The notes under the pieces were generated by a model. The model did not search any database. It was not told the origin of the DNA and was given only the letters and a program-made list of their open reading frames with translations. 64,000 nt of DNA, taken from Bacteroidota bacterium (GTDB taxonomy: Bacteria; Bacteroidota; Bacteroidia; AKYH767-A; OLB10). The position numbers and the translations under genes were made by a program. Where the stretch lies: assembly GCA_031418215.1 (NCBI GenBank), contig JANOXC010000118.1:25388-89387 (forward strand). Direction: 5' to 3'. Below, piece after piece: positions 1-64,000 of the stretch. Positions within the stretch are counted from its first letter, which is position 1. Each line of letters starts with the position of its first letter.

Positions 1-118
1 ACTGAATCCTGATAAACCGCTGATGATTATTCGCAGCACTGTCAATTAAATGTCCTATAATTTCCTGCTTGCTCCATTTATTAGTTTCAGGCTTCAGTTT
101 AAAAGTCTCGTCAGCCAT
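1..118 (-). CDS. DinB/YfiT-like family protein, N-terminal part (gene runs off the window)
   Basis: The minus-strand translation from an ATG near 118 reads MADETFKLKPETNKWSKQEIIGHLIDSAANNHQRFIRIQ. The WS.QEIxxHL(x)D motif is typical of the DinB_2 four-helix bundle. Confidence 0.4.
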   Translation of the reverse strand, partial: MADETFKLKPETNKWSKQEIIGHLIDSAANNHQRFIRIQ

Positions 119-256
119 GCTTAATAGTTTAGAAGGAATGGTATCAATTAAATAGTGTAACTTATCAATTACAGCGTTTATCATAACAGTATGTTTCTGA
201 TTTGTTAACCTCAAAAGTATTTTATCAAAACAACATATTTGATAATAGCTGAATAC

Positions 257-1459
257 TTATCTTGTAAATGAAAAAAGAGATGCGCTTGAATTTTTTCTGC
301 CGGTAAAAATATCCCTTATAATTCCCGCTGCAATTATACTAAAGGTAATACCATTACCTCCATAACCAAGTGCATAATAGGTATGTGGTGTTTTATGATA
401 GGCCCCAATATAAGGCAGTGAATCAACTGTAGATCCAAACGTTCCGGCCCAGCTGAATTCAGGGATAAGCTCAATGCCTGGAAATAATTTTAAAAAATCA
501 TTTCTTAATTGTGCTGTTTTCCTTTTTATCAAGGTGTCTCTTTTTCCCGGACTGTAAAATTCTTCATCTCTTCCTCCGATTATCACCCTGTTATCATTCG
601 TGAGGCGCATATATAAATAAGGGTTTGCAGTATTCCAAATCATTACGCTTTCCTTCCAAATTGGATTTGGCTGTTGAATTTGCGCTGATGCCAATGCATA
701 GGTGGAATGAAGTGATACAATTTTCTTATCAATAAATTCCTTCAACTCATAGCCGGATGCATTAACAACTTTTTTTGCCCGGATAATAAAATTTTTGTCG
801 GTTGTAATTTTTACGCCGTTTTTCTGATAGTCAATCTTTGAGACAAAAGTCCGGTCGAAAATTTTAAGTCCTTTTGATTTACTTGCTTTGTGTAAAGCAT
901 GTGTGAACATATAAACATCCATTGTTGCCCCCTGCTCAGAAAGTATAGCGGATGGTGCATAGAATCCAAAACGCTTACGTATTTCCTCTTCCTTCAAAAG
1001 ACTAACTTCGAAACCGGCTTTTTTTCGGAAGGAAAATTCCGATTCAATAAGTTTCTTGTCTTTTTGGAAAGCAGCAAAATAAAGACTCTTTCTTTTTTCA
1101 AACTGCCTGAATTTTAATTTTTCTGAAATTTCCTGCAGTGTTTCTAAAGCTTCGGAACAAAGCCTGTATGCTTTTACAGCATTTGGCAACCCTATTTGAC
1201 CTGCCAGCTCTGATAATGGTTTATCCAGTTCGTACTGCAATAAAGAAGTGCTGGCACAGGTGCTGCCGAGGCCAATTGTCCTTCCATCTACAATAACACA
1301 ATCAATCCCTGCCTTACTCAGAAAATATCCCGTTAAAGCACCGGAAATGCCGCCTCCAATTATGGCTACCTCGGTTTTCAATGAGGTATTCAACTGGGGA
1401 TAATTTACAGGCAGCCCATTTTTTATCAGCCAATAAGGATAACCGGTTGTAAGGTCCAT
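257..1459 (-). CDS. FAD-dependent oxidoreductase (DadA/glycine-oxidase-like)
   Basis: A 400-aa ORF. The N-terminal dinucleotide-binding motif VAIIGGGISGALTGYFL matches the GxGxxG Rossmann signature, and the C-terminal GYGGNGIT motif is typical of DAO-family enzymes. Confidence 0.75.
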   Translation of the reverse strand: MDLTTGYPYWLIKNGLPVNYPQLNTSLKTEVAIIGGGISGALTGYFLSKAGIDCVIVDGRTIGLGSTCASTSLLQYELDKPLSELAGQIGLPNAVKAYRLCSEALETLQEISEKLKFRQFEKRKSLYFAAFQKDKKLIESEFSFRKKAGFEVSLLKEEEIRKRFGFYAPSAILSEQGATMDVYMFTHALHKASKSKGLKIFDRTFVSKIDYQKNGVKITTDKNFIIRAKKVVNASGYELKEFIDKKIVSLHSTYALASAQIQQPNPIWKESVMIWNTANPYLYMRLTNDNRVIIGGRDEEFYSPGKRDTLIKRKTAQLRNDFLKLFPGIELIPEFSWAGTFGSTVDSLPYIGAYHKTPHTYYALGYGGNGITFSIIAAGIIRDIFTGRKNSSASLFSFTR

Positions 1460-1517
1460 ACATTATGCCTTTTATTTAAAAGAATAATCTTACTTATATA
1501 TATTATCTTCATTGAAG

Positions 1518-2453
1518 CTATAAAACTTTTTCTTCCGTGGTGGGAGCAGTTTTCTTCGCGATCTCTGTTGGTGGAACAGTTCCTGAATGGAGTTTAGTAT
1601 ACGCAGCTGTAAACTCGGCACCAAAAAATAAGATCATCGAAGAATATGAAACCCAAAGTAAAATCAATATAATTGACCCTGCCGCACCATAACCGGAAGC
1701 AGGATCTGCTTTGCCAAAATAAAATGCAAGCGCTGTTTTACCAAGAGTGAATAGTATTCCAGTTAAAAGTGATCCCATCCAAACATGTTTCCATTTTATT
1801 TTTGCATCCGGTAATATTTTAAACATCATTGCAAAAAGTGCGGAAATTACAACTAGCGAAACTATAAAGTTGAGCACATTAAAAATCAGCACGACAAGCC
1901 CCATACTGTCACTCCTCAACAAATTACTCATTGCTGCCAATGCCGTTGATATTACCAGGGAAATTAATAATAAAAAAGCGATAGCCAGGATTAACCCAAA
2001 TGAAAACAGCCTGGCCTTAATAATTTTTATTATCCCCTTTTGAGGAACAACTTTCACCTTCCAGATAATATTTAATGTTTTTTGCAACTCTACAAACACC
2101 CCGGTTGCGCCGATCAATAGAATGATAAAACCAATGATGGATCCAATAATACCAGTTTTGGATTGATCAGCCTGATCCAACATTTCCTTTATCTGGTCAG
2201 CAGTATTTGTTCCCATTGTTGCAGAAACCTGGTAAAGTATGCTTTGGTTAACTGCCTCTCTGCCAAAAAAATATCCTGAAATTGCAATGATGAGCATCAA
2301 TAACCCCGGCAAACTGAATACTGCATAATATGCTATAACTGCACTTTGCCTGAACGGGTCTTTCTGGTTCCATTCTCCGAAAGTGGTTCTAAATAGCGGA
2401 CCTAATTGTTTAATATCAAATTGCATGTTTTCAATTATACAACCTTGTATCAA
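1518..2453 (-). CDS. YihY/BrkB family inner-membrane protein
   Basis: A 311-aa polytopic membrane protein. The N-terminal segment FGEWNQKDPFRQSAVIAYYAVFSLPGLLMLII is characteristic of the YihY/virulence-factor BrkB family. Confidence 0.75.
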   Translation of the reverse strand: MIQGCIIENMQFDIKQLGPLFRTTFGEWNQKDPFRQSAVIAYYAVFSLPGLLMLIIAISGYFFGREAVNQSILYQVSATMGTNTADQIKEMLDQADQSKTGIIGSIIGFIILLIGATGVFVELQKTLNIIWKVKVVPQKGIIKIIKARLFSFGLILAIAFLLLISLVISTALAAMSNLLRSDSMGLVVLIFNVLNFIVSLVVISALFAMMFKILPDAKIKWKHVWMGSLLTGILFTLGKTALAFYFGKADPASGYGAAGSIILILLWVSYSSMILFFGAEFTAAYTKLHSGTVPPTEIAKKTAPTTEEKVL

Positions 2454-2650
2454 TTCAACAAAGACTATTTCTCAAACCAGGAGGAACCTCCTTACTACTA
2501 TACTTCCCTTATATTAAGAAAGCTGTTTGCCTTTTATTGCCGTAATATATAATTACACTGTCTGCGTCCTTATGTATTATTTTCATTTTTACTTCAACCT
2601 AACAGCAAAACATTAGTAGAATCGATTTCAATTCCACCTCTATCAAACTA

Positions 2651-3112
2651 TTATCTATCAGCATTTGCCATGTCTCTCAAACTTCTGATCTTTTCATGAT
2701 CAGATTTTATTAATGAAAGCTGATTGCCAATGATGGTAAGTTGTCTTGCAGTAATTTGATTACTATCATTCTCTATAACTTCCTGGTAAGTATCAACGGC
2801 AACATCTTCACCAAATTCGCATGAACTTAAAATAGCATGGTGGTCTTTATTGGTAATGGCAGCCTTCAGGTCCATCCATACCCTGAATAATTTTCCTGTC
2901 GTTTTCGTTCCTTCAAAAGGAGTACCTCCCAATTGCTTGACTTCATTAACAAGCTCGCGTTTGCAATGTTCACTGGTTTGTTTTAATTGATCAAACAACG
3001 ATTTCAAATCTGCATCCGTTGTTTCATTGGAAGCCGTTTCATAGCCTTCCATCCTATCGTTGTTGATTTCGATAAGGGAGTTTATTATATCAATCGATTT
3101 TTCAGTATCCAT
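2651..3112 (-). CDS. PA2169/DUF2383-like four-helix-bundle (ferritin-like) protein
   Basis: A 153-aa protein. The N-terminus INSLIEINNDRMEGYETA and the architecture of paired helices with acidic residues resemble the DUF2383 family. Confidence 0.5.
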   Translation of the reverse strand: MDTEKSIDIINSLIEINNDRMEGYETASNETTDADLKSLFDQLKQTSEHCKRELVNEVKQLGGTPFEGTKTTGKLFRVWMDLKAAITNKDHHAILSSCEFGEDVAVDTYQEVIENDSNQITARQLTIIGNQLSLIKSDHEKIRSLRDMANADR

Positions 3113-3196
3113 TTTATTAGTTTTAAGAATGCTCTATATCATAAAAACCATTTATCATACTATTCATTGATTTTTGATGTTTGGCTTGTACTGTTA

Positions 3197-3628
3197 TTAA
3201 TCATCATTGTAATCAAACTCCTCATGACCATTATGATGAAAAGATGGTCGTTTCTCTTTCCTGTATTTAATTATCTTATGCAATATATTCTCTCCCGAAG
3301 ATTTGATGGAATCAGAATGCCTCGAGACAAAATTGGTAACAGTGAATTGCAAAATTGATCCGAGTAATCGCTTTATAGGGTTTCCTTTTGATCCAATCAT
3401 TATCTTCCTTGATAAATAGCCTGTGGCTAACCCAATAATGTTGCTTAGTAAATTACCTTTCATGTCAGGAGAAGAAGTAACATCATGAATTGTGTTTTTA
3501 ATAATATTGATTGGTTTCAAGCTCTCATAAGAAATGTGAAATTGTTCCTTTACCGCTTGCCAGTCATTGGCTTGCTTAGCTTCCATTATCCTAATCGCAT
3601 GCTTTAATCTTTCTGCACGTGTTTTCAT
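3197..3628 (-). CDS. hypothetical protein (same small-protein cluster)
   Basis: A 143-aa ORF with a clean ATG, in a tight same-strand array with the YtxH and holin-like genes. No motif was recognised. Confidence 0.4.
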   Translation of the reverse strand: MKTRAERLKHAIRIMEAKQANDWQAVKEQFHISYESLKPINIIKNTIHDVTSSPDMKGNLLSNIIGLATGYLSRKIMIGSKGNPIKRLLGSILQFTVTNFVSRHSDSIKSSGENILHKIIKYRKEKRPSFHHNGHEEFDYNDD

Positions 3629-3632
3629 TTTT

Positions 3633-3983
3633 CTATTCTTCTTTCTTTAACATTTGCATAATAATGGTGTCACTAACAGGTGTTTTAAGCCATGGATGCC
3701 TGAATGCATGCAGTAATATTGCTATCAATGCGTAAAGGCTCCCAATCACAAAAAAACCATAATAGGACTTTCCTAATATTTCTCCCAGCCAAAGGGCCAC
3801 TCCAATGTTGATAATGATGATAAACAAAGCAACAACCAATAGAATCGTTAATCGTGAAACTAAAGAAGAAACAACATCAGCTGATTTGTCAATCGCCTTA
3901 AGCTTAAACAATTCTAATGTCGTTTTACTGTAGTCTTCTACTCTATCAAAAAGTAATTCTATTGGTGTTGCAATGCTTTTCAT
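3633..3983 (-). CDS. phage-holin-family-like small membrane protein
   Basis: A 116-aa protein with an N-terminal amphipathic region and two transmembrane helices (ILLVVALFIIIINIGVALWLG...FFVIGSLYALIAILL). Only a 4-bp gap separates it from the upstream ORF. Such proteins commonly sit beside YtxH in Bacteroidota. Confidence 0.5.
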   Translation of the reverse strand: MKSIATPIELLFDRVEDYSKTTLELFKLKAIDKSADVVSSLVSRLTILLVVALFIIIINIGVALWLGEILGKSYYGFFVIGSLYALIAILLHAFRHPWLKTPVSDTIIMQMLKKEE

Positions 3984-4025
3984 ATAACGATAAAATTATG
4001 ATTGTAATTAAAATAAATGCATTAC

Positions 4026-4340
4026 TTATGAATATGAATTCCCTGTCACTGAATTTTTAACATCTGATGCCGCGTTCTTAACATCTCTTTTCACGTCTTC
4101 GTATTTCATCTTGCCTTTAGCCGACATCTCCTCAGCCTCATCTTTTGTTTTTTCGAACTTCTGCGCGAAGCTGTCGATCACCTCGTCTAATTTTGCTTTT
4201 AGTTCGTCAGCATAATCTCCGCCCTTATCTAAAATTTGTTTGCGGGTTTTCGATCCTTTATCGGGAGCGAATAATATCCCCAATAAGGCTCCGGCAGCAA
4301 CGCCGGCCAATAATCCTAATACTACTTTTCCTGAGCTCAT
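4026..4340 (-). CDS. YtxH domain protein
   Basis: A 104-aa protein. The N-terminal glycine-zipper anchor LGLLAGVAAGALLGILFAPDKGSKTRKQI is followed by a charged helical tail, which is the classic YtxH layout. Confidence 0.6.
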   Translation of the reverse strand: MSSGKVVLGLLAGVAAGALLGILFAPDKGSKTRKQILDKGGDYADELKAKLDEVIDSFAQKFEKTKDEAEEMSAKGKMKYEDVKRDVKNAASDVKNSVTGNSYS

Positions 4341-4427
4341 GTTTTTTGATTTTAATTGTTAAAATTAATTTGTGTATTTTCTTATACTGCTTGATTTCAG
4401 CTTCTTAAAAGTTATTCGTCAACTGAT

Positions 4428-4973
4428 TCAATTTCGGATAAGAGGTTTATTTTGTGTTGTAATTACAGCTTTCCTTGTTCCTGCATTTTGCATGGTCATC
4501 ATATTACCCGACATATCCATGTATTGACCTTCTCTCATTTTAGATTGAATACCATCCCTTACATAAATGCGTCCGTCACTCATAACTCTAGTGCCATTTG
4601 TCATTAACATATCAGGATCCATAGTTGTAATAACTCCGTTTTTCGACATCATCATTTTACCGTTTTTCATCATCACACAATCTTTTATTTTTTCTACAGG
4701 AGTTTGAGGAACTGATGTTGAATTATAACTGATTTCCCTGCCAGACTCTCTCCCTTTTCTGTTTTCATAGGAATTGTCATTTAATTTCTGAATCAGATTT
4801 TTTGTGCTGTCCTGATTTTGTTTCAAACTATCATTGGTGTGCCTAAGATTTAATCCATCATTGGTATTGTCATTGATATCCGGAGGACTCATAATTCTTT
4901 TTATTGAATCGGCCTGTGCATTTGCACCAAAAGAAATAGCTGCCGTGGCAAATACTAAGAATAATTTTTTCAT
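4428..4973 (-). CDS. secreted Met-rich low-complexity protein
   Basis: A 181-aa protein with the signal peptide MKKLFLVFATAAISFGANAQA. The C-terminal half is Met-rich (MMKNGKMMMSKNG, MDPDMLMTNG, QYMDMSGNMMTMQ). Confidence 0.5.
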   Translation of the reverse strand: MKKLFLVFATAAISFGANAQADSIKRIMSPPDINDNTNDGLNLRHTNDSLKQNQDSTKNLIQKLNDNSYENRKGRESGREISYNSTSVPQTPVEKIKDCVMMKNGKMMMSKNGVITTMDPDMLMTNGTRVMSDGRIYVRDGIQSKMREGQYMDMSGNMMTMQNAGTRKAVITTQNKPLIRN

Positions 4974-5154
4974 TTAATAATTGAGTTGACTAAGAAGTAT
5001 TAAGCAGCAAAGGTGCCTATACGGGACGGCTAAAGCATTACATGATTTAATAATTAAGTTACATTATTCCCATCTTAGTGCCTGAAATAGATTGCCATTA
5101 TACTGCAACAACACTTGACAGTAATTATAATTGGGATCCCATTAAAAATGAGGG

Positions 5155-5550
5155 CTAAGCCTTGTCTTCCGCTTCTGTTTTTGCCTGTTCAGCAAGTTCC
5201 GTATATGCTCGTGAAAGCTCAGATAGTTCATGTTCTGTTCTTTCCTCCATATTAATAACTGCATTGCTTGCCGGTTCATGAGAGGCTACCAGCTCATTGA
5301 TTTTAATATGCAATGATGCCGAAAAGCGGTTGAATGATTTTTGAATAATAAATAAACTTAAAAATGTAATTCCAAGAATCACATCCCCCAGGCTTTGATG
5401 AATATCCTGGGTATAAAACTGTTTGTTGCTTAACCAGAACAAAACAGTAATCAAGGCAAGGATAAAGGTAATTGAATTCCCTAGGATGATCATGGCAACC
5501 GATGCCAGTTTTTCAAAGGTTATTTCTGTATGGCGATAAACACTCTTCAT
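5155..5550 (-). CDS. low-affinity iron permease (Fet4-like, PF04120-type) small membrane protein
   Basis: A 131-aa protein with two transmembrane helices followed by a coiled, charged tail. This layout resembles bacterial mini iron-permease family proteins. Confidence 0.45.
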   Translation of the reverse strand: MKSVYRHTEITFEKLASVAMIILGNSITFILALITVLFWLSNKQFYTQDIHQSLGDVILGITFLSLFIIQKSFNRFSASLHIKINELVASHEPASNAVINMEERTEHELSELSRAYTELAEQAKTEAEDKA

Positions 5551-5611
5551 AATATTTTGGTTGAATAAATTTTCCTGTTTCTTTAACTTTAGTATCCTGT
5601 CAATAAATCAA

Positions 5612-6079
5612 CTATTCTGAATTCTTTTTTTTTAAGAAGTGCTTCCAAGTAAATATTATAGGCAATGCCTTAACGGCAACAGAGAATGCATTGATAAAGT
5701 ATATCTGTTGATATACACCAAATTGTATACACACAGCGGAATCAATGATTGCCCAGATGCTAAACGCAACTACAACAGCATTTCTTGCCCATATTTTTTT
5801 TTCTTTGAAAGGATAATATGCAATAAATGCTAATAAAGTATAGCAACAGGCAATTGTTCCCCCTAATGGCCCATAAATAAATGTACGGAATGGTATTACG
5901 TCAATTGGAAAAGCCGTTTGATCCCAGAAAACTTTTGCAAGCATTTCATCATAAGGCAAGAAAAGGAAATTAACTCCTGAAAAAGCAAATATTATTCCAG
6001 CAAAGGCGAATATTAAACTTGAAATAAAAAGCCATTTTTGCCAAAATAAAAAATTGTTGGGATTCATTAAGTTTAGCAT
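5612..6079 (-). CDS. integral membrane protein, function unknown
   Basis: A 155-aa ORF with four predicted transmembrane segments. Confidence 0.45.
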   Translation of the reverse strand: MLNLMNPNNFLFWQKWLFISSLIFAFAGIIFAFSGVNFLFLPYDEMLAKVFWDQTAFPIDVIPFRTFIYGPLGGTIACCYTLLAFIAYYPFKEKKIWARNAVVVAFSIWAIIDSAVCIQFGVYQQIYFINAFSVAVKALPIIFTWKHFLKKKNSE

Positions 6080-6130
6080 ATTATCACTTGATTACATATA
6101 CCACTTCTGCAAATCAACAGGCTTACTAAA

Positions 6131-6162
6131 ATAAAAAAAACGGAGACGTGAGCCTCCGTTTT
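6131..6162 (-). terminator. rho-independent terminator
   Basis: The hairpin cggag-acgtgagc-ctccg is followed on the minus strand by T8. Confidence 0.6.
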
Positions 6163-6180
6163 AATAGATCGAAAACACAA

Positions 6181-6486
6181 CTACATATTTTCTTTCTTAT
6201 TGTTTTGATTACTTTCTTTTTTCTCGTTCTGAATTGAATCAGAATCATTTGTTTCATCTGCTGATTCATCTCTGTCATCTTCCTTGTCCATAACATCAAT
6301 ATCCGTTTTTCCATGCGAAGAAGAAGTACCTTTAGATTGCTGATTATCTTGACGTGATCCTTGCTGATGATCCTTGTTTGCAACAGGGTTATTAGGGTCT
6401 GTCACTTTCCTGTTCTCCTCTTTTGTTGTTTGGTTTTCCTTGCTTCCAGATTGCTGGTTACCTTGATTATTTTGATTTTTTTCCAT
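6181..6486 (-). CDS. intrinsically disordered hydrophilic protein (hydrophilin-like)
   Basis: A 101-aa protein composed almost entirely of Q, N, K, E, D and S residues. A rho-independent terminator follows immediately. The overlapping 85-aa ORF in another frame was judged spurious. Confidence 0.4.
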   Translation of the reverse strand: MEKNQNNQGNQQSGSKENQTTKEENRKVTDPNNPVANKDHQQGSRQDNQQSKGTSSSHGKTDIDVMDKEDDRDESADETNDSDSIQNEKKESNQNNKKENM

Positions 6487-6625
6487 CTTATTATAATTTA
6501 GATTGTAACTGAATTATTACGTTGCAAAAGTGGAGATACTGTAAGTGCTATCCGTTACATAAAACATAAAAAGAATTACAATATTCCCACTTATATGCAC
6601 AAGTTACAAAAGGTATTGAGTTAAC

Positions 6626-8428
6626 TCACTCCTTTACAAAGCCTGTACTGTTTGTTTCATTCTCAGTGTTTAACATCAGCGTATAAATGCCTTTACTAAG
6701 GTTAATTATATTGACATTGGCAGTATTAATACCAGATACTCCTGATGTCAATTGCTTTTTCAAAACAGTTTTTCCTGAAGTGTCCGTGATTAATAAAGTT
6801 GTTTTTGCTGGTTGAGTCAGATGATACTTCACAATCAAATCACTGCTCGTAGGGTTAGGATAAACAGCTTCAATATAAAAATGCTTTGTGGCCTTTGAGG
6901 CTTCATTGATGGTTACAGGAATCATGCACTGGCCTTCAGTGGCAACATAAAAAACATTTGCCTGGATATTGGTACATATATCCACAGTACCTGAGGGCCA
7001 CTCAACCCTAATGGTGTCAATATATAAAGCAAGCGGGCCCGTGCTACCAAAACCAAAATGTGCATTCAGCATATTCATTCCATTAAAAGTGTTTTGCGAG
7101 GAGATTTCCCTCATCTGCCAAAAGCCGCGTGCTTTTACCCTAACTTTCGACCCTATACCTGATCTGTTTGAAGATGTTCCAATCAATTTAATATTAATAA
7201 AATCAGTTTGTGTTGTCATATTTTCATACAATCCCTTATCGCTTCCTGCCGAAATGAACACATCCAAATCACCATCATTGTCATAATCGCCTGATGTCGC
7301 ACAAAAATGGTTGCCATTCATCAGCGCCATGGGTTCTGATAATACTTTTGTGAATACTGTGCTTCCCTGTGCGACATTATTTTGGTAATATATATTCTTC
7401 TGGTTCGCTTCATTTGCTACAATACAATCAAGGTCTCCGTCATTATCAAAATCCCCCCAGGAGCTGGAAAGTGAAACACCTACATCAGCCACAATATCTC
7501 CAACATCAACTGCGGTTAACTTGGTGAATATTCCAATATCGTTCCTGTACATTTCATTTACATATCCGTTAGCTCCAGTGCCGGTATAATTTGTGAGATA
7601 TGCGTCCAGATCGCCGTCATTGTCAAAGTCAATCCAGTTCCAGATCTGTCCATCATGCAAATCAGTTCCAAGCGGTGATGAATTGTTCCTGGTAAATAAT
7701 GTACTTCCTCCCTGCACATGATTATTGTCAAACAGATAATCGCGCGACAATGATCCATTCACTCTACCTGATCCAATGAATAAGTCCACATCTCCATCAT
7801 TATCATAATCACTCCAGGAAGGAACGGTGTATGCATCCACGGTATCTGTGAGGGCTGTGGTATCAACGCGCATGAAATTTCCTCCGCCTGTATTTACTAA
7901 AAACTTACTGGCATCTGTAATGCCAACAAATCCCAATGGGGCAGCAATGAATAAATCCACAAGTCCGTCATTATTGTAATCTCCAAATGCAGAACCCCAA
8001 CCCCTTAAATCTGTCGCAATTGCAAATGGGCCGGCAGTGTTTTGAGTAAAAGTACCATTACCGTTATTGAGAAATAATTTTGTCCCTCCTGAATTACCCC
8101 CCGATTCAATGCAGTCAATGTCGCCATCATTGTCAATGTCGGCCCAGGTATTTCCAATTCCAGTTGTGAGACCCAGTCCACTTATCGAAACTTTTATAAA
8201 AACGCCGGCCCCTAAATTGTGATACAATGCTGCTCGTGTTACAAATAAATCAAGCAAGCCATCATTGTCATAATCGATCCAGCTTGCTCCGTTATAAAAC
8301 GATTGCTGTGCATCAGTAACAATTGGGTTAGACGTGGCAGTATCCCGAATAAATATTTGAGATTTGGAAATGCTGCTGTCAAGCAATAAGATCAATATGA
8401 CGAATAAATATTTGAATTTGTTTTTCAT
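6626..8428 (-). CDS. CRTAC1/FG-GAP-repeat (ASPIC-UnbV-like) secreted protein with T9SS C-terminal sorting domain
   Basis: A 600-aa protein with a signal peptide. It carries at least six DxDxDGxxD calcium-binding FG-GAP-like loops (DYDNDGLLDLF, DIDNDGDIDC, DYNNDGLVDLF, DYDNDGDVDLF, DFDNDGDLD, DYDNDGDLDVF). The last ~80 aa form a beta-sandwich with a KGIYTL...V tail typical of T9SS type A C-terminal domains. Confidence 0.7.
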   Translation of the reverse strand: MKNKFKYLFVILILLLDSSISKSQIFIRDTATSNPIVTDAQQSFYNGASWIDYDNDGLLDLFVTRAALYHNLGAGVFIKVSISGLGLTTGIGNTWADIDNDGDIDCIESGGNSGGTKLFLNNGNGTFTQNTAGPFAIATDLRGWGSAFGDYNNDGLVDLFIAAPLGFVGITDASKFLVNTGGGNFMRVDTTALTDTVDAYTVPSWSDYDNDGDVDLFIGSGRVNGSLSRDYLFDNNHVQGGSTLFTRNNSSPLGTDLHDGQIWNWIDFDNDGDLDAYLTNYTGTGANGYVNEMYRNDIGIFTKLTAVDVGDIVADVGVSLSSSWGDFDNDGDLDCIVANEANQKNIYYQNNVAQGSTVFTKVLSEPMALMNGNHFCATSGDYDNDGDLDVFISAGSDKGLYENMTTQTDFINIKLIGTSSNRSGIGSKVRVKARGFWQMREISSQNTFNGMNMLNAHFGFGSTGPLALYIDTIRVEWPSGTVDICTNIQANVFYVATEGQCMIPVTINEASKATKHFYIEAVYPNPTSSDLIVKYHLTQPAKTTLLITDTSGKTVLKKQLTSGVSGINTANVNIINLSKGIYTLMLNTENETNSTGFVKE

Positions 8429-8459
8429 TGTGTTTTTTTTACAAAAAAAATCAACATGA

Positions 8460-8494
8460 AATAAAAAACAGTCCTGCCCGATAAGGTAGGACTA
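8460..8494 (-). terminator. rho-independent terminator
   Basis: The hairpin agtcct-gcccgataaggt-aggact is followed on the minus strand by T6 and then T8. Confidence 0.55.
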
Positions 8495-9742
8495 ATTTAA
8501 CCTGGTTTTATTTTGATTACGAAAGGCTGTTGGTGTAATGCCTGTAATTCTACGAAAAGCAGCGTTGAAAGTGTTTTTGGTATTGAATCCGACTTCATAG
8601 GCCACTTCAATGATGTTCATAGACTGATTTGCAGGATTTATTAGAATTTGCTGCGCCTCTTTGATACGCAGGTGATTAATATATTCAAAAAAGTTAATCC
8701 CATAATGCTGGTTGATGACTTGCGAAACATAATGTCGTGCCACTCCTAACTTTTGGGCTAGTGTTTCCAGTTTTAATTCACTTTCGCGGTAAAGCATCTC
8801 CTGCTGCATCAATTGATCCATTGCTTTGGCAAGTTCTTCAATCACATCGCCGGAGAGGCCTGAATTTTTATATTTCTGCTGATACTCTTTATCGGGTTCT
8901 GCTTGTGTTAAAATATTTATTTGTCGTTCGGTTACCGATTCTTCCGGGTATTTATATTGATGGATAGATTCTTTTTTTTTACTCAATGTGTCGGAAGGAT
9001 TTTCTTTATAGGTAAGATAAAAATTCTCCAGCTTAACCGAATCTTTAACAGGATATCCTTCCAGTATTTTACTCTTGCCATAAGCCAAATAAATAATGGA
9101 AATGATACTGGCACACATTCCAATAGAAACAAAATAATCAGTCGACAAAGTAAACCACGGTTGTCTTACCATAATAAAATAGGAGATGTAACAAGCAATG
9201 TAAAAACCAAATATCCCGGTAATCAACAGCAGCCAGTTTTTTATATGGCCGATCCTTTTTTCCTTTATGATTTTCACGATGAGAAAAATGCAATACGCTG
9301 ACATATGAACCATGATAAGGTATACAACATATCGCAAATCCAGTACAAAATATTTAATCATTTTGGAATGATGTGTTTTTAAATCTGTAGTACTTAAATA
9401 ATAAGGCAGCATAAACACCAGAATAATTATAGCAGGTAAAAAATGGATCGCATAATTAATTAGTTTCTTCTTTTCAGAAAAAACCAGGTCTACATAAATT
9501 AAAAGCAATGGGCCGAATAATAGTTGAAGAGTAAGGCTGATATTGCATAAATAATGATAGGGATTCTCCAGTCCTGTCCAGTAAAAGACATATTCTAAAA
9601 TAATGAGTGATTGAACAAAAAGAAACAAAGTGATGATAAGATCAGCTGTACGTCTGTTTTTTAAAGCTAAATATGAAAAGATGACGGTATGCACCAGTCC
9701 AAGAAAGGAAAAGCCATAAAATAGTACTATGGGCCAAGACAT
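8492..9742 (-). CDS. AraC-family transcriptional regulator with N-terminal 7-TM sensor domain
   Basis: A 416-aa protein. The N-terminal ~220 aa are polytopic membrane sequence, and the C-terminal HTH_18 region (ARHYVSQVINQHYGINFFEYINHLRI...FNTKNTFNAAFRRITGITPTAFR) is an AraC-type DNA-binding domain. Confidence 0.75.
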   Translation of the reverse strand: MSWPIVLFYGFSFLGLVHTVIFSYLALKNRRTADLIITLFLFVQSLIILEYVFYWTGLENPYHYLCNISLTLQLLFGPLLLIYVDLVFSEKKKLINYAIHFLPAIIILVFMLPYYLSTTDLKTHHSKMIKYFVLDLRYVVYLIMVHMSAYCIFLIVKIIKEKRIGHIKNWLLLITGIFGFYIACYISYFIMVRQPWFTLSTDYFVSIGMCASIISIIYLAYGKSKILEGYPVKDSVKLENFYLTYKENPSDTLSKKKESIHQYKYPEESVTERQINILTQAEPDKEYQQKYKNSGLSGDVIEELAKAMDQLMQQEMLYRESELKLETLAQKLGVARHYVSQVINQHYGINFFEYINHLRIKEAQQILINPANQSMNIIEVAYEVGFNTKNTFNAAFRRITGITPTAFRNQNKTRLN

Positions 9743-9879
9743 CTGTCTTCTATTTAAGTTGCAAACTAATCAAATTAAGAAAGATTAAGGGTAATTTCCG
9801 ATAAAGTATTACTTTGAAGCTGGTGATTTTCCGTTTTACAGGAAAAGTAATTCATTCTATCGCTCCTGATGTTGCTCAA

Positions 9880-9916
9880 ATTTTAAAAGCCGCCCTGTTT
9901 TTTTTGCAGGGCGGCC
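9880..9916 (-). terminator. rho-independent terminator
   Basis: The 9-bp GC-rich stem gccgccctg/cagggcggc has a T-rich loop and a T tract on the minus strand. It lies just downstream of the DUF4139 gene. Confidence 0.6.
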
Positions 9917-9934
9917 TTCCGGTACATTCAATTC

Positions 9935-11605
9935 TCAATACATGCTTAATGGCATATCCCTATTACTGGTAACCGAATAAGAGAATTTAAACGTTTTATA
10001 TTCCTTACTGTTAATGATGGTATTCCAGGAAAGCAACCCTGACTTATCATTATAGGTTGCATTACTGTTTTCCTTCATCTCAATTTTAATATCTTTATTT
10101 TGAGTTAACGGTATCTGGTCTTCAATGATGAGATTAAGCGCTTTTACTTTATTGTTTTTCATTCGCAGTTCATAGGTTATTGTTTTAGTGACTTCATTGC
10201 CAAGCAATTTATTATTTTCCTTTACGGGAAGTTTGGTGCGTGTAACAGTAATGCCATTATCCCTGCCTAATGCAAGTTCAAGTGTATCATTGATAATGGA
10301 TGGGTTTAATACGGTTTCGCCAACATAGGTTCCTTCATAAAAAACATTGGCTTGCCCCGGTAATAAATTCAGGTCTTCCCAGCCTGTAACTTTTGCAACA
10401 AGGAATGCTTCGCTCTCCACTTTAGGAACGAGAAAATGATAATAGGAAGCTGGAAGTTCACTTGTTTTTATTGACACCATGTGACTGATGCCGTCAGAAG
10501 GAATGGTATATGCCAGTTTAATATCGAACTCCACATTGGTCATCGTTTCAATCATTTGTGAATAGTTGGCTGCTGATTCCGCAGCCGATAATTGATCCAT
10601 GTCTTTTTTCAATGCATAGAGCTCTTCATTTGCAGCATCGAGATTTGCTCCAGACTTTGACCTTGCTGCCTGTGGAAATTTAACTTCCCTGTTGGCTGTG
10701 AAATAATTAATATACCAGGGTGGGAGAGCGGGTTTATTATTACTGCGGTTAGGATTACTTGTACTTAATTTTAATTGAACATCTTTCCAGTCTTCACCAC
10801 ATTGCTGATATACATTTGCTTTATAAGTTAACTGCACCGGTGCGGCGGCCGTGCTCGAACGTAAATCATATGAAGGCGTCCAGCCTGCCTGTGAAACCAT
10901 GTAACTTACATCAACAGCGGCTGTCGTTGCTTCATCGGCACTTACTGACACAATCACTTCATGAACAGGTTCATAGTTTTTCTTTGGATCTTCGCTGTTT
11001 TTGTAAGTCTTCAAATCATTGAGCCTTGCTGTTAATCTTGTATTGTCGGCAAGGTTCCTTTTAACTGTCCGGTTTATTTTACCAAGTTGTGCATTAATGT
11101 CATTCAATTTTAATCTGAAGAAATCCATGGCTTGTTTTAAAACAGGAAGAGAATCACTTTTGCCTTCGCCTTGTGTTAGTTTATTTTTTGTGATCATGTC
11201 CTTTTCCAGCTGCAGCGCATTTTTCTTGTCATTCAATTCTTCGCGGATAAAACCAAGCTCCGAAATAGAGTCTTCTGTTAATTGAATTTCTTTTTGAATT
11301 TCCTTTGGCAAAGCACCATCAGATGGTTTCGGTGGCTCAGGATATTTAATATGATGCTTTACATCGAGCACCACAAAACTGCCCCGACCCCCGGCCTGCA
11401 CACTTGCAGGATTGATAAAAGGAGAAATCCCGGTGAACACTAATTCTGTTACGCCGGGATTGAGATTTACGGTTGCATTTCTGAAGACTTGAGCCGCCTG
11501 AGTGAACACGGTCACTTTTCTGATGGAAGACTTTACTGATTTTTCATTTGAGGCCTGTGCATTAATGGCGATAAATAATATCGCGACGAGCATTGATTTT
11601 TTCAT
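9935..11605 (-). CDS. DUF4139/DUF4140 (MuiA-like) secreted protein
   Basis: A 556-aa protein with a signal peptide. The N-terminal beta-rich region, central coiled-coil and C-terminal beta domain match this widespread Bacteroidota family in size and layout. The call rests on overall architecture, not a hard motif. Confidence 0.55.
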   Translation of the reverse strand: MKKSMLVAILFIAINAQASNEKSVKSSIRKVTVFTQAAQVFRNATVNLNPGVTELVFTGISPFINPASVQAGGRGSFVVLDVKHHIKYPEPPKPSDGALPKEIQKEIQLTEDSISELGFIREELNDKKNALQLEKDMITKNKLTQGEGKSDSLPVLKQAMDFFRLKLNDINAQLGKINRTVKRNLADNTRLTARLNDLKTYKNSEDPKKNYEPVHEVIVSVSADEATTAAVDVSYMVSQAGWTPSYDLRSSTAAAPVQLTYKANVYQQCGEDWKDVQLKLSTSNPNRSNNKPALPPWYINYFTANREVKFPQAARSKSGANLDAANEELYALKKDMDQLSAAESAANYSQMIETMTNVEFDIKLAYTIPSDGISHMVSIKTSELPASYYHFLVPKVESEAFLVAKVTGWEDLNLLPGQANVFYEGTYVGETVLNPSIINDTLELALGRDNGITVTRTKLPVKENNKLLGNEVTKTITYELRMKNNKVKALNLIIEDQIPLTQNKDIKIEMKENSNATYNDKSGLLSWNTIINSKEYKTFKFSYSVTSNRDMPLSMY

Positions 11606-11853
11606 ATTTATAAAGGATTAAGGATTTATATGTTCGCTGAGATATCAAACAAATCCCTATTCCATAAATAATTAAAGAAAATAATTTATTATCAAATAAT
11701 AATATTCGAAACCAAATGTCGTTGACGCACCTCCTCAACCTTGATATATAAATGAAGGGGGTTCTATAAATTCGTAAAAACGGAGGTCATGAGTGGGCTG
11801 ATAATGTAAGCATATATATTGCCCATGATTTATTTTTCTGCTTCTTTTCCAGC

Positions 11854-12325
11854 TTATATATGTTTTCGATAGGTCGGCTCTTGATGTATGGTGAATCCGT
11901 TTTTCTTATATACAAATTCGCCTGCTGCTGTTGCATGTAGTTCAAAAGCAGTAATGCCTATTTTCTTGCCCTCCTTAACCAATTCATTTAATATCCCGGC
12001 ACAAATTCCTCTTCTGCGAAATTGCGGTAATGTATACATGTTCATTACATGTCCCCATTTTCCACTAGGGTTTTTAAAATTCCCGGGCTGCTCTCTTAAT
12101 TGAACAGAGCCGATGCCGGCTATGTCATTGTCACAATTAGCAATATAAGAAATGCATTTATTTTTCGTGATAGAGATTTTTGAAAAAGGCTGTTAATTGC
12201 TCCCTTAATGACTTTACAGTTGTTTCATCCTGATCGCCTGCTAATTCTATTACAAATAATAGCCTGTTTTCAACAAGTGTTGGAATATCTTTTTGTGTTG
12301 CCTTATAATAAGTAATGTTATTCAT
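11854..12325 (-). pseudogene. GNAT N-acetyltransferase interrupted by a single-nucleotide frameshift
   Basis: The N-terminal 55 codons (MNNITYYKATQKDIPTLVENRLL...NLYHEK) hit a stop. The +1 frame continues as NKCISYIANCDNDIAGIGSVQLREQ...RRRGICAGILNELVKEGKKIGITAFELHATAAGEFVYKKNGF, which is the GNAT motif A/B region. The shift maps to a T5 run near 12161-12165. Confidence 0.55.
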
Positions 12326-12338
12326 TATTTATTTCCTG

Positions 12339-12946
12339 TTAAATTGAATCCATCAACTTTCGTTGTAACAATCCCTGCAAATTTATTTTAGCACGCTCCC
12401 ATTCATTATCAAGTAAACTGAAATATACGGAATTTCTGCTTGTACCATTATCTCGTAAAATATCCTTTCGCAGTATCCCTTCATACTGTCCACCAATTTT
12501 AGCAATTGCCTTTCTGGATCTGATATTATTTTCATCCGTTTTTAACTGAACGCGCAATGCCTTTAGTTCTTCAAAAGAAAAAGAAAGCAACAGAAATTTA
12601 CACTCTAAGTTAACAGCAGTTGCCCAATAGTCCGGGTGCAGCCACGTCCAGCCAATTTCCAGCTTTCGATGCAGGAAATGTATGTCCATTAAACGGGTAC
12701 TGCCAATGATTTTTTTTTCTTTTTGATGAAATACTACGAATGGGAATTGGTTTCCTTTATCACGTTCTTCCAAAGCTCTTGCAAAAGCAATCAATCTCTT
12801 ATCGTCAGTACTCATATCAACCGGATGAAACTCCCATATCCATATTTCCTTTGCAACTTCATTTAATTCTTGAAAATGCTTTTTTCCAAGGGCAAAAGAA
12901 GCACGACTTCTCCTGTTAACGTGGTTCCATTTTTAATCCAATTCAT
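12339..12946 (-). pseudogene. GNAT (RimJ/RimL-like) acetyltransferase interrupted by a single-nucleotide frameshift
   Basis: The 27-codon N-terminal piece MNWIKNGTTLTGEVVLLLPLEKS runs into a stop. The adjacent frame reads ...KKHFQELNEVAKEIWIWEFHPVD and joins the 158-aa ORF. One extra A in the A6 run (plus-strand T6 at 12880-12885) would restore a 185-aa protein. Confidence 0.6.
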
Positions 12947-13265
12947 CCTTTACTATTGATTACGTTTTGTTTTCTTTTATAATTGCCTCTCCCTTGCTAG
13001 TTTTACAATACAATAACACATCACTATTCTACTATCAACAAAAGGGGGGAATTAATCTGTATGTATTGAATTCAAGTCTATCAACATCCAGAAATAATAC
13101 CTTTCAAATTAAAATTTCTGCTAGCATAAAAAGTGTTTTATATTTTTTTAGCATTACTAAAGACGAGTAGGTGTTAAATAAAAATATTTTTTTTGTAATC
13201 AATTGTTCCCCTTTTTGACATGCTGAACCAGCCTATAGTCGATAGGTTAATAGTATATGACTTCA

Positions 13266-14333
13266 TTACTCAACAATCATCAATTTGTTTGTTTTTGTGT
13301 ATTTGCCATTTGAAATTACAATTACATAATTACCCGCGGTAAATTCTGAAAAGTCCGTTGTTATTGAGTGAACTCCTTTCCGCTGTTGCTCTGTTAAAAT
13401 TGTTTTAACCATTTCACCTTTCGTATCAAATAGTGAAATTGTTACTTTTCCCTGCTCTTGCAATTCATAACTTAACTCGCAGAAATTAATAATAGGATTG
13501 GGGTGAATGTTCAATTTAAAAAGATTGTTGTTTTCATTAATTGACGTTACGCCGAAATAATGGTAAGTTGTGTTATTGCCCGACCCTGAATTAGGTACAC
13601 CAAGGGTATCAGAAAGTACATTATAAAAAATATCAGCCGGACTTGATAATCCTGTTACAACTGTTGTTGGCCCTCCTGTAAAAGTGTTGTTAAACATGCT
13701 GATGCCATTTAACGTCCAGGAAGAAACATAATAGTTGCCTGCGCCGTCTTTTGCAATGCCGTCGCAATTACCCAGCGTAGTAGTTGTTACCGTTGAAACA
13801 GTTGCTGTAGTAACATCAAATGCCATGATGGGTGCTGAAGCTCCCCAATTTACAAAAACACATCTGTTGTTGGGGGCATCATAAATAATACCATTGGGGC
13901 TTTTCGCAAGGCCTGTTACAAAAACACTAAAAGCACGAGTGGCCATATCAAAGCGGAATATCTTCTTTGCTGAAAAATCTGTTATATATAAATAGTTTGC
14001 ATCATGCGTAATACCATTCAAAAAAGTAGCGCTTAAATTAATGCTGAATATTTGCGCCGCAGTATTAATGTTATATGCTTTCAATGTTGTGCCGGAGCAT
14101 ACATATAAAGTGTCATTAACAACTTCAATTCCGTGAGGGCCTGTTACGCTTGGAACAAAAATGCTTAATGTGCCGGCACTATTGCGAGCCAAAATATTGT
14201 TTCCGTTGTTATTAGCAATAAGCCAACGGTTATTGGCATAGTCAAATTCGATGCTTTCAGGACTGTTATAGGTTTGTGCGAAGCTGGTAATTGTTGCAAG
14301 TAATAATAATGTTGTAATGATAGGTTTTCTCAT
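13266..14333 (-). CDS. secreted beta-propeller (NHL/YVTN-like) protein with T9SS C-terminal sorting domain
   Basis: A 355-aa protein with a signal peptide. It has repeated strand-turn motifs (YVCSGT, LYITD, YYVSS), and its C-terminal ~80 aa resemble a T9SS C-terminal domain (LNIHPNPIINFCELSYEL...KLMIVE). Confidence 0.6.
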   Translation of the reverse strand: MRKPIITTLLLLATITSFAQTYNSPESIEFDYANNRWLIANNNGNNILARNSAGTLSIFVPSVTGPHGIEVVNDTLYVCSGTTLKAYNINTAAQIFSINLSATFLNGITHDANYLYITDFSAKKIFRFDMATRAFSVFVTGLAKSPNGIIYDAPNNRCVFVNWGASAPIMAFDVTTATVSTVTTTTLGNCDGIAKDGAGNYYVSSWTLNGISMFNNTFTGGPTTVVTGLSSPADIFYNVLSDTLGVPNSGSGNNTTYHYFGVTSINENNNLFKLNIHPNPIINFCELSYELQEQGKVTISLFDTKGEMVKTILTEQQRKGVHSITTDFSEFTAGNYVIVISNGKYTKTNKLMIVE

Positions 14334-14424
14334 ATCCCAGGGAAGCTGATTCTTTATTTAAAAGTGAAGATACTGAAGAATTGACAAACCCAGATTTTCA
14401 ACATTAATAAAAGAGGTTTAATCA

Positions 14425-14990
14425 AAAGAATTCCTCGCAGCTATGCTGCGGGGTGGGGGGAGGGGCTGTAGGGCAAACGTTATATTTGCCTGATGAGCGA
14501 ACATATTCATAAGCGTCATAACAAGAGTTTGCTTTTGTATCATTTGGTTTGTCCAATAAAATATCGGAGAAATGTATTGTCTGATGAAGTTGCAAAAAGC
14601 TTGGTCGAAGTTTGTAAAGATATCGAAAGGAGATTTGAAATACATTTTTTGGAGATTGGAGCAGATAAAAACCATGTTCATTTTTTGATACAAAGTGTAC
14701 CGATGATGTCGGCTAAGTCGATAGTACAAGTTGTGAAAAGTATAACAGCGCGAGAACTGTTCCGTCTTCACCCGGAAGTGAAACAGCAGCTTTGGGGAGG
14801 GCAGTTTTGGACGGACGGGTATTATATTAATACGGTAGGTCAATATGCAAACGAAGAAATCATTCAAAAATATATTCTTGAACAAGGCGAGGCTAAGCAA
14901 GACTACAAAAAGTTCCATTCTAATCAGTTGCGATTATTTTAGTATGTAAACAAGATACCTCGCAGCTTGCTGCGGGGTCATTCATTCGAT
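14425..14990 (+). mobile_element. IS200/IS605-family insertion sequence (TnpA only)
   Basis: The element carries a Y1 HUH transposase ORF. It is flanked by sub-terminal imperfect palindromes in the same orientation: cctcgcagctatgctgcgggg (about 14433-14453) and cctcgcagcttgctgcgggg (about 14958-14977). Such hairpins are typical of the left and right ends of IS200. Confidence 0.75.
14493..14942 (+). CDS. tnpA: IS200/IS605 family transposase TnpA (Y1 HUH)
   Basis: A 149-aa protein. It shows the HVHFLI HuH motif, and the C-terminal tyrosine region ...GYYINTVGQY and an N-terminus (HNKSLLLYHLVCPIKYRRNVL) textbook for IS200 TnpA. Confidence 0.9.
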   Translation: MSEHIHKRHNKSLLLYHLVCPIKYRRNVLSDEVAKSLVEVCKDIERRFEIHFLEIGADKNHVHFLIQSVPMMSAKSIVQVVKSITARELFRLHPEVKQQLWGGQFWTDGYYINTVGQYANEEIIQKYILEQGEAKQDYKKFHSNQLRLF

Positions 14991-15085
14991 TTGTAACTTC
15001 AATCATTGCAAAAAAAACAGGGAGGGCACAACCACGTCACCCTCCCTGATAAACCAACCACGAAAAACTTATTCAACCATTTTAA

Positions 15086-16792
15086 TTATTGTACGATCAG
15101 CTTTTGTGATACCGATCCTTTTTCATTTCCTATTCTTATAAAATACATTCCTTTAGCTAATTCACTGGTGCTAAAATTATATTGAGCACTTCCTTCAGGA
15201 ATCATTGTATTCATCACCTCCTGTCCAATTGCATTTGTGACCGTTAGCATTAATGCTTGCTTGGTGTTCTCAGTGAAGTTCAACTGAACACGGTCTGTTG
15301 TAGGATTTGGGAAGAGATTATAACTTACAATATTGCTTTCATTCAGTCCCGTCGGAGCACTAAAGATTACTACTGTTCCGTTAGCCAATACACCAATTAA
15401 TGTGAATGCCGGTCCGTTTTGATTTGCAGCGGGATTTAGAAATCCAGAGGCGAGCACCACTGCTGACTGGCCTGCCAATGCTGAAAGATCAGCAGCGAAA
15501 GAAGCAACGATAACAGCGTTATTATTTCCCGGAGTAATATCTAATACATAGGCTGCGGGCGGCACACTTAAGTAGGGGGTAATATTACTATAAGATGCAT
15601 TGTCAACAAGTATAGAAGCTCCTGCTAATACATCAACTGTTGGCGCATCAGAAGCTCCGTGAATAACTCGCAAATCAACATCTCCTGAATTGTTTGCATC
15701 TTCACGCATCTGGTCTTGCAAGAATAAAGTGAATGCTGTTGATTGTGCATCAGGATTCGCTGCGAAGTTTGCAGGATTCAATACACCGTTTGCTACTGCA
15801 ATATAACTGTTGCCGTTTTGTAAGGTCACGCCAAAGTTTTTTAATGTGTCGTTAACCGATGCGCTATTTCCACCGGCAACGCCAATGTTCAATACAACAT
15901 CTGCAGGTACATCAATAAATGCTGTTGCTGTTCTAAAGGCGAAGTTGTCCAATAATTTAGTGCCGTTAACATAAACATCAACTGATGCTGCTGCCGGATC
16001 TGCTGCATTGTGTATGACCTGCAAACGTGCTGTGCTCACTGCAGGGAAAGCTACTACTGTACCGTTGGCCAATGCTGCAAACAATCCGAATGCTGCTCCG
16101 TTTTGATTAGCAGCAGGGTTTAAAAATCCTGATGCAAATACTACTGCACTTCCTCCACCCAATGATGATAAATCAGCCTGGAATGATGCAACAATTGGAG
16201 AGCCGGCTGCAGGTGTTACATCCAATATATAATTGGATGGTGGTACGCTTACATATCCGGTTATGGCGCTGTAGGGTGCATTATCAACAAGTGTTGCAAC
16301 ATTACGTGCTATCACATCAACTGAAGGCGCATCACTTGCTCCGTGTAAGGCGACAAAATCAACATCGGTCATCATAGAAGCCATATTTCTGATATTGTCT
16401 TTCAGAAAAAGTGTAAATGTTGTTGATTGTGCATCAGGATTCGCTGCAAAATTTGCAGGATTCAATACACCATTCGCAACAGCAATGTACCGTTGTCCGT
16501 TCATAAGTGTAACCTGAAAGTTTTTTAATGTGTCATTAACCGACATGCTATTTCCGGCTGCAACGCCAATGTTTAATGTTACACCTGCGGGGACCGTTAA
16601 AAAAGAGGTGGCTGTACGAAAAGCAAAATCAGGTAATGTTAGTACGCCATTTACATATACGTCAACCGTAGCGGCTGCCGGATCTGCTGCATTATGTATT
16701 ACCTGCAACTGTGCTGTCTGGCTATAAGCGTTTGATCCCAGGATTATTCCCGAAGCCAGTAAGATCAATAATGAGGAGAGTTTCTTTTTCAT
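15086..16792 (-). CDS. tandem DUF4397-domain secreted protein with T9SS C-terminal sorting domain
   Basis: A 568-aa protein with a signal peptide. Two ~240-aa internal repeats each begin LQVIHNAADPAAA.VDVYVNG and end ...GFLNPAANQNG.AF. The C-terminal ~80 aa form a T9SS type A C-terminal domain (NLFPNPTTDRVQLNF...GMYFIRI...KLIVQ). Confidence 0.65.
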   Translation of the reverse strand: MKKKLSSLLILLASGIILGSNAYSQTAQLQVIHNAADPAAATVDVYVNGVLTLPDFAFRTATSFLTVPAGVTLNIGVAAGNSMSVNDTLKNFQVTLMNGQRYIAVANGVLNPANFAANPDAQSTTFTLFLKDNIRNMASMMTDVDFVALHGASDAPSVDVIARNVATLVDNAPYSAITGYVSVPPSNYILDVTPAAGSPIVASFQADLSSLGGGSAVVFASGFLNPAANQNGAAFGLFAALANGTVVAFPAVSTARLQVIHNAADPAAASVDVYVNGTKLLDNFAFRTATAFIDVPADVVLNIGVAGGNSASVNDTLKNFGVTLQNGNSYIAVANGVLNPANFAANPDAQSTAFTLFLQDQMREDANNSGDVDLRVIHGASDAPTVDVLAGASILVDNASYSNITPYLSVPPAAYVLDITPGNNNAVIVASFAADLSALAGQSAVVLASGFLNPAANQNGPAFTLIGVLANGTVVIFSAPTGLNESNIVSYNLFPNPTTDRVQLNFTENTKQALMLTVTNAIGQEVMNTMIPEGSAQYNFSTSELAKGMYFIRIGNEKGSVSQKLIVQ

Positions 16793-16793
16793 T

Positions 16794-16892
16794 CGTTTAA
16801 GTTTTTGGGGGGTTGTTTAAGTATTGTGGCGCAAATTTAAACAGTTCATGCTCTTCTTGTTTAAGTTTTTGCTAAATTATTTAAACAAAAAC
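16794..16892. promoter_or_regulatory. direct-repeat block upstream of the DUF4397 gene, divergent from the carH-like regulator
   Basis: Three copies of gtttaagt(t/a)tt(t/g)tg start near 16796, 16816 and 16858. Two copies of atttaaaca lie at about 16835 and 16879. All are within 100 bp of the ATG at 16792. Confidence 0.35.
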
Positions 16893-17123
16893 ATAACATG
16901 CTGGTTACCAACACTAATAAATCATCTTCTCTACCATAAGGAGAATTAAACTAGTATTTATGCCGTGGCCAAAATCGTAATAATATATTGAATATCAATT
17001 ATTAAGATAGAATAATAAGAAATTACCTTTGAAAACGAATACTTTACGGTTTTAGTAAAATTGGCTTATTTTAACTGCATATTAACTCAATATGTTTATA
17101 TATTATTGCAAATAATTGAACAT

Positions 17124-18011
17124 ATGAATTTGTTTTCTATCTCCGATCTGGAGCAGTTTTCAGGTATTAAATCACATACAATCCGAATATGGGAAAAGCG
17201 TTATAATGCCCTAACTCCGGCACGTTCGGAAGGGAATACGCGCTATTATGATAATTCACAGCTCAAACGTTTGCTGAAAATCGTTAGCCTGATGGATAAT
17301 GGCCATAAAGTATCTGATTTGGGAAAGATGACAGATGCCAATCTCACACTTTTGCTCGATGGGGTGTCTCATCAGTCGCTTCCTATTGAAAATGCTTACA
17401 ATTATTTTATAACGCTGATACTTGAATCAGGTGTTGAGTTCAATGAAACGCAGTTTGAAAAATTATTTTCGAATTGTGTTTTACGTTTCGGACTGAAAGA
17501 AACTTATAAGCATGTTATTTATCCTTTGCTGGTGCGCACCGGTTTATTATGGATAAGGGATTCATTGCTTCCAGTGCAGGAACATTTTTTTACTAATTTA
17601 ATCAGGCAGAAATTATTGGCGGCTATTGATGAGTTGCCTCCGGAAAAATCTTCAAAAGATACGTGGGTGCTTTTTTTACCGGAAAACGAGTTTCATGAAA
17701 TAGGATTGATCTTTGCCCATTATATCATTCGTCAGGCAGGAAAGAAAGTAATTTATTTTGGTGCCAATGTCCCGTTGGAGTCATTAAAGCATGCTGCACC
17801 GGCTATAAATCCCTCACATCTTTTGTTTTTTATGGTGCATCACAATGTTCCTGCAGAATCACAACGCTATCTTGATATGCTTTCGGAAAACTTTAAGAAC
17901 ACCAACATTTTCCTCACCGGCAATAAAAAATTAATTGAGCAGTTACAGCCCGGAAAAAAGATGAAGTGGGTGCAGTCCGTTGATGAGTTGGAAAAGGCAA
18001 TTGGGGAGTAA
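17124..18011 (+). CDS. MerR-family CarH/LitR-type B12-binding (light-responsive) transcriptional regulator
   Basis: The N-terminal MerR helix-turn-helix is FSISDLEQFSGIKSHTIRIWEKRY. The four-helix-bundle Wx9EH motif reads WIRDSLLPVQEH. The Rossmann-type B12-binding E/DxHxxG motif reads ENEFHEIGL. The longer ORF from 17061 probably overcalls the start. Confidence 0.7.
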   Translation: MNLFSISDLEQFSGIKSHTIRIWEKRYNALTPARSEGNTRYYDNSQLKRLLKIVSLMDNGHKVSDLGKMTDANLTLLLDGVSHQSLPIENAYNYFITLILESGVEFNETQFEKLFSNCVLRFGLKETYKHVIYPLLVRTGLLWIRDSLLPVQEHFFTNLIRQKLLAAIDELPPEKSSKDTWVLFLPENEFHEIGLIFAHYIIRQAGKKVIYFGANVPLESLKHAAPAINPSHLLFFMVHHNVPAESQRYLDMLSENFKNTNIFLTGNKKLIEQLQPGKKMKWVQSVDELEKAIGE

Positions 18012-18267
18012 TAGTTTTCCCGTTTTGTGCATAATTCTATGATTTTATAGCGTTCGTAAAATACAAACAATTGCTTTTGGGAGATCATTAATCTTTCACC
18101 AACAGTTTCACGCTGATGTGGCTCTTCCTATTTTTTTGATGGATGTGAAATATAAATTATACGAAATCAACGGATTTGATTCCCCCTACTCACCGCTCAC
18201 CGACTAAATCCGTCACTCACCGACTAATGCTGTTGTATTGCCTAATACTGATTGTTGACGCAATATT

Positions 18268-19116
18268 GTGAACATACATTTGCCCCATCAATTAAAAAAC
18301 ACAATGGAAGAAATTAAAAACAATCCCGATGAGCACATGATGCATCAGTGGGAAAAACAACATCGCCGCGGACGATTATTCGCAGGATTATTTATTATAG
18401 GAGCAGGAGCCTTATTCCTTGCACGTGAGATGGGTGTATTTATCCCTTCCTGGTTTTTCACCTGGCAGACTTTCCTCATCGTTATTGGACTGTTTACTTT
18501 ATTGAAAAGCGGCTTCCAAAGTATAGGCGGATTTATTATGATGGCCATAGGCGGATCATTCCTGATGCGCGACTACCTGCCTGAATATAATTTCTCGCAT
18601 TACCTCTGGCCAATTGCATTGATCGTTTTCGGACTGTTCATTATGCTTCGCCCTCGAAGAAGGTGTTATCCCGGAAGAAGAATGTATCGTAATCGTTACC
18701 GCAATTCCTGGAAGGAAGGCGTGCAGGACCAAAAATGGCAGCAGGAAAAAAGCCAGGGACAGCAATCTCCAACCAGCGATGATTATATATACATCAACAG
18801 TGTTTTAGGTGGTGTAGAAAAAAACGTCATATCAAAGAACTTTAAGGGCGGCGAGATAACCTGCGTCTTCGGTGGTGGCGAAATCGATCTCACACAATCA
18901 GAAATTGAAGACAGCGCAGAACTGCAAGTGACAGCTGTATTGGGCGGAGTCAGTCTGGTTATTCCGGCTAACTGGCAGGTAAAATCAGAGCTTACTGCCT
19001 TTCTTGGTGGCGTAGAAGATAAACGACAAGCGTTGAAAGATATTTCAACAACTTCAAAGACATTGGTGTTAAAAGGAACTGCTGTGCTGGGTGGAATTGA
19101 AATCAAAAGTTTCTGA
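18268..19116 (+). CDS. LiaF-like membrane protein with DUF2154 (toast-rack) domain
   Basis: A 282-aa protein with an N-terminal 4-TM region and a C-terminal repeat (VLGGVEKNV, VFGGGEIDL, VTAVLGGVSLVIP, TAFLGGVED, TAVLGGIEIK). This repeat is characteristic of the LiaF/YvqF C-terminal domain. Confidence 0.65.
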   Translation: MNIHLPHQLKNTMEEIKNNPDEHMMHQWEKQHRRGRLFAGLFIIGAGALFLAREMGVFIPSWFFTWQTFLIVIGLFTLLKSGFQSIGGFIMMAIGGSFLMRDYLPEYNFSHYLWPIALIVFGLFIMLRPRRRCYPGRRMYRNRYRNSWKEGVQDQKWQQEKSQGQQSPTSDDYIYINSVLGGVEKNVISKNFKGGEITCVFGGGEIDLTQSEIEDSAELQVTAVLGGVSLVIPANWQVKSELTAFLGGVEDKRQALKDISTTSKTLVLKGTAVLGGIEIKSF

Positions 19117-19172
19117 AACTGATTACGTCAACTTTAAATAATAATATATATTAATTTAAAAATCTCCCTAAA

Positions 19173-19517
19173 ATGAAATGGTATAGTATTCGTTTGGTCT
19201 TCAATATCAATATTAACAATGGTGAAGACAAAAGTCAGTTTGATGAACAACTGCGATTGGTAGAAGCCGCCTCCACTACTGACGCTTTTTTCAACGCGGT
19301 AAATATTGGTCGGCAAGAAGAAGAGATCTTCATCAACAATCAGGGAAAAGCTGTTAGTTGGCAGTTCATTGATGTAGCCGATGTGCATCCGTTGGAAATG
19401 AAGAATGGCAGCCTTATTTGCAGCAGGCTCCATGTAGATGATAACCACGACAATTACATTGATCTGATCCAAAGAAAATCGCAGGCTATACAGTTACATG
19501 AAATGGCCTTTTCATAA
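19173..19517 (+). CDS. small conserved hypothetical protein (possibly DUF4288-like)
   Basis: A 114-aa ORF beginning MKWYSIRLVFNINI. It sits between the LiaF-like gene and the LytS/LytTR pair. Confidence 0.35.
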   Translation: MKWYSIRLVFNININNGEDKSQFDEQLRLVEAASTTDAFFNAVNIGRQEEEIFINNQGKAVSWQFIDVADVHPLEMKNGSLICSRLHVDDNHDNYIDLIQRKSQAIQLHEMAFS

Positions 19518-19544
19518 AAACAAAGTAAATTTCTTCAACCAGTC

Positions 19545-19610
19545 GTCATTGCGATGAGCAAGAGCATTGTTATGGCGATTGCAATAAGATGAGCGAAGAA
19601 GCAATCTCTT
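19545..19610. repeat. interspersed short repeat, family A copy
   Basis: The sequence gtcattgcgatgagc...gatgagcgaagaagcaatctc is shared with copies near 21495, 24302-25030 and 26934. Confidence 0.7.
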
Positions 19611-19687
19611 CAATTGTAACCTTCAGCCTAATTCCCTTTATCGTAACTTTGATCAATAAATATTAAACCAACCTTAAACCACATTTT

Positions 19688-20722
19688 TTGAGCGCAGTAT
19701 CCGTCAAGCGTTTTATTCCTTACCTGTCTTGGTGGTTGCTAATCACCATCATACAGGTTGTAGTTGTACACCGTTTTAATATCGAATGGAAAATTGCAAT
19801 GGTTGATGCTTTATTGTCGACTGCTATTTTAGCTGTTGCTTCCTATGTAATCACCAACACGTTTCGCTACTACACGCCGGCATCAGGAAAATATATATAC
19901 GGCCTGGCCATAGTTGCTGCATTAACTATCTTGTGTGTTGCCGTTATCACCCACACACTGAATTATATTTTTATTGACAATAATGCATATATATATTTTC
20001 TCGGCCAGTCGGTTCCTGTTCGTTTTATGCTTGCCTTGTTGATGATAGCATTGATGGGCGTCACCAGCTGGTTGCGTTTTTATATGAAAGAACAGACAGA
20101 AAATAAAAAGCGGAAAGATGATGCAGGTTTGTTGTTGCGCGAAGCTGAATTATCAAAACTCCGTCAGCAATTGCAGCCACATTTTTTATTCAACAGCCTG
20201 AACAGCATCAGTTCGCTTGCCGGCAGCCGTCCCGAAGAAGCACGAAAAATGATACAACAACTTTCCGATTTCCTGCGCGGCACATTGAAAAAAGACGAGC
20301 AACAGTTAGTGCTGCTCTCAGATGAATTGCAGCATTTGCAATTGTACCTCGATATTGAAAAAGTTCGTTTTGGCCATCGCCTCACTGTTGAAATAAACTG
20401 TGATGAAACAACAGCAAAGATGAAATTACCATCATTGCTATTGCAACCCATTGTAGAAAATGCCATCAAGTTCGGATTATATGATACCACCGATGATATC
20501 ATCATCAGTATTAAAGCATCAACGGTTAATCAACAACTGACCGTTATTATTGAAAACCCTTTTGATCCCGCAACGGCGGGAGGACAACAACCGGGCATGG
20601 GCTTTGGCCTCGGCTCTGTGCAACGCAGACTATATTTATTGTACTCTAGAAATGACTTGCTGGCTGTTGAAAAAGAAGGAAGCCTTTTCCGAACCATCGT
20701 TAAAATACCGCAGAACCAATGA
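19688..20722 (+). CDS. LytS/YehU-type sensor histidine kinase
   Basis: The apparent start is TTG. An N-terminal 4-TM domain is followed by the His_kinase (PF06580) motif LRQQLQPHFLFNSLNSISSL, then an HATPase_c region (IVENAIKFG, GFGLG). It overlaps the response-regulator gene by 4 bp. Confidence 0.8.
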   Translation: MSAVSVKRFIPYLSWWLLITIIQVVVVHRFNIEWKIAMVDALLSTAILAVASYVITNTFRYYTPASGKYIYGLAIVAALTILCVAVITHTLNYIFIDNNAYIYFLGQSVPVRFMLALLMIALMGVTSWLRFYMKEQTENKKRKDDAGLLLREAELSKLRQQLQPHFLFNSLNSISSLAGSRPEEARKMIQQLSDFLRGTLKKDEQQLVLLSDELQHLQLYLDIEKVRFGHRLTVEINCDETTAKMKLPSLLLQPIVENAIKFGLYDTTDDIIISIKASTVNQQLTVIIENPFDPATAGGQQPGMGFGLGSVQRRLYLLYSRNDLLAVEKEGSLFRTIVKIPQNQ

Positions 20723-21456
20723 AAGTAATCATCATTGACGATGAGCCGCTTGCAAGGGAACTCATCAAAGAATATTTGCAGTCTTATGCTGCATTGCAAA
20801 TCGTACAGGAATGCAATGATGGCTTTGAAGGTTTTAAAGCCATTCAACAGCATCAGCCTGATCTGATTTTTTTAGATGTGCAGATGCCAAAAATCAATGG
20901 CTTTGAAATGCTGGAATTGGTGGAACAACCGCCGGCAATAATTTTCACCACCGCCTTTGATGAATATGCCATCAAAGCATTTGAAGCGCATGCTGTAGAT
21001 TACTTATTAAAACCATTTAGCAAAGAGCGTTTCGACAAAGCTGTAGGAAAATTTTTACAAACAGGAAATACCAAAGCAGTGACGAATGACTTATTGACCG
21101 AAGTTACACCTAGAGTACTCGGGGCTGAAGAACAGCAACGAATAGTAGTGAAATCCGGGAACAACATCAAAATACTTCCGTCTCATGAGATTATATATAT
21201 AGAAGCTTATGACGATTACGTAAAGATCTTCACCAACAGCGATGTCTACCTGAAAAAGAAAACATTGTCCTATTACGAAACCGTTCTTGCCCGTGATTTT
21301 CTAAGGGTGCACCGTTCTTATTTGATACCGCTTGCACAGATCACCCGCATTGAAGTCTTTGAAAAAAACAGTCATGTGGCCATCCTTAAGAATGGAAACA
21401 AAATTCCTTTGAGTCGAAATGGTTATGCTGCGTTGAAGGAGAAACTAGGAGTTTAA
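20719..21456 (+). CDS. LytTR-family response regulator
   Basis: The receiver domain reads MKVIIIDDEPLARE...DLIFLDVQMP. The C-terminal LytTR DNA-binding domain reads IVVKSGNNIKILPSHEIIYIEAYDDYVKIFT...FLRVHRSY. Confidence 0.85.
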   Translation: MKVIIIDDEPLARELIKEYLQSYAALQIVQECNDGFEGFKAIQQHQPDLIFLDVQMPKINGFEMLELVEQPPAIIFTTAFDEYAIKAFEAHAVDYLLKPFSKERFDKAVGKFLQTGNTKAVTNDLLTEVTPRVLGAEEQQRIVVKSGNNIKILPSHEIIYIEAYDDYVKIFTNSDVYLKKKTLSYYETVLARDFLRVHRSYLIPLAQITRIEVFEKNSHVAILKNGNKIPLSRNGYAALKEKLGV

Positions 21457-21494
21457 CAAATCAGAGAAGAAACAATCTTATCATCATTTACTAC

Positions 21495-21650
21495 GTCATT
21501 GCGATGAGCTTGAGTATTGTTATTGCAATTGAAAAAAGATGAGCGTAGAGGCAATCTCACAAATAGTACCAGTAGCATCATCATCCTGCAAATTGTCTGA
21601 ACTATGATTCTTGGGATTAAATGATTTCTATGATTTTTATTTAGCAAAAT
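21495..21650. repeat. composite interspersed repeat (family A plus family C tail)
   Basis: The family A core (gtcattgcgatgagc...gatgagcgtagaggcaatctc) is followed by ...aaatagtacc...caaattgtctgaactatgattcttgggatta. The family C tail recurs at about 27125 and about 34625. Confidence 0.65.
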
Positions 21651-21665
21651 CATTGTTATACCTCC

Positions 21666-21848
21666 TCATTTACCAGCCGCTGTTTCAAATGTTGTGGTAA
21701 CAAATTGTGACCTCAAGTCAGAAAGTTCCGTTTTTGTTAATTCAAACATAAAATCTTCCGGAAACCGTTCCAAATTTCTTTTTGCCTGTTGCTTCAATGC
21801 CTTGGCAGGCACATCATACAATAATGCTAAGTCAGCATCAAGCATCAC
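21666..21848 (-). pseudogene. ORF6N-domain gene remnant (N-terminal 60 aa only)
   Basis: The sequence MLDADLALLYDVPAKALKQQAKRNLERFPEDFMFELTKTEL matches the N-terminal ORF6N (KilA-N-related) domain of the intact paralog at 27406-27882. It is truncated directly at the repeat insertion. Confidence 0.55.
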
Positions 21849-22140
21849 ATTATTCCCACTAATGTAAAAAATTCATGTTTCGTATTCGGGTTTTATCAAT
21901 TCTCTCATTGTCTTTCAATTCAAGCTATTTAAAAATATTCTGCAAAAACATATTCCTAATTAATAGAATCTTTTTTCTTAAATGAACTTTATTAAAAAAA
22001 CGGAAATAATAGAAATACACTGCTAAATAATTATTTCTACATGGGAAATAAAATTACTCGTTTTGAAAATATTCTTTCAATATAAAAATGAAATGATATT
22101 AATATTAGTATTTTTATTCTTCTAATCTAAAATCTTTATT

Positions 22141-22941
22141 ATGAAAAATAAACGTCGCCCACGAAATAGTAAAACAGTAGCGGAAACCCTGAGAGAAAAT
22201 ATGGAATATATATTTTCAAATACGCCCGGTAATGATCTTACTGAAGCAAGCAAGAAGGCGTGGCTGAATTATATTATTGATTTTGAAGAGTATCATAAAA
22301 ATGCAAAAGATGTAACCGTTTGGGAATTTATTGGTAAGCCCCCTTTCGTTCTCATAGATAAGCTGGACAGTGCATCAATATCACTTGCTTTAGATGCCAT
22401 TTATGAAAAAATGGCATCTAATAATGTGTTACTTGACTTTTGTGTTGTGTATCCCGATGACGTGATTTACAAGTTTATTACAGAAGAGTTGTTTCAACAT
22501 AAAATTCAGGACATTAAGATTCCGGGCGGTAACATTTGCTTTATCTATGAAGAGTTTCATCCGAATCACGACTATGACTTAAGAAGATATAGTAGTGAAC
22601 ACCTGGAGTGCTTATTCAAGCCTGATGTTATTAGAAGTCATTTATCATTTTATGCAATGAATAGTATTTACCTTAATGATAAATTATGTACTAAAGATTC
22701 GCTCGCTGATTTTATCATTGATTTTCATAATTTACATAAGAGGGCGGAACTAAGAAATCATACTATAACCGACTTGACATTTGATCTTGAATTGAATTCC
22801 GGAAAAGTAAGCGTGGATTTTAATTGTTGCTTATTTTTTAACGATGGCGGGCATTTAGAAAAAAAAGAAAATGTAACTTTAAATTACTTATTGGAATATG
22901 ACTTTTGGATTTTGAAAAAAATTGAAAGTTCTTTATTCTAG
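22141..22941 (+). CDS. hypothetical protein (AT-rich island orphan)
   Basis: A 266-aa ORF with a strong AT-rich upstream region and codon usage far more AT-rich than the flanking core genes. No motif was recognised. Confidence 0.5.
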   Translation: MKNKRRPRNSKTVAETLRENMEYIFSNTPGNDLTEASKKAWLNYIIDFEEYHKNAKDVTVWEFIGKPPFVLIDKLDSASISLALDAIYEKMASNNVLLDFCVVYPDDVIYKFITEELFQHKIQDIKIPGGNICFIYEEFHPNHDYDLRRYSSEHLECLFKPDVIRSHLSFYAMNSIYLNDKLCTKDSLADFIIDFHNLHKRAELRNHTITDLTFDLELNSGKVSVDFNCCLFFNDGGHLEKKENVTLNYLLEYDFWILKKIESSLF

Positions 22942-23026
22942 CTTAGAATATAAGCAATTCTATGTACTCCTGCGATTTATCATATCTGGTTGCTTAACAC
23001 AAAACATACTAAACCTTAAATTAAAA

Positions 23027-23416
23027 TTATCGGTCGATCAGGTATACCTTGATATTTAACTTCAGCCACTGTCCTTTCCATTCTTTCGTTTCCAGCGCTC
23101 CGAAAAGTTGTTTGCCTGCATCCAGTAAACGTGCCGTGCTTTCATTGATGTGCATGGGAAGGTATCCCAGTTTTATTTTATCAGCGGTATAGATAGCTGT
23201 TGCAAAATGATCGAACTGATTTTCCGGTTCGCGTTTTAAGATGAAACGATCGCCGGGTTTTAAGGTGGGCTCCGTTTCTTCTAAGTTCAGGTGTGACGTG
23301 CCTGCAATGTGGCATTCAAGCATGATGAGCTCGCGGACAAAGGGCATTAATGCCTGACTCTTCCCCTGGATGAGTGCTAATAATCCCGGACTGATCTGTA
23401 TTATTTCACTGCTCAT
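23027..23416 (-). CDS. HIRAN-domain protein
   Basis: A 129-aa protein. It shows the IAGTSH(L) motif, the LKREPENQFDHFATAIY motif and the KLGYLPMHINESTARLLDAG motif. Together these match the HIRAN fold consensus (G.ryy / lvREP.N.yD.nAi.V / iGYvp...a..l..lld.g). Confidence 0.55.
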   Translation of the reverse strand: MSSEIIQISPGLLALIQGKSQALMPFVRELIMLECHIAGTSHLNLEETEPTLKPGDRFILKREPENQFDHFATAIYTADKIKLGYLPMHINESTARLLDAGKQLFGALETKEWKGQWLKLNIKVYLIDR

Positions 23417-24209
23417 TGTTCAGCAACTGTTGAATCATTTTTTCCAAGGTTGCTTTTTCATCCATGCAGGCTGAAATAGCATTAAGCGTTTCATTGTTCT
23501 CATTATTAACCCAGCCTTGATCTTCTATATATTCCGAAATTGTGAATGGAAACATTACTTTGATTTCCTGCAGCTTTTGTATCAGTTTAGAAAAGTAAGC
23601 TGCCAACTGCTCATTCTTCTTCTTCAATTGTTCAACCCCGGTAATGAGGTCTTCACTCTTCAAACTAAGCTCTGCAACAGCTGCCAATGCCCTCATTGCT
23701 TCGAGGTCATTTAATGAATATGCCTCCGATAATTTCAGCCACAATGCTGCACGGTTGATATCGCCGGGATATATATCAGGATGCAACTGTTTAGCCAGTT
23801 TATAATAAAGGAGTTTTATCTCTTTGATCTCTTCCTCCGTCAATTTTTCCAGGTTGATAAACATTGATGCTGCATTCAGGATCTCTGCCTCTTTTTTCAG
23901 TTGTTTTAAATGCTCCTGCATTTCCAGCTCAATCAATTCATCAATCAAATCTTCATTAACATCATCATCTCTGTTAATCGCTGCCTGTATTTTTTCCAAC
24001 TTTAATTTCAATCGGAAAACGGTAGTTTGAATACGTAATAATTCCAACCTGTTATTTCCAACAGCTACCAAATACCTCGATTCCAGGTAAGGCTTTACAT
24101 GATACAATAAGTGGCACTTCTCCTCCTCTGCTCTTGCAATTTCATTACAGAGCGCCTCCTGCTGTTTTATCGCTTCCTGGTGTTCATGGGTTAATGCCGG
24201 GGTCGTCAT
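23406..24209 (-). CDS. J-domain (DnaJ-like) coiled-coil protein
   Basis: A 267-aa protein. The central segment LYYKLAKQLHPDIYPGD...LWLKLSEAYSLNDLEAM has the J-domain helix II, the HPD tripeptide and helix III. Long heptad-rich regions flank it. It overlaps the HIRAN gene by 11 bp. Confidence 0.5.
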   Translation of the reverse strand: MTTPALTHEHQEAIKQQEALCNEIARAEEEKCHLLYHVKPYLESRYLVAVGNNRLELLRIQTTVFRLKLKLEKIQAAINRDDDVNEDLIDELIELEMQEHLKQLKKEAEILNAASMFINLEKLTEEEIKEIKLLYYKLAKQLHPDIYPGDINRAALWLKLSEAYSLNDLEAMRALAAVAELSLKSEDLITGVEQLKKKNEQLAAYFSKLIQKLQEIKVMFPFTISEYIEDQGWVNNENNETLNAISACMDEKATLEKMIQQLLNNEQ

Positions 24210-24301
24210 CGTGGAGGAAAGATAGTAAAAAATTAAATCAAGGAATTGGCGTCTACGCTACCGCGTGCGAATCTTTTCTAATATACGAATAAAATCTTAG
24301 C

Positions 24302-25030
24302 CGTCATTGCGATGAGCGATAACCATATTAATGTAATTGAAAAAAGATGAGCGAAGAAGCAATCCCATCATGCATACAACAAGCATCATGCACATACTTC
24401 CCAACAAAAGATTGCTTCGACATTCACTGCTTCTCAGTTCATGTCTCGCAATAACGGAATATTAGAACGTCATTGCGCCGCGCCGTCGGCAAGCCTTATG
24501 CCTCCGCGAAAGCTTTAGCAACACGCAGATGGCGGCCGATGGATGAGGGGGAATGTTGTTTCTGAAATCGAATAAGGTTGAGCGAAGAAACAATCTCATT
24601 AATAGAACCTGAGGTACCACTTACTATTCATGAGATAACCTCACTCATTCTTCGTTCGCAATGACAGTAGATGAAAATTTTAAAGTGGCAAAGTAATCCT
24701 TTCAACAAGCGAACCGTCATTGCGAGCCAATTGGACCAATATGCTCTTACGAAAAACATAAAGTGGCGAAGCAATCTTTTCAAAAGTACCCGATCTGCTA
24801 TTCATAAGATTACTTCCCTCATTCTTCCCTCGCAATGACGTTAGATGAAAATTTAAAGTGGTGTAGCAAAGCAATCCTTTCAATAATTCAACCGTCATTG
24901 CGAGCCACTTATACCAATATGCTCTTACGAAAGACTTAAAGTGGCGAAGCAATCTTTTCAATAGCACCTCTTCTTCTATTCATAAGATTGCTTCACTCGT
25001 TCCTCGCTCGCAATGATGATAGAGGTGCCT
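24302..25030. repeat. dense cluster of family A interspersed repeats (about 7-8 copies, both orientations)
   Basis: The module cgtcattgcgagc...aaagtggcgaagcaatc(t/c)tttcaa and its reverse complement (gattgcttc...gcaatgac) occur repeatedly. There is no convincing ORF here. Confidence 0.75.
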
Positions 25031-25082
25031 CCTTCATAATTAATTTACCCGGCTGTATTATCATTACCTCAAACTTAATGAT

Positions 25083-25913
25083 ATGAAACCACTTTACATT
25101 CTTGTCTTATTATTAAACATAACCCTCACTGACATGGCCTCGGCCTCCGGTAACAAGGTAATTACAGAAATAGATTCAGTTAGTTTTAAAAGATATAAAG
25201 AAGGTTTTAAAACAACACCGCTCCACTCTCCATCCCATCAGTTATATCTCGACAGCCTTTTGAGTTTACAACCGGATAACGCATATTACTGGCAGCAGAA
25301 ATCAATGCCTTTATATAAAGAAAGAAAGTATGAGCTGGGACGACAATATGTTGACAGTGCCGTTAAATTCAATGAAAAGCAATACCTCGACTACCGCGCC
25401 TTCCTGAAATGCATTTTTGAAAAATCATACCGGGCCGCTTTGGAAGATTTTGAATTGGTAAAACAAAAAACAGGTTTTGCTTTTGTAATGGGACATTCTT
25501 ATGATTTTTATATGGGGCTCTGTTATCTCCAACTCAACAACTTTGATAAAGCCGATTCATTGATTCAATATTCGCTAACCTGGAATGAAAAAAACAGCAC
25601 AGGCGGACATTACCTTGAATATTTTTATTTGGGTGTGGTGAAAATGGAAAAAAACGAAACAGACGAAGCTTTGGAAAATTTTGATAAAGCATTGCAGATC
25701 TATACACAGTTTCCCGATGCATTGTATTTCAAATCTGTTTGCCTGGAGCAATCAGGGAAAAAAGAAGAGGCGCTAGCTGTTGCCACAAAAGGGCTTACCT
25801 ATTTTAACCAGGGATATACCAATAATGAAGACAATGTTTTTTACGAAGATTATCCTTATCAGCAGAGAAGGTATAGTTATGAGTCGAGGGTGAATTATCT
25901 GGGAAGGAAATAG
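25083..25913 (+). CDS. secreted tetratricopeptide-repeat protein
   Basis: A 276-aa protein with a signal peptide. TPR-like helical pairs are present (AYYWQQKSMPLYKERKYELGRQYVDSAVKFN, YFYLGVVKMEKNETDEALENFDKALQIY). Confidence 0.65.
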   Translation: MKPLYILVLLLNITLTDMASASGNKVITEIDSVSFKRYKEGFKTTPLHSPSHQLYLDSLLSLQPDNAYYWQQKSMPLYKERKYELGRQYVDSAVKFNEKQYLDYRAFLKCIFEKSYRAALEDFELVKQKTGFAFVMGHSYDFYMGLCYLQLNNFDKADSLIQYSLTWNEKNSTGGHYLEYFYLGVVKMEKNETDEALENFDKALQIYTQFPDALYFKSVCLEQSGKKEEALAVATKGLTYFNQGYTNNEDNVFYEDYPYQQRRYSYESRVNYLGRK

Positions 25914-26146
25914 GCTTATTCAAAAATAATTGGTGTGGCATAATAAGAGCCCGTATTAATTTTATTGCGTCCTAACGATAAAACCGGTCGCAATTTGCGA
26001 CTAGTTCATTCATTTCATTCTTTCGTAACTCAAACATGAAATCTTTTGGAAAGCCGGGGGAATTGTAAAAATAAAATACGCCACTGGTCATGCCCTTTTG
26101 TATATAAAATTTAGCTTTTAAAATTTTACATTTTCAAATCTTATTA

Positions 26147-26609
26147 TTAATCATTCTCATCCTTTCTTTTGTATCCAACCTTTTTTCCAGGGGTACTTAA
26201 TGGCAACATAAGTTGTCTAATGGCTTCAAATATTTTATTAATTGCGTCATCATGCATAGCTAATCGGTTTTCCAATTTTTTCAGTTGAGCCGAAAGTTCT
26301 TTATGTGAATCCAGCAGTTTTCTCATTCTTACAAAAGCACGCATTATTGCAATATTTACTTCTCTTGCCCTTTTACTTTTTAGTATTCCCGGAAAGCATT
26401 GCAACCCCTTGCTCTGTAAAAGCATAAGGAAATGCCCCTCCGAACTTGCCTTTAGATGGTATCACATTTTGTGATACCAGAACACTAACTACTTTGTTTG
26501 TTAATACAAACATAAAATCCGGAGGAAAACTTTCAATGTTCCTTTTAACAGCTTGTTTCAATGCCCTGGTTTCTACGTTGTATAATTGAGCAATGTCAAA
26601 ATCAAGCAT
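26147..26609 (-). pseudogene. ORF6N-domain gene with internal frameshift
   Basis: The N-terminal piece (26373-26609: [34 protein letters not shown]...[12 protein letters not shown]) joins the next frame of 26147-26425 (...[25 protein letters not shown]...) to make an ORF6N protein of about 170 aa. The two ORFs overlap at a short homopolymer (about 26376-26392). Confidence 0.6.
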
Positions 26610-26933
26610 AATTTTTCTTCGCGGATAAAATAAATCTGTTGCGTAATGCTTTCTTCTCTTAAAATTATTTTTGAACCCATATCTTTTGCCTGAGGTATGA
26701 CAAATTTTTAAATTAAATTATTAATATCACGTATTTCGGTTTGATTAATTCTATCATCGTAATATTTGCACCCGTGCAGGATAAAAATCCACCATTTTAT
26801 TAATGCCTCTTAACTCATCCATTTGGGGTTGCATGTTTCGAAATTTTATGATCAATAAATAGTGCGTCAAAACTATACTATAAAAAAATAATTAAAAATG
26901 GAAGAAGGTTGCTAGAAAATTTATCAGGCAATT

Positions 26934-27175
26934 CGTCGTTGCGAGGAGTTAGCGCTTTCAGGTTTGTGACCTCGCCCCCTGCCCCTCTCCAGGGGAGAGG
27001 GGAGGTCGACTACCGATTATTCATTAACCCTTACATTAATGCGATGAGCGTGAGCTTATATTTTCTGATTGAAAAATGTTGGGCGAAGATGCAATCTGAT
27101 CAATAGCACCTTATATGTCATCATTCTGCACATTGTCTGAACTATGATTCATGTGATTATATGATTTTGCGTTAG
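26934..27175. repeat. composite interspersed repeat (families A, B and C)
   Basis: The family A core is interrupted by a GC hairpin (cccctgcccctctccaggggagaggggagg). It is then followed by ...caatagcacc...cacattgtctgaactatgattcatgtgatta. Confidence 0.65.
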
Positions 27176-27189
27176 CTAAGTTCTTTTAA

Positions 27190-27320
27190 ACATCCCGATT
27201 TTCCTTCGCGGATGGATTGTGGGTTGCATCAAATGCCGGATGGCTTCGAAAAGCGCCTGTATTTCTTTATCATGCTTAATGAATCTCAGCGCTCCGTCGA
27301 CAAAGCTATGGCGTAATCTT
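27190..27320 (-). pseudogene. ORF6N-domain gene remnant (C-terminal fragment)
   Basis: The minus-strand translation ...SFVDGALRFIKHDKEIQALFEAIRHLMQPTIHPRRKIG parallels the C-terminus of the 26147 copy (HDDAINKIFEAIRQLMLPLSTPGKKVG). No N-terminal part is present. Confidence 0.45.
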
Positions 27321-27405
27321 GAGCCATAGTAAGGCGAATTAAATAGTCCGGTTATTTATCCTTTGTAATTCTATAACCAATCCTATTCCTATTTTTAATT
27401 TCCGG

Positions 27406-27882
27406 CTAAATAAGTTCCTTTATTATTTTATATATATTCCCTATATGCTGATTACTTGAAGATTGCTCCAGCTCTATTTTCTCAATTTTTTTCAATAGCT
27501 CTTCATATTCCTTTATTAACCCGCGCATTTTTACAAATATTCTCATGATCTGAATATTTACTTCAATGGCCTGATCGCTGTTCAAAACACTTGAAAGCAT
27601 GGCAACCCCCTGTTCTGTGAATGCCATTGGCATATACCTGGTTCCACCCCAATTTGAGGTGCCAATTTGGTACCTCAAGATTTTCAGGTCTGCAGCACCC
27701 AATTCAAACATAAAATCTTCCGGAAACCGGGTACTATTTCTTCGCACTGCCCTTTTAAGTGATTTAGTCTCCACTCCATATAATACAGCAAGGTCAGCAT
27801 CAAGCATTACTTTTTGTTTTCGGATAATTATGATTTTGCTGAAAATATTTTCTTCAGAATAAACTGTTCTTTTAGGCATCAA
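27406..27882 (-). CDS. ORF6N-domain protein (KilA-N-related, phage anti-repressor-like), intact copy
   Basis: A 158-aa protein. The conserved N-terminal block reads KVMLDADLAVLYGVETKSLKRAVRRNSTRFPEDFMFEL...[23 protein letters not shown]. The C-terminus is a coiled-coil. Confidence 0.7.
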   Translation of the reverse strand: MMPKRTVYSEENIFSKIIIIRKQKVMLDADLAVLYGVETKSLKRAVRRNSTRFPEDFMFELGAADLKILRYQIGTSNWGGTRYMPMAFTEQGVAMLSSVLNSDQAIEVNIQIMRIFVKMRGLIKEYEELLKKIEKIELEQSSSNQHIGNIYKIIKELI

Positions 27883-28759
27883 TTTTAAATTGCAATTTTT
27901 TCAGCGGGAAAAATAGCTAAGAAAATAATTGAAAATTAGGTGAGTAGAAAACCCTTTCTATTTCAATTAACGTAAGGAGCTGATATTTAAACAAATTTTT
28001 TTCTCTGATCCCTTTGCATATTACAATTAGGACACAGGCAAAAAAATGACAAGCCCATTAAATCTTCTCTGATTCATGCAAATAGTTTTTAAAGACGAAC
28101 TAAGTTGCATCCGCGATAACAAATAAGAAATAAAAGGGCGAGGCGTTTATTTTGACCTGTACAGTCCGCATTGTTTTACCACCGTTGTGTCGGTCACTCG
28201 GTTGGTATCATCCATTGGATGATTCGAAATGCTTTGTAAAGATGAGGAATATTATTTCAACTTTGCAAATGTTTTTTTGATTTTGGTTAATTAATACTGA
28301 TTTCAAATCGATCAATTTGACTAATAAAATGATGATAAAAGAAAAAACGGTTGCTCCCTTTTTAGATTTTTCCTTTCTAAAATTTCCCTTTCACATTAAA
28401 GGTAATCTAATTATAGAGTTTGATCAAGGTAATTTCGTATTATCGAAGATTGCCAAATTAATCTACATAAATGCGGGTTAATCCTTTAGTTTAACAATTG
28501 CATTCATTAATTCTGTAGGGTTGCTACAAACGGCAGGCCTAATCCTCTGTTAGTCTTGAAATTTATCAGTTTTGCGATGTTATACTTTCTGTTTTTCAGC
28601 TCTATATCAAGTACTTTTTCAACTTTGTAAACAAAAAATATTCACGGGTGGAAAAAGTTGGATATTTATTATCAATCAATGTTTGTTTCAATTGAAGTAC
28701 GTTTATTTACAAAATGTGAATTCTATGTTTTTTCCTATCCCCAAATCATTAATATAATT

Positions 28760-30736
28760 TTACAAAACATTAAATCCAATCATCTCTAAGTAATTATATG
28801 TTGAATCATAGTATTCTGCTTTTCTTGTATGGTCTTCAATGTTACCTTCAGGAACAAAAATCACCATTCCTTGTCGGGCTCTAGTTAAGAGAACCCTATA
28901 AGCATTAATTAAATATTTCTTTCTTTCCGGTTGATTTATATTTTGCCATTTGCTGCCTTTGAATTCAAAAGTTTTCCAACCAACTTCAGCATATCTTAAA
29001 TCGCCATCCCATGCAACACAAGCCCAGTCAAGTTCAAGTCCCTGAACATCAAATTCAGTTGCGACATCTTCTAAATAAAATGAAGAACGAACATCATCCT
29101 TTCCATCCAAAAACCAATTCACGGGATTCATTGGGGATTTAACGTCAATTGCAAACGGTTTTAACCGCTGTGCTTGTGAAGAAACAACCATTCCATAGCG
29201 TTCACTTCCTCTTGCTTTTTCTTTCAACCAATTTTTCGCTTTAAATAAATCTCTTGTTAACACTATTGGATAGTTTGCTGAAATATTTGATAGGGTTTTT
29301 TTAGCTTTTTCAATATTCATGTCTAAAATATTTTTTATGAATAGAGAAAGGTTTTCAGCTCTGAATGAACGCATAGAAACCGAAAGGTGTAAATCAGAAT
29401 TAAATTTTACCTCTGATTTTTCTTGTAATGTTTTTATTGAATTAACAGCCGAATATTCTGAGTCAGTCAAGTTAGGTGAGATGTAAACTTCCCAATCTGA
29501 AAATTTGCTGTTAATAGCATTTAACCACTCCGATATGCCAGCTTCGCCAGTATTTATTTCTTGCCCTCCTCCAACTAAACAGACAATTACAGCCCAATCT
29601 TTGTGTCTATCAAGACAAGAAATTAAAAATTCAGGTTCAGAAAAATCAAAGTCAAGTTGATTTTTTTTCTGCTTCATGAACTTAACCGTTTGTTCTTTAT
29701 TCCAAGCCCTTTGTGCTTCATCAAAAATTGCCACATGGTCGTAAGGTGGATTAGGGTCAACAAGGTAAGCGTCTCTATAATGATGAATTATTTGTATAAA
29801 TGCCTTAACACCCTCCTTCGCTTTCCCTTTGGTTAATTTATTTCCCAGCTCTTTTTCATTCTTGACCTTATCCCTTGTTAACGCCTCTTGAAGAATAGCA
29901 ACCAAAGGTGCGTTGCCAGACAAATAGACACTAGTATTTCCTTTTTCTTTATCAAGATGTGTTGTTGCAACTTTTAACCCAACAAGAGTTTTGCCTGCAC
30001 CTGGGACTCCTGTTACAAAACAAATAATTTTTTTAGGGGTGGCTTTTGCAATACCAATTAATTCAGAAATTGCTTTTGTTGTGTCTCTTAAATTTTTTGC
30101 TGCTGCATCACTTCTTGTTATTTCATCAACTGTGTGAGTATTATAAAGAGAAATAGCTGCTTCAATTATTGTTGGTGTAGGCGAATAGCTTCCATTAGCA
30201 AACTCATCTCCATCTATTTTTTTACCATCGTTAAAAAATAACAGTGTGTTTTTTATTGCTTCATTCAAATTATCCTTGTTAGTTTTTATTGGCAATATCA
30301 AATTATCATTGTGTGATGTTGTTAGGATTTCAATAATAGAATTTTTTGATTCTGTTGCAATAAGTACTGGTGCTAAAACAATTTTATGACTTGGCTTGTG
30401 AAAATTTTTCAAGTCCAGTGCATAATCCCACACTTGTTCAATTTGGTATTGATGAAAATTATTCTCGCCTACTTTAAACTCTATTACAAAAACAACATTT
30501 TTAATAATTACAATGGCATCAACTCTCTTCCCCATTCTTGGAATAGAGAATTCAAAAAATATTACCCCTGTGTAACCATTAATTGCTTTTTTCAGAATTG
30601 GTATCTGTTGTTCCCATGATTTATTTTGGTTTGAAGTAGAATCAAATTGGTTTGACATTGTAATCAAGCCAACGATTTCCTCTGTGCTCTTTATTAAAAA
30701 AGATTCAATATTGTCCTTGAAATAGTAATTCAACAT
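28760..30736 (-). CDS. DUF2075-family nuclease-helicase (Nhi-like): N-terminal PD-(D/E)xK nuclease plus SF1-type P-loop ATPase
   Basis: A 658-aa protein. The N-terminal restriction-endonuclease-like motif is ...FFEFSIPRMGKRVDAIVIIKNVVFVIEFKVG (E...D...ExK). Walker A is ICFVTGVPGAGKTLVG and Walker B with the Q-type residue is HVAIFDEAQRAW. The C-terminal motif INAYRVLLTRARQGMVIFV equals SF1 helicase motif VI (L.TRAr). The gene is isolated in AT-rich noncoding sequence. Confidence 0.65.
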   Translation of the reverse strand: MLNYYFKDNIESFLIKSTEEIVGLITMSNQFDSTSNQNKSWEQQIPILKKAINGYTGVIFFEFSIPRMGKRVDAIVIIKNVVFVIEFKVGENNFHQYQIEQVWDYALDLKNFHKPSHKIVLAPVLIATESKNSIIEILTTSHNDNLILPIKTNKDNLNEAIKNTLLFFNDGKKIDGDEFANGSYSPTPTIIEAAISLYNTHTVDEITRSDAAAKNLRDTTKAISELIGIAKATPKKIICFVTGVPGAGKTLVGLKVATTHLDKEKGNTSVYLSGNAPLVAILQEALTRDKVKNEKELGNKLTKGKAKEGVKAFIQIIHHYRDAYLVDPNPPYDHVAIFDEAQRAWNKEQTVKFMKQKKNQLDFDFSEPEFLISCLDRHKDWAVIVCLVGGGQEINTGEAGISEWLNAINSKFSDWEVYISPNLTDSEYSAVNSIKTLQEKSEVKFNSDLHLSVSMRSFRAENLSLFIKNILDMNIEKAKKTLSNISANYPIVLTRDLFKAKNWLKEKARGSERYGMVVSSQAQRLKPFAIDVKSPMNPVNWFLDGKDDVRSSFYLEDVATEFDVQGLELDWACVAWDGDLRYAEVGWKTFEFKGSKWQNINQPERKKYLINAYRVLLTRARQGMVIFVPEGNIEDHTRKAEYYDSTYNYLEMIGFNVL

Positions 30737-31130
30737 TAATTATTCTTTAGATTATCAAATCTGGCGCATTTAAACTTCTGTTCGATTTGGTATGAACGTC
30801 AGTCATATTACTTAAGTGTACAGTACGAAATCGATAAAATCGTTGGTTGTCGGTTAAAAGGAAATGAAAACTTATAATTTCTTCCAAATATACCCAAAAA
30901 CTACCTCCAGTAAATAGATAAACGCACCACTCATCATTCACGCTTTATTATGAATAACCAGCAGCCTTAATGAACCTTAAAAACTTTTAACAGTGTTTTG
31001 AATAAAACCAACCCCCGCAAAAATTTACTTATCCCGGTTTCAAAAAAAACAACAGGGAAAGCATGCATTAAAAAAACATCCCTTCCCTGCAGTTAAACTC
31101 ATCAACAAGTCTTCATCCGTTAATAATGAA

Positions 31131-31772
31131 TCAATCCTTTTTCTCCGGCTTGTAAAAATCCCCTTCTGTATCTTCATTGTCGCGGATCTTGCTGCTGTAA
31201 GCCATCCTGGCTTGTCGTTCACTGGCAAACATTTGCTGTATGCCTTCATCGTCTTTTTGAAAGGTCATGCTGTTGTTGATGGAGATGGAAACAGCAAATT
31301 CCTCCACGGCATGGTCGGTGCCGATGTAGGTGAAGGTCCAGCGGCTTTCTTTTAATTCTTCGATGAGTTTTTTAATCGTGGCTCCGGAAAATTCACGGGA
31401 GGAGTTTTCTTCACCGTCGGTGAGGATGGTCACCAATACGTTGTAATCCCTTCGACCTTCCAGCACCTTTCGGAGTTTATTCATACTAAAACCCATGGCA
31501 TCGTATAAAGGGGTGGAGGCGTCGGGGTTGTATCGTCGCGCATCAATTTGTTCCAGCTTGCTCACGGGGTCAATGAAATGAAGCATTTTATTGCCAAGTC
31601 CGTTGAAGGAAACGAGGGAGATGAAATGTTCCTGCTCAGGAAATTGTTTTTCAATGCCTTTAATGGTCTGCACAATTTCATTGAAGCCTTTGATGATGTT
31701 TTTTTTAATGGGTTCCATCGAACCGCTTTCGTCTAAAATGATGAGGTTGTGTACTTCATGTCTGTTTTTCAT
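31131..31772 (-). CDS. von Willebrand factor type A (vWA) domain protein
   Basis: The MIDAS motif is LIILDESGSM (DxSxS), followed by downstream T and D residues (ILTDGEEN). It is about 213 aa from the internal ATG. The longer TTG-initiated ORF to 31838 is less likely. Confidence 0.7.
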   Translation of the reverse strand: MKNRHEVHNLIILDESGSMEPIKKNIIKGFNEIVQTIKGIEKQFPEQEHFISLVSFNGLGNKMLHFIDPVSKLEQIDARRYNPDASTPLYDAMGFSMNKLRKVLEGRRDYNVLVTILTDGEENSSREFSGATIKKLIEELKESRWTFTYIGTDHAVEEFAVSISINNSMTFQKDDEGIQQMFASERQARMAYSSKIRDNEDTEGDFYKPEKKD

Positions 31773-31924
31773 ACTGTTTGAATTTAAATGGTTAAAAAAT
31801 AAACTGAATGAATGTTTCCTGCAGTTGAAAAAAAGCAACAGTAAAGCAGTGCGGTAATTTAAAGAGTGGGATGAAAAAAAATCCCATTAAAAGCCCTTTT
31901 ACTAACAGTACGAAATTACAGAAA

Positions 31925-32060
31925 ATTGTGATTGACAAATAAAATGGCTGATAAATAATTAGCCAATGTTACCACATATTGGCTCCCTCTCCTTCGGAGA
32001 GGGCGGGGGGTGAGGTAATAGCACAAATCGAATCAAAGTGGTATGGGCCAATTCCACTGA
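31925..32060. repeat. family B interspersed repeat (unexpanded copy)
   Basis: The sequence ...aattagccaatgttaccacatattggctccctctccttcggagagggcggggggtgaggtaatagcac contains a hairpin ccctctcc/ggagaggg and a G7 tract. It is homologous to 35940-36215. Confidence 0.65.
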
Positions 32061-32074
32061 CAATGCAAAAAAAA

Positions 32075-33895
32075 TCAATCCTTCAACTTCATCACCTCCC
32101 AACCAAACCGTTTTCTTGCAATTGCCATGCATTCTATAAAAGTGTTTTTGGTTTTTAAAAATCCGTAACGTTCTTCCAGCATGTATTGCTCATACTTTTT
32201 CTGTTCGATGAGTTCGGAGAGTATCATCCTGATTTTTTTCGTGGCCGTTTCTTTTACCAAAGAATTAAAGTCCGTTTCTACGGAAAGGTTGCGTCCGTAA
32301 TTATCGAGTAGCTTCTCAATGTTTTCTTCATTGAACAATCCCTGTATAAGCAATGCCCAAACAAGGTTACGTGCCGAGCGTACGAAGAAATATTTATTCT
32401 CCCCGCGGCTCTCAATTTCTTTGATGGCAGCCCCGATGCGGAATTGTATTTTGTAAGCTAAAATTATTTTACGCGTGTCGGCTTTGAGAAATTCTTTCTG
32501 AAATGTTTTATCGTAAATGGCATCTTGTTCAAACACTTTTCCCATATCAGAAACCTTGTCCACCTCGCCCTGCACAGCTAAAAATGTTTGTGCCAGCTTT
32601 CTGATCTTTACTTCTTTCATCTGTTCAATACCCATCTCCCCGAAGTCGGCATCACTTAAGTTGGCAAAGGAGTTTTCCTGCCGTTCGTAGAAGATGCCGT
32701 CCTTGCGGAACTTGTCATCAAACTCCAGTTGTATCATGTCGTTGGCGCGCAGGTTCCAGGGCTCAACGGGATTTTGTTTGTTGTTGGAAATGGTAACCTG
32801 CGTCACAAATTCCTGAGAGCAGTTAGTGATGATCTTTACAATGACTTCAATCTTCTTCAGCGTCTTTTCGTAATCATTGTATCCGGGCTGCTTGCGCAAG
32901 TCGTCAATGAATCGCGATAAAGTTGTAATTGTCTGTGCGCCGTTCAACACACGCGGTTCCACAATCTTGATGTTCCCGCCTTCACCTTCCAGTTTCTCTG
33001 CAAAAAGTGTTACGCCATTATGATGAAAGGTAAAATACTCCGGACTTACTTTTTTATGGACAACAATGTCGCGCAATGATTTTTTAATGGCTTGGTTCGG
33101 CGCTAATTCATCGGTCAATCCTCCACGAATATTTTTTTCGAAGAGACGCTGTTTCATGTCGTTGTGCATCTTATACAAATCGAAGATGTGAATGAAACCC
33201 AGGCTCATTTTTTCGTTGCCTGATGCAATTTTCTTCAGCGGTGTATTGAGTGCAATGTCATACTGAAAGGTTTTTTTCGTCCTTGCTGTCTGATTAATCT
33301 TCTTCGTTTCATTGGAGATGTACTGTATGGTCAGTGTGATGTCTTTGCTGTCGAAAAACTGGTCGATAAAATGTTTTTTTGATTCCAGTTCTTCACGCAG
33401 GCTCTCCAAGACCTTACTGCTCTCGGCACTCTCGGGGTCTCCGTTAAAAACAAAACAGATGTAAACTTTGTTGATGAGGTCTTTGTATTCTTCCAGCTCC
33501 ATCTTAAGCTGTGTAGTTAGTTTGCCGGTATAGGCGGTTGAGCCATCACCGAAAATTGTTTCAATACCGTCTTTGACCAGCCGTGTGTAGGCGTCTTTAA
33601 ACAGCTCGAAGTTTTCGCCCCATTCAAAGTGGTACAGGTACAGGTTTTTGGCGCCTCTTTCGATGTAATAGGCTTCTATCCCTTCTTCATTTTTACCGAT
33701 GGAACAGTAGGGCAGTACAGCCTCCACCTTGCGTTCAAATTTATCAGCGATAAAGAGCGGAGCAAAGTAGTCTTCCTTGTGCCCATAATGCTTTGATTTG
33801 TATTTGAGGTAGGTTTCCGTTAATCTTTCAAGGGTGATGGACATGGTCTGTACGGTTGGTTGGTAAATATCAATAGAGGTTAATTCGTTTTTCAA
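32075..33895 (-). CDS. AIPR-like (abortive-infection phage-resistance family) protein, tentative
   Basis: A 606-aa protein. The central block HHNGVTLFAEK...KIVEPRVLNGAQTITTLSRFID carries an NGAQT motif that I associate with AIPR/DGQHR-type domains. The N-terminal ~280 aa and the helical C-terminal ~200 aa were not recognised. The call rests on my recollection of the family motif. Confidence 0.4.
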   Translation of the reverse strand: MKNELTSIDIYQPTVQTMSITLERLTETYLKYKSKHYGHKEDYFAPLFIADKFERKVEAVLPYCSIGKNEEGIEAYYIERGAKNLYLYHFEWGENFELFKDAYTRLVKDGIETIFGDGSTAYTGKLTTQLKMELEEYKDLINKVYICFVFNGDPESAESSKVLESLREELESKKHFIDQFFDSKDITLTIQYISNETKKINQTARTKKTFQYDIALNTPLKKIASGNEKMSLGFIHIFDLYKMHNDMKQRLFEKNIRGGLTDELAPNQAIKKSLRDIVVHKKVSPEYFTFHHNGVTLFAEKLEGEGGNIKIVEPRVLNGAQTITTLSRFIDDLRKQPGYNDYEKTLKKIEVIVKIITNCSQEFVTQVTISNNKQNPVEPWNLRANDMIQLEFDDKFRKDGIFYERQENSFANLSDADFGEMGIEQMKEVKIRKLAQTFLAVQGEVDKVSDMGKVFEQDAIYDKTFQKEFLKADTRKIILAYKIQFRIGAAIKEIESRGENKYFFVRSARNLVWALLIQGLFNEENIEKLLDNYGRNLSVETDFNSLVKETATKKIRMILSELIEQKKYEQYMLEERYGFLKTKNTFIECMAIARKRFGWEVMKLKD

Positions 33896-34174
33896 AATGC
33901 CGATCTATAAACCTGCCTTGACGAGCCGTAAAAACCACACGATAAAAAACTTCTGCTCCCTGCCGCCTGCAACTGTTTTATTGCCGAATTACATACAACA
34001 TAATGAGGCAAAAGACCTTGCGAAAGATAGTGAGTTCCGTTTGAATTTAAAGTTTCGACCACATTTTTTTGATTAACAAAACGGACCATTTCAATAGGCT
34101 GATTTCACCCACTCATAACGCCTCATTCCTCGAGTACTCGGGGAAGCCCGATGTGTTTCACTAACCTCACAGTG

Positions 34175-34447
34175 TCATTCAGCAGTGGTAGGATCGATGA
34201 TTGTTGAAACACTGCTCACAGAATTAGCAGGAAATCCACCTTGCTTTGCATGTTCACGCACCATCTCTTCGTTTGGTGCATTATAGACGCAATAAATCTT
34301 ATCGGTAGTAACATAGCTGTGCACCCACTGGATCTGAGGACCCATTTTGCGCAATTCGCCACAGGATGTTTGTGAAATGCCTTTCAATTGTTCGGCTGTC
34401 ATTTTTCCTGCTCCTGGAATTTCCCTTTCAATTACATACTTAGGCAT
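34175..34447 (-). CDS. DUF4242-like small protein
   Basis: A 90-aa protein (MPKYVIEREIPGAGKMTAEQL...YVTTDKIYCVYNAPNEEMVREHAKQGGFPANSV). The layout fits DUF4242, a family of alpha+beta proteins about 90 aa long. Confidence 0.45.
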   Translation of the reverse strand: MPKYVIEREIPGAGKMTAEQLKGISQTSCGELRKMGPQIQWVHSYVTTDKIYCVYNAPNEEMVREHAKQGGFPANSVSSVSTIIDPTTAE

Positions 34448-34760
34448 GATTTTTTTTATTAGAAAAATTTTTATTTAATACTCTGGCCTTTTCGATTTCG
34501 CCCCGTTTAAAAAAGTGGTTGCTGGCCTCCACGTTAATACTAAGTATTAAAAATTGAATTACTGTAAAGTCAAAGATATACGATTGGGGGTAGGTTCCAA
34601 ATTTGCGGCATTTACTAAACATGAAGTTTCAAATTGTCTGTACTATGATTTTTGTGATTCGGCTGATTAAAAAGATCTGCTTTTGAGTTAAAAGGAAAAT
34701 ATTTGAATTGTGAATATACTATTCGTAAATTCGCATTAATTCGTTATTTGTTGATACATT

Positions 34761-35723
34761 ATGAGAAGACGTCAATTCATCAAAGGCTCCGCCATCATCG
34801 GCTTATCATCTGTTGCGCCCGATATTTTAAAAGCAGCATCAGGTCTGCTCGAAACCAATACTGCCCGAAAGGTTTATCAAATATTAACCGCCAGTAAAAC
34901 CATGGTGGGCACATTGCCTGTCCTTCGTGCTTTTGCAGGAGACAACAATGATTATGTGTCTCCTTATGTTTTCTTTGATGAATTTGGGCCAGTTAAAGTA
35001 AATCCTAATGATAAACCGTTGCGTGTTGATGCGCATCCGCATGCAGGCATCATCCCAACAACTTATTTTCTCAATGGCAGCGGCCATCATAAGGACAGTC
35101 TGAATTACGATTTCCAGATCGGCAAAGGCGATTTCATGATGTTTACCTCCGGTCGTGGTGCCATACACATGGAAGAGACGGGTAAAAAATTATATGATCA
35201 GGGCGGACTGTACCATGGTTTTCAGATTTGGCTGAACATGCCTTCGAAATATAAATTTGTCAATCCCGCAACCGATGTATATCGGCCAGAGAAAATGGCC
35301 GAAGTCAATCAAAAAGATTATTCTGTAAAAGTTGTACTGGGAGATTTCATGGGTGCTAAATCAAAAATTGAAACCCTTTTCCCGGTTTTTTATTTTCATC
35401 TCAAACTGAAACCCGGCTGTAAACTCAACATTCCGGTTGATGCAACGCACAATGCTTTTATCTATATCATCAAAGGAAAAGTAGAAACAGAAGGCCGAAC
35501 AGAAGTGCGCACCAACCAGGTAGCCCTTTTTGAACGCGGCAAAAATTCAATCACGCTTTTTACAAATGAAGAAACGGAGTTGCTAATGTTAGGAGGCAAG
35601 CCACACAACGAAGCCGTATTCGCTTATGGCCCTTTTGTAATGAATACGGAAGAAGAAATCAGAAAGTGTTACGATGATTATCGCACAGGGAAGATGGGTA
35701 ATCCGGATTTGGTGAATAAATAA
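34761..35723 (+). CDS. pirin-family cupin protein with twin-arginine (Tat) signal peptide
   Basis: The Tat motif is MRRRQFIKGSAIIGLSSVAP. The pirin N-terminal cupin histidines are in AHPHAGI ... HKD. The 320-aa length is typical for pirin-like proteins. Confidence 0.8.
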   Translation: MRRRQFIKGSAIIGLSSVAPDILKAASGLLETNTARKVYQILTASKTMVGTLPVLRAFAGDNNDYVSPYVFFDEFGPVKVNPNDKPLRVDAHPHAGIIPTTYFLNGSGHHKDSLNYDFQIGKGDFMMFTSGRGAIHMEETGKKLYDQGGLYHGFQIWLNMPSKYKFVNPATDVYRPEKMAEVNQKDYSVKVVLGDFMGAKSKIETLFPVFYFHLKLKPGCKLNIPVDATHNAFIYIIKGKVETEGRTEVRTNQVALFERGKNSITLFTNEETELLMLGGKPHNEAVFAYGPFVMNTEEEIRKCYDDYRTGKMGNPDLVNK

Positions 35724-35972
35724 ATGTAGAATTAAGAATGCAGAATTAAATTCCTAAATCCATTAGGAGAACCGTAATCTACTCCCTCTCTCTGCGCCAA
35801 AGCTGGAGTTAAGGCGGCACGTTGTTGGTGTGGGGGAGGTCAAAAGCAACATCCCTTTTCCTAAATCATCCAACAAGTATAATTCACAGCCCCCCTTCTC
35901 TCATTGATATTCCCGATAGCTATTGGGAATCCGATACGGTAATTAGCCAATGATTTATTAAAGATAAATTGG

Positions 35973-36208
35973 CTCCTTCTCTGTAGGGGCGCACAGGCTC
36001 CCTCTCTGAAGGGGCGCACAGAGGCTCCTTCTCAGAAAGGATGAACAGGCTCCCTCTTTGAAGGGGCGCACAGGCTCCTTCTCTGAAAGGATGCACAGGC
36101 TCCCTCTCGGAAGGGGTGCACAGACTCCCTCTCTGAAGGGGTGCACAGGCTCCCTCTCTGAAGGGGTGCACAGGCTCCCTCTCTGAAGGAGAGGGCGGGG
36201 GGTGAGGC
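35973..36208. repeat. 25-bp tandem minisatellite (about 9 units) grown out of a family B repeat
   Basis: The unit ctccctctctgaaggggtgcacagg is repeated head-to-tail with point variants (ggggcgcacagg / aaggatgcacagg). The array ends in ctccctctctgaaggagagggcggggggtgagg. The 25-bp period is not a multiple of 3, and all three minus-strand frames are open, so the ORFs there are artefacts. Confidence 0.85.
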
Positions 36209-36339
36209 TGCGAATGTTAAATAGAACAAAAAACATAACATCTTCCCCTAATTCCACGTTAAATACCCGTTAAACACTGATCCCTGCTGCAAAAGAACTT
36301 TGTGGTATTGCTTCACATCTCACTACCTTTGTTACAAGA

Positions 36340-39300
36340 ATGAATAACAATCTCAATAATTTCCCCGAGTACTCGACATTACTTAACAAGCTTGACGAGT
36401 TTATCCGTAAGTATTATAAAAACCAACTCATCCGCGGAGGCATTTATGCCTTTACTGCCGTCTTGGCTTTTTTCCTTACGGTTACACTGCTCGAATCCTT
36501 TGCCTGGTTCAACACCGGTGTTCGTGCTGTGTTGTTTTATGCATTTTTAAGCTCGACCTTGTTTATCCTCTATAAATGGGTATTGATACCACTACGACAC
36601 CTTTACAGGATGGGAAAGATTATTTCCCATGCTGAAGCTGCTGCTATTATTGGGCAGCATTTTAGCAGTGTGAGCGATAAGTTGCTCAACACTTTACAGC
36701 TAAAAGAACAGGCTGATGCCGCCAAGGAAGATATTGAATTGGTTTATGCCGGTATCAACCAGAAGAGTGCCGAGTTAAAACCAATTTCATTCGCTTCAGC
36801 AATTGATCTTTCCGTTAATAGAAAATATTTGCGTTATGCTGCTTTGCCATTGGCCGTTTTGATGTTTGTGCTAATCGCCTCTCCTTCGTTGTTAAAGGAA
36901 AGCACATCAAGACTAATTAATCATGGTACATCTTTCGCCAAACCCGCTCCTTTCAAATTCAATATTGAAAATAAAAACCTGAAAGTTATACAGAATGAGG
37001 ATTTCCTGTTGAATGTTAAACTAATGGGCAATGAAATTCCGGAAGAGGTTTTTATCACTTACAATAACAATCAGTTTAAGCTCGATAAAGAAAACAAACT
37101 GAAGTTCACTTACACTTTCAAGAACATTCAAAAAACAACTTCGTTCAAACTCTCAGCCGATGGTTTTAGTTCCGTTGAATATATTTTGGAAGCCTTGCCC
37201 AACCCTGTGGTGACGAATTTTGAAATGGAGTTAAAATATCCTTCTTACCTCCAGAAAAAATCAGAAATCATTAAAAATACCGGAGATTTATTGGTCCCCG
37301 CCGGAACACTTGTGAAATGGAGTTTTAATACAGAAAATACGGCTACATTAAAATTGGTTTTCCTCGACACGGGATATACATTACAGGGCGATGACTCCAA
37401 AGCATTTTCGGTTTCACGCCGGATGATGAAAAACAATCAATACAGTGTGCGAACTTCCAATGCAGTGTTGCAAAGCAAGGATTCATTGCGTTACATGGTG
37501 AATGTAATACCAGATGCTTTTCCTTCTATTGATGTGGAGAAGCAGGAAGACTCTGCCTCTTACCAGCATTATTATTTTCGTGGTTTGGTTAAGGACGATT
37601 ATGGTTTCAGTAAACTGCATTTTACGTATCGTTTTGTGAAGCGCGATAGCGTGCCTAAAGACAGCAAAGAAATTTATAGTGACGAGCTTGCAGTAAGCCG
37701 CGGCGTTCAACAAGAACAATTTTTCTATTACTGGGACTTAAGTAAGATTGGTATTCATCCTGGTGATGAGGTGGAGTACTTTTTTGAAGTGTGGGACAAT
37801 GATGGTGTTACGGGGGCAAAATCGTCTCGTTCTCAATCATCAATTTATAAGGCTCCCACACTGAATGAACTGGCCAAAGACGCCGACAAGAAAAATGATG
37901 CCCTGAAGAATGATTTGTTAGCAGGAATGAAGAAGGCTAAAAAGTTGCAAAGGGAGTTAACTGATTTGCATAAAGAATTATTAAACAAGAAAACACTTGA
38001 CTACGAAGACAGAAAGAAGGTTTCTGACATCATGGAGCAACAGAAAGATTTGGAGCAACAGGTAGATGAAATCAAAAAACAAAGTCAGGAGAATTCACAA
38101 AAACAAAATGAGTTCCGCAATCCTACTGAGCAATTAGCAGAGAAGCAAAAGCAATTGCAGGAGATGTTTGATAAGATGATGTCGCCCGAAATGAAAAAAA
38201 TGGTTGAGGAGCTGCAGAAAATGCTGGCAGAAATCGATAAGTCGAAGCTGCAGGAGCAAATGGATAAGATGAAGCTTGATAATAAAGATCTTGAAAAAGA
38301 AATGGATCGCACACTTGAGCTTTTCAAGAGTATGGAGTTGGAGCAGAAGTTGAAAGAGGCTGCCGTTCAGCTTGACAAATTAGCTGAAAAGCAGGAAAAA
38401 TTAAACGAAGAGACAAATGATAAAAAATCAGATGCCGATGAGCTGCAGAAAAAACAAGATGAACTTTCGCAGGAGTTTAAAGACCTGAAGGAACAGCTCA
38501 ACGATATTGATAAAAAGAACAGCGAACTGGAGAGTCCGCAGAACCTTCCTGATATGAAGGAGGACTCCAAAACAGTGGAGAAGGAAATGCAGGATAGCAA
38601 GGAAGAATTGAGTAAAGGAAATAAATCGAAATCGGGAAAATCGCAAGAGAAGGCCGCTGATCAATTGCGACAGATGGCTGCGAAGATGAATAACCAGATT
38701 CAGAAGAATGAGGAAGAACAGGCAGAAGAAGACATGAATGCCTTGCGTGCATTGCTCGAAAACCTTTTGCATTTTTCTTTTGAACAGGAGGGATTGATGG
38801 AAGACTTAAAAACGATGGATGTAAATAATCCTCGCTTTTTAAAATTATCTCAACAGGAGCGTAAGTTGAAAGATGATGCGCGAATGCTGGAAGACTCTCT
38901 TCTCGCTTTAAGTAAGCGCGTGATGCAGATACAGCGCGCAGTGAACGAACACCTCACCGATATCAACGATAACATTGAAAAGGCTATTGATAATTTACAA
39001 GAAAGGATGGTGCCAGCAGCAAGGGTTAACCAGCAATATGTAATGACGGCAGCCAATGATTTAGCGTTGATGTTAGCGGAATCGTTGGATCAAATGCAGC
39101 AGCAGTCGAAGAGTGAAAAAGAGGGCGATGGCAAATGTAAAAAACCCGGAAAGGGAAAAGGAAAGGGAAAACCGGGGCCAACAGCGGGTGATGTGAAAAA
39201 GATGCAGGAAAAACTTTCACAGCAGCTGAAGGAAATGAAAGATAAAATGGCAAAAGAAGGTAAAGAGAAGCAGGGGGAAAAGGGGAAGGGTAATGGCAAA

Positions 39301-39735
39301 GACGGTAATGGAGGAATGAGTGAAGAGTTGGCTAAGATGGCTGCTCAACAAGAGGCCATCCGAAACGCCTTAAAGGAAATGGATTCAGAACAGGGCAAGG
39401 ACGGTGGCCAGGGAAAGATGGGCAAGACGATGCAGCAAATGGAGGAGAATGAAAAAGACATTGTTAATAAGCGCATTACTGATGCCACATTGAAGCGTCA
39501 GGAAGAAATTATGACGCGGCTTTTAGAGTCTGAAAAAGCGGAGCGCGAGCGCGATCAGGAAGAGCGGAGAGAGTCAAATGAGTCCAAAATTGATATATAC
39601 CGTAGCCCGGCCCGTTTTGAGGAATATAAGCGCCTTAAAATGCGTGAACTTGAATTGTTGAAAACCATTCCGCCATCCCTTACAACCTTCTATAAAAACT
39701 TAGTTAATTCGTACTTCCAAAGTATAGACAACTAA
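36340..39735 (+). CDS. large membrane-anchored coiled-coil protein (DUF4175-like), conserved neighbour of ybeY-mnmG
   Basis: A 1131-aa protein. It has two N-terminal transmembrane helices, about 500 aa of beta-rich sequence, then about 500 aa of K/E/Q-rich coiled-coil. A KG-rich tract (GKGKGKGKPGP) is included. Confidence 0.5.
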   Translation: MNNNLNNFPEYSTLLNKLDEFIRKYYKNQLIRGGIYAFTAVLAFFLTVTLLESFAWFNTGVRAVLFYAFLSSTLFILYKWVLIPLRHLYRMGKIISHAEAAAIIGQHFSSVSDKLLNTLQLKEQADAAKEDIELVYAGINQKSAELKPISFASAIDLSVNRKYLRYAALPLAVLMFVLIASPSLLKESTSRLINHGTSFAKPAPFKFNIENKNLKVIQNEDFLLNVKLMGNEIPEEVFITYNNNQFKLDKENKLKFTYTFKNIQKTTSFKLSADGFSSVEYILEALPNPVVTNFEMELKYPSYLQKKSEIIKNTGDLLVPAGTLVKWSFNTENTATLKLVFLDTGYTLQGDDSKAFSVSRRMMKNNQYSVRTSNAVLQSKDSLRYMVNVIPDAFPSIDVEKQEDSASYQHYYFRGLVKDDYGFSKLHFTYRFVKRDSVPKDSKEIYSDELAVSRGVQQEQFFYYWDLSKIGIHPGDEVEYFFEVWDNDGVTGAKSSRSQSSIYKAPTLNELAKDADKKNDALKNDLLAGMKKAKKLQRELTDLHKELLNKKTLDYEDRKKVSDIMEQQKDLEQQVDEIKKQSQENSQKQNEFRNPTEQLAEKQKQLQEMFDKMMSPEMKKMVEELQKMLAEIDKSKLQEQMDKMKLDNKDLEKEMDRTLELFKSMELEQKLKEAAVQLDKLAEKQEKLNEETNDKKSDADELQKKQDELSQEFKDLKEQLNDIDKKNSELESPQNLPDMKEDSKTVEKEMQDSKEELSKGNKSKSGKSQEKAADQLRQMAAKMNNQIQKNEEEQAEEDMNALRALLENLLHFSFEQEGLMEDLKTMDVNNPRFLKLSQQERKLKDDARMLEDSLLALSKRVMQIQRAVNEHLTDINDNIEKAIDNLQERMVPAARVNQQYVMTAANDLALMLAESLDQMQQQSKSEKEGDGKCKKPGKGKGKGKPGPTAGDVKKMQEKLSQQLKEMKDKMAKEGKEKQGEKGKGNGKDGNGGMSEELAKMAAQQEAIRNALKEMDSEQGKDGGQGKMGKTMQQMEENEKDIVNKRITDATLKRQEEIMTRLLESEKAERERDQEERRESNESKIDIYRSPARFEEYKRLKMRELELLKTIPPSLTTFYKNLVNSYFQSIDN

Positions 39736-39738
39736 GCC

Positions 39739-40179
39739 GTGCCAGCAACAATGAACACAGAAAAACAGACCTATAGCATGCAAATCGTCTCTCAGCCGGA
39801 GAGTATTAACCTGGTAGAGAAACTGATTGATGAAATAAAATCCGAATACAGTATTCATGAAGAGTGCTACGGCAATATGTTGGTTGCCGTTACAGAGGCT
39901 GTTAATAACGCCATTCAACACGGCAATAAGTATGATCCTGAAAAGATGGTTCACGTTTCCTATGAAATAGAGCCTGACCAGATAGCATTTACTATTAGTG
40001 ATGAAGGAACCGGTTTTGATTACATCAACCTGCCGGACCCAACAGATCCCGAGAACCTTGAAAAGCCGACGGGGCGTGGTGTGTTTTTAATGAAACACCT
40101 TGCCGATCAAATTATCTTTTCGGAGAATGGAAAGGTGGTAGAGCTATACTTTAAGACTTCGGGACATATTGCAAGCTGA
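39739..40179 (+). CDS. HATPase_c-type ATP-binding protein (anti-sigma regulatory factor / RsbW-like)
   Basis: A 146-aa protein. The Bergerat-fold N box reads VAVTEAVNNAIQHGN. The G1/G2 boxes read DEGTGFD...GRGVFLM. Confidence 0.6.
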   Translation: MPATMNTEKQTYSMQIVSQPESINLVEKLIDEIKSEYSIHEECYGNMLVAVTEAVNNAIQHGNKYDPEKMVHVSYEIEPDQIAFTISDEGTGFDYINLPDPTDPENLEKPTGRGVFLMKHLADQIIFSENGKVVELYFKTSGHIAS

Positions 40180-40193
40180 CTGCAAGCCTGGCT

Positions 40194-40616
40194 GTGATAA
40201 ATTTTTTTAACGAAGACATTATATATATAGTTCGCAACAAGACCGCTGTGCGTAATTGGATTGAAAAAGCCATTCGCAAAGAAGGGTACTATTTACAGGA
40301 AATAAATTATATATATTGCAGTGATGCTCATCTGAAAAAGATGAATGAAAAATATTTACATCATCGCACCTATACCGACATCATCACTTTTGATTTGTCG
40401 GAAAAGAAAAAAGACCTTTTGGGAGAAATCTATGTCAGCATCGAACGTGTGCGTGAAAATGCCGTTTTGTTTAAGGTGCCATTGCGTGATGAACTGCATC
40501 GTGTGATGATACACGGTGTATTGCACCTCTGCGGATATAAAGACAAGTCGCCTGCTGATGTTAAGCGAATGCGAAACCGGGAAGATTATTATTTATCTTT
40601 GCGCAGCTTTTTGTAA
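40194..40616 (+). CDS. ybeY: rRNA maturation endoribonuclease YbeY
   Basis: A 140-aa protein. The metal-binding motif HGVLHLCGYKD matches H..LH..GYDH. Its position just upstream of mnmG is conserved in Bacteroidota. Confidence 0.85.
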   Translation: MINFFNEDIIYIVRNKTAVRNWIEKAIRKEGYYLQEINYIYCSDAHLKKMNEKYLHHRTYTDIITFDLSEKKKDLLGEIYVSIERVRENAVLFKVPLRDELHRVMIHGVLHLCGYKDKSPADVKRMRNREDYYLSLRSFL

Positions 40617-40661
40617 ATCAATGTGATACAGAATTTGTGTCGCCTAAACAGTTGAATATTA

Positions 40662-42533
40662 ATGATATATCCTGAGTACGATGTAATTGTTGTTGGAGCT
40701 GGTCACGCCGGATGTGAGGCTGCTGCTGCTGCTGCAAACATGGGTTCAAAAGTTCTTTTGGTAACCATGAATATGCAGACCATAGCCCAGATGAGCTGCA
40801 ATCCTGCCATGGGTGGTATTGCTAAAGGTCAGATTGTCAGGGAGATAGATGCTTTAGGTGGTTATTCCGGGATCATAAGCGATAAAAGCATGATTCAGTT
40901 CCGGATGCTGAACCGTTCAAAGGGACCAGCCATGTGGAGTCCTCGAACACAAAACGACAGGATGCTTTTTGCAACCGAATGGCGCAACATGCTGGAGCAA
41001 ACGCCCAATATTGATTTTTGGCAGGATATGGTTTCGGGCCTGCTCATTAAAGATGGTCGGCTTTCGGGTGTTGTAACAGGAATGGGTGTTGAGTTCAAAT
41101 CAAAAGCAGTTATCCTGACCAATGGCACCTTCTTAAACGGCCTTATACATATAGGTGAGAAAAAATTTGGTGGAGGACGCACAGGGGAAAAAGCAGCCAC
41201 CGGTATTACCGAACAGCTTGTTGCTTTAGGATTTGAAAGCGGGCGCATGAAAACAGGAACACCTCCTCGTTTAGATGGACGTTCGTTGGATTACTCAAAA
41301 ATGGAAGAACAAAAGGGTGATGAAGTGCCCGGTAAATTCTCTTTTGCCAATACGGAGATACTGAAAGAGCAAAAAAGCTGCTTTATTACCTATACCAATC
41401 AGGCCGTTCATGATGTGTTAAAAACAGGGTTTGAGCAAAGCCCGATGTTTACCGGAAGAATTCAAGGGATTGGCCCAAGATATTGCCCTTCTATTGAAGA
41501 TAAGATCAATCGTTTTGCCGAAAGAGATCGCCATCAGCTTTTTGTAGAGCCTGAGGGATGGAATACTGTGGAAATTTATCTAAATGGATTTTCTTCTTCT
41601 TTACCAGAAGAAGTTCAATACAAAGCCTTGCGTTTAATCCCCGGTTTGGAAAACTGCAAGATGTTTCGTCCTGGTTATGCAATTGAGTATGATTATTTCC
41701 CTCCAATGCAGCTGAACCACACTTTGGAAACCAAGCTTGTAGAAAACCTGTATTTCGCCGGACAAATTAATGGAACAACAGGCTATGAAGAGGCTGCTTG
41801 TCAAGGATTGATGGCCGGCATTAATGCCCATCGAAAAATAAACGAGCTTGATCCGGTAATTTTAACTCGTTCTGATGCATATATAGGAGTATTGATAGAC
41901 GACCTCATCACCAAGGGAACAGAAGAGCCTTATCGCATGTTTACCTCTCGTGCTGAGTTTCGCACTTTGTTGAGGCAAGATAATGCTGACCTGCGATTAA
42001 CGCCGCTTGGGTATGAAATCGGTTTGGCTTCTAAAGATCGATTTGATAATGTGGTGGTGAAGGAACAAAAAACCGTCAACATCATCGAATACTTAAAAAG
42101 AACGAGTATTACGCCGGAAGAAATCAATGATTGGCTTGTTTCACGTGAAACAGATCCAATCAATCAGCGTCAGCGGTTGAATCAATTACTACTTCGCCCA
42201 CAAGTGTTTTTACAGGAAATGGTAAATGCAATTCCGTCACTGAAGACCGAATTTGAAAGAATGGAAGTTACAAATGAAATTCTGGAGCAGGTAGAGATAC
42301 AGGTTAAGTATGAGAGCTATATTGAAAAGGAAAATGACATGGTAGAAAAGGTGTCAAGACTAGAAAATGTCCTCATCCACGATTTTGTTGATTATGCTAA
42401 GGTCTCTTCTTTATCCAATGAGGCCCGTCAAAAGCTCATCAAAGTAAGGCCCCGTACATTAGGTCAGGCGGCTAGAATTAGCGGAGTAAGTCCTTCTGAT
42501 ATTTCTGTGTTGCTGATTCATTTAAATCGGTAA
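40662..42533 (+). CDS. mnmG: tRNA uridine 5-carboxymethylaminomethyl modification enzyme MnmG (GidA)
   Basis: A 623-aa protein. The FAD-binding N-terminus is YDVIVVGAGHAGCEAA. Strongly conserved MnmG blocks follow (MSCNPAMGGIAKG, GIGPRYCPSIEDK, FAGQINGTTGYEEAA) and the C-terminal GISPSD. Confidence 0.95.
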   Translation: MIYPEYDVIVVGAGHAGCEAAAAAANMGSKVLLVTMNMQTIAQMSCNPAMGGIAKGQIVREIDALGGYSGIISDKSMIQFRMLNRSKGPAMWSPRTQNDRMLFATEWRNMLEQTPNIDFWQDMVSGLLIKDGRLSGVVTGMGVEFKSKAVILTNGTFLNGLIHIGEKKFGGGRTGEKAATGITEQLVALGFESGRMKTGTPPRLDGRSLDYSKMEEQKGDEVPGKFSFANTEILKEQKSCFITYTNQAVHDVLKTGFEQSPMFTGRIQGIGPRYCPSIEDKINRFAERDRHQLFVEPEGWNTVEIYLNGFSSSLPEEVQYKALRLIPGLENCKMFRPGYAIEYDYFPPMQLNHTLETKLVENLYFAGQINGTTGYEEAACQGLMAGINAHRKINELDPVILTRSDAYIGVLIDDLITKGTEEPYRMFTSRAEFRTLLRQDNADLRLTPLGYEIGLASKDRFDNVVVKEQKTVNIIEYLKRTSITPEEINDWLVSRETDPINQRQRLNQLLLRPQVFLQEMVNAIPSLKTEFERMEVTNEILEQVEIQVKYESYIEKENDMVEKVSRLENVLIHDFVDYAKVSSLSNEARQKLIKVRPRTLGQAARISGVSPSDISVLLIHLNR

Positions 42534-42638
42534 TGTTCCACGTGAAACAAAAAGTTTTATCAGAATAGGGAATAAAACATGGTTGTTTTAATTTATTCTT
42601 ATCTATGTGGGCCGATCTATCTAAATGTTAAATAGCAA

Positions 42639-43103
42639 ATGCTCATGAAATGGATAAATGCTCTTGGCTTAATTTTACAATTCTTGTCCTTCTGGTTGGC
42701 CGCGCCTGAGTTACTTGGGGAAACAACTTTGAAGCGTTTTGAAACTGGCTTACGCAAATTCATTGCGGCATTACCCGTTCTTGTTTTTACGTTAATCGCA
42801 TTGGGATATGGGCTGTATTTTGGTATTTCGGGCACGTTAAAAGGAATTAGGGCTCGCCAGGAAGGTGTACCTGATCAGGATTTTTTACCTTTTATGTTAA
42901 GCATGGCAATTGCGACCATCTTATACTTTATCCTTGTTTTTAAGTATAAAAAGTTCATTAGCTGGATTGATTTGAAATATGCAAAACCCATTACCGAGGC
43001 GCTTATTAATAACAATCAGTCCCGGAAAAATGCATTAATAGTGGGAGCTATTATTTTTACCGTTGGTTTTTTAATGCAGCTTTTTGTGATTGTTTTGGAT
43101 TAG
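42639..43103 (+). CDS. small integral membrane protein, function unknown
   Basis: A 154-aa protein with four transmembrane helices. The gene is bracketed by near-identical gttccacgtgaaac elements. Confidence 0.45.
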   Translation: MLMKWINALGLILQFLSFWLAAPELLGETTLKRFETGLRKFIAALPVLVFTLIALGYGLYFGISGTLKGIRARQEGVPDQDFLPFMLSMAIATILYFILVFKYKKFISWIDLKYAKPITEALINNNQSRKNALIVGAIIFTVGFLMQLFVIVLD

Positions 43104-43104
43104 T

Positions 43105-43380
43105 GTTTCACGTGGAACGTTTCTCCTTTTAACATGGGTCAGGATATTTCACCCCTAACGGGGTTTATTCATTAACTTCTATGCTTTATTACCAATCTTT
43201 TATCCCTAAGGGATTAAAAATAAAAAACTTTTTGCAACTGTCAATTGAGACTTCGCTGCCCTAAAATAAAAAATCCCATAGGGATAAAATATAGCTAATT
43301 CCCAACCAGCCAAATCCGTTAAAACCCCTTAGGGGTGGAATGAATTATTCAATGAAACGAATAATGTTCCACGTGGAAAC
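43105..43380. repeat. nested-palindrome noncoding element (MITE-like or structured RNA)
   Basis: The outer inverted repeats are gtttcacgtggaac (43105) and gttccacgtggaaac (43366). Inside are inverted cacccctaacggggttt (43150) and aaaccccttaggggtgg (43325), and between these two palindromes, tccctaaggga (43203) and tcccataggga (43274). A third outer-type copy, gttccacgtgaaac, lies at 42535. Confidence 0.55.
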
Positions 43381-44277
43381 TTAAGCCTCAATCCTCGCAA
43401 AAACACCTAGTGGCAATTTTATGTCGCTTGATGATGCTTTTAAGAAAAGCTCCCCGGTTTGTGTTTGCTTTGAAAAGTGCTTAAACTCTTGTTGCATGAA
43501 GTTCTCCAGGATAATAGAAGAAAACCCAAGGGAGTAGGTGTTTAAAACAAGAAAGAATTTTTCATCAGCCAGCTTGGCCACACCAGCTACCATTTCATTA
43601 ATCATGTCTTCCATCTTCCACTTCTCGCCGTTGGTGCCATGTCCATAGGCCGGTGGATCTAAAATAATTCCGTGGTATTTATTTCCCCGACGTAATTCCC
43701 GCTTTACAAATGTCAATGCGTCTTCCACTAACCAACGAATGTCTGTAAGCCCGGATAATTCCATGTTCTCTTTCGCCCAGTTCACAACCTGCTTAATAGA
43801 ATCTAGATGGGTGGTATCGGCCCCTGCGGCTTTCGCTGCTAAAGATGCCGCTCCGGTATAAGCGAATAAATTTAAAACCCTGGGCTGATCAATACCCATA
43901 GTTTTGATTTTCAGCACATTATTATAAATGAAATCCCAATTAACTGCCTGCTCGGGAAAGAGGCCCACATGCTTGAAAGATGTAAGCCCTAGCCTAAAAC
44001 ACAAATCGTGCTGATGCTTTCCTTGCTTCAGTGAATATTTCATCTTCCACTGGTCTGGCATTTCTTTTAACTTATCCCAAGTTCCTGCAGAGCTTGATTT
44101 AGGAATAAACTCTACGTGCGCCTTCCGCCTCCATTCATTAATTGTTTTTTCGGGAGACCAAACTGCCTGTGGCTCGGGACGAATAGTAATATACTTTCCG
44201 AACCGTTCCATCTTTAAAAAATCGCCACAGTCGATCAATTCATAATCATCAAAGTGTTGTGGGTGAAGAAGCAGCAT
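43381..44277 (-). CDS. class I SAM-dependent (RlmI/RlmK-type) RNA methyltransferase
   Basis: A 298-aa protein. SAM motif I reads VLNLFAYTGAASLAAKAAGA. Motif IV, IILDPPAY, is typical of PF10672-type rRNA methyltransferases. Confidence 0.6.
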   Translation of the reverse strand: MLLLHPQHFDDYELIDCGDFLKMERFGKYITIRPEPQAVWSPEKTINEWRRKAHVEFIPKSSSAGTWDKLKEMPDQWKMKYSLKQGKHQHDLCFRLGLTSFKHVGLFPEQAVNWDFIYNNVLKIKTMGIDQPRVLNLFAYTGAASLAAKAAGADTTHLDSIKQVVNWAKENMELSGLTDIRWLVEDALTFVKRELRRGNKYHGIILDPPAYGHGTNGEKWKMEDMINEMVAGVAKLADEKFFLVLNTYSLGFSSIILENFMQQEFKHFSKQTQTGELFLKASSSDIKLPLGVFARIEA

Positions 44278-44366
44278 TTGACAAAAGTAATAATCATTTC
44301 ATGCAGCGGCATGTGCATGAAAAAATCCAACTCTTAATTCTATCAGCATTATCTTTACCATATTCT

Positions 44367-45926
44367 ATGAACACAAAAAAAATCCGTACCCGTTTTGCAC
44401 CAAGTCCTACGGGACCTCTTCACATGGGTGGTGTAAGAACCGCATTATATGCTTATCTCTTCGCTAAAAAAAATGGTGGTGATTTTGTCTTACGTATTGA
44501 AGATACCGATCAGAATAGGTATGTGCCCGGAGCAGAAGAATACATCATTGAATCACTAAACTGGTGTGGCATAACTCCTGACGAAGGCGTTGGTGTTGGC
44601 GGTAAACATGCGCCCTATCGTCAGAGTGAGCGTAAGGAATCGGGATTATATAAAAGGTATGCTGAGCAATTGATTGCATCAGGCGACGCCTATTATGCTT
44701 TTGATACAACAGAACAACTGGATGCAAAACGCAAGGATGCAGAAGCACAACACACTTCTTTTTTATACAGTGCTGCAACAAGACTGGGGTTGAATAATTC
44801 TTTGTCCTTAAAGGCAGAAGAAACAAAAACCTTAATTGACAGTGGTGCGCCGCATGTTATTCGCTTAAAGGTTCCTGCAGGAGATGATATTTCTTTTACC
44901 GACTTAATTCGCGGGGAAGTTTCATTCCAATCATCTTTAGTTGATGATAAAGTTTTATTGAAGTCAGACGGAATGCCAACCTATCACCTGGCGCATATTG
45001 TTGATGATATTGAAATGGAAATTACCCATGCCATCCGCGGTGAAGAGTGGCTCCCTTCTGCACCTGCTCATATTTATATATATAAAGTACTTGGGTTAAT
45101 AGAAAAAATGCCGCAGTATGCACATCTTCCATTGTTATTAAAACCCGATGGCAATGGTAAGCTCAGTAAGCGCGATGGCGACCGCCTTGGTTTTCCTGTA
45201 TTTCCTTTGGAATGGAAAGACCCAGCATCCGGAGAAGTTTCCAGTGGTTACCGCGAGAAAGGTTATTACTCGGAAGCGTTTATTAATATACTTGTTTTAC
45301 TGGGCTGGAATGACGGAACAGAACGCGAGATCTTTTCGATGCATGATTTGATTCAGTCGTTTTCGCTGGGGCGCATCCATAAAGCAGGAGCGAAGTTTGA
45401 TCCGGAGAAAGCAAAGTGGATTAACCAACAATATCTACGCTTGCAGAACGACGAAGCTGTTGCGGGGCGTTTTCTAAATGAACTAAAGACGAAAAATGAA
45501 ATTCCTGCCTCCAGACTTACGCTCAAATATGTTACAGATTCAGTGCGCCTGATGAAAGAAAAAATTCATTTTGAAAATGAATTATGGAATACGGGAAGTT
45601 ATTTATTTGTTGCGCCTAAGGTTTTGGATGAGCAAATACTCATGAAAAAATGGAATGCAGAAGCAGAATCATTCTTTACCGAATTAATTAATATATATAA
45701 GTCTGCGCCTGTGTGGGCCTTGCCTCATCTTGAAAACACATTTAAGGAGACCGCAACAAAAATGGGTATTAATCCGGGCGGCATGATGCAGTTGTTCCGC
45801 GTTATTGTAAGCGGTGTTGGCGCCGGTGTGGCATTGTTTGATATGGTTGCCCTGCTTGGGGCGGAAGATGTTTGCCACCGTATAGAATTTGCGCTCGCAG
45901 AAATGAAAAAGAAGTCAATGGCCTGA
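44367..45926 (+). CDS. gltX: glutamate--tRNA ligase
   Basis: The HIGH-class motif is in RFAPSPTGPLHMGGVRTALY. The KMSKS equivalent is KLSKR. The 519-aa length from the internal ATG fits a bacterial discriminating GluRS. The GTG-initiated extension from 44259 is unlikely. Confidence 0.95.
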   Translation: MNTKKIRTRFAPSPTGPLHMGGVRTALYAYLFAKKNGGDFVLRIEDTDQNRYVPGAEEYIIESLNWCGITPDEGVGVGGKHAPYRQSERKESGLYKRYAEQLIASGDAYYAFDTTEQLDAKRKDAEAQHTSFLYSAATRLGLNNSLSLKAEETKTLIDSGAPHVIRLKVPAGDDISFTDLIRGEVSFQSSLVDDKVLLKSDGMPTYHLAHIVDDIEMEITHAIRGEEWLPSAPAHIYIYKVLGLIEKMPQYAHLPLLLKPDGNGKLSKRDGDRLGFPVFPLEWKDPASGEVSSGYREKGYYSEAFINILVLLGWNDGTEREIFSMHDLIQSFSLGRIHKAGAKFDPEKAKWINQQYLRLQNDEAVAGRFLNELKTKNEIPASRLTLKYVTDSVRLMKEKIHFENELWNTGSYLFVAPKVLDEQILMKKWNAEAESFFTELINIYKSAPVWALPHLENTFKETATKMGINPGGMMQLFRVIVSGVGAGVALFDMVALLGAEDVCHRIEFALAEMKKKSMA

Positions 45927-45952
45927 TTGGTTTAATATAAATATTTTTTACT

Positions 45953-46309
45953 ATGAAAACTTCTATACTAAGCATTGAAGGAATTGAATGTTGGTCTTAT
46001 CATGGTTGTATGCCGGAAGAAACTAAAATAGGCGGGCGATTTGCGGTTGATGTGGTTTTGGAAATGGATCTGCAAAAAGCGATTGAAAGCGATGATCTAA
46101 CTCAGACAGCCGATTACAAAACAATACACGATCTTGTTCATCAGGAAATGGCTTTGCCGTCTAAACTCATAGAGGCCGTTGCAGGAAGAATTTTAAAGCA
46201 GATGTCTGCCTCGTTTCTTGCTGCTATTCATATCACAGTGCGTGTTATTAAATTTAACCCTCCAGTGAATGGCCGAATAGAGCGGGCAGTGATCACATTA
46301 ATGGTTTAA
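45953..46309 (+). CDS. folB: dihydroneopterin aldolase
   Basis: A 118-aa protein. The YHGCMPEE motif, the tunnel-fold pattern and the 118-aa size are characteristic of FolB. Confidence 0.8.
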   Translation: MKTSILSIEGIECWSYHGCMPEETKIGGRFAVDVVLEMDLQKAIESDDLTQTADYKTIHDLVHQEMALPSKLIEAVAGRILKQMSASFLAAIHITVRVIKFNPPVNGRIERAVITLMV

Positions 46310-46390
46310 CGGCTTGCTCTTTTTTGTTTTAATTCAGTCACATCAACCCGACAAGTATAAATACCTACTTTCGCTTAAACAATTTTACTA

Positions 46391-48751
46391 ATGCCTCCCC
46401 AAAAAAAGGAACAGGATTCCGCATTGAAAATACTTCCACAAGTTATTGTGAAGATTTTCAAGGCACACCCTTTTAAACATTACAACCATAAACAAGTACT
46501 GAAGAAGCTTCAGCAGGACCCTTTTGCGGAGTCCACAGAAAGTTTATTTGAAACGATTGACGAAGAAATAATTCGCAAAAAGGTGATCAGCAGCATTGAG
46601 GCGCTTGTTTTGTCAGGCGAGTTGATGGAAACAGAAATAGGAAAGTATAAGCTCTATCCTGTTGAGCAGTTCATCGTTGGTAAAATCGACATGACAAGCA
46701 GTGGTGCGGCCTATGTGATGAATGACGATTTTGAAGATGATATATATATATCGCGTCAAAACACTTTGAATGCATTACACGGAGATAAAGTAAAAGTGAC
46801 CGTTTATGCACAGCGCAAGGGCAAAAGACAAGAAGGAGAAGTTGTTGAAGTGCTGGAACGTGCGAGAACAGAGTTCTCCGGAATTGTTCAGGTGTCGGGC
46901 AAATTTGCATTTCTTTCTTCAGAAGGACAAAGAAATGGCATTGATATTTTTATTCCTTTATCTGCATTGAATGGGGCGCTCAATGGTGAAAAGGCCATTG
47001 CAAGAATTACCGATTGGCAACCGGATTCAAAAAATCCTGCAGGTGAAATCATTAAGGTGCTGGGTATGGCGGGTGATAATAATGCAGAGATGGATGCCAT
47101 CTTGGTTGATTATGGATTTCCATTATCCTTTCCGGCTAAGGTGGAAAAAGAAGCGGAAGAAATTCCATATCAGATTGCTGCAGCAGAAATCAAGAAGCGC
47201 AAAGATTTTCGTAAAACAACAACCTTTACCATAGATCCGGCTGATGCAAAAGATTTTGATGATGCCCTTTCAATCAAAATTCTCGACAATGGTAACTATG
47301 AAATCGGAATTCATATTGCTGATGTTTCACATTATATAACGCCGGGTTCTGCATTAGATGAGGAAGGCCTTGAGCGCGCCACCTCCATTTATCTGGTTGA
47401 CCGCGTTATTCCAATGTTGCCGGAAAAGCTTAGCAACCACGTTTGTTCTTTGCGTCCCGGAGAAGATAAATTGTGTTACAGTGCCGTTTTTGAAATCAAC
47501 GCACAGGCGGAAGTCTTGAATGAGTGGTTTGGGCGCACCATCATTCATTCTCAGCATCGTTTCTCTTATGAAGAAGCACAAACGGGAATTGAAACAAAAA
47601 CGGGCCCCTTGAGTGATGAGTTGGCAATATTCCAGCATCTTGCGGTGCAACTGCGCAAGGAGCGTTTTAAGCTGGGTGCTATTACTTTTGAAAAAGTAGA
47701 GGTGAAATTCCGTTTGGATGAAAAAGGATATCCGCTCGATGTCTATATAAAGGAAAGTAAAGACAGTAATAAATTGATTGAAGAATTCATGCTGTTGGCC
47801 AATCGTAAAGTAGCAGAATTTATTGGTAAACACCATGCTAAATACCCAACAGTAAAAAAGGGCGTAGTTGCGAAAGACCATGTAATTCTGCCTTTCGTTT
47901 ATCGTGTTCACGACTCCCCGGTACAGGAACGCCTCATCAACTTTGCCGCTTTTGCAGGAAAGTTTGGCTACCGTGTAAATATTAAATCAGAAAAAGAAAT
48001 TGCACATTCGCTAAATACCCTCATGAAAGAAGTGCGGGGTAAAGCAGAACAGAATGTTTTGGAGCAACTCGCTATTCGTACCATGTCGAAGGCGATTTAT
48101 ACCACAGACAATATTGGCCACTATGGTTTGGCTTTTGATTTTTATACCCACTTTACTTCACCCATCAGAAGATATCCCGATGTAATGGTGCATCGTTTAT
48201 TGGATCATTACATGAAGGGCGGAAAACCTGTTGATGAAGAGCAATTGCTTTTGCAATGTAAGCACAGCACCGATATGGAGATTAAGGCTTCAGAAGCGGA
48301 ACGTGCTTCCATCAAATTTAAGCAAGTACAGTATTTATTGAAGCGGGAAGGAGAAATTTTTAACGGCCTCATTTCCGGCGTTACCGAATGGGGAATATAT
48401 ATTGAACTTGTGGAAAGCAAGTGCGAAGGTTTGATAAGGATGCGTGATTTGCAGGATGATTATTATGAATTTGATGATAAGAATTATTGCATCACCGGAC
48501 ATAAAACACGAAAGAAATATCAACTGGGTGATGCGATAAAAGTTGTTTTAAAATCCGCCGACCTTCAAAAGAAGCAAATCGATTTTATGATTTACGATGA
48601 GTTTGCGCCGCCAAGAGCTGTGTTTAATAAATTGCGTGAAACATCTTCGTTTAATAGTTCCAGGGGTTCGCGAGACGAAAAACGGGGTGGGTTTAGAGAG
48701 AAGAAGGCGGGTAGTAATTCCTTTAGTAAAAAGAAAAAGAGGAGAAGATAG
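46391..48751 (+). CDS. rnr: ribonuclease R
   Basis: A 786-aa protein with N-terminal cold-shock/OB domains. The RNB catalytic motif is TIDPADAKDFDDALS. A C-terminal S1 domain and a K/R-rich tail are present. Confidence 0.9.
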   Translation: MPPQKKEQDSALKILPQVIVKIFKAHPFKHYNHKQVLKKLQQDPFAESTESLFETIDEEIIRKKVISSIEALVLSGELMETEIGKYKLYPVEQFIVGKIDMTSSGAAYVMNDDFEDDIYISRQNTLNALHGDKVKVTVYAQRKGKRQEGEVVEVLERARTEFSGIVQVSGKFAFLSSEGQRNGIDIFIPLSALNGALNGEKAIARITDWQPDSKNPAGEIIKVLGMAGDNNAEMDAILVDYGFPLSFPAKVEKEAEEIPYQIAAAEIKKRKDFRKTTTFTIDPADAKDFDDALSIKILDNGNYEIGIHIADVSHYITPGSALDEEGLERATSIYLVDRVIPMLPEKLSNHVCSLRPGEDKLCYSAVFEINAQAEVLNEWFGRTIIHSQHRFSYEEAQTGIETKTGPLSDELAIFQHLAVQLRKERFKLGAITFEKVEVKFRLDEKGYPLDVYIKESKDSNKLIEEFMLLANRKVAEFIGKHHAKYPTVKKGVVAKDHVILPFVYRVHDSPVQERLINFAAFAGKFGYRVNIKSEKEIAHSLNTLMKEVRGKAEQNVLEQLAIRTMSKAIYTTDNIGHYGLAFDFYTHFTSPIRRYPDVMVHRLLDHYMKGGKPVDEEQLLLQCKHSTDMEIKASEAERASIKFKQVQYLLKREGEIFNGLISGVTEWGIYIELVESKCEGLIRMRDLQDDYYEFDDKNYCITGHKTRKKYQLGDAIKVVLKSADLQKKQIDFMIYDEFAPPRAVFNKLRETSSFNSSRGSRDEKRGGFREKKAGSNSFSKKKKRRR

Positions 48752-48754
48752 ATT

Positions 48755-49789
48755 TTATACTTTTAAAAAGCCATTGGCGCGCAATCGTTCATAAGGTGGC
48801 ATAGCATCTAATTGAGTAGTCGTTCTTCTTCCGTTGATTTGCTTGCGCAATTGCTTTTTAATTTCTGAAAAACGATAGGATGCCAATGTTGTAAATTTCT
48901 TTAATAATCCGCCAATACTTTTAATTTCACTTAATAAATAATGCTGATTTTCAATTTCAAAAAAACGTTTGCAGATATATTCAATAAGCATTATATCTTC
49001 CGGTTTCATTGCCGTTTTCCACTTTCCAAAATTATCTTTCAAAAAAGGTCTTGAGAGATTTCCTTTCCAAACCTCTTCTTCTGATGAAACCTTCTGTGAA
49101 CTCTTATGAAAATCCAACATCGTCTCTTCAAAATTTATATCAAGACATTTGCAAACATTACGAATAACCTTCTCGGGGCTTAAAATCAAATCCTCATAAT
49201 AGATCTTTAAATACCTGTTCTCATATAAATGCGCAAACCGTTTTGATTGCAGATAGCTTTCCATAAACTGCTTTGCTATTTGAGTCAGCGGAAAATCAAA
49301 GCTCTTAGTGTATTCCGCATTCATAGTCGACATTACTACATCTCGTGGGTCACGCACAATATGCAAAATGTTACAACCCGGAAAATCAACATTTAATTTT
49401 TTAAGGTACCAGATATTAATAGGGCAGCCATCAACAAGTACCTCCTTACTTGTCCCGGATGCATATTGCTGCATAAACAATTTGAACAGAGTTAATGGAT
49501 GAGCAACATCTGGAAGATTCCTTACAATTTCTTCGGGATCAATTCCGAGTCGGTGAATCCATTTGTCTTTTCGTAATAATTCTATAAGTTGCTTTTGATC
49601 GCTGAATTTCCTCTCAAAGTGTGAAGTAGGGGCATATACATAAGTCTCGAGGATATGTGATTCCGGCGGTGATACACATTGACTGTGTTCATTTAAAATG
49701 GCCTGCAACAAACTTGTTCCTGAACGTGGAGCGCCTCCAATGAAAGCCCATTTCTTGATTTCCTGCTTTTTAAATGCTATTGGCTTCAT
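48755..49789 (-). CDS. sulfotransferase-family protein
   Basis: The 5'-PSB loop is IGGAPRSGTSLL. The 3'-PB-like region is RDPRDVVMS. The protein is 344 aa long. Confidence 0.7.
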   Translation of the reverse strand: MKPIAFKKQEIKKWAFIGGAPRSGTSLLQAILNEHSQCVSPPESHILETYVYAPTSHFERKFSDQKQLIELLRKDKWIHRLGIDPEEIVRNLPDVAHPLTLFKLFMQQYASGTSKEVLVDGCPINIWYLKKLNVDFPGCNILHIVRDPRDVVMSTMNAEYTKSFDFPLTQIAKQFMESYLQSKRFAHLYENRYLKIYYEDLILSPEKVIRNVCKCLDINFEETMLDFHKSSQKVSSEEEVWKGNLSRPFLKDNFGKWKTAMKPEDIMLIEYICKRFFEIENQHYLLSEIKSIGGLLKKFTTLASYRFSEIKKQLRKQINGRRTTTQLDAMPPYERLRANGFLKV

Positions 49790-49853
49790 GTTTACATAAA
49801 GTAAAAATCAGCCTTTCTTGCCATTGCCTTTTGCGGATAAAATTATATATATA

Positions 49854-51356
49854 TTATTTCGGTTGCTCATTTACGTTTACGCCTTCATACTTTTTCACTT
49901 GTCCTGATTGATAGGTTGTTGTTAAAACCAATTCACCATCGATATCATACGTTTTCCAGGTGCCTTCTTTTAATCCGAGACGGTAAGATCTTTCTTCCCT
50001 GATTTTACCATTGTCATAATAATATTTATGCGTTCCGTTTTCCTGTCCTTCCAAATATTCGCCCTCAAAGGCTAATTTTCCGCTCTGGAAATACTGCTTC
50101 CAGTTGCCATCCATATTTCCCTCCACATACGTGCCTTCGGCAATATATTCCCCATTACGGAATTTCCAGTCTCCGTCGCGCTGTCCTTTTATATATAATC
50201 CTTCAGCAATTACGTCGCCGTTTTCATTGTATTCTTTGGATATGCCATCTTCTTTTCCATCCTTATATATTTCCTCTCGCAAAATTTTACCGGAAGGGTA
50301 ATACCATTTCCATTCTGACACAGGTAAAGCTTCCTTGTAGGAGCCTCTCTGCTGTATGGTTTCGTTATCATAGTAAAAGGTCCATACACTGTCCTTTTTT
50401 CCGTTTTTAAACTTTCCTTCAGATTTCACTTTTCCGTTTGGGAAAAAATATTTCCAATGGCCCTGCTGCTGACCTGAGCCATCCACTGTTCCACCTTCAG
50501 CAACAATGTTGTTCTTATCATAGATTTTAGAAGCCGTTATTTTTCCTTCTCTGTCATAATCTCTGTAAACACCAGACTTCACGCCATTGATTAATGTTAC
50601 TGAAGATTTTGGTCTGCCGTTATTGTAATAATCGCGCTTGATATCTAACTTAAGATTAACCGCGTCGTTGACCACTAATAAATCATCTTTGAAAACTTCA
50701 ATTTTTAACAACAATCCGTCTGCGGAATAAACCCGAAACATCCCGTTCTTCTTATCATCTTTATAAACGTCATCACTTTTTACCTGGTCGTTGGCAAAAT
50801 GTTCTTTCCAAACTCCTTGTTTGAATCCAAATTTATCAATGCGGTTTATTTTTTCCTGCTTTTGCAGAAATCCATTTTTATAGTTGCTGATAGTTACAAC
50901 CCTTCCGTCGTCTGCATACTCTTTCGATAATCCATTTTCAACTCCATTTACATACTTTATTGTTTTTGAAAGATGTCCTGCTTCACGGTAGTATTTTGCA
51001 ACACTATCAACGATCCCTTTACTCATCCAAATTTCTGATGAAACATTTCCATTCAGGTAATATTCCTTTTGTATTCCGTTACGTCCGCCTTTTTCATAAT
51101 TATGTTCTGATAACTTATTTCCTTTATCATCATAAAATTTCCAAATTCCTTCCAGCAACGTATTATTTCTGTTACCCTCTGATTTTAGTTTACCGTTTTC
51201 ATAATAACTTTTCCAGTTGCCGTCAGGTTTTCCATTAACAAAATTTCCTTCACTGCTTACCTGTCCGTTTGGATAGGTAAACTTCTGGTAACCTGTTTGG
51301 GCATACCCTGCAAAAAAACAAATCAATAAAAAAAATAAAATAATAATTCTCTTCAT
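49854..51356 (-). CDS. secreted MORN-variant (YwqK-like) repeat protein
   Basis: A 500-aa protein with a signal peptide. It has about 18 copies of the G.W..YY.NGK/G.W.E variant MORN repeat. Confidence 0.6.
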   Translation of the reverse strand: MKRIIILFFLLICFFAGYAQTGYQKFTYPNGQVSSEGNFVNGKPDGNWKSYYENGKLKSEGNRNNTLLEGIWKFYDDKGNKLSEHNYEKGGRNGIQKEYYLNGNVSSEIWMSKGIVDSVAKYYREAGHLSKTIKYVNGVENGLSKEYADDGRVVTISNYKNGFLQKQEKINRIDKFGFKQGVWKEHFANDQVKSDDVYKDDKKNGMFRVYSADGLLLKIEVFKDDLLVVNDAVNLKLDIKRDYYNNGRPKSSVTLINGVKSGVYRDYDREGKITASKIYDKNNIVAEGGTVDGSGQQQGHWKYFFPNGKVKSEGKFKNGKKDSVWTFYYDNETIQQRGSYKEALPVSEWKWYYPSGKILREEIYKDGKEDGISKEYNENGDVIAEGLYIKGQRDGDWKFRNGEYIAEGTYVEGNMDGNWKQYFQSGKLAFEGEYLEGQENGTHKYYYDNGKIREERSYRLGLKEGTWKTYDIDGELVLTTTYQSGQVKKYEGVNVNEQPK

Positions 51357-51359
51357 TGG

Positions 51360-52340
51360 CTATCTGCTGAGTTCCAGCATTCTTTTAAGTGGTAGCAATG
51401 CCGGCTCCATCAGTTCTTGAGGAATCAATACTTCCGGCATTTCGTATTTCATACACAAATATACTTTTTCAAGTGTGTTCAACTTCATATGCGGACAATC
51501 ATTACAAGCACAGTTATTATCAGGAGGTGCGGGTATAAAGGTTTTACCGGGTGAAGCTTTTTGCATCTGATGCATTATTCCGGACTCTGTGGCAACGATA
51601 AATGTATTAGAGGGGTTGGTAGTAGCAAAATTTAGTAAAGCCGTTGTAGAGCCTATAAAATCTGCTATTTTTAATATAGGCTCTTCACATTCCGGATGTG
51701 CAATCAATAAAGCCTGGGGATGCAGGTGTTTTAATTTCGTAATTTTTTGTAGTGAGAAAATCTCATGTACCATACAGGTTCCATTCCATAGTAATAAATC
51801 GCGACCTGTTTTCTTAGCCACCCAGGCTCCTAAATTTTTATCAGGTGCAAAAATTATTTTCTTATCGGGTGGAACGCTTTCGACTATCTTAACTGCATTT
51901 GAACTCGTACAGATTATATCGCTTAAAGCTTTAATTGCGGCCGTACAATTGATGTAAGAAATTACTACATGGTCAGGATGCTCCTCTTTAAACTTCTTAA
52001 ATAAATCCGGCGGACAAGAATCAGCCAATGAACACCCTGCCCTTAAATCAGGCAGTACAACTTTTTTATTGGGGTTCAATAATTTTGCTGTCTCTGCCAT
52101 AAAATGCACGCCGCAGAAGACAATCATGTCGGCATTTGTTTTTTCCGCCTCTTGCGCCAGACCTAAACTGTCTCCAATAAAATCGGCAACATCCTGAATA
52201 TCACTTTCCTGGTAATAGTGGGCAAGTACAATGGCATTTTTTTCTTTCTTTAAACGGGCGATGCTTTCAAACAGGTCCAAAGATGGATCAATTTCTTCAT
52301 CCGCAAATCCCCGCTTTTCAATTTCAACTTTTGTAAGCAT
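51360..52340 (-). CDS. nadA: quinolinate synthase
   Basis: A 326-aa protein. The three conserved Cys for the 4Fe-4S cluster and conserved NadA blocks ([27 protein letters not shown]) are present. Confidence 0.95.
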
Positions 52341-52826
52341 ATTATAAATAATTAATCTTTTAATAAAATACTTATTGTTTATAATGGTCTGTTAGTTCGG
52401 TTCGCAAGTTTATACGTAAACCCTTGTTTACAGACTTTATCATTTGTTAGGAACACTGCTTGAACAATTTTAAAGTGCTTAACTCATTGCTGTTGAATAT
52501 TTACTCATCGTTATGAACACCTGTTCATTTCTCCCTTCGTTAATATCTTTCCACCAATAAATGGTGATAATTGTTCATTGTTTAGTTCATATGATGTGTT
52601 AAAGTTTAATGCATAATATTTGGATTATGATTCAATTCAACATAAGCACAGCAGAACCGGTTATTCCAAATAAACTTGTGGAATTGTTATCACCCGGTTT
52701 TTAGCGTTGTTAACAGGTCAACTGTTCATAAAAGCAAAGGTAAGTGCTTATTTATCACAGTAGTAAAAATAGGGTGTTGATAAGCTTATGAACAATTACT
52801 TTTTTACATTTTTAGGAGGAAAATCG
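52341..52826. promoter_or_regulatory. long nadA upstream region with reiterated TGTTCAT/ATGAACA motifs
   Basis: At least seven copies of the heptamer lie within 350 bp. They include the inverted repeat ATGAACAccTGTTCAT at about 52513-52528. Confidence 0.35.
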
Positions 52827-53996
52827 TTACTGATGACGTTTTGTTGGTTGCCATATTCCTGACTGTATACCAATAATATACCTGAAAAAACCAAAAAGCA
52901 GGGCCATATTTGTTGTAATAAAATGAGCCGGGAAACGCAACAGTAACAGATTTATTCGCAAGACACGATGAAGCAGGTAATCAATTAATGGAGTACATAT
53001 AATAAAGGTAGTTAGCCAGCAGAAATAGCGGAAAAAAAGTTGATCATATAAAAGAATGGAACAGGTATAAAAAAAAAGGATAAAAAAAGGCCCCTTCCAT
53101 CGCAAAACTTTGTGAGAAAAGAAGCAAAAACTTATTGTGTTGATTCGTAATAGTGAAGGCAGAAACAAAAAGAGGTTTTGGAAACTTCCGGCTGCAATAC
53201 GGATTTTACGATTAAACTCAATAGCGGCTTCATTACTCACATCCTCATACACCCTCGCATTTAATTCGTTGATACATTTTCCTCCAGATTGTAACACTTT
53301 CATATTCAGGTAAAAATCGTCAACAAGAAAATGTGCAGGAACCGGCGAATAAGACGATTTTCTTAAAGCAAAACATCCACCAAAAGGCCCCATCATTGTA
53401 CCCCATAATAAACCTTCATAGTGTTTTATATATACTTCCGCGCTGATGTATGATTTTTCCTGAAGCGAAATACCGTCTTTTTTAATGCCTGTATTCACCA
53501 TATTACTATCTACTAATGCAATCGAATCATTCTTAAAATGTTTAACCAGCTCATAAATAGTAATTTTTGAAAAAATTACATTGGCATCGGTAAGTATCAG
53601 AACGGGGTTAATAGCCAGCTTTACAAGCGCATTAATTATTGTCACTTTGCCCGATCTTTGATTAAATTCTACAAGGCTTACCCTCGAATCAACAGCAGCA
53701 ATTGCCTCAACGATGGAATTTGTTAAATCAGTTGATGAATCAGAGCCGACAATGATTTCTATTGAAGAAGCGGGATAATTGCTTTTTAATACACTTTCAA
53801 TTTTTTCACGGATTACTTTTTCTTCATTAAAAGCTGCAATCAGGATTGACACTTTAGGTAAATCCTCTGAGGGAAGGTAAATTATACTATTTGGTTTTTT
53901 AAACAGGGAAAGCAATTTCAGAAACAACGGATAAATAATATAGGAATAAAGTACAGCAAAGAATGAGATCCAGAAAATGAGTTTGATTAATTGCAT
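52827..53996 (-). CDS. family 2 glycosyltransferase (membrane-bound, processive type)
   Basis: The N-terminal transmembrane helix is followed by the GT2 catalytic domain (KVSILIAAFNEE, DSD, DAN). There are about 4 C-terminal transmembrane helices. The start is taken at the internal ATG (MQLIKLIFW). Confidence 0.7.
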   Translation of the reverse strand: MQLIKLIFWISFFAVLYSYIIYPLFLKLLSLFKKPNSIIYLPSEDLPKVSILIAAFNEEKVIREKIESVLKSNYPASSIEIIVGSDSSTDLTNSIVEAIAAVDSRVSLVEFNQRSGKVTIINALVKLAINPVLILTDANVIFSKITIYELVKHFKNDSIALVDSNMVNTGIKKDGISLQEKSYISAEVYIKHYEGLLWGTMMGPFGGCFALRKSSYSPVPAHFLVDDFYLNMKVLQSGGKCINELNARVYEDVSNEAAIEFNRKIRIAAGSFQNLFLFLPSLLRINTISFCFFSHKVLRWKGPFFILFFYTCSILLYDQLFFRYFCWLTTFIICTPLIDYLLHRVLRINLLLLRFPAHFITTNMALLFGFFRYIIGIQSGIWQPTKRHQ

Positions 53997-54105
53997 GTCG
54001 TAAATCCGATCCGAAGGAACAAAAGTAAGATAACTTACCACTTGAGGCGAGAATATTGTATACTTTTGAAGGGTAAAATAATATTTATATATAAAAAATA
54101 AGGCC

Positions 54106-54537
54106 ATGAATAAAATTATTATTGGAGCAGATCATGCCGGCTTTGAGTTGAAAGAAAAACTAAAGCAATACCTTTCGAAAAAAGGATATGATATTACAGA
54201 CGAGGGAACCCATTCACCCGACTCTGTTGACTATCCTGATTTTGCACATCCTGTTGCAGCCAAGGTAGAAAAGGACCCGTTTAATATGGGAATATTAATA
54301 TGCGGAAGCGCCAACGGTGTTGCGATAACAGCGAATAAACATGCAGGTATTAGAGCGGCAATTTGCTGGAATGATGAAATTGCAAAACTGGCACGACTAC
54401 ACAATGATGCTAATATTATCTGTATTCCTGCACGTTTTGTGAGCGAACAAATTGCAGAATCCATGACAGCTATTTTTCTTTCCACCGTTTTTGAAGGAGG
54501 AAGACATTTAAAAAGAGTGGAAAAAATTGCTTGTTGA
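54106..54537 (+). CDS. rpiB: ribose-5-phosphate isomerase B
   Basis: A 143-aa protein. The N-terminus is IIIGADHAGFELKE. The active-site region is ICGSANGVAITANK. Confidence 0.9.
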   Translation: MNKIIIGADHAGFELKEKLKQYLSKKGYDITDEGTHSPDSVDYPDFAHPVAAKVEKDPFNMGILICGSANGVAITANKHAGIRAAICWNDEIAKLARLHNDANIICIPARFVSEQIAESMTAIFLSTVFEGGRHLKRVEKIAC

Positions 54538-55309
54538 TTTATATTATACAACAACATCGTCATTGAACAATAAAGCGGTAACACTTTCTTTAATCTACTT
54601 TTTATTTGGCATTACCGCAGTAAAGGCGCAGACATCAAAAACAACTTCTCCCGACAGCATATATATAGTTAAAAGCAGAAACTATACTTACAGGGCTTTT
54701 GTTTTACCATCAGCATTAATTATAACGGGCGCCTACTTAACTGTTCATGATGATATCCGATACAATGTTAACGAGTGGCGCGATGAAAACTATAGCTCAT
54801 TTCATACAGAAATAGACAACTACCTGCAGTTTGTTCCCTTTGCCATTGTTGGCGTAATGGAATTGTCAGAGAAAAACAGCTATCCTGTTATTCATCAACG
54901 GGCATTACATTTTATTAAGACAGAGGTAATTATGAGTGTGCTTACCTACACCACGAAAACACTGACAAAAGTGGAGCGCCCTGATGGTTCGGCTAACAAT
55001 TCATTTCCTTCCGGGCATACGGCACAAGCCTTTGCGGCAGCAACGTTTTTATATAATGAATATGGAAAATCACATTCCATTTGGTTTACGATTGGTGGAT
55101 ACGCCGCAGCAACAGCAACAGGTGTATTGCGTATACTTAATGACAAGCACTGGATTTCAGATGTCATTGCCGGCGCGGGCGTTGGAATTCTATCGGCCAA
55201 CCTTGGTTGTATGGACTGGCATTCAAAGAAAAGAAGTAATGTAACAGGCATGCTCGTTCCTCAAATGTCCAAAGACTTTAAAGGCGCCTGTTTATTAGTA
55301 AGGTTTTAG
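54527..55309 (+). CDS. PAP2-family phosphatase
   Basis: The acid-phosphatase motifs KxxxxxxRP (KVERPDG), PSGH (FPSGHTAQAFA) and SRxxxxxHxxxD-like (ILNDKHWISD) are present. There is an N-terminal signal/transmembrane segment. Confidence 0.8.
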   Translation: MLVDLYYTTTSSLNNKAVTLSLIYFLFGITAVKAQTSKTTSPDSIYIVKSRNYTYRAFVLPSALIITGAYLTVHDDIRYNVNEWRDENYSSFHTEIDNYLQFVPFAIVGVMELSEKNSYPVIHQRALHFIKTEVIMSVLTYTTKTLTKVERPDGSANNSFPSGHTAQAFAAATFLYNEYGKSHSIWFTIGGYAAATATGVLRILNDKHWISDVIAGAGVGILSANLGCMDWHSKKRSNVTGMLVPQMSKDFKGACLLVRF

Positions 55310-55324
55310 CCTTATTCAGCAGAC

Positions 55325-55627
55325 TTAAATGAATTCCCTGATTTTTTTTGTGAGCTCGATGCCCATCATAAAGCCGGCCATTCTCCATCGCAATTCCCCG
55401 TTGTTAAATAACATAAGTGTGGGAACGCTCATAATATCGTATTCATTTTTTAACTCCGGACTCTCATCCAAATCAATTTTAAGGATGACAACCTTACCTG
55501 CAAGGTTTTGTTCAACCTCTTTAAGAATTACATCCAGCATTTTGCAAGGTTCGCACCAGGTTGCATAAATATCTACCAGCAGCGGCTTATTTTCTTCCTT
55601 AATTAATACGAACTCTTTTAATGTCAT
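55325..55627 (-). CDS. thioredoxin
   Basis: The WCEPCK active site is present and the protein is about 100 aa. Confidence 0.85.
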   Translation of the reverse strand: MTLKEFVLIKEENKPLLVDIYATWCEPCKMLDVILKEVEQNLAGKVVILKIDLDESPELKNEYDIMSVPTLMLFNNGELRWRMAGFMMGIELTKKIREFI

Positions 55628-55754
55628 TATACCTAGCCTAATTAAAGGATTGCAAAGGTAGTTCGCCAAAATGTAATATTTTAAGAAAAAGTGTAACCTT
55701 TTGTTGTGGTCCTGTGTTTAATTAATCTGATACAAAAACCATTAATCAACTGTA

Positions 55755-56525
55755 ATGTATTCAACAAAAAAACTTTTCTTAAATGGAAAGATTTATATCC
55801 TTGCCGCCATCAGCCTATTTCTGATGAGCGCTTGCCAGAGGAATGTGATGTTCACCAGCAATAAAGCTGTTGTTGCGCCTACAGCCGGCGTGGCAATCGA
55901 TACCATTGTTGGAGAAAAAGTACTGATGCCCGATGATAAAATTCTGGTCAGTGTATGGGATCATGAAGAACTCAGTGTGGGATCACTACAGGGAACATAC
56001 AGTCTTGCAGAAGAAAATGGAAAATGGCTGATGCTTGATATGAACGGAGAAGTTCGTTTACCACAAGTTGGAACTGTAAAATTACAAGGGCTTACCGTTC
56101 GGGAGACCATTATCTATTTAGAAAAAGTATACGGTAAGTTTATTCAGAACCCCATTGTCACTGTTCGTGTTTTAAATAACAAGATTACAATTCTGGGAGA
56201 GGTTCGAAGCCCCGGTGTTTACCTATTCAGCGGAGATAATGGCCGACTTATAGATTTAATTGGCCATGCACAAGGGCTTACCGATTATGCCAAGACATCG
56301 AAAGTAAAAATAGTAAGAGGAACCAGTGAAATGGTAATCGACTTAACCAATACCGCATCGGTTGCCGCAAAAGAATTTACTGTAATCCCCGGCGACGTTG
56401 TATATATTCCACCAACCAGCGGCAAAGCATGGGATCGTTTTGCCAATAAGCTTATACCGATTGCCAGTTTAATTACTTCCATTGCATTAGTTTATAGTAT
56501 ATCGATCAATAACAGTAATCCCTAA
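55755..56525 (+). CDS. polysaccharide export outer-membrane protein (Wza/BexD-like)
   Basis: A lipoprotein-type signal (LMSAC) is followed by a Poly_export domain and an SLBB domain. It is followed immediately by a Wzc-like gene. Confidence 0.8.
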   Translation: MYSTKKLFLNGKIYILAAISLFLMSACQRNVMFTSNKAVVAPTAGVAIDTIVGEKVLMPDDKILVSVWDHEELSVGSLQGTYSLAEENGKWLMLDMNGEVRLPQVGTVKLQGLTVRETIIYLEKVYGKFIQNPIVTVRVLNNKITILGEVRSPGVYLFSGDNGRLIDLIGHAQGLTDYAKTSKVKIVRGTSEMVIDLTNTASVAAKEFTVIPGDVVYIPPTSGKAWDRFANKLIPIASLITSIALVYSISINNSNP

Positions 56526-56530
56526 CAGCT

Positions 56531-58828
56531 GTGCATAACCGAAACAGTATTAAAAACATTCTTGCCCCGGTAACCAAAAGATGGTATATCATCATCATTT
56601 TTCTGGCATTGGCCTCATTTGGTGCATGGCGCTATTTGCAGTCGGCTACTCCTAAATACCAGGCAAGCGCAACCGTTAAAATTGAAGACAATTCCGGTAT
56701 AACAGAAACCAAACTGTTTAAGGACTTCGATGTATTCAATCAAAATAACAAAACACAAACAGAAGTTGAGGTATTAAAATCACGCTATCTGTTTGAAAAA
56801 GCCTTACAGAAGCTGGACTTTTTTGTGGAGTATTATAAAACCACCGATCTGCGTACAGAAGAGTTGTACCACACATGCCCTTTTAAAGTAGATTATACCA
56901 TTACCGACAATTCGTTTAATGAGCAAACATTCGACTTCAAATATATTGGAGGCAACCGTTACAAAATTTATTATTCAATCAAGGACAAGGATTTTGAGCG
57001 CGAAGCAAGAATCGGAGAAAATATCAGTGAAAAAGGCTGGACCATTACCGTGGCAAAAGACACTGCTCATCATAACGCCATTTCAAAATCGGGACTGGCT
57101 GACTCTTACCGATTTATTATATATAATAAAGAGGCGCTTGCACAAAAGCTGATGAACCGTGATTTTATTGTTCGTGCCGTTGACAAGGATGTAAACATCA
57201 TCAAGATATATTATCAGCACGCTGTTCCGGAAAAAGCAATGAAATTAGTTAATGCCATTGCTGAGGCTTATTTAGAACAAGGGCTGAATGATAAGAAGGA
57301 TCTTGCAAACAGCACGCTTGACTTTATTAATAAACAACTTGAAATTGTTACCTCTGAACTTGTTAATGCACAAGATGCCATTAAGAAGTACAAGGTTGAT
57401 AATGAAATAATAAATATCTCACAACAGACAGACGCCACCTTTAAAACATTAAGTCAGCTTGAAATTCAAAAAGTTGATATTAATATGAAGCTCGCCATGC
57501 TGGAAAACCTTAGCGAGTATTTAAGGCGTAATAAAGAGGTAGATATTTCAGGACCTGAGTACAGCACTATTTCTGACCCGTTGTTTACGGAAGGAGTATC
57601 AAAACTAAACATCAAATTGCGTGAACGCATAACGGCATTAACACGATACACACAAAATGACCCGCATGTTTATAATATTGAAAACGAAGTAGCACAATTA
57701 CGCGATTACCTTGTGGAGAGCGTCAATAACACACGCAAGGAGTTGCTCACCAAACAAAATGAAGTGTATGCAGCAATTGACGAACAAAAAGCTTCATTTG
57801 ACGGGGTACCGGAAAAAGAAGCAACACTCAACGAACTCGGTCGTAATTTTTTCCTTTATGAAAAAGTATATAATTTCTTAATTGAAAAACGAACCGAAGC
57901 CTTAATCACCTCACAGGTTAATGTTTCTTTTAATAAAATTTTAGAGGTGGCCACACTGCCTTATGAACAGGAGTCGCCCATTGCAGAAGTTGTTTGGGGA
58001 ATTGCTTTATTCCTTGGATTAACATTGGGAATACTAACGGCTTATTTTGTACACTTAATTAAATCATCAGTATCCGGAAGAGAAGACATGGAAAAAATAA
58101 GCGACATACCATTTATTGGAAATGTAGAACGCTTCTCTAAAAACTCCAGTGGATACAATTCTTTTTCTGCACTCACAACACGTATATTATTGAACCAGTC
58201 AGATAAAGAAAAGCTGGTAATATCAGTAACCTCAACTTTAAAGGGCGAAGGAAAAACATTTGTTGCTACCGGACTGGCGCGCACATTAGCAGCCATGGAC
58301 AAGAAAGTTGTATTGGTAGACATGAATCTTTACAACCCAACACTACAGGAGTGGTTTGATATCAGAAACCCGATTGGAATAAGTGATGTGTATACCAATA
58401 AATCCGGAATTCATGATGCAATCAACATCACACCATTCCCAAATCTGGACCTCATTAATGCCGGCAGCGCTGACCATCCCATCAATCATTTGCTGGCAAC
58501 CGGAAAGACAAAAGAGATCATCGATGAACTGAGCAAGCATTATGATGCCGTAATCATTGATACACCTGAATCAGGAAAATATGTTGACGCAATACCGTTT
58601 ATGAAATGGAGCGATCTTAATCTATATATAGTGAAAGCGGACGACACCAGTGCTGAATTGATAAACAATGCCGAACTCATCAAAGAAGAATACCGACTGA
58701 AAGAAGTTTATTTTGTTTTGAATTCAATGCAGGAGAAACGCAACCATACCGGATACATCAACACCAAGAAATTAAAGAAAATAAAAAAGAACATTGTTCC
58801 CCAGCTCACCTCTTTGTTCGCCTGGTAA
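56531..58828 (+). CDS. polysaccharide co-polymerase / tyrosine autokinase (Wzc/GumC-like)
   Basis: A 765-aa protein. A Wzz-type N-terminal domain with transmembrane helices and a coiled periplasmic region is followed by a second transmembrane helix. The C-terminal P-loop ATPase has Walker A VTSTLKGEGKTFVA and Walker B VVLVDMN. Confidence 0.85.
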   Translation: MHNRNSIKNILAPVTKRWYIIIIFLALASFGAWRYLQSATPKYQASATVKIEDNSGITETKLFKDFDVFNQNNKTQTEVEVLKSRYLFEKALQKLDFFVEYYKTTDLRTEELYHTCPFKVDYTITDNSFNEQTFDFKYIGGNRYKIYYSIKDKDFEREARIGENISEKGWTITVAKDTAHHNAISKSGLADSYRFIIYNKEALAQKLMNRDFIVRAVDKDVNIIKIYYQHAVPEKAMKLVNAIAEAYLEQGLNDKKDLANSTLDFINKQLEIVTSELVNAQDAIKKYKVDNEIINISQQTDATFKTLSQLEIQKVDINMKLAMLENLSEYLRRNKEVDISGPEYSTISDPLFTEGVSKLNIKLRERITALTRYTQNDPHVYNIENEVAQLRDYLVESVNNTRKELLTKQNEVYAAIDEQKASFDGVPEKEATLNELGRNFFLYEKVYNFLIEKRTEALITSQVNVSFNKILEVATLPYEQESPIAEVVWGIALFLGLTLGILTAYFVHLIKSSVSGREDMEKISDIPFIGNVERFSKNSSGYNSFSALTTRILLNQSDKEKLVISVTSTLKGEGKTFVATGLARTLAAMDKKVVLVDMNLYNPTLQEWFDIRNPIGISDVYTNKSGIHDAINITPFPNLDLINAGSADHPINHLLATGKTKEIIDELSKHYDAVIIDTPESGKYVDAIPFMKWSDLNLYIVKADDTSAELINNAELIKEEYRLKEVYFVLNSMQEKRNHTGYINTKKLKKIKKNIVPQLTSLFAW

Positions 58829-58834
58829 TATATT

Positions 58835-60097
58835 ATGCAACTTACGCTTTCTGCATCTAAAAATTATTTAAAGAGTGCCACTGCATTAGTTTATACTGAT
58901 CAGCTGGTGGTGAGCGGTTTTAGTTTTATTTCCAGCGTAGTATTAGCACGATTTCTTGGAGTTCAGGGCTTTGGTATTTACAGCATTGCCTGGCTTGGCG
59001 TACTCATTGCCAGCAGCATCAATCAGCCACTGATCATTGCGCCGATGCTTACACTAAGCGGTAAGAAAAATGCGGAAGAAAAAAGCAGGTATTTGCAGGC
59101 GCTCATCTTCAAACAATTTTTATTTGCAGCATCGCTGAGCATTTTAGCCTTTTTTACTGTTCTGGCGATGAGTTATGTTCTTCCCGACTGGAAAGTAGGA
59201 AGCATCATTCTTGCATTTCCGCTTGCTGTATTCACATTCCTGCTGCAGGATTTTTTCAGACGATATTTCTTTGTAATTAACAAAGCACATAAAGCAATTA
59301 TGATTGACATTATTGCCTATGGCGGTGTGCTGCTAAGCGCATTTTTAATTCATTTTGTCCGTGATATAGACGCCCAATTTGTTTTATTGCTTACCGCATT
59401 ATTTTTTTTATATGCCTCACTTGCCGCATTAATTTCATTAAAGGAATTGCGTTTTAATATTAAAGAGATAAAAGCTGTTGTACTTGAACATTGGAGTTTT
59501 TCCAAATGGCTTACCGCAACTGCTGTGTTACAATGGTTTTCGGGCAACCTGTTTATTATTGCCGCGGGCGCCATACTTGGCCCGGCAGCCGTAGGCGCCA
59601 CCAGGATGGCGCAAAATATTGTTGGCGTCACCCATGTATTATTCCTGGCTATGGAAAACATTATTCCTACAAGGGCGTCCAATGCACAGCGCATTGGCGG
59701 AAACCAGCAGTTGTTTAAATACCTGATGAAATTTACTTTGCAGATGGGCGCAATTACTTTTACCTTATTGGGATTAATTACAATTTTCAGCCATCAGATA
59801 ATTAACTTTTTTTATGGAGCCGGCTATTTAGAATACCAAAACATATTAATAGGATTTTGTCTTTTATATGTAGTTGTATTTCTTGGTTATCCATTTCGCT
59901 ATGCTATTCGAACTTTGGAAAACACAAGGTTGATTTTTATTTCTTTTATAGTAAGCTCCATTTTTAGCGTGGCCCTTGCTTATCCGGTGATAAAAACTTT
60001 TGGACTTTATGGCGTTGTTGGAGGACTGATCTCTACACAGCTCATCACATTGGTAATTTATGCCTGGTCGCTGCGTAGGGAAATCAAGTGGCTTTAA
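58835..60097 (+). CDS. oligosaccharide flippase (Wzx-type, MOP superfamily)
   Basis: A 420-aa protein with about 12 transmembrane helices and no soluble domains. It sits within the exopolysaccharide locus. Confidence 0.65.
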   Translation: MQLTLSASKNYLKSATALVYTDQLVVSGFSFISSVVLARFLGVQGFGIYSIAWLGVLIASSINQPLIIAPMLTLSGKKNAEEKSRYLQALIFKQFLFAASLSILAFFTVLAMSYVLPDWKVGSIILAFPLAVFTFLLQDFFRRYFFVINKAHKAIMIDIIAYGGVLLSAFLIHFVRDIDAQFVLLLTALFFLYASLAALISLKELRFNIKEIKAVVLEHWSFSKWLTATAVLQWFSGNLFIIAAGAILGPAAVGATRMAQNIVGVTHVLFLAMENIIPTRASNAQRIGGNQQLFKYLMKFTLQMGAITFTLLGLITIFSHQIINFFYGAGYLEYQNILIGFCLLYVVVFLGYPFRYAIRTLENTRLIFISFIVSSIFSVALAYPVIKTFGLYGVVGGLISTQLITLVIYAWSLRREIKWL

Positions 60098-60182
60098 GGC
60101 AGTTTGAATTTTAGTCGAAAAACGGAAATTTCTTACGTAACATATTACAGCTTTGGGCGTAAAAAGAAGAAAAAAACTTCTT

Positions 60183-61301
60183 ATGCAAAAGGTCATTCAT
60201 CTTGTTTTAGGTAAAGCAAATCCAAACAGGATGAACGGCGTGAGCAAGGTTGCACACTACCATGCTTTGTATTTGCACAAGCTGGGTAGCGATGTTGAAA
60301 TTTGGGGCCTAACCAATACTCCTGGAGATCCTGTTATTGAAAGAGACGTGATAACACGGCTCTTTCGTTCTCAATACTTTTTCCGCGGGCTTGATCCATT
60401 ACTGATGATGGCAATTGAAAAACTGGAAGGCGATGTTGTTTTTCATATTCACGGAGCATTAATCCCTGACTTTTATTTGGTTTCAAGAATTTTACATGCT
60501 AAAAAGATACCCTTTGTTTATACGCCACACGGAGCCTTTAATGAAGTAGCATTGCGTAAGAACAAGTTATTAAAGAAATTATATATATCAGGGTTTGAAA
60601 AATGGATGTTGCGCCATGCTAAGATGGTTCAGTTCCTTGGCAAAAGTGAATATGACAACATTGCCAATATTATTAAACTTAAAAACAAGATCATTATTCC
60701 CAATGGACAGAGTTTTGAAGAATTGGGATTCCACTACCAATCACTACAGCATAGAAAAACACCTGTCTTCGGTTTTTGTGGCAGATTGGATAATTATTAT
60801 AAAGGGCTCGACCTATTAATAAAAGCATTCAGCGTTTATGTTGACAAAAATGGAAAAGGAGAGCTGTGGTTGATAGGCGATGGCCCCGACAGGCAAAAGC
60901 TGGAGCAACTAGTGATTGCCACCAACCTGGGTAACAGGGTAATATTTTATGGTGCGCGGTATGGAGAAGAAAAATGCAATCACATTTCCAACATGAATGT
61001 ATTTGTTCATCCTTCACATTCGGAAGGATCTCCTACAGCAGTGTTAGAAGCGGCTGCGCTTGGTCTGCCATTACTGGTAACAACAGGAACCAATGTAGGC
61101 GGATTGGTTGATCAGTATAAATGCGGCATCCATATTCCAAACAACAATGTAGAAACCATTGCGGATGCGCTAAAAGATTTCGATCAATTATATATAAATG
61201 GCGGGCTGGATAAAATGAAGGAAGCCTCTTTAAAAATGGTAAAACAAGAATTCGATTGGATTAAAATTGCAGAAAAACTAACCGCCATCTACAATTCATG
61301 A
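60183..61301 (+). CDS. GT4-family (GT-B) glycosyltransferase
   Basis: The C-terminal EX7E-type motif region reads SHSEGSPTAVLEAAALGLPLLVT. The N-terminal half is a GT4_N-like donor-binding region. Confidence 0.8.
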   Translation: MQKVIHLVLGKANPNRMNGVSKVAHYHALYLHKLGSDVEIWGLTNTPGDPVIERDVITRLFRSQYFFRGLDPLLMMAIEKLEGDVVFHIHGALIPDFYLVSRILHAKKIPFVYTPHGAFNEVALRKNKLLKKLYISGFEKWMLRHAKMVQFLGKSEYDNIANIIKLKNKIIIPNGQSFEELGFHYQSLQHRKTPVFGFCGRLDNYYKGLDLLIKAFSVYVDKNGKGELWLIGDGPDRQKLEQLVIATNLGNRVIFYGARYGEEKCNHISNMNVFVHPSHSEGSPTAVLEAAALGLPLLVTTGTNVGGLVDQYKCGIHIPNNNVETIADALKDFDQLYINGGLDKMKEASLKMVKQEFDWIKIAEKLTAIYNS

Positions 61302-62608
61302 CAGGGCCCCTGAGCGAAACCACTTCATTGCGTTACAGGCAGGAAAACAGTTTGTTTTACCTTTCTGTAATATTGATTTTGATTATGAGGCTGTGCAGCT
61401 ATTTTATGCTATCAGAAGCGGTGGTAGTTACACAATCAATTAAAATCATTTTGCGGTTTTCAACAGCCGGCTGGGCAATGCTAATGCTCTCCGGTTATTC
61501 AGGAAAACAAAGAAAATTCGATTTCACCTTTGAATATTCTCTGAGCCCGTTGTTGTATGCCTTTTACTTATTATTGGGCGTAGCCTCCTTGTTTTGGACA
61601 TCTTCTTTTAATGACAGTTTATTGCACCTGCTCATGGATGCCGAAACACTATTTTTTAGTTATATATATATTAGACTTATTTATTCCAGGAACAACACAA
61701 TCATTAATAACCCCATCAGATTAAGTAAAATTACAGCCACTTCAATTTTTATCATTTGCACAGGATTTATTATTGGTATGATGATAAACCCTGAAAAATT
61801 TTATCGATACACGCATGGAGGAGAAGAGGCAAGGCTTGGCGGATTCATTATCAATCCCAATGAATTAGGAATGCTGATTGTAATAGGAATTGCTACAGCC
61901 ATTATTGAACTTAAACACGCTTTCAACAAATGGTCGAAATGGGTGATGATGGCTCTTCTTTTGTATTCGCTGTTGTTAACCGGTTCACGATCCTCTATGG
62001 TGGGGTTGCTTATTATCATTCTTTATTTCGCCACACAAAGCAAGACCATACGAATGAAGCTTTTAATAAGCGGAACCTTATTGCTGGCCGCACCTTACGT
62101 ATTACTTCAGTTGTTCATCAAGCAAGGTAATGTGGATGAGGTTTTAAACATGACGGGACGAATACCATTCTGGCGCGACCTTATCACCTTTAATTTCCCA
62201 CGCGAACCATTGCTTGGATATGGGTATATGAGGATTGACTACGCTGATAAATTTGAAAGCATCAGCTCCTATGCAGGCGCCATGACGCACAATACCTTTT
62301 TGCAAGTGCTGATCGGACTTGGCCTTGTTGGATTATTTATCGTGCTTGCCCAAGTGGCCGCCACTGTTCATGCTATTGCAGTGAATAGCGATAAGGACAA
62401 AAAGCGATTGTGTATTGCCTTGTTTATACCCGTAATGATCAACTCATTTACTGAGTTTGGGGTTTTTGGCGAAACCAATTATGGCATCATGATGTATCTT
62501 TTTATAGTTTTTTCACTTGCCTTAAAACCTGTCAGTCGTTTTGTGCGTATAAAAACCACTAATGTCAACGACAGCAATCCAGTATTCCGATCTTCAGCTA
62601 TTACATAA
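61298..62608 (+). CDS. O-antigen ligase / Wzy-like polymerase family membrane protein
   Basis: A 436-aa protein with about 11 transmembrane helices. A periplasmic loop carries the conserved R/H-rich segment (LTGSRSSMVGLLI...HNTFLQVLIGLG) typical of the Wzy_C family. Confidence 0.6.
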   Translation: MTGPLSETTSLRYRQENSLFYLSVILILIMRLCSYFMLSEAVVVTQSIKIILRFSTAGWAMLMLSGYSGKQRKFDFTFEYSLSPLLYAFYLLLGVASLFWTSSFNDSLLHLLMDAETLFFSYIYIRLIYSRNNTIINNPIRLSKITATSIFIICTGFIIGMMINPEKFYRYTHGGEEARLGGFIINPNELGMLIVIGIATAIIELKHAFNKWSKWVMMALLLYSLLLTGSRSSMVGLLIIILYFATQSKTIRMKLLISGTLLLAAPYVLLQLFIKQGNVDEVLNMTGRIPFWRDLITFNFPREPLLGYGYMRIDYADKFESISSYAGAMTHNTFLQVLIGLGLVGLFIVLAQVAATVHAIAVNSDKDKKRLCIALFIPVMINSFTEFGVFGETNYGIMMYLFIVFSLALKPVSRFVRIKTTNVNDSNPVFRSSAIT

Positions 62609-63902
62609 TCTGTTTTGCGGAGCATCAGAGACGTTTACGGTTTATGATCCAAATGAAAGGTTACGAAGCAATAAAATAATCAATTACACCGAAGGAGATC
62701 CTTGCGAATTCAATCTTTCTGCAAACGGATTCACAGAAATACAGCCAATGAATTTTTATTTCGGCAGAAAAAAATGGTCTGCCGGGAAAAAGTTTATATA
62801 TATAAACAACCCTGATGGCACGATGCGCTGGTTGGTGCCATCGGCGAACAACACCGCCTCACACCTTTCTCTTTATAACGCAGAATCATTAAAAGCAAGG
62901 GTTTATAAAACCGTATCCAAGTTGCTTTTCCGGGTAGGCCTAGGTGAATTGCTCGGGACATCCTCTTTTTATGTTGCAAACAATCTGGAAAAAGAGGTAA
63001 AAAGAATATATAACATCAGCGACAAAGAACAGTATGCAGTTTTTACAGGAACAAGGGGCAATAACCGGAAAGTAGTACTTGCTGTAAGCGACGGAAAAAC
63101 AGTAACCCATTTTATCAAAATACCGATTAGTAAAAAGTCACAGGATTTAATAGAAAACGAAACTACCATGTTAAAAGAACTAAGCAAGTATGACTTCACC
63201 ACGCTAAGCATTCCGAGAGTTACAGACTCAAGAATAAAAGCGTATACAAGGTTAACGAATGTGAAGCCGGCCACAAAAATTTCTGCCGAACGCATCAGCG
63301 ATATCCATGTTCGCGCACTCACGGAGATGTATTCCGTTAACCACGAACGGAAAACGATTTTCGAATGTGCCGCATGGAGTGCAGTGAGCAACAACATGGA
63401 ATGGATGCAGCGAGAGCACACACTTTCAAATGGATTGGACGAACTAAAGACAAGAAGGGTGATTCATTTACTCCGCAAACTATACAACTCATTAAATATC
63501 GAAGAGGCCATTCCTGTTTCCGTATCTCACGGAGATTTTACACCCTGGAATATGTATTGCGACGAGCATCGACTTTATGTGTACGACTGGGAATTATCAA
63601 GTAATGGCATTCCTATGTTGTTCGACCTGTTTCATTTTATGTTTCAATCACAGGTTATGGTTCATCATCAGTCCTATCAGAATATCAGACAGCTGATCAA
63701 TGAAACCATAAAAAAACACAATGTACAGCGCCTTGTCAATAAATACCGTATTGATTCAGACCTTCATTACAGGCTGTATTTGTTGTTTACCATCAGCTAT
63801 TACATGCGATTATATATAGAAGAAAACGAATTGCTTACCCAATCGCACTGGATGGTTGATGCTTGGATGGATGCCCTTGAAGACGTTAACGGAAAGAACT
63901 AA
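62562..63902 (+). CDS. protein-kinase-like-fold phosphotransferase (APH/CotS-type) in the exopolysaccharide locus
   Basis: Brenner motif HGDFTPWN is followed by the metal-binding YVYDWE motif (HGD.....N ... D[FW]E). The long ORF overlaps the preceding gene by 47 bp, so the true start may be an internal ATG. Confidence 0.45.
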   Translation: MSTTAIQYSDLQLLHNLFCGASETFTVYDPNERLRSNKIINYTEGDPCEFNLSANGFTEIQPMNFYFGRKKWSAGKKFIYINNPDGTMRWLVPSANNTASHLSLYNAESLKARVYKTVSKLLFRVGLGELLGTSSFYVANNLEKEVKRIYNISDKEQYAVFTGTRGNNRKVVLAVSDGKTVTHFIKIPISKKSQDLIENETTMLKELSKYDFTTLSIPRVTDSRIKAYTRLTNVKPATKISAERISDIHVRALTEMYSVNHERKTIFECAAWSAVSNNMEWMQREHTLSNGLDELKTRRVIHLLRKLYNSLNIEEAIPVSVSHGDFTPWNMYCDEHRLYVYDWELSSNGIPMLFDLFHFMFQSQVMVHHQSYQNIRQLINETIKKHNVQRLVNKYRIDSDLHYRLYLLFTISYYMRLYIEENELLTQSHWMVDAWMDALEDVNGKN

Positions 63903-63905
63903 AAG

Positions 63906-64000
63906 ATGAATCAGCGGCAGGAGTTTTTGCAATATTTTTTTAATGACATTTCGGGTTACCGCTATGTTATTCTAAAAAACACCTATGACGACATTTATCA
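63906..64000 (+). CDS. hypothetical protein, 5' end only
   Basis: The open frame MNQRQEFLQYFFNDISGYRYVILKNTYDDIY... runs off the window. Confidence 0.3.
   Translation, partial: MNQRQEFLQYFFNDISGYRYVILKNTYDDIY

Follow-up and report, generated by a model that had tools for sequence, protein, structure and literature searches.

The 21.6-34.6 kb interval of the 64,000-nucleotide stretch that we analyzed (the window), lying between a LytTR response regulator and a DUF4175 core block, is probably a mosaic, long-resident hotspot for defence and accessory genes rather than two tandem integrative elements. We read the ~30-bp motif that recurs in it as a solo arm from a family of dispersed palindromic repeats; copies 1 and 2 would belong to paralogous copies of one local module, and copy 3 would be independent. 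Genes in the interval would have been gained, lost, and decayed singly, in DNA peppered with interspersed repeats. A sequence-only reading had proposed two tandem islands at one att-like site; the accessory character that it gave the interval stands, and the two tandem islands do not. The features are collected in Table 1.

Table 1 Features of the interval and its flanks, with positions in the window.
Feature	Position	Strand	Basis
Left flank module: LiaF-like, DUF4288, histidine kinase, LytTR response regulator	18268..21456	+	Pfam
D2-family repeat (CGTCATTGCGATGAGC...GAAGCAATC), directly left of arm copy 1	21494..21581	+	Repeat search
Repeat arm copy 1, solo	21589..21638	+	ATTGTCTGAACTATGATT then three units ending GATT; exact pattern match; nhmmer E 2e-12
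ORF6N N-terminal pseudogene fragment	21666..21872	-	Pfam ORF6N 3.3e-19; tblastn 53% identity to residues 17-78 of intact copy; in-frame stop upstream
Orphan ORF, 266 aa, low GC 0.325	22141..22941	+	No Pfam, PADLOC or NCBIfam match
HIRAN-domain protein	23027..23416	-	Pfam HIRAN 4e-14; PADLOC PDC-M03B 2.3e-11
Protein with weak DnaJ-like (J domain) match	23406..24209	-	Pfam DnaJ 9.8e-6, under gathering score
Non-coding pile of D2-type repeats, both orientations, with 178-nt tandem duplication	24300..25040	.	Repeat searches
TPR protein	25083..25913	+	Pfam TPR_2 7.1e-10 and related TPR families
Tiny fifth ORF6N fragment (NSPGFPKDFMFEL)	26026..26064	-	tblastn 77% identity over 13 aa, E 0.018; DNA repeat families D4, D8
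Frameshifted ORF6N copy	26147..26621	-	Pfam ORF6N 5.6e-25 on 26373-26609; two tblastn segments, different frames
D2-family repeat, directly left of arm copy 2	27034..27121	+	Repeat search
Repeat arm copy 2, solo	27129..27172	+	Pattern match with 2 mismatches; nhmmer E 5.9e-10
ORF6N C-terminal stub (...LFEAIRHLMQPTIHPRRKIGMFKRT*)	27176..27320 (start approximate)	-	Translation; resembles C-terminus of frameshifted copy
Intact ORF6N gene	27406..27882	-	Pfam ORF6N 2.1e-33; candidate defence gene PDC-S05, PADLOC 3e-56
Orphan SAM-I/IV riboswitch aptamer	28138..28237	-	Rfam RF01725, 48.6 bits vs gathering score 41.1
DUF2075 / Schlafen group-3 helicase, low GC 0.333	28760..30736	-	Pfam SLFN-g3_helicase 7.6e-84; candidate defence gene PDC-S41, PADLOC 8.1e-286
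vWA-domain protein	31131..31838	-	Pfam VWA 1.6e-9
AIPR / AbiU-like protein	32075..33895	-	Pfam AIPR 4.2e-25; PADLOC AbiU 2e-29
SCO4226-like gene (34175-34447) with DUF805 RNA motif in leader (34468-34537)	34175..34537	-	Pfam SCO4226-like 6.3e-30; Rfam RF03081, 53.8 bits
Repeat arm copy 3, solo	34630..34679	+	Exact pattern match; nhmmer E 1e-8
Right flank: pirin (34761-35723), 25-nt tandem array (35971-36189), DUF4175 (36340-39735)	34761..39735	+	Pfam; TRF

A dispersed family of palindromic repeats

The three plus-strand copies of the motif reported earlier were recovered at 21589-21618, 27129-27158, and 34630-34659, with 0, 2, and 0 mismatches to the earlier pattern. None would be expected by chance; 100 shuffles of the sequence gave no match. 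Neither strand of the 64-kb window carries a further copy, even with relaxed patterns or the family profile, and an nhmmer profile of 104 foreign arms matches the window at these three places only, with E values from 2e-12 to 1e-8. All three arms share one orientation and lie in the variable interval, giving three in 13 kb and zero in the remaining 51 kb.

Over 50 nt, copies 1 and 2 have 90% identity, and their similarity extends over ~170 nt (21494-21660 versus 27034-27200), because each arm adjoins a D2 repeat. The D2 family has five copies, at 19544, 21494, 24302, 24533, and 27034, with more found by regex. Copy 3, which lies where the DUF805 RNA/SCO4226-like gene and pirin diverge, has only the ~30-nt core in common with the other two and matches them at little beyond the positions conserved across the family. 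Most simply, copies 1 and 2, each accompanied by its D2-type repeat and by the 3' terminus of an ORF6N remnant, would be duplicates of one local module, and copy 3 a separate member of the family.

As judged from sequence, the motif is a member of a dispersed repeat family. Its 18-nt core, ATTGTCTGNACTATGATT, has at least 120 matches in public genomes of many phyla; those listed include Bacteroidota, Ignavibacteriota, Cyanobacteria, Nitrospirota, Planctomycetota, Poribacteria, Armatimonadota, and Desulfobacterota, among others. The motif had been taken to mark island ends; it proves instead to be common across phyla and unrelated to such ends, the very outcome that the sequence-only reading had named as speaking against it. 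Elsewhere, the DNA to the left of the core is unconserved, and to its right TGATT units follow every 9 nt. Among the matches listed, an inverted partner is present in 51 of 131 instances, and the outer-to-outer length of partnered arms clusters at 94-109 nt and 468-474 nt. A full member consists of two inverted arms, each made of ATTGTCTGAACTATGATT followed by two to four units of N4-TGATT with a 9-nt period; the arms are either joined via a short loop (~100 nt in total) or placed on both sides of a ~125-aa GxxExxY (PD-(D/E)XK-fold) gene.

Folding is strong in full elements (z -8.1 and -5.2), whereas the window copies show no significant hairpin (z 0.17, 0.46, and 0.05 for copies 1, 2, and 3). 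The window holds three arms without partners, and solo arms of this kind may be decay products. The family may be mobile now or may have been so formerly. We saw neither a target-site duplication for its elements, whose edges show at most a palindromic AT dinucleotide, nor a filled/empty site pair. No Rfam family matches the motif, and we found no description of the repeat family in the literature that could be searched.

The bracketed gene belongs to GxxExxY (TIGR04256, 1.7e-38; PDDEXK_3, 2.5e-39), the only recurrent neighbor of the motif among the matches listed: it adjoins the motif in 16 of 120 loci and is the top family of the 150 nearest neighbors, with 15 members versus 3 for the next families. 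The 3' arm is present in 16 of 17 GxxExxY genes and the 5' arm in 11 of 17. In 8 of the 17, the 3' arm has its outer edge 11-12 nt beyond the ORF end, so that the stop codon falls inside the right arm in about half of these genes; in the L032 element, the only one read base by base, the start lies inside the left arm. The proteins are 59-89% identical across phyla, and their identity follows no taxonomic pattern. We know of no nuclease activity or target for GxxExxY, and the window holds neither the gene nor a remnant of it. Both the repeat family and its association with this gene merit following up.

Gene content, composition, and relatives

Pfam matches bear out the HIRAN, DnaJ-like, TPR, DUF2075 (SLFN-g3 helicase), vWA, and AIPR genes named earlier for the interval, as well as the LytTR system and pirin in the flanks; consistent with the reported lack of a recombinase, no ORF of the interval matches a recombinase family. 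The DnaJ-like and HIRAN genes overlap by 11 nt. By Pfam, tblastn, and translation, all four ORF6N copies described before (an N-terminal fragment, a frameshifted copy, a C-terminal stub, and an intact gene) are real, and we add a fifth fragment at 26026-26064. The stop of the C-terminal stub is ~10 nt from arm copy 2. The helicase gene and ORF6N are 877 nt apart, and the SAM-I/IV aptamer sits in this gap with no ORF after it before ORF6N, 256 nt downstream.

Everything between the repeats had been called AT-rich. The GC content of the interval is 0.368, however, compared with 0.382 in the whole window and 0.374 in the left flank, ranking 15th among 102 windows of equal size, and the HIRAN, vWA, AIPR, and SCO4226-like genes have a GC content of 0.42-0.45, like core genes. 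The tetranucleotide signature is average as well (r 0.93-0.96 versus a window mean of 0.947). In both respects the interval is ordinary.

The locus differs between relatives in a mosaic fashion. The left-flank module is common to L122, L123, and L124, with similarity ending at the stop of the response regulator; in L122 an HsdM_N fragment follows. L128 has pirin and DUF4175 in common with the window from 34728 onward, and carries a paralogous kinase/regulator pair upstream. The nearest available relatives diverge directly after the response-regulator gene (L122) and directly before pirin (L128), as befits an accessory region. In L129, the AIPR gene stands directly beside the DUF4175 core gene, with no vWA, helicase, pirin, or SCO4226 gene next to it; its nucleotide identity to the window copy is 76.6% over 1783 nt, versus 76.0% for the DUF4175 block (blastn). 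Because AIPR occurs there alone, diverged to the same degree as the core flank, the second of the proposed islets does not form a unit. Pirin lies outside the proposed island yet is itself variable, being absent from L129. Still other arrangements are found in L123, L124, L130, and L131, and no relative compared has an empty site joining both flanks. The repeats may favor rearrangement at this locus.

Other explanations for the three arms

We consider it unlikely that the arms are active in gene turnover, with segments captured or exchanged between dispersed arms via homologous recombination, or via repair of cuts made by a GxxExxY-type nuclease whose gene lies elsewhere in the genome, so that the arms are real junctions of acquired segments and not classical att sites. 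Their concentration in the variable interval is consistent with this, as is a diverged arm in L129 ~160 nt past the AIPR stop, where similarity to the window ends. Among the matches listed, arms elsewhere are frequent in type I restriction-modification operons, also beside RhuM and HsdS genes, and often lie exactly at gene boundaries (the next ATG overlaps the arm edge in 10 cases, a stop codon in 5), but most are beside ordinary housekeeping genes. Moreover, the window lacks the nuclease gene, and its arms, being 45-50 nt long and only 68-90% alike, are poor substrates for homologous exchange.

Site-specific recombination at a single att-like site is distinctly improbable. It would have produced tandem elements at 21.6-27.1 kb and 27.1-34.6 kb, with the motifs as attL, hybrid att, and attR and an integrase since lost or acting in trans. 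Three direct copies do stand at the two ends and inside of a variable interval rich in defence genes; copies 1 and 2 are closely alike, and similarity to L122 and L128 stops within ~130 and ~60 nt of copies 1 and 3. These stops resemble island ends, yet the break points are simply gene boundaries. A search of other genomes for the motif beside ORF6N genes and recombinases had also been suggested; there is no such link. The motif is absent from all 80 loci in which the closest ORF6N homologues lie (no match at E<=1), and no recombinase is enriched beside the motif matches listed. The spread of the repeat over many phyla, the lack of an integrase or resolvase in the interval, the near restriction of copy 3 to family-conserved positions, the inheritance of AIPR with the core flank in L129, the variability of pirin, and the ordinary composition all argue against tandem elements, and the locus has no tRNA or other usual integration target.

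It is very improbable that the motif serves as a regulatory or structural site that was recruited (such as a series of TGATT protein-binding boxes or a leader element) and is kept by selection at three intergenic positions: the conservation of the core across phyla, the regular 9-nt phase of the TGATT units, the frequent abutting of arm edges on start codons elsewhere, and the position of copy 3 upstream of both the DUF805-RNA leader (-) and pirin (+) would suit such a site, but copies 1 and 2 have another repeat and a convergent gene 3' end, not a start codon, facing their outer edges, a simple scan around copy 3 found nothing promoter-like or terminator-like, Rfam has no matching family, and the overlap of arms with the coding ends of GxxExxY in full elements explains arm conservation without a host function.

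Relation to known systems

Taken as a mosaic hotspot, the interval resembles defence islands between core genes in its cluster of candidate or known defence genes as assigned by PADLOC (ORF6N, PDC-S05; DUF2075 helicase, PDC-S41; AIPR, AbiU-like; HIRAN, PDC-M03B-like), in content that differs between related genomes at the same chromosomal place, and in its pseudogene debris. Unlike them, it has no integrase or other mobility gene and no compositional signal, and AIPR, at least, is as old as the neighboring core genes.

For the repeat family, one parallel is with MITEs that have autonomous parents, such as the Correia elements of Neisseria and RUP of Streptococcus pneumoniae. Both have terminal inverted repeats, multiple copies, and solo ends, and gene-less copies of ~100 nt stand beside gene-bearing copies of ~470 nt, as internal deletion would give; here, however, there is no recognized transposase or clear target-site duplication, and the gene-bearing form is only ~470 nt. 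Free-standing homing-endonuclease genes are likewise small nuclease-fold genes of patchy distribution that does not follow phylogeny, inserted precisely between operon genes (here those of type I restriction-modification), but they normally lack long inverted arms and gene-less palindromes. In REPIN-RAYT systems, REP doublets are mobilized by a REP-associated tyrosine transposase, in pairs described as lineage-specific and mostly vertically inherited (PMC3116915, PMC3337134, bioRxiv 10.1101/2022.05.22.493013). The likeness lies in two inverted short repeats with a spacer, forming a ~100-nt hairpin dispersed in intergenic DNA, in a small nuclease-type gene itself bracketed by repeats, and in the absence of a visible target-site duplication. 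In contrast, the gene here is PDDEXK_3/GxxExxY and not a Y1 (IS200-like) transposase, the arms overlap its coding ends, and repeat and gene are common to several phyla at 59-89% protein identity. Integron attC sites are also imperfect ~100-nt palindromes whose ends are conserved and whose center varies, found at gene boundaries in a similarly broad range of environmental phyla. They differ in that no IntI-type integrase is enriched near the arms among the matches listed, the arm GTTCAGA has 2 mismatches (by reading) to the attC GTTRRRY, arm conservation spans at least 18 nt plus the TGATT units versus 7 nt, and spacings of 5.5 and 7.5 kb separate the copies in the window.

The direct repeats belong to a family dispersed over many phyla

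The sequence-only reading took three direct copies of a ~30-bp motif for the boundaries of two tandem islands, at 21.6-27.1 kb and 27.1-34.6 kb, that had inserted at an att-like site. The three copies are indeed present, all on the + strand, and shuffled sequences yield no matches. Each of the three consists of an 18-nt core, ATTGTCTGNACTATGATT, whose outer edge is sharp, and then N4-TGATT units that repeat every 9 nt; we call the core with its units an arm. Scanning one genome per prokaryotic species (596 Gb) with ATTGTCTGNACTATGATT returned at least 131 matches in at least 120 stretches. By our own arithmetic, 17 fixed bases would give ~70 matches by chance on both strands of 596 Gb. Because at least 104 of the 131 listed matches are followed in phase by the next GATT unit, most of those listed are true family members. 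A profile built from foreign arms alone matches the window at exactly the three copies (E values of 2e-12, 5.9e-10 and 1e-8), so these belong to the family too. The motif is a dispersed repeat of many phyla, common (at least 120 stretches) and unrelated to island ends, and the interpretation as two tandem elements at an att-like site is not supported.

Among the matches listed, the hosts are mostly Bacteroidota, and also include Ignavibacteriota, Cyanobacteria, Nitrospirota, Planctomycetota, Poribacteria, Armatimonadota, Desulfobacterota and others. The Poribacteria matches lie on two complete chromosomes; one Melioribacteraceae genome (Ignavibacteriota) has at least 10 exact copies on six contigs, and up to 11 arms occur within 8 kb. 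Isolates whose genomes contain the family include Spirosoma oryzae, Chitinophaga niastensis and Labilibaculum filiforme. Nothing is conserved to the left of ATTG, and to the right TGATT units recur every 9 nt. An inverted partner lies within 1.5 kb in 51 of the 131 listed instances, with outer-to-outer lengths peaking at 94-109 nt and 468-474 nt. The short forms fold into long hairpins (z scores of -8.1 and -5.2 in two examples). We saw no target-site duplications or direct repeats flanking the full elements, some of whose flanks extend the palindrome instead; against Rfam, full elements gave only sub-threshold matches to generic (miRNA-like) hairpins or nothing. Across the 131 listed arms, the ATG of the next gene overlaps the edge at 10 and a stop codon at 5. 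The motif string was not found in the portion of the literature covered by our searches, nor was anything there on repeats around GxxExxY genes. We also rejected a phage origin: viral contigs, used as a control, hold 15 exact motif matches, about 10 of which lack TGATT units and are due to chance.

Inverted arms bracket GxxExxY genes

When the ORFs close to the motif in the 120 listed loci were all compared with one another, one dominant cluster emerged, of 17 proteins from 16 loci. These are GxxExxY proteins, the PDDEXK_3 family (TIGR04256, 1.7e-38; PF13366, 2.5e-39), with a PD-(D/E)XK fold and a length of ~125 aa. PDDEXK_3, with 15 members, is also the sole clearly enriched Pfam family among the 150 nearest motif neighbours; RhuM and the type I specificity subunit follow with three each, and the remainder are unrelated housekeeping genes. 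No transposase or recombinase is enriched in this set of 150. Among the matches listed, the recurrent association of the repeat family is exclusively with GxxExxY genes.

The arms and the gene are closely interlocked. An inverted arm is found at the 3' end of 16 of the 17 GxxExxY genes, and a direct arm at the 5' end of 11. In 8 of the 17, the 3' arm extends past the end of the ORF, its outer edge 11-12 nt beyond it, which places the stop inside the right arm; the AATCA repeats of the arm are translated as a C-terminal tail, KS.ESQKS.KS, and the TAG of AATCATAG provides the stop codon. At the other end, the GxxExxY gene of L032, one of the foreign motif loci, starts within the innermost TGATT unit of the left arm. 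Many other GxxExxY proteins begin with MI or MIxMI, which suggests that their starts also lie inside ATGATT units.

Across orders and phyla, the GxxExxY proteins show 59-89% identity, with no relation to taxonomy. The one GxxExxY gene that came from DNA not selected for the motif has no arms and is 40-47% identical to the arm-linked ones. The family is widespread and often sits inside type I restriction-modification operons; a 2012 survey of PD-(D/E)XK enzymes lists it as 'Unknown', with 'multiple transfers' (PMC3424549).

The window copies are solo arms

There is no - strand arm anywhere in the window to serve as an inverted partner, and searches of both strands of the 64 kb with the 17-nt core (3 mismatches allowed), for GATT-unit arrays and with the family profile found no further motif copy or partner arm. 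At the three copies themselves, hairpin formation is not significant (z about 0), Rfam 15 gives no match, and no remnant of a GxxExxY or RhuM gene lies beside them. In being solo arms, they resemble roughly 60% of the other instances among the matches listed.

Copies 1 and 2 have ~170 nt in common, which includes a copy of D2, the second interspersed repeat family of the window. Each lies between a D2 repeat and the 3' end of an ORF6N remnant, and the simplest explanation is that both derive from a single local module and have since diverged. Copy 3 has only the ~30-nt core in common with them, mainly at positions conserved throughout the family, and is an independent insertion or relic. The chance that all three arms share an orientation is one in four. 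Their confinement to the variable interval agrees with how often the family occurs in restriction-modification and defence contexts elsewhere. A 66-aa ORF spans copy 1, and by hand translation its product contains ...NHRNHLIPRIIVQTI....

Coordinates of repeats, gene remnants, reading frames and structured RNAs in the window, and of elements or fragments in other loci
Feature	Coordinates	Strand	Remark
Motif copy 1	21589-21618	+	
Motif copy 2	27129-27158	+	
Motif copy 3	34630-34659	+	
Segment common to copies 1 and 2	21494-21660 and 27034-27200		
66-aa ORF	21453-21653		
ORF6N N-terminal fragment	21666-21872		
ORF6N 13-residue fragment	26026-26064		
ORF6N frameshifted copy	26147-26621		
ORF6N C-terminal stub	about 27176-27320		
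ORF6N intact gene	27406-27882		
D2 copy	19544-19631		
D2 copy	21494-21581		
D2 pile	24302-25040		
D2 repeats	26935-27121		
SAM-I/IV riboswitch aptamer	28138-28237	-	RF01725, 48.6 bits (gathering score 41.1)
DUF805 RNA motif	34468-34537	-	RF03081, 53.8 bits
60-aa ORF	34440-34622		probably spurious
25-nt tandem array	35971-36189		8.7 copies
Example element	L032:70-538		foreign motif locus
Example element	L027:112-217		foreign motif locus
Example element	L072:836-1303		foreign motif locus
HsdM_N fragment	L122:4411-4614		relative
Diverged arm	L129:2154-2203	-	relative

The interval is a mosaic, probably long-lived, of accessory genes

As an accessory region the interval stands; its interpretation as att-bounded tandem islands and its supposed AT-richness do not. 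The ORF6N remnants are as described, and we add a fifth, of 13 residues. The remaining gene content was likewise confirmed, with HIRAN, a weak J-domain, TPR, DUF2075 (a Schlafen group-3 helicase), vWA and AIPR, as was the lack of a recombinase: no ORF between 21.5 and 34.7 kb matches a recombinase family. The window also holds no tRNA or tmRNA gene as an integration target.

The motif is absent from all 80 metagenome loci with the closest ORF6N homologues, which are 50-67% identical to the intact window protein (320 kb searched, E<=1). Conversely, neither the 120 listed motif loci nor the 15 viral loci hold detectable relatives of the window's ORF6N, helicase, AIPR or other island proteins, and recombinases are not enriched beside the motif in the 120 listed foreign loci.

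Composition does not set the interval apart. GC content is 0.368 in the interval, 0.382 in the window as a whole and 0.374 in the left flank; among 102 windows of equal size the interval ranks 15th. Within it, low GC is confined to the 266-aa orphan (0.325), the helicase (0.333) and the ORF6N copies (about 0.355); the HIRAN, vWA, AIPR and SCO4226-like genes, at 0.42-0.45, are core-like. Tetranucleotide correlations of 0.93-0.96, compared with a window mean of 0.947, mark the signature as average; it is the core DUF4175 gene that deviates most within the window. Positions 1-17000, where nearly all ORFs of at least 150 aa are on the - strand, have a GC content of 0.33-0.38 and are as GC-poor as the supposed island.

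Comparison with relatives points to piecemeal change. The window comes from a poorly sampled lineage of Bacteroidota, probably Cytophagales-like to judge by the names of response-regulator homologues. None of seven relatives (L122-L124 and L128-L131) offers an empty site: none joins the LytTR module to pirin or DUF4175, none that is more than 90% identical spans the interval, and the neighbours differ in each. L122 (81% nucleotide identity), the closest of these with sequence beyond the response regulator, is collinear through the module of LiaF-like, DUF4288, kinase and regulator genes. Its similarity ends at the stop codon of the regulator, after which comes a 67-aa HsdM_N fragment; type I restriction-modification debris thus occupies the same chromosomal position, which fits a defence hotspot. 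On the other side, L128 (DUF4175 87% identical) has pirin and everything to its right in common with the window from 34728, and upstream of pirin a paralogous kinase/regulator pair on the other strand.

L129 (DUF4175 83% identical) bears on the second proposed islet. Here a Por-tail protein and AIPR precede DUF4175, which AIPR directly adjoins; between the two there is no SCO4226-like gene, DUF805 RNA, arm or pirin, and beyond AIPR both vWA and helicase genes are missing. Between the window and L129, AIPR has 76.6% nucleotide identity, compared to 76.0% for the core block. The islet is therefore not a unit: AIPR and the core have stayed together since before the divergence of these lineages. 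Nor are the flanking repeats duplicates of one specific target site, given that the repeat is found in many phyla and copy 3 matches the others mainly at family positions. Relating the window, L128 and L129 to one another takes no fewer than three separate gains or losses, and gene order differs again in more distant relatives. In L129 we also noted a diverged arm, with three core mismatches (nhmmer E value of 1e-3); it lies ~160 nt past the AIPR stop, close to where similarity to the window ends.

In a 96%-identical 2-kb contig, L121, the response regulator is likewise followed by a D2 repeat, an arm and the ORF6N stub. An exact search with the pirin product gave no match, and searches with the response regulator and helicase yielded only contigs of 2-3 kb. 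Three same-species metagenome contigs all break at window position 36180, inside the 25-nt tandem array, and so do not bear on the interval.

In PADLOC, whose library covers 'known and candidate' systems and in which PDC-S05, PDC-S41 and PDC-M03B are models of candidate defence genes, the intact ORF6N matches PDC-S05 (3e-56), the helicase PDC-S41 (8.1e-286), the HIRAN protein PDC-M03B (2.3e-11) and AIPR AbiU (2e-29). Known or candidate defence genes are thus clustered here, and content at the same locus differs among relatives. Given these matches, the restriction-modification fragment of L122 and the pseudogene debris, the region fits a long-lived, slowly churning variable hotspot of candidate defence and accessory genes. 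The locus belongs to a known class, the defence hotspots, and is ordinary as a genomic island. An unlikely residual version of the tandem-island reading would have segments captured by recombination between arms. Such repeats may promote rearrangement at this locus.

The interval also holds two structured RNAs. All helices of the SAM-I/IV aptamer are aligned; it stands alone in the 877-nt gap between helicase and ORF6N, and the first ORF downstream is ORF6N itself, 256 nt away. Either it is left over from a displaced methionine/SAM gene, or it serves as an unusual leader of a candidate defence gene. The DUF805 RNA motif lies not before a DUF805 gene but in the leader of the SCO4226-like gene (a nickel-responsive protein family), and a 60-aa ORF overlaps it.

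A candidate mini-element and its relation to known systems

The dispersal of the repeat family, a distribution that does not follow phylogeny and the existence of forms both with and without the gene suggest that it is or was mobile, and we infer that solo arms are decay products. We tentatively propose, with somewhat less than even confidence, that the motif is the terminal arm of an undescribed, phylum-crossing family of very small selfish nuclease-based mini-elements. Inverted arms of 9-nt TGATT units would bracket a ~125-aa GxxExxY (PD-(D/E)XK) gene that both starts and stops within the arms, and the complete element would measure about 470 nt. Along with the element, the nuclease would mobilise palindromic derivatives of ~100 nt that lack the gene, through homing or in the manner of REPIN/RAYT, and insertion would favour gene junctions within restriction-modification and defence loci. 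The window's solo arms would then be fossils of this element.

Among known systems, REPIN-RAYT (PMC3116915, PMC3337134) resembles the family in its inverted doublets, ~100-nt hairpin, lack of target duplication and repeat-bracketed gene. The bracketed gene here, however, is TIGR04256/PF13366 and not the Y1 (IS200-like) RAYT transposase; Y1_Tnp does not appear among the top 25 families by frequency for the 150 motif neighbours. Moreover, REPIN-RAYT systems are described as lineage-specific and mostly vertical, whereas this core occurs in many phyla, with proteins 59-89% identical irrespective of taxonomy. Homing endonuclease genes share the patchy spread and the precise intergenic placement, but the inverted arms of the family are not a feature of homing genes. 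The family, as distinct from the window copies, resembles MITEs in being small, non-coding and multi-copy, with terminal inverted repeats and deletion derivatives, but it lacks a target-site duplication, and PDDEXK_3 is enriched rather than any transposase family. Integron attC sites are ruled out by reading (arm TCTGAAC / GTTCAGA versus RYYYAAC / GTTRRRY, two mismatches each), by the length of the conservation and by the lack of integrase enrichment among the 150 motif neighbours.

For the locus itself, these results remove a false lead: direct repeats around a variable region do not indicate site-specific integration if the repeat is dispersed. Their main value lies in identifying the motif as a widespread GxxExxY-linked repeat family, of which the literature searched gave no description. 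If the link reflects mobilisation, the orphan GxxExxY family would gain a function and REPIN-RAYT a nuclease-based counterpart, and spurious peptides read from arms, such as the 66-aa ORF across copy 1, would be explained.

Other short repeats of the window

The intergenic gaps hold at least three kinds of short repeat: the arms, the D2 family and GC-rich CCCTCTCC...GGAGAGGG hairpins. D2 (GTCATTGCGA...GAAGCAATC; beside copies 1 and 2, CGTCATTGCGATGAGC...GAAGCAATC) is 30-90 nt long and present in at least eight copies in both orientations. One copy lies inside the conserved two-component module, and a dense non-coding pile at about 24300-25040 includes a 178-nt tandem duplication. Repeats of the D2 kind also occur in Chitinophagaceae and Bacteroidales loci (L021, L078), and in another foreign motif locus, L011, directly beside an arm. 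The tandem array upstream of DUF4175 is built from a 25-nt unit, GGCTCCCTCTCTGAAGGGGTGCACA, and single GC-rich hairpins related to it lie at 26983 and 31985.

What the first reader, a model, noticed from the sequence alone, without database searches (positions are those of the whole stretch)
23027..24209. Overlapping operon of a J-domain (HPD) coiled-coil protein and a standalone HIRAN-domain protein inside the accessory island
The upstream 267-aa protein has an internal J-domain (KQLHPDIYPGD ... LSEAYSLNDLEAM) flanked by coiled coils. The downstream gene overlaps it by 11 bp and encodes a 129-aa protein matching the HIRAN fold. HIRAN is known from HLTF/Rad5 as a 3'-OH DNA-end-binding module.

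A J-domain partner predicts recruitment of the host Hsp70 (DnaK). Coupling an Hsp70 recruiter to a DNA-end sensor is not, as far as I know, a described bacterial system. The pair lies in AT-rich DNA, flanked by a 266-aa orphan (22141-22941) on one side and a repeat cluster on the other. It could be a two-gene stress or defence module, a plasmid/phage-derived replication-restart cassette, or a toxin-antitoxin-like pair.
Basis: partly seen in the sequence, partly recalled or inferred. Interest (0 to 1): 0.65.

Follow-up and report, generated by a model that had tools for sequence, protein, structure and literature searches.

The report
Conserved J-domain plus HIRAN gene pair
Two overlapping genes, one for a protein with an Hsp70-recruiting J-domain and one for a small HIRAN protein with an intact DNA 3'-end pocket, form an almost obligate pair across at least seven bacterial phyla, and I found no published description of it; it probably brings the DnaK chaperone to DNA ends.

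Summary
Two minus-strand genes overlap by 11 nt: 23406-24209 (267 aa) and 23027-23416 (129 aa).

- **HIRAN protein (129 aa).** It is a clear HIRAN protein (Pfam 52.6 bits). Its AlphaFold model matches PDB 3K2Y and DNA-bound HLTF HIRAN. The Asp that reads the DNA 3'-OH in HLTF is invariant.
- **J protein (267 aa).** It is all-helical with an internal J-domain. Its own Pfam score is just below threshold, but HPD is present in 122/122 relatives, and the family profile hits only J-domains in the PDB.
- **The pairing is not chance.** 33 of 38 genomes with the J family have this HIRAN directly downstream. 71 of 74 assessable metagenome loci with this HIRAN have the J gene directly upstream. The two trees are correlated (r = 0.84). 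Flanking genes differ between genomes.
- **Family size.** The J family has at least 1,099 clusters at 50% identity and no dedicated Pfam or NCBIfam model matched. It gave no tblastn hit in the phage or plasmid collections and no PADLOC match.
- **Fusions.** Some members carry N-terminal ADP-ribosylglycohydrolase or NADAR domains and still keep HIRAN downstream.
- **Best reading (inferred, about 0.4).** HIRAN targets free DNA 3' ends and the J subunit fires DnaK there to support repair or restart.

Function is untested.

The parts
23406..24209 (-). Gene for the 267-aa class-C-type J-domain protein, made of a helical scaffold with an internal J-domain
   Evidence: The ORF is listed. Pfam DnaJ scores 26.0 bits over residues 127-165. 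The AF2 model has pLDDT 92.5 and is all-helical. The family has at least 1,099 clusters at 50% identity with E<=1e-30.
23664..23837 (-). J-domain core, residues about 125-182: helix II, HPD, helix III, helix IV
   Evidence: AF2 helices lie at model residues 124-141, 150-164 and 168-181. The model lacks Met1, so protein numbering is +1. The family profile matches PDB J-domains over positions 125-167.
23775..23783 (-). HPD tripeptide codons (His143-Pro144-Asp145)
   Evidence: HPD starts at residue 143. It is present in 122/122 relatives and invariant in alignment A2.
23027..23416 (-). Gene for the 129-aa standalone HIRAN protein
   Evidence: The ORF is listed. Pfam HIRAN gives E 4e-14. The AF2 model has pLDDT 89.6. 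Foldseek finds 3K2Y and HLTF HIRAN at probability 1.0.
23210..23212 (-). Codon of Asp69, the counterpart of HLTF Asp94, the residue that recognises the DNA 3'-OH
   Evidence: HMMER aligns family 'epenefDelA' to HLTF 'DPNNPYDKNA'. Asp69 is invariant in 77/77 paired HIRANs. Asn66 is conserved in 76/77, and position 68 is aromatic or His in 70/77. The role of D94, Y72 and Y93 is taken from PMC5773155.
23406..23416 (-). 11-nt overlap of the J stop region and the HIRAN start (ATGAGCAGTGA), suggesting translational coupling
   Evidence: Sequence read. Across 82 pairs, 47 overlap, 32 are 0-30 nt apart and 3 are further apart.

Best explanation
The two genes encode a two-subunit, DNA-end-targeted co-chaperone.

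- **Targeting.** The HIRAN subunit binds a free DNA 3'-OH end, such as a stalled nascent strand, a gap or a break. It uses the same pocket that HLTF uses.
- **Chaperone recruitment.** The J subunit is proposed to hold HIRAN through its family-specific helical scaffold. Through its HPD-bearing J-domain it docks ATP-bound DnaK and triggers ATP hydrolysis at that site.
- **Outcome.** DnaK then clamps and remodels or evicts whatever protein sits at the end, for example a stalled polymerase or replisome part, or HIRAN itself. Repair or restart can then proceed.
- **Variant with an enzyme head.** In some lineages the J subunit also carries an N-terminal ADP-ribose-removing enzyme (ADP-ribosylglycohydrolase or NADAR). 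ADP-ribosylated DNA next to a stalled 3' end is therefore probably one lesion the module deals with. The window's version lacks such a head.

**Shown here:** both domain identities, the invariant HPD, the conserved 3'-OH pocket residues, the obligate tight gene pairing, and the fusions.

**Inferred:** the J-HIRAN complex, DNA binding, use of DnaK, and the biological role.
For: - **HIRAN fold and pocket.** Pfam 52.6 bits. Foldseek matches DNA-bound HLTF HIRAN at probability 1.0. Asp69 (HLTF D94) is 77/77, Asn66 is 76/77, and position 68 (HLTF Y93) is Y/H/F in 70/77. Residue roles come from PMC5773155.
- **J-domain.** HPD in 122/122. The family profile hits only J-domains in the PDB. Relatives pass the Pfam cut-off: P0090 at 30.5 bits and P0146 at 39.4 bits.
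- **Unit of inheritance.** 33/38 loci from the J side and 71/74 from the HIRAN side are paired. Pairwise identities correlate with r = 0.84, reached by 0 of 999 permutations. 79 of 82 pairs overlap or lie within 30 nt.
- **Self-contained.** Among 46 loci compared, no third gene family recurs beyond a Sel1-repeat gene in 6. Pfam and PADLOC scans of 128 genes flanking the pair in 37 of them agree.
- **Link to DNA or ADP-ribose chemistry.** N-terminal ADP_ribosyl_GH in P0165 and P0193, and NADAR in P0113. The NADAR-J and ARH-J genes are still followed by HIRAN.
- **Chromosomal.** No tblastn hit of the J protein in phage or plasmid collections, and none in a viral-contig scan.
- **Precedents from established knowledge.** DnaK and DnaJ dismantle the lambda P-DnaB complex and monomerise P1 RepA at DNA. 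HscB is a J-protein dedicated to one client.
Against: - No experiment or complex prediction shows that the two proteins bind each other or DNA.
- The window protein's own Pfam DnaJ score (26.0) is below the cut-off (27.8). No separate helix I is seen in the model.
- No SOS (Cheo or LexA-type) or CIRCE heat-shock box was found within 250 nt upstream in 43 loci, so there is no regulatory tie to DNA damage or heat shock. This was a crude test across phyla.
- Only a minority of members carry ADP-ribose hydrolase heads: 16 of the top 150 representatives are longer than 330 aa, and two of those carry ARH. Several other head families are of unknown function.
- The distribution is sporadic and the heads are variable. 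That pattern is also typical of conflict systems.
Confidence: 0.4

Rival explanations
1. Anti-phage or anti-mobile-element defence module. HIRAN senses the free 3' ends of incoming or replicating linear foreign DNA. The J subunit then diverts or hyper-activates DnaK, which many phages and plasmids need for replication. This blocks the invader or triggers abortive infection. The variable N-terminal heads would be alternative sensors or effectors.
For: - The distribution is sporadic and patchy across phyla, with variable flanks.
- The J module carries variable N-terminal heads, an architecture common in conflict systems.
- In this window the pair lies about 4.5 kb from a Schlafen-type helicase, a VWA protein and an AIPR abortive-infection protein.
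- HIRAN also forms the C-terminus of the PADLOC candidate PDC-M03B.
- A few neighbours elsewhere are defence genes: a type I restriction enzyme, PDC-S01/S02 and WYL.
Against: - The J protein matches no PADLOC model, and HIRAN matches only at domain level.
- There is no recognisable toxic effector domain in the canonical two-gene form.
- Most neighbours in 37 loci are housekeeping genes such as GlnA, GatB, ClpP and chorismate enzymes.
- The ARH and NADAR heads are lesion-reversal or signal-degrading enzymes rather than killers.
Confidence: 0.25
2. Toxin-antitoxin or addiction-like pair. Free HIRAN caps DNA 3' ends and blocks replication or repair (toxin). The J protein, with DnaK, keeps it sequestered or removes it (antitoxin).
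For: The pair consists of two small, translationally coupled genes. It is inherited strictly as a unit. It is inserted in unrelated chromosomal contexts.
Against: - The gene order and sizes are atypical for TA pairs. The putative antitoxin is 267 aa, highly structured (pLDDT 92.5) and more divergent than the putative toxin (median identity 0.29 against 0.42).
- It is absent from the plasmid and phage collections searched, where addiction modules abound.
- Fusions to ADP-ribose hydrolases are hard to explain on this model.
Confidence: 0.1
3. HIRAN here reads something other than a DNA end, for example an RNA 3' end or a nucleotide-like ligand such as ADP-ribose. On this reading the module is a chaperone-linked RNA or signal-processing system rather than a DNA repair factor.
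For: The HIRAN pocket recognises a terminal nucleoside 3'-OH plus two stacked bases (PMC5773155), a feature that RNA ends and ADP-ribose share in part. The ARH and NADAR fusions are compatible with soluble ADP-ribose derivatives as well as with DNA adducts (PMC9503650).
Against: All HIRAN domains characterised so far bind DNA. The pocket residues match the DNA-binding HLTF set.
Confidence: 0.1
4. Chance adjacency of two unrelated genes, or mis-called ORFs.
For: None remains after testing.
Against: 33/38 and 71/74 loci are paired in reciprocal censuses across at least seven phyla. The trees are correlated. Both proteins give confident folds.
Confidence: 0.01

Closest known systems
HIRAN domain of eukaryotic HLTF / Rad5 (PDB 4S0N, 4XZF, 5BNH)
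   Same: It has the same beta-barrel fold (Foldseek probability 1.0). The conserved Asn and Asp of the 'NxxD' pocket are kept, together with the aromatic residue that stacks on the terminal bases. The presumed activity, recognition of a DNA 3'-OH end, is the same.
   Different: The window protein is a standalone 129-aa protein, not an N-terminal domain of a SNF2 ATPase / RING ligase. Sequence identity is only about 16%. The proposed energy source would be Hsp70, recruited by a separate J subunit, instead of a SNF2 motor. It also has subfamily-specific invariant residues (P87, N91, R96, D99-x-G101-K102) that did not align to HLTF.
lp_0118 of Lactobacillus plantarum (PDB 3K2Y), a standalone bacterial HIRAN from structural genomics
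   Same: It is the closest solved structure (TM 0.81 on the target, 27% identity; profile E 1e-12). It is also a small standalone bacterial HIRAN of unknown function.
   Different: It lacks the roughly 30-residue N-terminal extension. Whether it has a J-domain neighbour could not be checked here.
Class C J-domain proteins with a dedicated partner (HscB with IscU and HscA; CbpA with CbpM; DjlA; DjlB and DjlC with HscC)
   Same: It has an HPD-bearing J-domain used as a module to aim Hsp70 at one specific client or site. A dedicated partner is encoded next door.
   Different: The J-domain is internal. The flanks are a long helical hairpin and a C-terminal helical region that match no Pfam or NCBIfam model and have no solved structural relative by Foldseek. 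The partner is a nucleic-acid-end binder. The pairing was absent from the J-protein surveys I could read (PMC10410713 and PMC8215388).
Bacterial PriA 3'-terminus-binding pocket ('TT-pocket / HIRAN', Masai 2022, cited in PMC9503650)
   Same: It represents the same concept: recognition of the nascent-strand 3' end at a stalled fork to start restart.
   Different: PriA is a helicase with its own motor, and it has no relation to Hsp70. The comparison rests on a citation only and was not tested here.
PADLOC candidate defence protein PDC-M03B
   Same: Its C-terminal region is a HIRAN domain that matches the window protein (E 2e-11).
   Different: The match is at domain level only, over profile positions about 130-205 of 250. 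There is no J partner in that system, and the window's J protein has no PADLOC match.

Membership tests
J-domain (Pfam PF00226) proteins | HPD tripeptide between helices II and III | tested here: met
   HPD lies at residues 143-145. It is present in 122/122 relatives and invariant in the 111-sequence alignment.
J-domain (Pfam PF00226) proteins | Sequence match to the J-domain profile above the curated threshold | tested here: inconclusive
   The window protein scores 26.0 bits against a cut-off of 27.8, covering profile positions 13-51 of 63. Relatives pass: P0090 at 30.5 bits and P0146 at 39.4 bits. The family profile hits 33 PDB sequences, all J-domains, with best E 3e-7.
J-domain (Pfam PF00226) proteins | Four-helix J fold (helices I-IV) | tested here: inconclusive
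   AF2 gives helices at the positions expected for II, III and IV (model residues 124-141, 150-164, 168-181). No separate helix I is seen, and the preceding long helix ends at 117. Coordinates could not be inspected. The whole-chain Foldseek search did not return J-domain structures.
J-domain (Pfam PF00226) proteins | Stimulates the ATPase of an Hsp70 (DnaK) | not testable with these tools
   This needs a biochemical assay with wild-type protein and an HPD mutant.
HIRAN domain (Pfam PF08797) | Profile match above the curated threshold | tested here: met
   52.6 bits against a cut-off of 24.7, E 4e-14, covering profile positions 3-93 of 96.
HIRAN domain (Pfam PF08797) | HIRAN beta-barrel fold | tested here: met
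   The AF2 model has pLDDT 89.6. The 16 Foldseek matches with E<=0.001 are all HIRAN structures (3K2Y and HLTF), each at probability 1.00.
HIRAN domain (Pfam PF08797) | Conserved 3'-OH pocket residues (HLTF N91, Y93, D94; Y72) | tested here: met
   D69 aligns to D94 and is 77/77. N66 aligns to N91 and is 76/77. Position 68 aligns to Y93 and is Y/H/F in 70/77 (F in the window protein). Position 42 is H/Y/F in 75/77 and is the likely Y72 counterpart, but HMMER did not align it.
HIRAN domain (Pfam PF08797) | Binds DNA 3'-OH ends | not testable with these tools
   This needs binding assays with 3'-OH and 3'-phosphate DNA.
HLTF / Rad5-type fork remodellers | HIRAN fused to a SNF2 ATPase and a RING domain | tested here: not met
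   The HIRAN protein is 129 aa with no other domain, and the partner has only a J-domain. One related locus (L095) has a SNF2 gene two genes upstream, but this does not recur.
Known anti-phage defence systems (PADLOC-DB 2.0) | Proteins match the models of a described or candidate system | tested here: not met
   The J protein has no hit better than E 0.026. HIRAN matches only the HIRAN part of PDC-M03B.
Toxin-antitoxin modules | One product is toxic and is neutralised by the other | not testable with these tools
   Only the compact two-gene layout is seen. The J protein gave no tblastn hit in the plasmid or phage records.

The most novel reading that the evidence does not exclude
This would be a previously unrecognised class of bacterial DNA-damage-tolerance or lesion-reversal machine. 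A HIRAN subunit finds the 3' end of a stalled nascent strand, as HLTF does. The motor is the general chaperone DnaK, recruited by a dedicated J subunit, instead of a SNF2 ATPase. Lineage-specific N-terminal heads (ADP-ribosylglycohydrolase, NADAR, DUF1810 and others) remove the blocking adduct. It would be the first dedicated link between Hsp70 and DNA-end recognition, and a chaperone-assisted route for repairing ADP-ribosylated DNA.
Probability: 0.3. Interest if true: 0.8.

Novelty: new variant of a known kind. Interest (0 to 1): 0.62.

Why it matters
- **HIRAN in bacteria.** HIRAN is well studied in eukaryotic fork remodellers, but bacterial standalone HIRAN proteins have no assigned role.
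- **J-domain proteins in bacteria.** These are the targeting factors of Hsp70, and most bacterial class C members are orphans.
- **What this pair offers.** An almost obligate, translationally coupled J-HIRAN pair, with at least 1,099 clusters at 50% identity across at least seven phyla, gives both problems a concrete and testable handle. It predicts that DnaK is aimed at DNA 3' ends.
- **The fusions sharpen the question.** The ADP-ribosylglycohydrolase and NADAR fusions suggest a link to reversal of DNA ADP-ribosylation, the chemistry used by DarT-type toxins.
- **Consequences.** If this is right, it adds a chaperone-driven branch to bacterial replication-stress or conflict biology. If it turns out to be a defence or addiction module, it would be a new one with an unusual chaperone-dependent logic.

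Tried and rejected
- **Whole-chain fold search of the J model.** Foldseek against the PDB gave only non-significant helical-bundle matches (best E 0.11, TM 0.2). This says nothing about the flanking helices.
- **Foldseek against viral models.** The top hits were phage 'J domain-containing proteins' of about 280 aa, with TM only 0.29. I could not fetch their loci, so this lead is unresolved. PHROGs gave only weak J-level hits.
- **Phage or plasmid origin.** tblastn of two J-family members found nothing in 50,697 phage and 72,556 plasmid records. The viral-contig scan was also empty. Phage HIRANs exist but are distant (about 33% identity) and unpaired. I rejected this origin.
- **A conserved third gene.** All-against-all clustering of genes called in 46 loci found only a Sel1-repeat gene, in 6 Clostridia or Eggerthellaceae loci. 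The window's 266-aa orphan and its TPR gene are not conserved partners.
- **Regulatory boxes.** No Cheo box, E. coli-type LexA box or CIRCE element was found within 250 nt upstream in 43 loci. This is uninformative across such diverse phyla.
- **A natural J-HIRAN fusion to model as a complex.** None was found. All extensions of the J module are N-terminal heads of other kinds.
- **Literature.** Six full-text searches, plus targeted reading of three catalogue or review papers (two J-protein surveys and one NAD/ADP-ribose survey), found no description of the pair. The 2006 HIRAN paper (Iyer, Babu and Aravind) and the Barriot 2020 catalogue of bacterial J-proteins are not in the library, so prior mention there cannot be excluded.
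- In some searches the minus-strand references dropped the start codon instead of the stop. Alignment and model numbering is therefore one less than protein numbering. This is corrected in the report.
Full report
**1. What is in the sequence**

On the minus strand there are two ATG-initiated ORFs: 23406-24209 (267 aa) and 23027-23416 (129 aa). The second starts inside the end of the first, sharing 11 nt (ATGAGCAGTGA).

The pair has GC 0.412 against a window mean of 0.382.

**2. The downstream protein is a HIRAN protein**

- Pfam HIRAN scores 52.6 bits (cut-off 24.7), E 4e-14.
- An AlphaFold2 model built on 17 relatives has pLDDT 89.6.
- The 16 Foldseek matches in the PDB with E<=0.001 are all HIRAN structures. 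They are the standalone bacterial HIRAN lp_0118 (3K2Y, TM 0.81 on the target, 27% identity) and human HLTF HIRAN, including DNA-bound forms, each at probability 1.00.
- In HLTF, D94 recognises the primer 3'-OH, and Y72 and Y93 pinch the last two bases (PMC5773155).
- HMMER aligns the family segment 'REPENxFD..A' to HLTF 'RDPNNPYDKNA'.
- Among 77 distinct HIRANs that sit in J-HIRAN pairs, Asp69 (D94) is invariant, Asn66 (N91) is 76/77, position 68 (Y93) is Y/H/F in 70/77, and position 42 (the likely Y72 equivalent, by inference) is H/Y/F in 75/77.

The end-binding pocket is therefore conserved. DNA binding itself is inferred.

**3. The upstream protein has a real but divergent internal J-domain**

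- The window protein scores 26.0 bits on Pfam DnaJ, just under the 27.8 cut-off, and matches only profile positions 13-51, which cover helix II, HPD and helix III.
- HPD (residues 143-145) is present in 122 of 122 relatives and is invariant in a 111-sequence alignment.
- Relatives pass the Pfam threshold (30.5 and 39.4 bits).
- A family profile searched against all PDB sequences returns 33 hits, every one a J-domain (best E 3e-7, positions 125-167).
- The AlphaFold2 model (pLDDT 92.5, pTM 0.81) is entirely helical. It has a long hairpin (model residues 7-78 and 85-117), three helices where J helices II-IV belong (124-141, 150-164, 168-181), and then helices 191-216, 221-227 and 230-265. The model lacks Met1, so one must be added for protein numbering.
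- No separate helix I is visible.
- The parts outside the J-domain match no Pfam or NCBIfam model and have no significant structural relative in the PDB. They nevertheless contain invariant residues (Y46, P221) and near-invariant ones (converted to protein numbering).

**4. The pairing is a conserved unit, not an accident**

- *From the J side.* Thirty-eight genome loci carry a full-length family member, drawn from Bacteroidota, Bacillota, Actinomycetota, Verrucomicrobiota, Kiritimatiellae, Marinimicrobia and Geobacter. Of these, 33 have this HIRAN immediately downstream. One locus ends at a contig edge. Two have a second J paralog in place of HIRAN, and two are divergent.
- *From the HIRAN side.* Of 80 metagenome loci, 74 have room upstream, and 71 of those carry the J gene there.
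- *Spacing.* Across 82 pairs, the genes overlap in 47, lie 0-30 nt apart in 32, and lie further apart in 3.
- *Co-inheritance.* Pairwise identities of the two proteins correlate with r = 0.84, reached by 0 of 999 permutations. For distant pairs only, r = 0.54. This shows co-inheritance and is compatible with co-evolution of an interface.
- *Flanking genes.* They differ between genomes and are mostly housekeeping. Across the 46 loci clustered, only a Sel1-repeat gene recurs, in 6 Clostridia or Eggerthellaceae loci.
- *Family size.* An exhaustive HMM search finds 1,099 clusters at 50% identity with E<=1e-30, and 2,542 with E<=1e-10.

**5. Where it is not found**

The J protein has no PADLOC match, and HIRAN matches only the HIRAN part of candidate PDC-M03B. 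tblastn with two family members finds nothing in 50,697 phage or 72,556 plasmid records, and a viral-contig scan found nothing. Phage HIRANs exist but are distant and unpaired. PHROGs gives only weak J-level hits. The module therefore appears to be chromosomal.

**6. A functional clue from fusions**

Sixteen of the top 150 representatives are longer than 330 aa. In all but one the extra sequence lies N-terminal to the J module, and one has a C-terminal extension.

- Two of these N-terminal heads are ADP-ribosylglycohydrolases (P0165, P0193).
- From the first profile search, one head is NADAR (P0113) and one is DUF1810, the Rv1873 fold of PDB 2JEK.
- At least three further head families have no annotation.
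- The NADAR-J and ARH-J genes are still followed by HIRAN.

ARH and NADAR remove ADP-ribose from macromolecules or process ADP-ribose derivatives. PMC9503650 discusses NADAR in DarT-DarG-like systems. A replication fork halted at an ADP-ribosylated base leaves a nascent 3'-OH next to the lesion. That is exactly what a HIRAN pocket would recognise.

**7. Most likely mechanism (confidence about 0.4)**

HIRAN binds a free DNA 3' end. The J subunit, held to HIRAN by its helical scaffold, docks DnaK-ATP through HPD and triggers hydrolysis. DnaK then remodels or removes the protein occupying that end, and where a head is present the lesion is reversed.

Shown here: the domain identities, the invariant motifs, the obligate pairing and the fusions. 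Inferred: the complex, DNA binding, use of DnaK and the physiological role. Precedents from established knowledge are DnaK and DnaJ dismantling lambda P-DnaB and monomerising P1 RepA, and HscB serving a single client.

**8. Rivals**

- *Defence reading (about 0.25).* It is favoured by the patchy distribution, the variable heads, and, in this window, a nearby Schlafen-type helicase, VWA and AIPR cluster. It is weakened by the lack of an effector domain and by mostly housekeeping neighbours elsewhere.
- *Toxin-antitoxin reading (about 0.1).* It fits the compact layout. It does not fit the sizes, the absence from the plasmid records searched, or the hydrolase fusions.
- *Non-DNA ligand for HIRAN (about 0.1).* This cannot be excluded.
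- *Chance adjacency.* Refuted.

No SOS or CIRCE box was seen upstream, which is uninformative across these phyla.

**9. Comparison with the known, and novelty**

Each domain belongs to a known superfamily. The HIRAN protein meets every testable HIRAN criterion. The J protein meets the HPD criterion and the helix II-III criterion but falls short of the Pfam threshold on its own.

The system is not HLTF/Rad5-like in architecture, since it has no SNF2 or RING domain. It is not a PADLOC system.

I found no paper describing a J-HIRAN operon in six full-text searches and three catalogue or review papers read for these terms, namely two J-protein surveys and one NAD/ADP-ribose survey. Two relevant subscription papers could not be read.

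I rate it a new variant of a known kind: a dedicated class C J-protein with a novel client or adaptor. The more radical reading is given under the novel case.

**10. Verdict**

Interest is 0.62: this is a large, unannotated, tightly conserved two-gene module with a specific, testable prediction, but no functional data yet.

Noticed in passing
window 24300-25035: The 873-nt gap between the J gene start and the divergent TPR gene holds about three tandem units of roughly 175 nt (68-100% identity). The units contain internal palindromes (GAAGCAATCTTTT / AAAAGATTGCTTC and TCGCAATGAC / GTCATTGCGA). No Rfam family matches. This looks like a REP-like or miniature repeat cluster and could affect expression of the pair.
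   Followed up: partly
window 28760-33895 (minus strand): A Schlafen-group-3-type helicase (28760-30736), a VWA protein (31131-31838) and an AIPR abortive-infection protein (32075-33895) form a defence-like cluster about 4.5 kb from the pair.
   Followed up: partly
window 21666-21848, 26147-26609, 27406-27882 (minus strand): Three ORF6N-type ORFs share the motif 'DFMFEL...'. The middle one is split over two overlapping frames and may be a frameshifted pseudogene (ORF6N Pfam labels come from related contigs).
   Followed up: no
L020:3962-5646 and L021:3986-5647: In an Anaerofustis and a Lachnospiraceae genome, the J-family gene is followed by a second J-family paralog whose motif is HPE rather than HPD, and HIRAN is absent. 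This may be a J / pseudo-J heterodimer variant.
   Followed up: partly
P0165, P0193, P0113, P0096; loci L095:6001-7907, L097:89-2493: The J module is fused at its N-terminus to ADP-ribosylglycohydrolase (twice), NADAR or DUF1810. At least three further unannotated head families exist (P0153/P0174; P0160/P0188/P0199/P0267; P0057/P0076/P0242).
   Followed up: partly
L041:27-710, L042:2924-3808, L047:3028-3924, L051:492-1373, L052:2755-3825, L038:5124-5816: A Sel1-repeat protein gene lies next to the pair in six Clostridia or Eggerthellaceae loci, usually immediately upstream on the same strand. It may be a lineage-specific third component.
   Followed up: partly
L015:3989-4801; L106; L110: In some loci the J gene is split or truncated while HIRAN is intact. 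In L015 it forms two ORFs of 79 and 183 aa. These may be pseudogenes or assembly errors.
   Followed up: no
BFVD entries A0A7T8EPI4 (Erwinia phage pEa_SNUABM_5), A0A386K5Y3 (Dickeya phage JA11): Phage 'J domain-containing proteins' of about 280 aa are the best Foldseek matches of the J model among viral structures (E 9e-4 and 1.6e-2; probability 0.99-1.0 but TM about 0.29). There is no detectable sequence match by tblastn. They may share the architecture.
   Followed up: no
window 13266-14333 and 15086-16792 (minus strand): Two proteins carry the type IX secretion C-terminal sorting domain (Por_Secre_tail). This places the window in Bacteroidota.
   Followed up: no
L095:445-4533: In the NADAR-J locus, a 1,362-aa SNF2-family helicase and an alpha/beta hydrolase lie just upstream on the same strand as the pair. 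This recalls the HIRAN-SNF2 combination of HLTF, but it is seen in only one genome lineage.
   Followed up: no

Follow-up and report, generated by a model that had tools for sequence, protein, structure and literature searches.

We analysed two neighbouring minus-strand genes within a 64-kb stretch of a Bacteroidota chromosome (hereafter the window), one encoding an AIPR-family, AbiU1-like protein and the other a small stand-alone vWA protein (Table 1). Mechanical ORF calling had assigned the larger gene 606 aa (32075-33895, minus strand, start TTG), and an earlier reading made without database searches (the sequence-only reading) had adopted this extent. The ORF is real, but its length was revised, since every homologue starts at the position of ATG 33844 and the 589-aa protein is identical to database protein P0001, which also begins at that ATG. 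The segment between the TTG and the ATG is therefore probably untranslated.

Table 1. Features of the AIPR-vWA locus, in window coordinates.
Feature	Position	Strand	Details
Stand-alone small vWA protein	31131..31772	-	213 aa; Pfam VWA E=1.6e-9, PHROG 7371 E=2e-32
MIDAS DxSxS, D14-E-S16-G-S18	31719..31733	-	read from the sequence
Spacer, AIPR stop to vWA start	31773..32074	.	302 bp
REP-like G+C-rich hairpin element GGCTCCCTCTCCTTCGGAGAGGGCGGGGGGTGAGG	31981..32015	+	second copy at 36173-36207
AIPR-family (AbiU1-like) CDS	32075..33844	-	589 aa from ATG at 33844
Pfam AIPR domain match	32261..33142	-	residues 252-545 of the 606-aa ORF; model positions 1-278 of 308
RVLNGAQTITTLSRF motif in AIPR core	32909..32953	-	read from the sequence; flagged in the sequence-only reading
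N-terminal motif	33617..33688	-	consensus nnDyGIDay...NLYLYQFKWS; here E54, E58, H73, E75, G77
ORF extension upstream to TTG	33845..33895	-	probably untranslated; every homologue starts at the ATG 33844 position

Profile searches placed the larger gene in the AIPR family. The protein matched Pfam AIPR (PF10592; E=4.2e-25, 89.5 bits vs a gathering cut-off of 25), the PADLOC AbiU model (PDLC02357; E=2e-29, residues 122-549 against model positions 123-506 of 537) and PHROG 1841, 'Abi alpha-like' (E=2e-31, coverage from residue 52), while an NCBIfam search gave no match. A total of 119 homologues aligned with it end to end (coverage 99-100%, identity 43-82%); NCBI names homologues 'AIPR family protein', and those of Sorangium, Caenarcaniphilales and Nitrososphaerota are 43-49% identical to it, with 99-100% of the length aligned. 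The AIPR assignment, which the sequence-only reading had based on motifs, was thus confirmed. Its companion suggestion of a DGQHR/DndB-type protein was not, as Pfam and NCBIfam searches at E<=0.01 returned no DndB (PF14072, TIGR03187) or DGQHR match, nor was a DUF262 profile matched. The same reading had left both termini unassigned. The claim fails for the C-terminal ~200 aa, where the Pfam AIPR match reaches residue 545 of 606; the N-terminal 250 aa do lack a Pfam family, but they belong to a shared full-length architecture and are covered by PHROG 1841 from residue 52. Its profile matches make the larger gene an unexceptional representative of AIPR/AbiU1, a known family whose proteins are putative phage-resistance factors.

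The subfamily, of ~590 aa, is conserved along its whole length and has one fixed architecture. An alpha/beta domain bearing a D...QxK-like motif forms the N-terminus and is followed by a small domain rich in beta structure, then by the AIPR core, and the C-terminal domain is helical. The NGAQT block to which the sequence-only reading had drawn attention is present as RVLNGAQTITTLSRF, and L301-N-G-A-Q305 was invariant in an alignment of 100 homologues (residue numbers refer to the 590-aa translation of 32075-33847). Further invariant residues of the AIPR domain in these 100 sequences were N-I-R241, H-N-G278, E-P298, N356/Q358 and Y387/R389/Q390. Searching the N- and C-terminal parts separately against Pfam at E<=10 yielded noise alone.

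In the literature, the AIPR core is described as having a nuclease or NTP-binding fold of the ParB superfamily, and Makarova et al. 2013 placed AIPR in one ParB-superfamily group with DndB-N and COG1479/DUF262 (PMC3632139). We compared the subfamily with known folds using its alignment and a confident AF2 model (pLDDT 89). Foldseek of the full-length model against PDB returned nothing at E<0.09; the weak matches included ParB N-domains, the best relevant one being ParB-N 5k5d (E=0.3). The hhalign comparison with four DUF262 N-domains set LNGAQT opposite the DGQQR of LIDGQQRVTA at a non-significant E=0.16, and PDB sequences searched with the AIPR alignment as a profile yielded 0 matches at E<=1. 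For the window protein, the ParB-like fold of the core is putative, with values of E=0.3 and E=0.16 from our own fold and profile comparisons. A HEPN domain has been stated for AIPR N-termini (PMC3506569); the HEPN Rx4-6H motif was absent, as no two columns of the 100 sequences combined R>=70% with H>=70% at the required distance.

Examination of conserved columns (at least 90% conserved) revealed a localized change in the N-terminal motif. The window protein departs from 6 of 143 such columns, against a family median of 4 departures per protein, and five of the six fall within residues 54-77 (D54E, D58E, Q73H, K75E and S77G relative to the family consensus). In the AF2 model, this motif lies on two adjacent strands (59-63 and 68-74); the family consensus has D58 on the first strand and Q73-x-K75 on the second, vs E58 and H73-x-E75 in the window copy. 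Foldseek of the N-terminal 235-aa model gave PD-(D/E)xK enzymes (Exo5, Nt.BspD6I, Can2 and Avs4) among its weak matches, all at E>0.07 and none significant. From the motif, the strand pattern and these non-significant fold matches, we infer that the N-terminal domain may be PD-(D/E)xK-like, and the putative site is probably altered or inactive in the window copy. These substitutions raise the question of a decaying or retired gene, in which an intact ORF has lost its N-terminal catalytic-type site and either confers no defence or retains DNA- or nucleotide-binding alone. Five nearly invariant residues of a single motif are indeed replaced, whereas P0002, an 82%-identical orthologue, keeps the consensus YQFKWS, and the divergence and composition of the AIPR gene are core-like. 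We nevertheless regard retirement as unlikely: the ORF is intact, the remainder of the protein is fully conserved with a departure count near the family median, metal binding could survive the D-to-E changes, which are conservative, and the role of the motif is itself putative.

The downstream gene was likewise reported in the sequence-only reading, as a 213-aa same-strand vWA protein with an intact MIDAS, and this description held. Pfam VWA (PF00092) matched with 38.7 bits vs a cut-off of 23.8, and D14, S16, S18, T87 and D119 were invariant in 25 homologues. The search gave ~3,000 homologues, the best 120 of which share 68-100% identity and are spread over Bacteroidota orders; JGI labels homologues YegL-like or ChlD-like. 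A profile search of the vWA alignment against PDB sequences gave 0 matches at E<=0.01, and no PADLOC model matched the protein. The genomic contexts of the vWA loci are varied and mainly housekeeping, and the GC3 of the gene follows that of the host genome at five other loci, for which reasons we read it as a resident gene. Its product is a cytoplasmic vWA/MIDAS protein that stands alone, and the family to which it belongs is highly conserved across Bacteroidota.

At 18 of 61 loci, a WYL+WCX regulator lies upstream of the vWA gene, in some cases accompanied by HD_4 and MBL-fold genes. WYL and vWA were considered as a conserved pair and rejected: the linked vWA proteins form one subclade (86% identical to one another, 73% to the others), and the arrangement may be plain synteny. 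Additionally, jumbo, Streptomyces and Gordonia phages encode vWA relatives at 28-37% identity, and a Sphingobacteriales homologue sits in a transposase-flanked defence-island block with Ssp-like phosphorothioation genes. Together with the PHROG 7371 match, these contexts would suit a gene with a stress or defence role of its own, gathering in variable regions, with its adjacency to AIPR arising from island dynamics and not from partnership. We consider this improbable for the vWA gene, given that the WYL-linked loci come from one subclade, the other contexts are mainly housekeeping, GC3 is ameliorated to each host and PADLOC gives no match. It is similarly doubtful that the ~590-aa AIPR subfamily is a self-contained immune nuclease, with a PD-(D/E)xK-like effector gated by a ParB-like core and a window copy whose D...QxK site, rewritten to E...HxE under continued constraint on the remaining protein, marks a naturally retargeted or regulatory variant and not a dead gene, and that, separately, the small vWA family is an unrecognised effector common to Bacteroidota and large phages, placed beside a WYL regulator in one clade.

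The sequence-only reading had joined the two genes into one defence module, and had itself named a lack of adjacency in other genomes as grounds for rejecting that proposal. Using tblastn and HMM searches, we found vWA relatives within 6 kb of an AIPR gene at 0 of 80 loci from other species, and AIPR relatives near a vWA gene at 0 of 94 other loci; by that reading's own criterion, the module is thus refuted as a conserved linkage. The closest relative of each gene has other neighbours. The closest AIPR orthologue (82% aa) lies at a syntenic locus, L177, which shares synteny with window positions 36229-40783; here the homology is restricted to the AIPR CDS (33846-32069), ends at 32069 and is followed by a gene for a secreted protein. 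The closest vWA relative, at locus L093 (98% identical, 94% nt), has NmrA-like and F420-oxidoreductase-like genes upstream, and its homology with the window extends over the vWA-proximal ~200 bp of the spacer (31747-31967), stopping near 31967. The vWA gene therefore has its own conserved upstream region.

The spacer measures 302 bp to the vWA ATG, or 236 bp if the ORF is extended to its upstream TTG, in keeping with the gap of about 300 bp given before. No intrinsic terminator was called on its minus strand, so that read-through co-transcription is possible; a promoter and terminator consensus scan, which is ill-suited to Bacteroidota promoters, gave counts at the shuffled level. A two-gene defence operon, with the vWA protein as sensor or adaptor for an AIPR effector, could draw on this arrangement (same strand, 302 bp apart, no terminator called), on the similarly raised GC3 of both genes, on the adjoining candidate-defence genes PDC-S41 and PDC-S05, and on the one vWA homologue that adjoins an Ssp-like block in a defence island. 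We consider such an operon very improbable in view of the complete lack of co-occurrence at the 80 AIPR and 94 vWA loci, the different flanks of the nearest orthologues with homology breaking at gene boundaries, the vWA gene's own ~200-bp upstream region and the missing PADLOC model match for vWA.

Across the 80 different-species AIPR loci, no neighbouring gene family was common beyond clade synteny. Immediate neighbours were heterogeneous, with a minority of defence genes (GmrSD_N/HEC-05, PD-T4-2_A, NsnA, DrmC and methyltransferases). Because the subfamily lacks a conserved partner gene, its members most likely work as single proteins. In the window, the vWA gene is flanked by AIPR and a DUF2075 helicase gene, and PADLOC marked DUF2075 (PDC-S41) and ORF6N (PDC-S05) as candidate-defence genes of the region. 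The description of a defence island is accordingly fair for the AIPR gene as regards a variable or defence-rich neighbourhood, but base composition contradicts the idea of both genes as AT-rich island genes. Divergence between the window and L177 was equal for AIPR and core genes (77% vs 76% nt), and the AIPR gene appears to have been inherited vertically between the two organisms, which is atypical for fast-turnover defence genes. Taken together, the locus very probably holds two independent genes, an AbiU1-like single-protein AIPR unit and an unrelated stand-alone vWA gene, which have come to lie side by side by local accident, in a part of the chromosome that is variable.

Abortion or restriction of phage infection has been reported genetically for lactococcal AbiU1. 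The window AIPR protein resembles AbiU1 of Lactococcus lactis in its Pfam AIPR, PADLOC AbiU and PHROG 1841 matches, in its similar size (~590 aa) and in being encoded by one gene without an obligatory partner. It differs in coming from a Bacteroidota chromosome and not a lactococcal plasmid, in being known here from sequence, and in its changed N-terminal motif. We propose that the AIPR core may bind nucleic acid or a nucleotide and control an activity of nuclease type by which phage infection would be aborted or restricted, as with AbiU1. AIPR genes are described as often linked to R-M systems (PMC3506569, PMC2292703), whereas no R-M genes adjoin the window copy. DndB/DGQHR and DUF262 proteins (GmrS, SspE N-domain) share the ParB-superfamily group with AIPR (PMC3632139), but the AIPR pentapeptide is NGAQT and not DGQ(H/Q)R, and an HNH/DUF1524 partner domain is absent from the window protein. 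The window vWA protein has the complete MIDAS of vWA defence and stress systems (TerY-PP2C-kinase, vWA-MoxR and ternary vWA systems); unlike in those systems, it is not accompanied by PP2C, a kinase, AAA+ MoxR or any other recurrent partner, and over 94 loci the family showed no recurrent partner bar the clade-restricted WYL regulator. A TerY-type triad, with adjacent PP2C and Ser/Thr kinase genes, was absent from the window, and PP2C adjoins the vWA gene at only one inspected locus (L089).

On these grounds, the AIPR gene should be annotated as a single-gene AbiU1-like defence candidate and not as one of two components in a new system with a vWA protein. Correct annotation keeps a false 'new two-gene system' out of catalogues; the significance is otherwise small. 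AIPR proteins are still mechanistically uncharacterised, and the subfamily model, together with a natural variant at the putative active site, could guide mutagenesis.

Besides the hairpin element GGCTCCCTCTCCTTCGGAGAGGGCGGGGGGTGAGG in the spacer, the window contains just one further copy (0 expected by chance). The spacer element sits at the end point of the homology that the window shares with L093. A mobile 4.2-kb cassette of AIPR, SCO4226-like and pirin genes bounded by the two REP-like copies was considered but was unsupported, because L177 carries AIPR at the same locus without the pirin and SCO4226-like genes and with homology in the AIPR CDS only.

Base composition ran counter to the AT-rich, island-like codon usage that had been attributed to both genes. 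The AIPR gene has a GC content of 0.42 and a GC3 of 0.52, and the vWA gene 0.44 and 0.54, compared with a mean GC3 of 0.38 (sd 0.06) for the 33 window ORFs of at least 200 aa. Both GC3 values are unusually high for the window; it is the DUF2075 gene next to them that stands out as AT-rich (GC3 0.24).

The sequence-only reading had taken the AIPR and vWA genes for a two-gene defence module, a proposal that would fall if the two genes were never neighbours elsewhere. When their linkage was assessed in both directions, they were neighbours at none of 80 other AIPR loci and none of 94 vWA loci, which refuted the module by this criterion. Using one genome per species, we found 136 loci with an AIPR relative and retrieved the best 80, together with as much as 6 kb of flanking sequence per side. 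Around the AIPR genes of these best 80 loci, tblastn detected no vWA protein, and a vWA-family HMM run at a threshold as lax as E ≤ 1 matched none of the 1,877 ORFs in the flanks. Clustering of the flanking ORFs from the 80 loci revealed no common family beyond synteny in one group of related Flavobacteriales MAGs. The 130 immediate AIPR neighbours were heterogeneous, with a minority of defence genes (GmrSD_N/HEC-05 in 4, PD-T4-2_A in 3, NsnA in 3, plus DrmC and methyltransferases) and the rest housekeeping. In the opposite direction, AIPR relatives were found by tblastn or HMM at 0 of 94 vWA loci (80 metagenomic and 14 from look-ups). On annotated long contigs, the vWA gene lay beside G6PD and photolyase, aldo-keto reductase and PP2C, dCMP deaminase and GlnRS, or acyl-CoA dehydrogenase and DapB, and in one Sphingobacteriales lineage beside a transposase-flanked Ssp-like block. 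Separately, DUF262/GmrSD-type genes with an IDGQQR motif directly adjoined AIPR in a few distant species (see table), placing a second ParB-like defence gene next to AIPR.

The decisive evidence on the pairing came from the closest relatives of the two genes. L177, the locus of an 82% identical AIPR orthologue, was syntenic with window positions 36229-40783 (76% nt identity; a 1131-aa gene, a HATPase gene, ybeY and mnmG), and its nucleotide homology around AIPR covered exactly the CDS (33846-32069, 77%), with a secreted-protein gene rather than vWA downstream. L093, the locus of a vWA protein 98% identical to that of the window (94% nt), carried NmrA-like and F420-oxidoreductase-like genes upstream of vWA; its homology to the window comprised vWA plus some 200 bp upstream of it and stopped at about 31967, coinciding with a 35-nt G+C-rich hairpin element. 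The differing neighbours and the homology break indicate that the AIPR-vWA adjacency is local and accidental and that the vWA gene is unrelated to AIPR, and retention of the conserved region upstream of vWA argues for a promoter of its own. L081, a contig from a metagenome that matched the window at 98.8% identity, mapped to 30737-31854. One of its ends fell immediately ahead of the DUF2075 start codon and the other a short way upstream of vWA; these are the two boundaries of the vWA unit, as expected if both vWA flanks vary between strains.

The AIPR stop codon and the vWA ATG are separated by 302 bp; the previously reported 237-bp gap is measured to the TTG where the extended vWA ORF starts, not to the ATG. 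No intrinsic terminator was detected in this spacer, so read-through may occur. The hairpin element (GGCTCCCTCTCnnnnGGAGAGGGCGGGGGGTGAGG) occurs in exactly two copies in the window, in direct orientation, each preceded by the shared motif TAATTAGCCAATG...ATTGGCT, with the AIPR, SCO4226-like and pirin genes lying between the two copies. The element, probably a REP/MITE-like repeat, gives rise to spurious ORFs (35920-36257).

The small protein had been read correctly as a vWA protein with an intact MIDAS. Its Pfam VWA match scored 38.7 bits (cut-off 23.8), and D14-x-S16-x-S18, T87 and D119 were invariant in 25 homologues; the MIDAS is therefore complete. The search yielded about 3,000 homologues; the top 120 (68-100% identical) belonged to Chitinophagales, Sphingobacteriales, Cytophagales, Flavobacteriales and Prevotellaceae, and GC3 of the gene tracked each host genome. 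The vWA gene shows the pattern of a stand-alone gene of long residence under strong constraint. The protein matched PHROG 7371, and distant relatives (28-37% identity) were present in jumbo, Streptomyces and Gordonia phages; a profile of the vWA alignment searched against PDB sequences returned no solved structure or named function.

A WYL+WCX regulator was encoded upstream of vWA on the same strand in 18 of the 61 loci with enough upstream sequence, but the WYL-linked loci formed one vWA subclade (86% identity within versus 73% to the rest). In this subclade (L100, L118, L125, L127, L128, L135, L136, L147, L157, L163, L165, L168, L173, L175, L176), the 301-304-aa regulator gene lay 75-1900 bp from vWA, sometimes accompanied by a 90-aa ORF, an HD_4 phosphohydrolase gene and a 415-aa MBL-fold gene; these loci could represent a WYL-controlled cassette. 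In Sphingobacteriales (L082-L087, 4108-12580), a 68%-identical vWA gene sat inside a conserved block of DDE transposase, vWA, DUF4007, BrxC/PglY-like ATPase, PAPS-reductase and second transposase genes, which resembles SspBCD and had been inserted into no fewer than four distinct chromosomal settings, among them positions beside GmrSD, HEPN and EcoRV R-M genes. At L093 (2330-2830), about 55 nt covering the vWA 5' end and adjoining upstream sequence (ending ...atgaaaaacagacatgaagtacacaa) were duplicated, with the copies about 400 bp apart and unrelated sequence between them, which looks like a small insertion with target duplication at the vWA start codon.

The AIPR identity, proposed from a motif in the sequence-only reading, was confirmed by a Pfam AIPR (PF10592) match of 89.5 bits (gathering score 25; E = 4e-25) spanning residues 252-545 of the 606-aa ORF. 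The PADLOC AbiU model (E = 2e-29, residues 122-549) and PHROG 1841, 'Abi alpha-like abortive infection' (E = 2e-31, residues 52-547), also matched, and DndB/DGQHR or DUF262 profiles gave no match in Pfam and NCBIfam searches. The NGAQT-containing block (RVLNGAQTITTLSRF) was present as claimed, with L-N-G-A-Q invariant in a 100-homologue alignment. The C-terminal ~200 aa had been called unassigned, which is mistaken, as the Pfam match extends as far as residue 545 out of 606. No Pfam family covers the N-terminal ~250 aa, yet they are conserved end to end in homologues and are not a lineage-specific appendage. The best 119 homologues aligned end to end at 43-82% identity and came from Bacteroidota, Myxococcota, Planctomycetota, Leptospira, Acidobacteriota and some archaea. 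All homologues have a start that corresponds to the ATG at 33844, and an identical database protein (P0001) has 589 aa, indicating that the true product is almost certainly the 589-aa protein of 32075-33844. With this protein the known AIPR/AbiU1 family gains a member, whose gene stands singly within a variable region.

A confident AlphaFold2 model built on 100 homologues (mean pLDDT 89, pTM 0.85) divided the AIPR protein into four parts (see table). AbiU1/AIPR/COG1479 has been described as containing a ParB-superfamily nuclease domain that reportedly occurs in many cases in fusion with other nucleases and is frequently R-M-linked (PMC3632139, PMC3506569, PMC2292703). In the N-terminal domain, (N/D)D-x-G-I-D on one strand is followed by N-L-Y-L-Y-Q-F-K-W-S on the strand after it; this motif is nearly invariant, and its pattern is similar to that of D...QxK-type PD-(D/E)xK sites. 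Because Foldseek matches of the isolated domain (including Exo5, Nt.BspD6I, Can2, Avs4 and arenavirus endonucleases) were weak and non-significant and a Pfam search found nothing, the domain is one that we infer to be PD-(D/E)xK-like. The window protein deviated in 6 of 143 columns conserved in at least 90% of the other 99 sequences, and five of these deviations (D54E, D58E, Q73H, K75E, S77G) fell within residues 54-77. The number of deviations is ordinary (family median 4), but their clustering in a putative active-site motif is not, and the 82%-identical orthologue retained the consensus; the putative site may have been either retired or remodelled in the window lineage. This altered motif is the sole unusual point. 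As a single-protein system, AIPR would bind nucleic acid or nucleotide through its core, and this binding would license a nuclease-type activity by which infection is restricted or aborted; the details of this mechanism are tentative and rather doubtful. That AIPR is a defence protein at all is somewhat probable, given its family membership and the partial defence-island context.

Both genes had been described as island-like and AT-rich, and the reverse was found: AIPR (GC 0.42, GC3 0.52) and vWA (GC 0.44, GC3 0.54) were GC3-rich outliers against the window (GC 0.38; mean GC3 0.38, sd 0.06, in 33 ORFs of at least 200 aa). The two share this raised GC3 despite unrelated histories, and the L093 vWA copy showed a similar excess (0.54 versus 0.38-0.40 in its neighbours). 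The region's real AT-rich outlier was the DUF2075 gene beside vWA (GC 0.33, GC3 0.24).

Coordinates of the features (window positions unless a locus or residues are given)
Feature	Position	Strand	Details
vWA ORF, extended	31131-31838	-	mechanical ORF list
vWA CDS	31131-31772	-	internal ATG at 31772, 213 aa
AIPR ORF, mechanical call	32075-33895	-	606 aa, TTG start
Hairpin element, copy 1	31981-32015		35 nt
Hairpin element, copy 2, and array	35971-36207		tandem array of degenerate hairpin units (25 nt x 8.7), with this copy at its end
Diverged hairpin copy	26970-26984	-	
AIPR model part 1	residues 1-165		N-terminal alpha/beta domain (AlphaFold2)
AIPR model part 2	residues 170-220		beta-rich segment (AlphaFold2)
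AIPR model part 3	residues ~240-420		alpha/beta AIPR core (AlphaFold2)
AIPR model part 4	C-terminal		helical domain (AlphaFold2)
DUF262/GmrSD-type genes beside AIPR	L001 7979-9766; L016 7813-9555; L060 952-2748; L030 4338-5438; L079 2194-2544		
Schlafen-group-3/DUF2075 helicase	28760-30736	-	658 aa; PADLOC candidate PDC-S41 almost end to end, E = 8e-286
ORF6N-domain protein, intact	27406-27882	-	PADLOC PDC-S05, E = 3e-56
Second ORF6N paralogue	26147-26609	-	1.2 kb off; two overlapping ORFs, 78 and 92 aa
Tandem repeat	24624-25023		178 bp x 2.3 copies, 83% matches, internal inverted repeats

The variable region around AIPR also holds the DUF2075/PDC-S41 and ORF6N/PDC-S05 genes. Across a 46-nt segment the two ORF6N paralogues are about 72% similar at the nucleotide level, and the splitting of the second into two overlapping ORFs suggests a frameshifted pseudogene. 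The 178-bp repeat sits between DnaJ-like and TPR lipoprotein genes.
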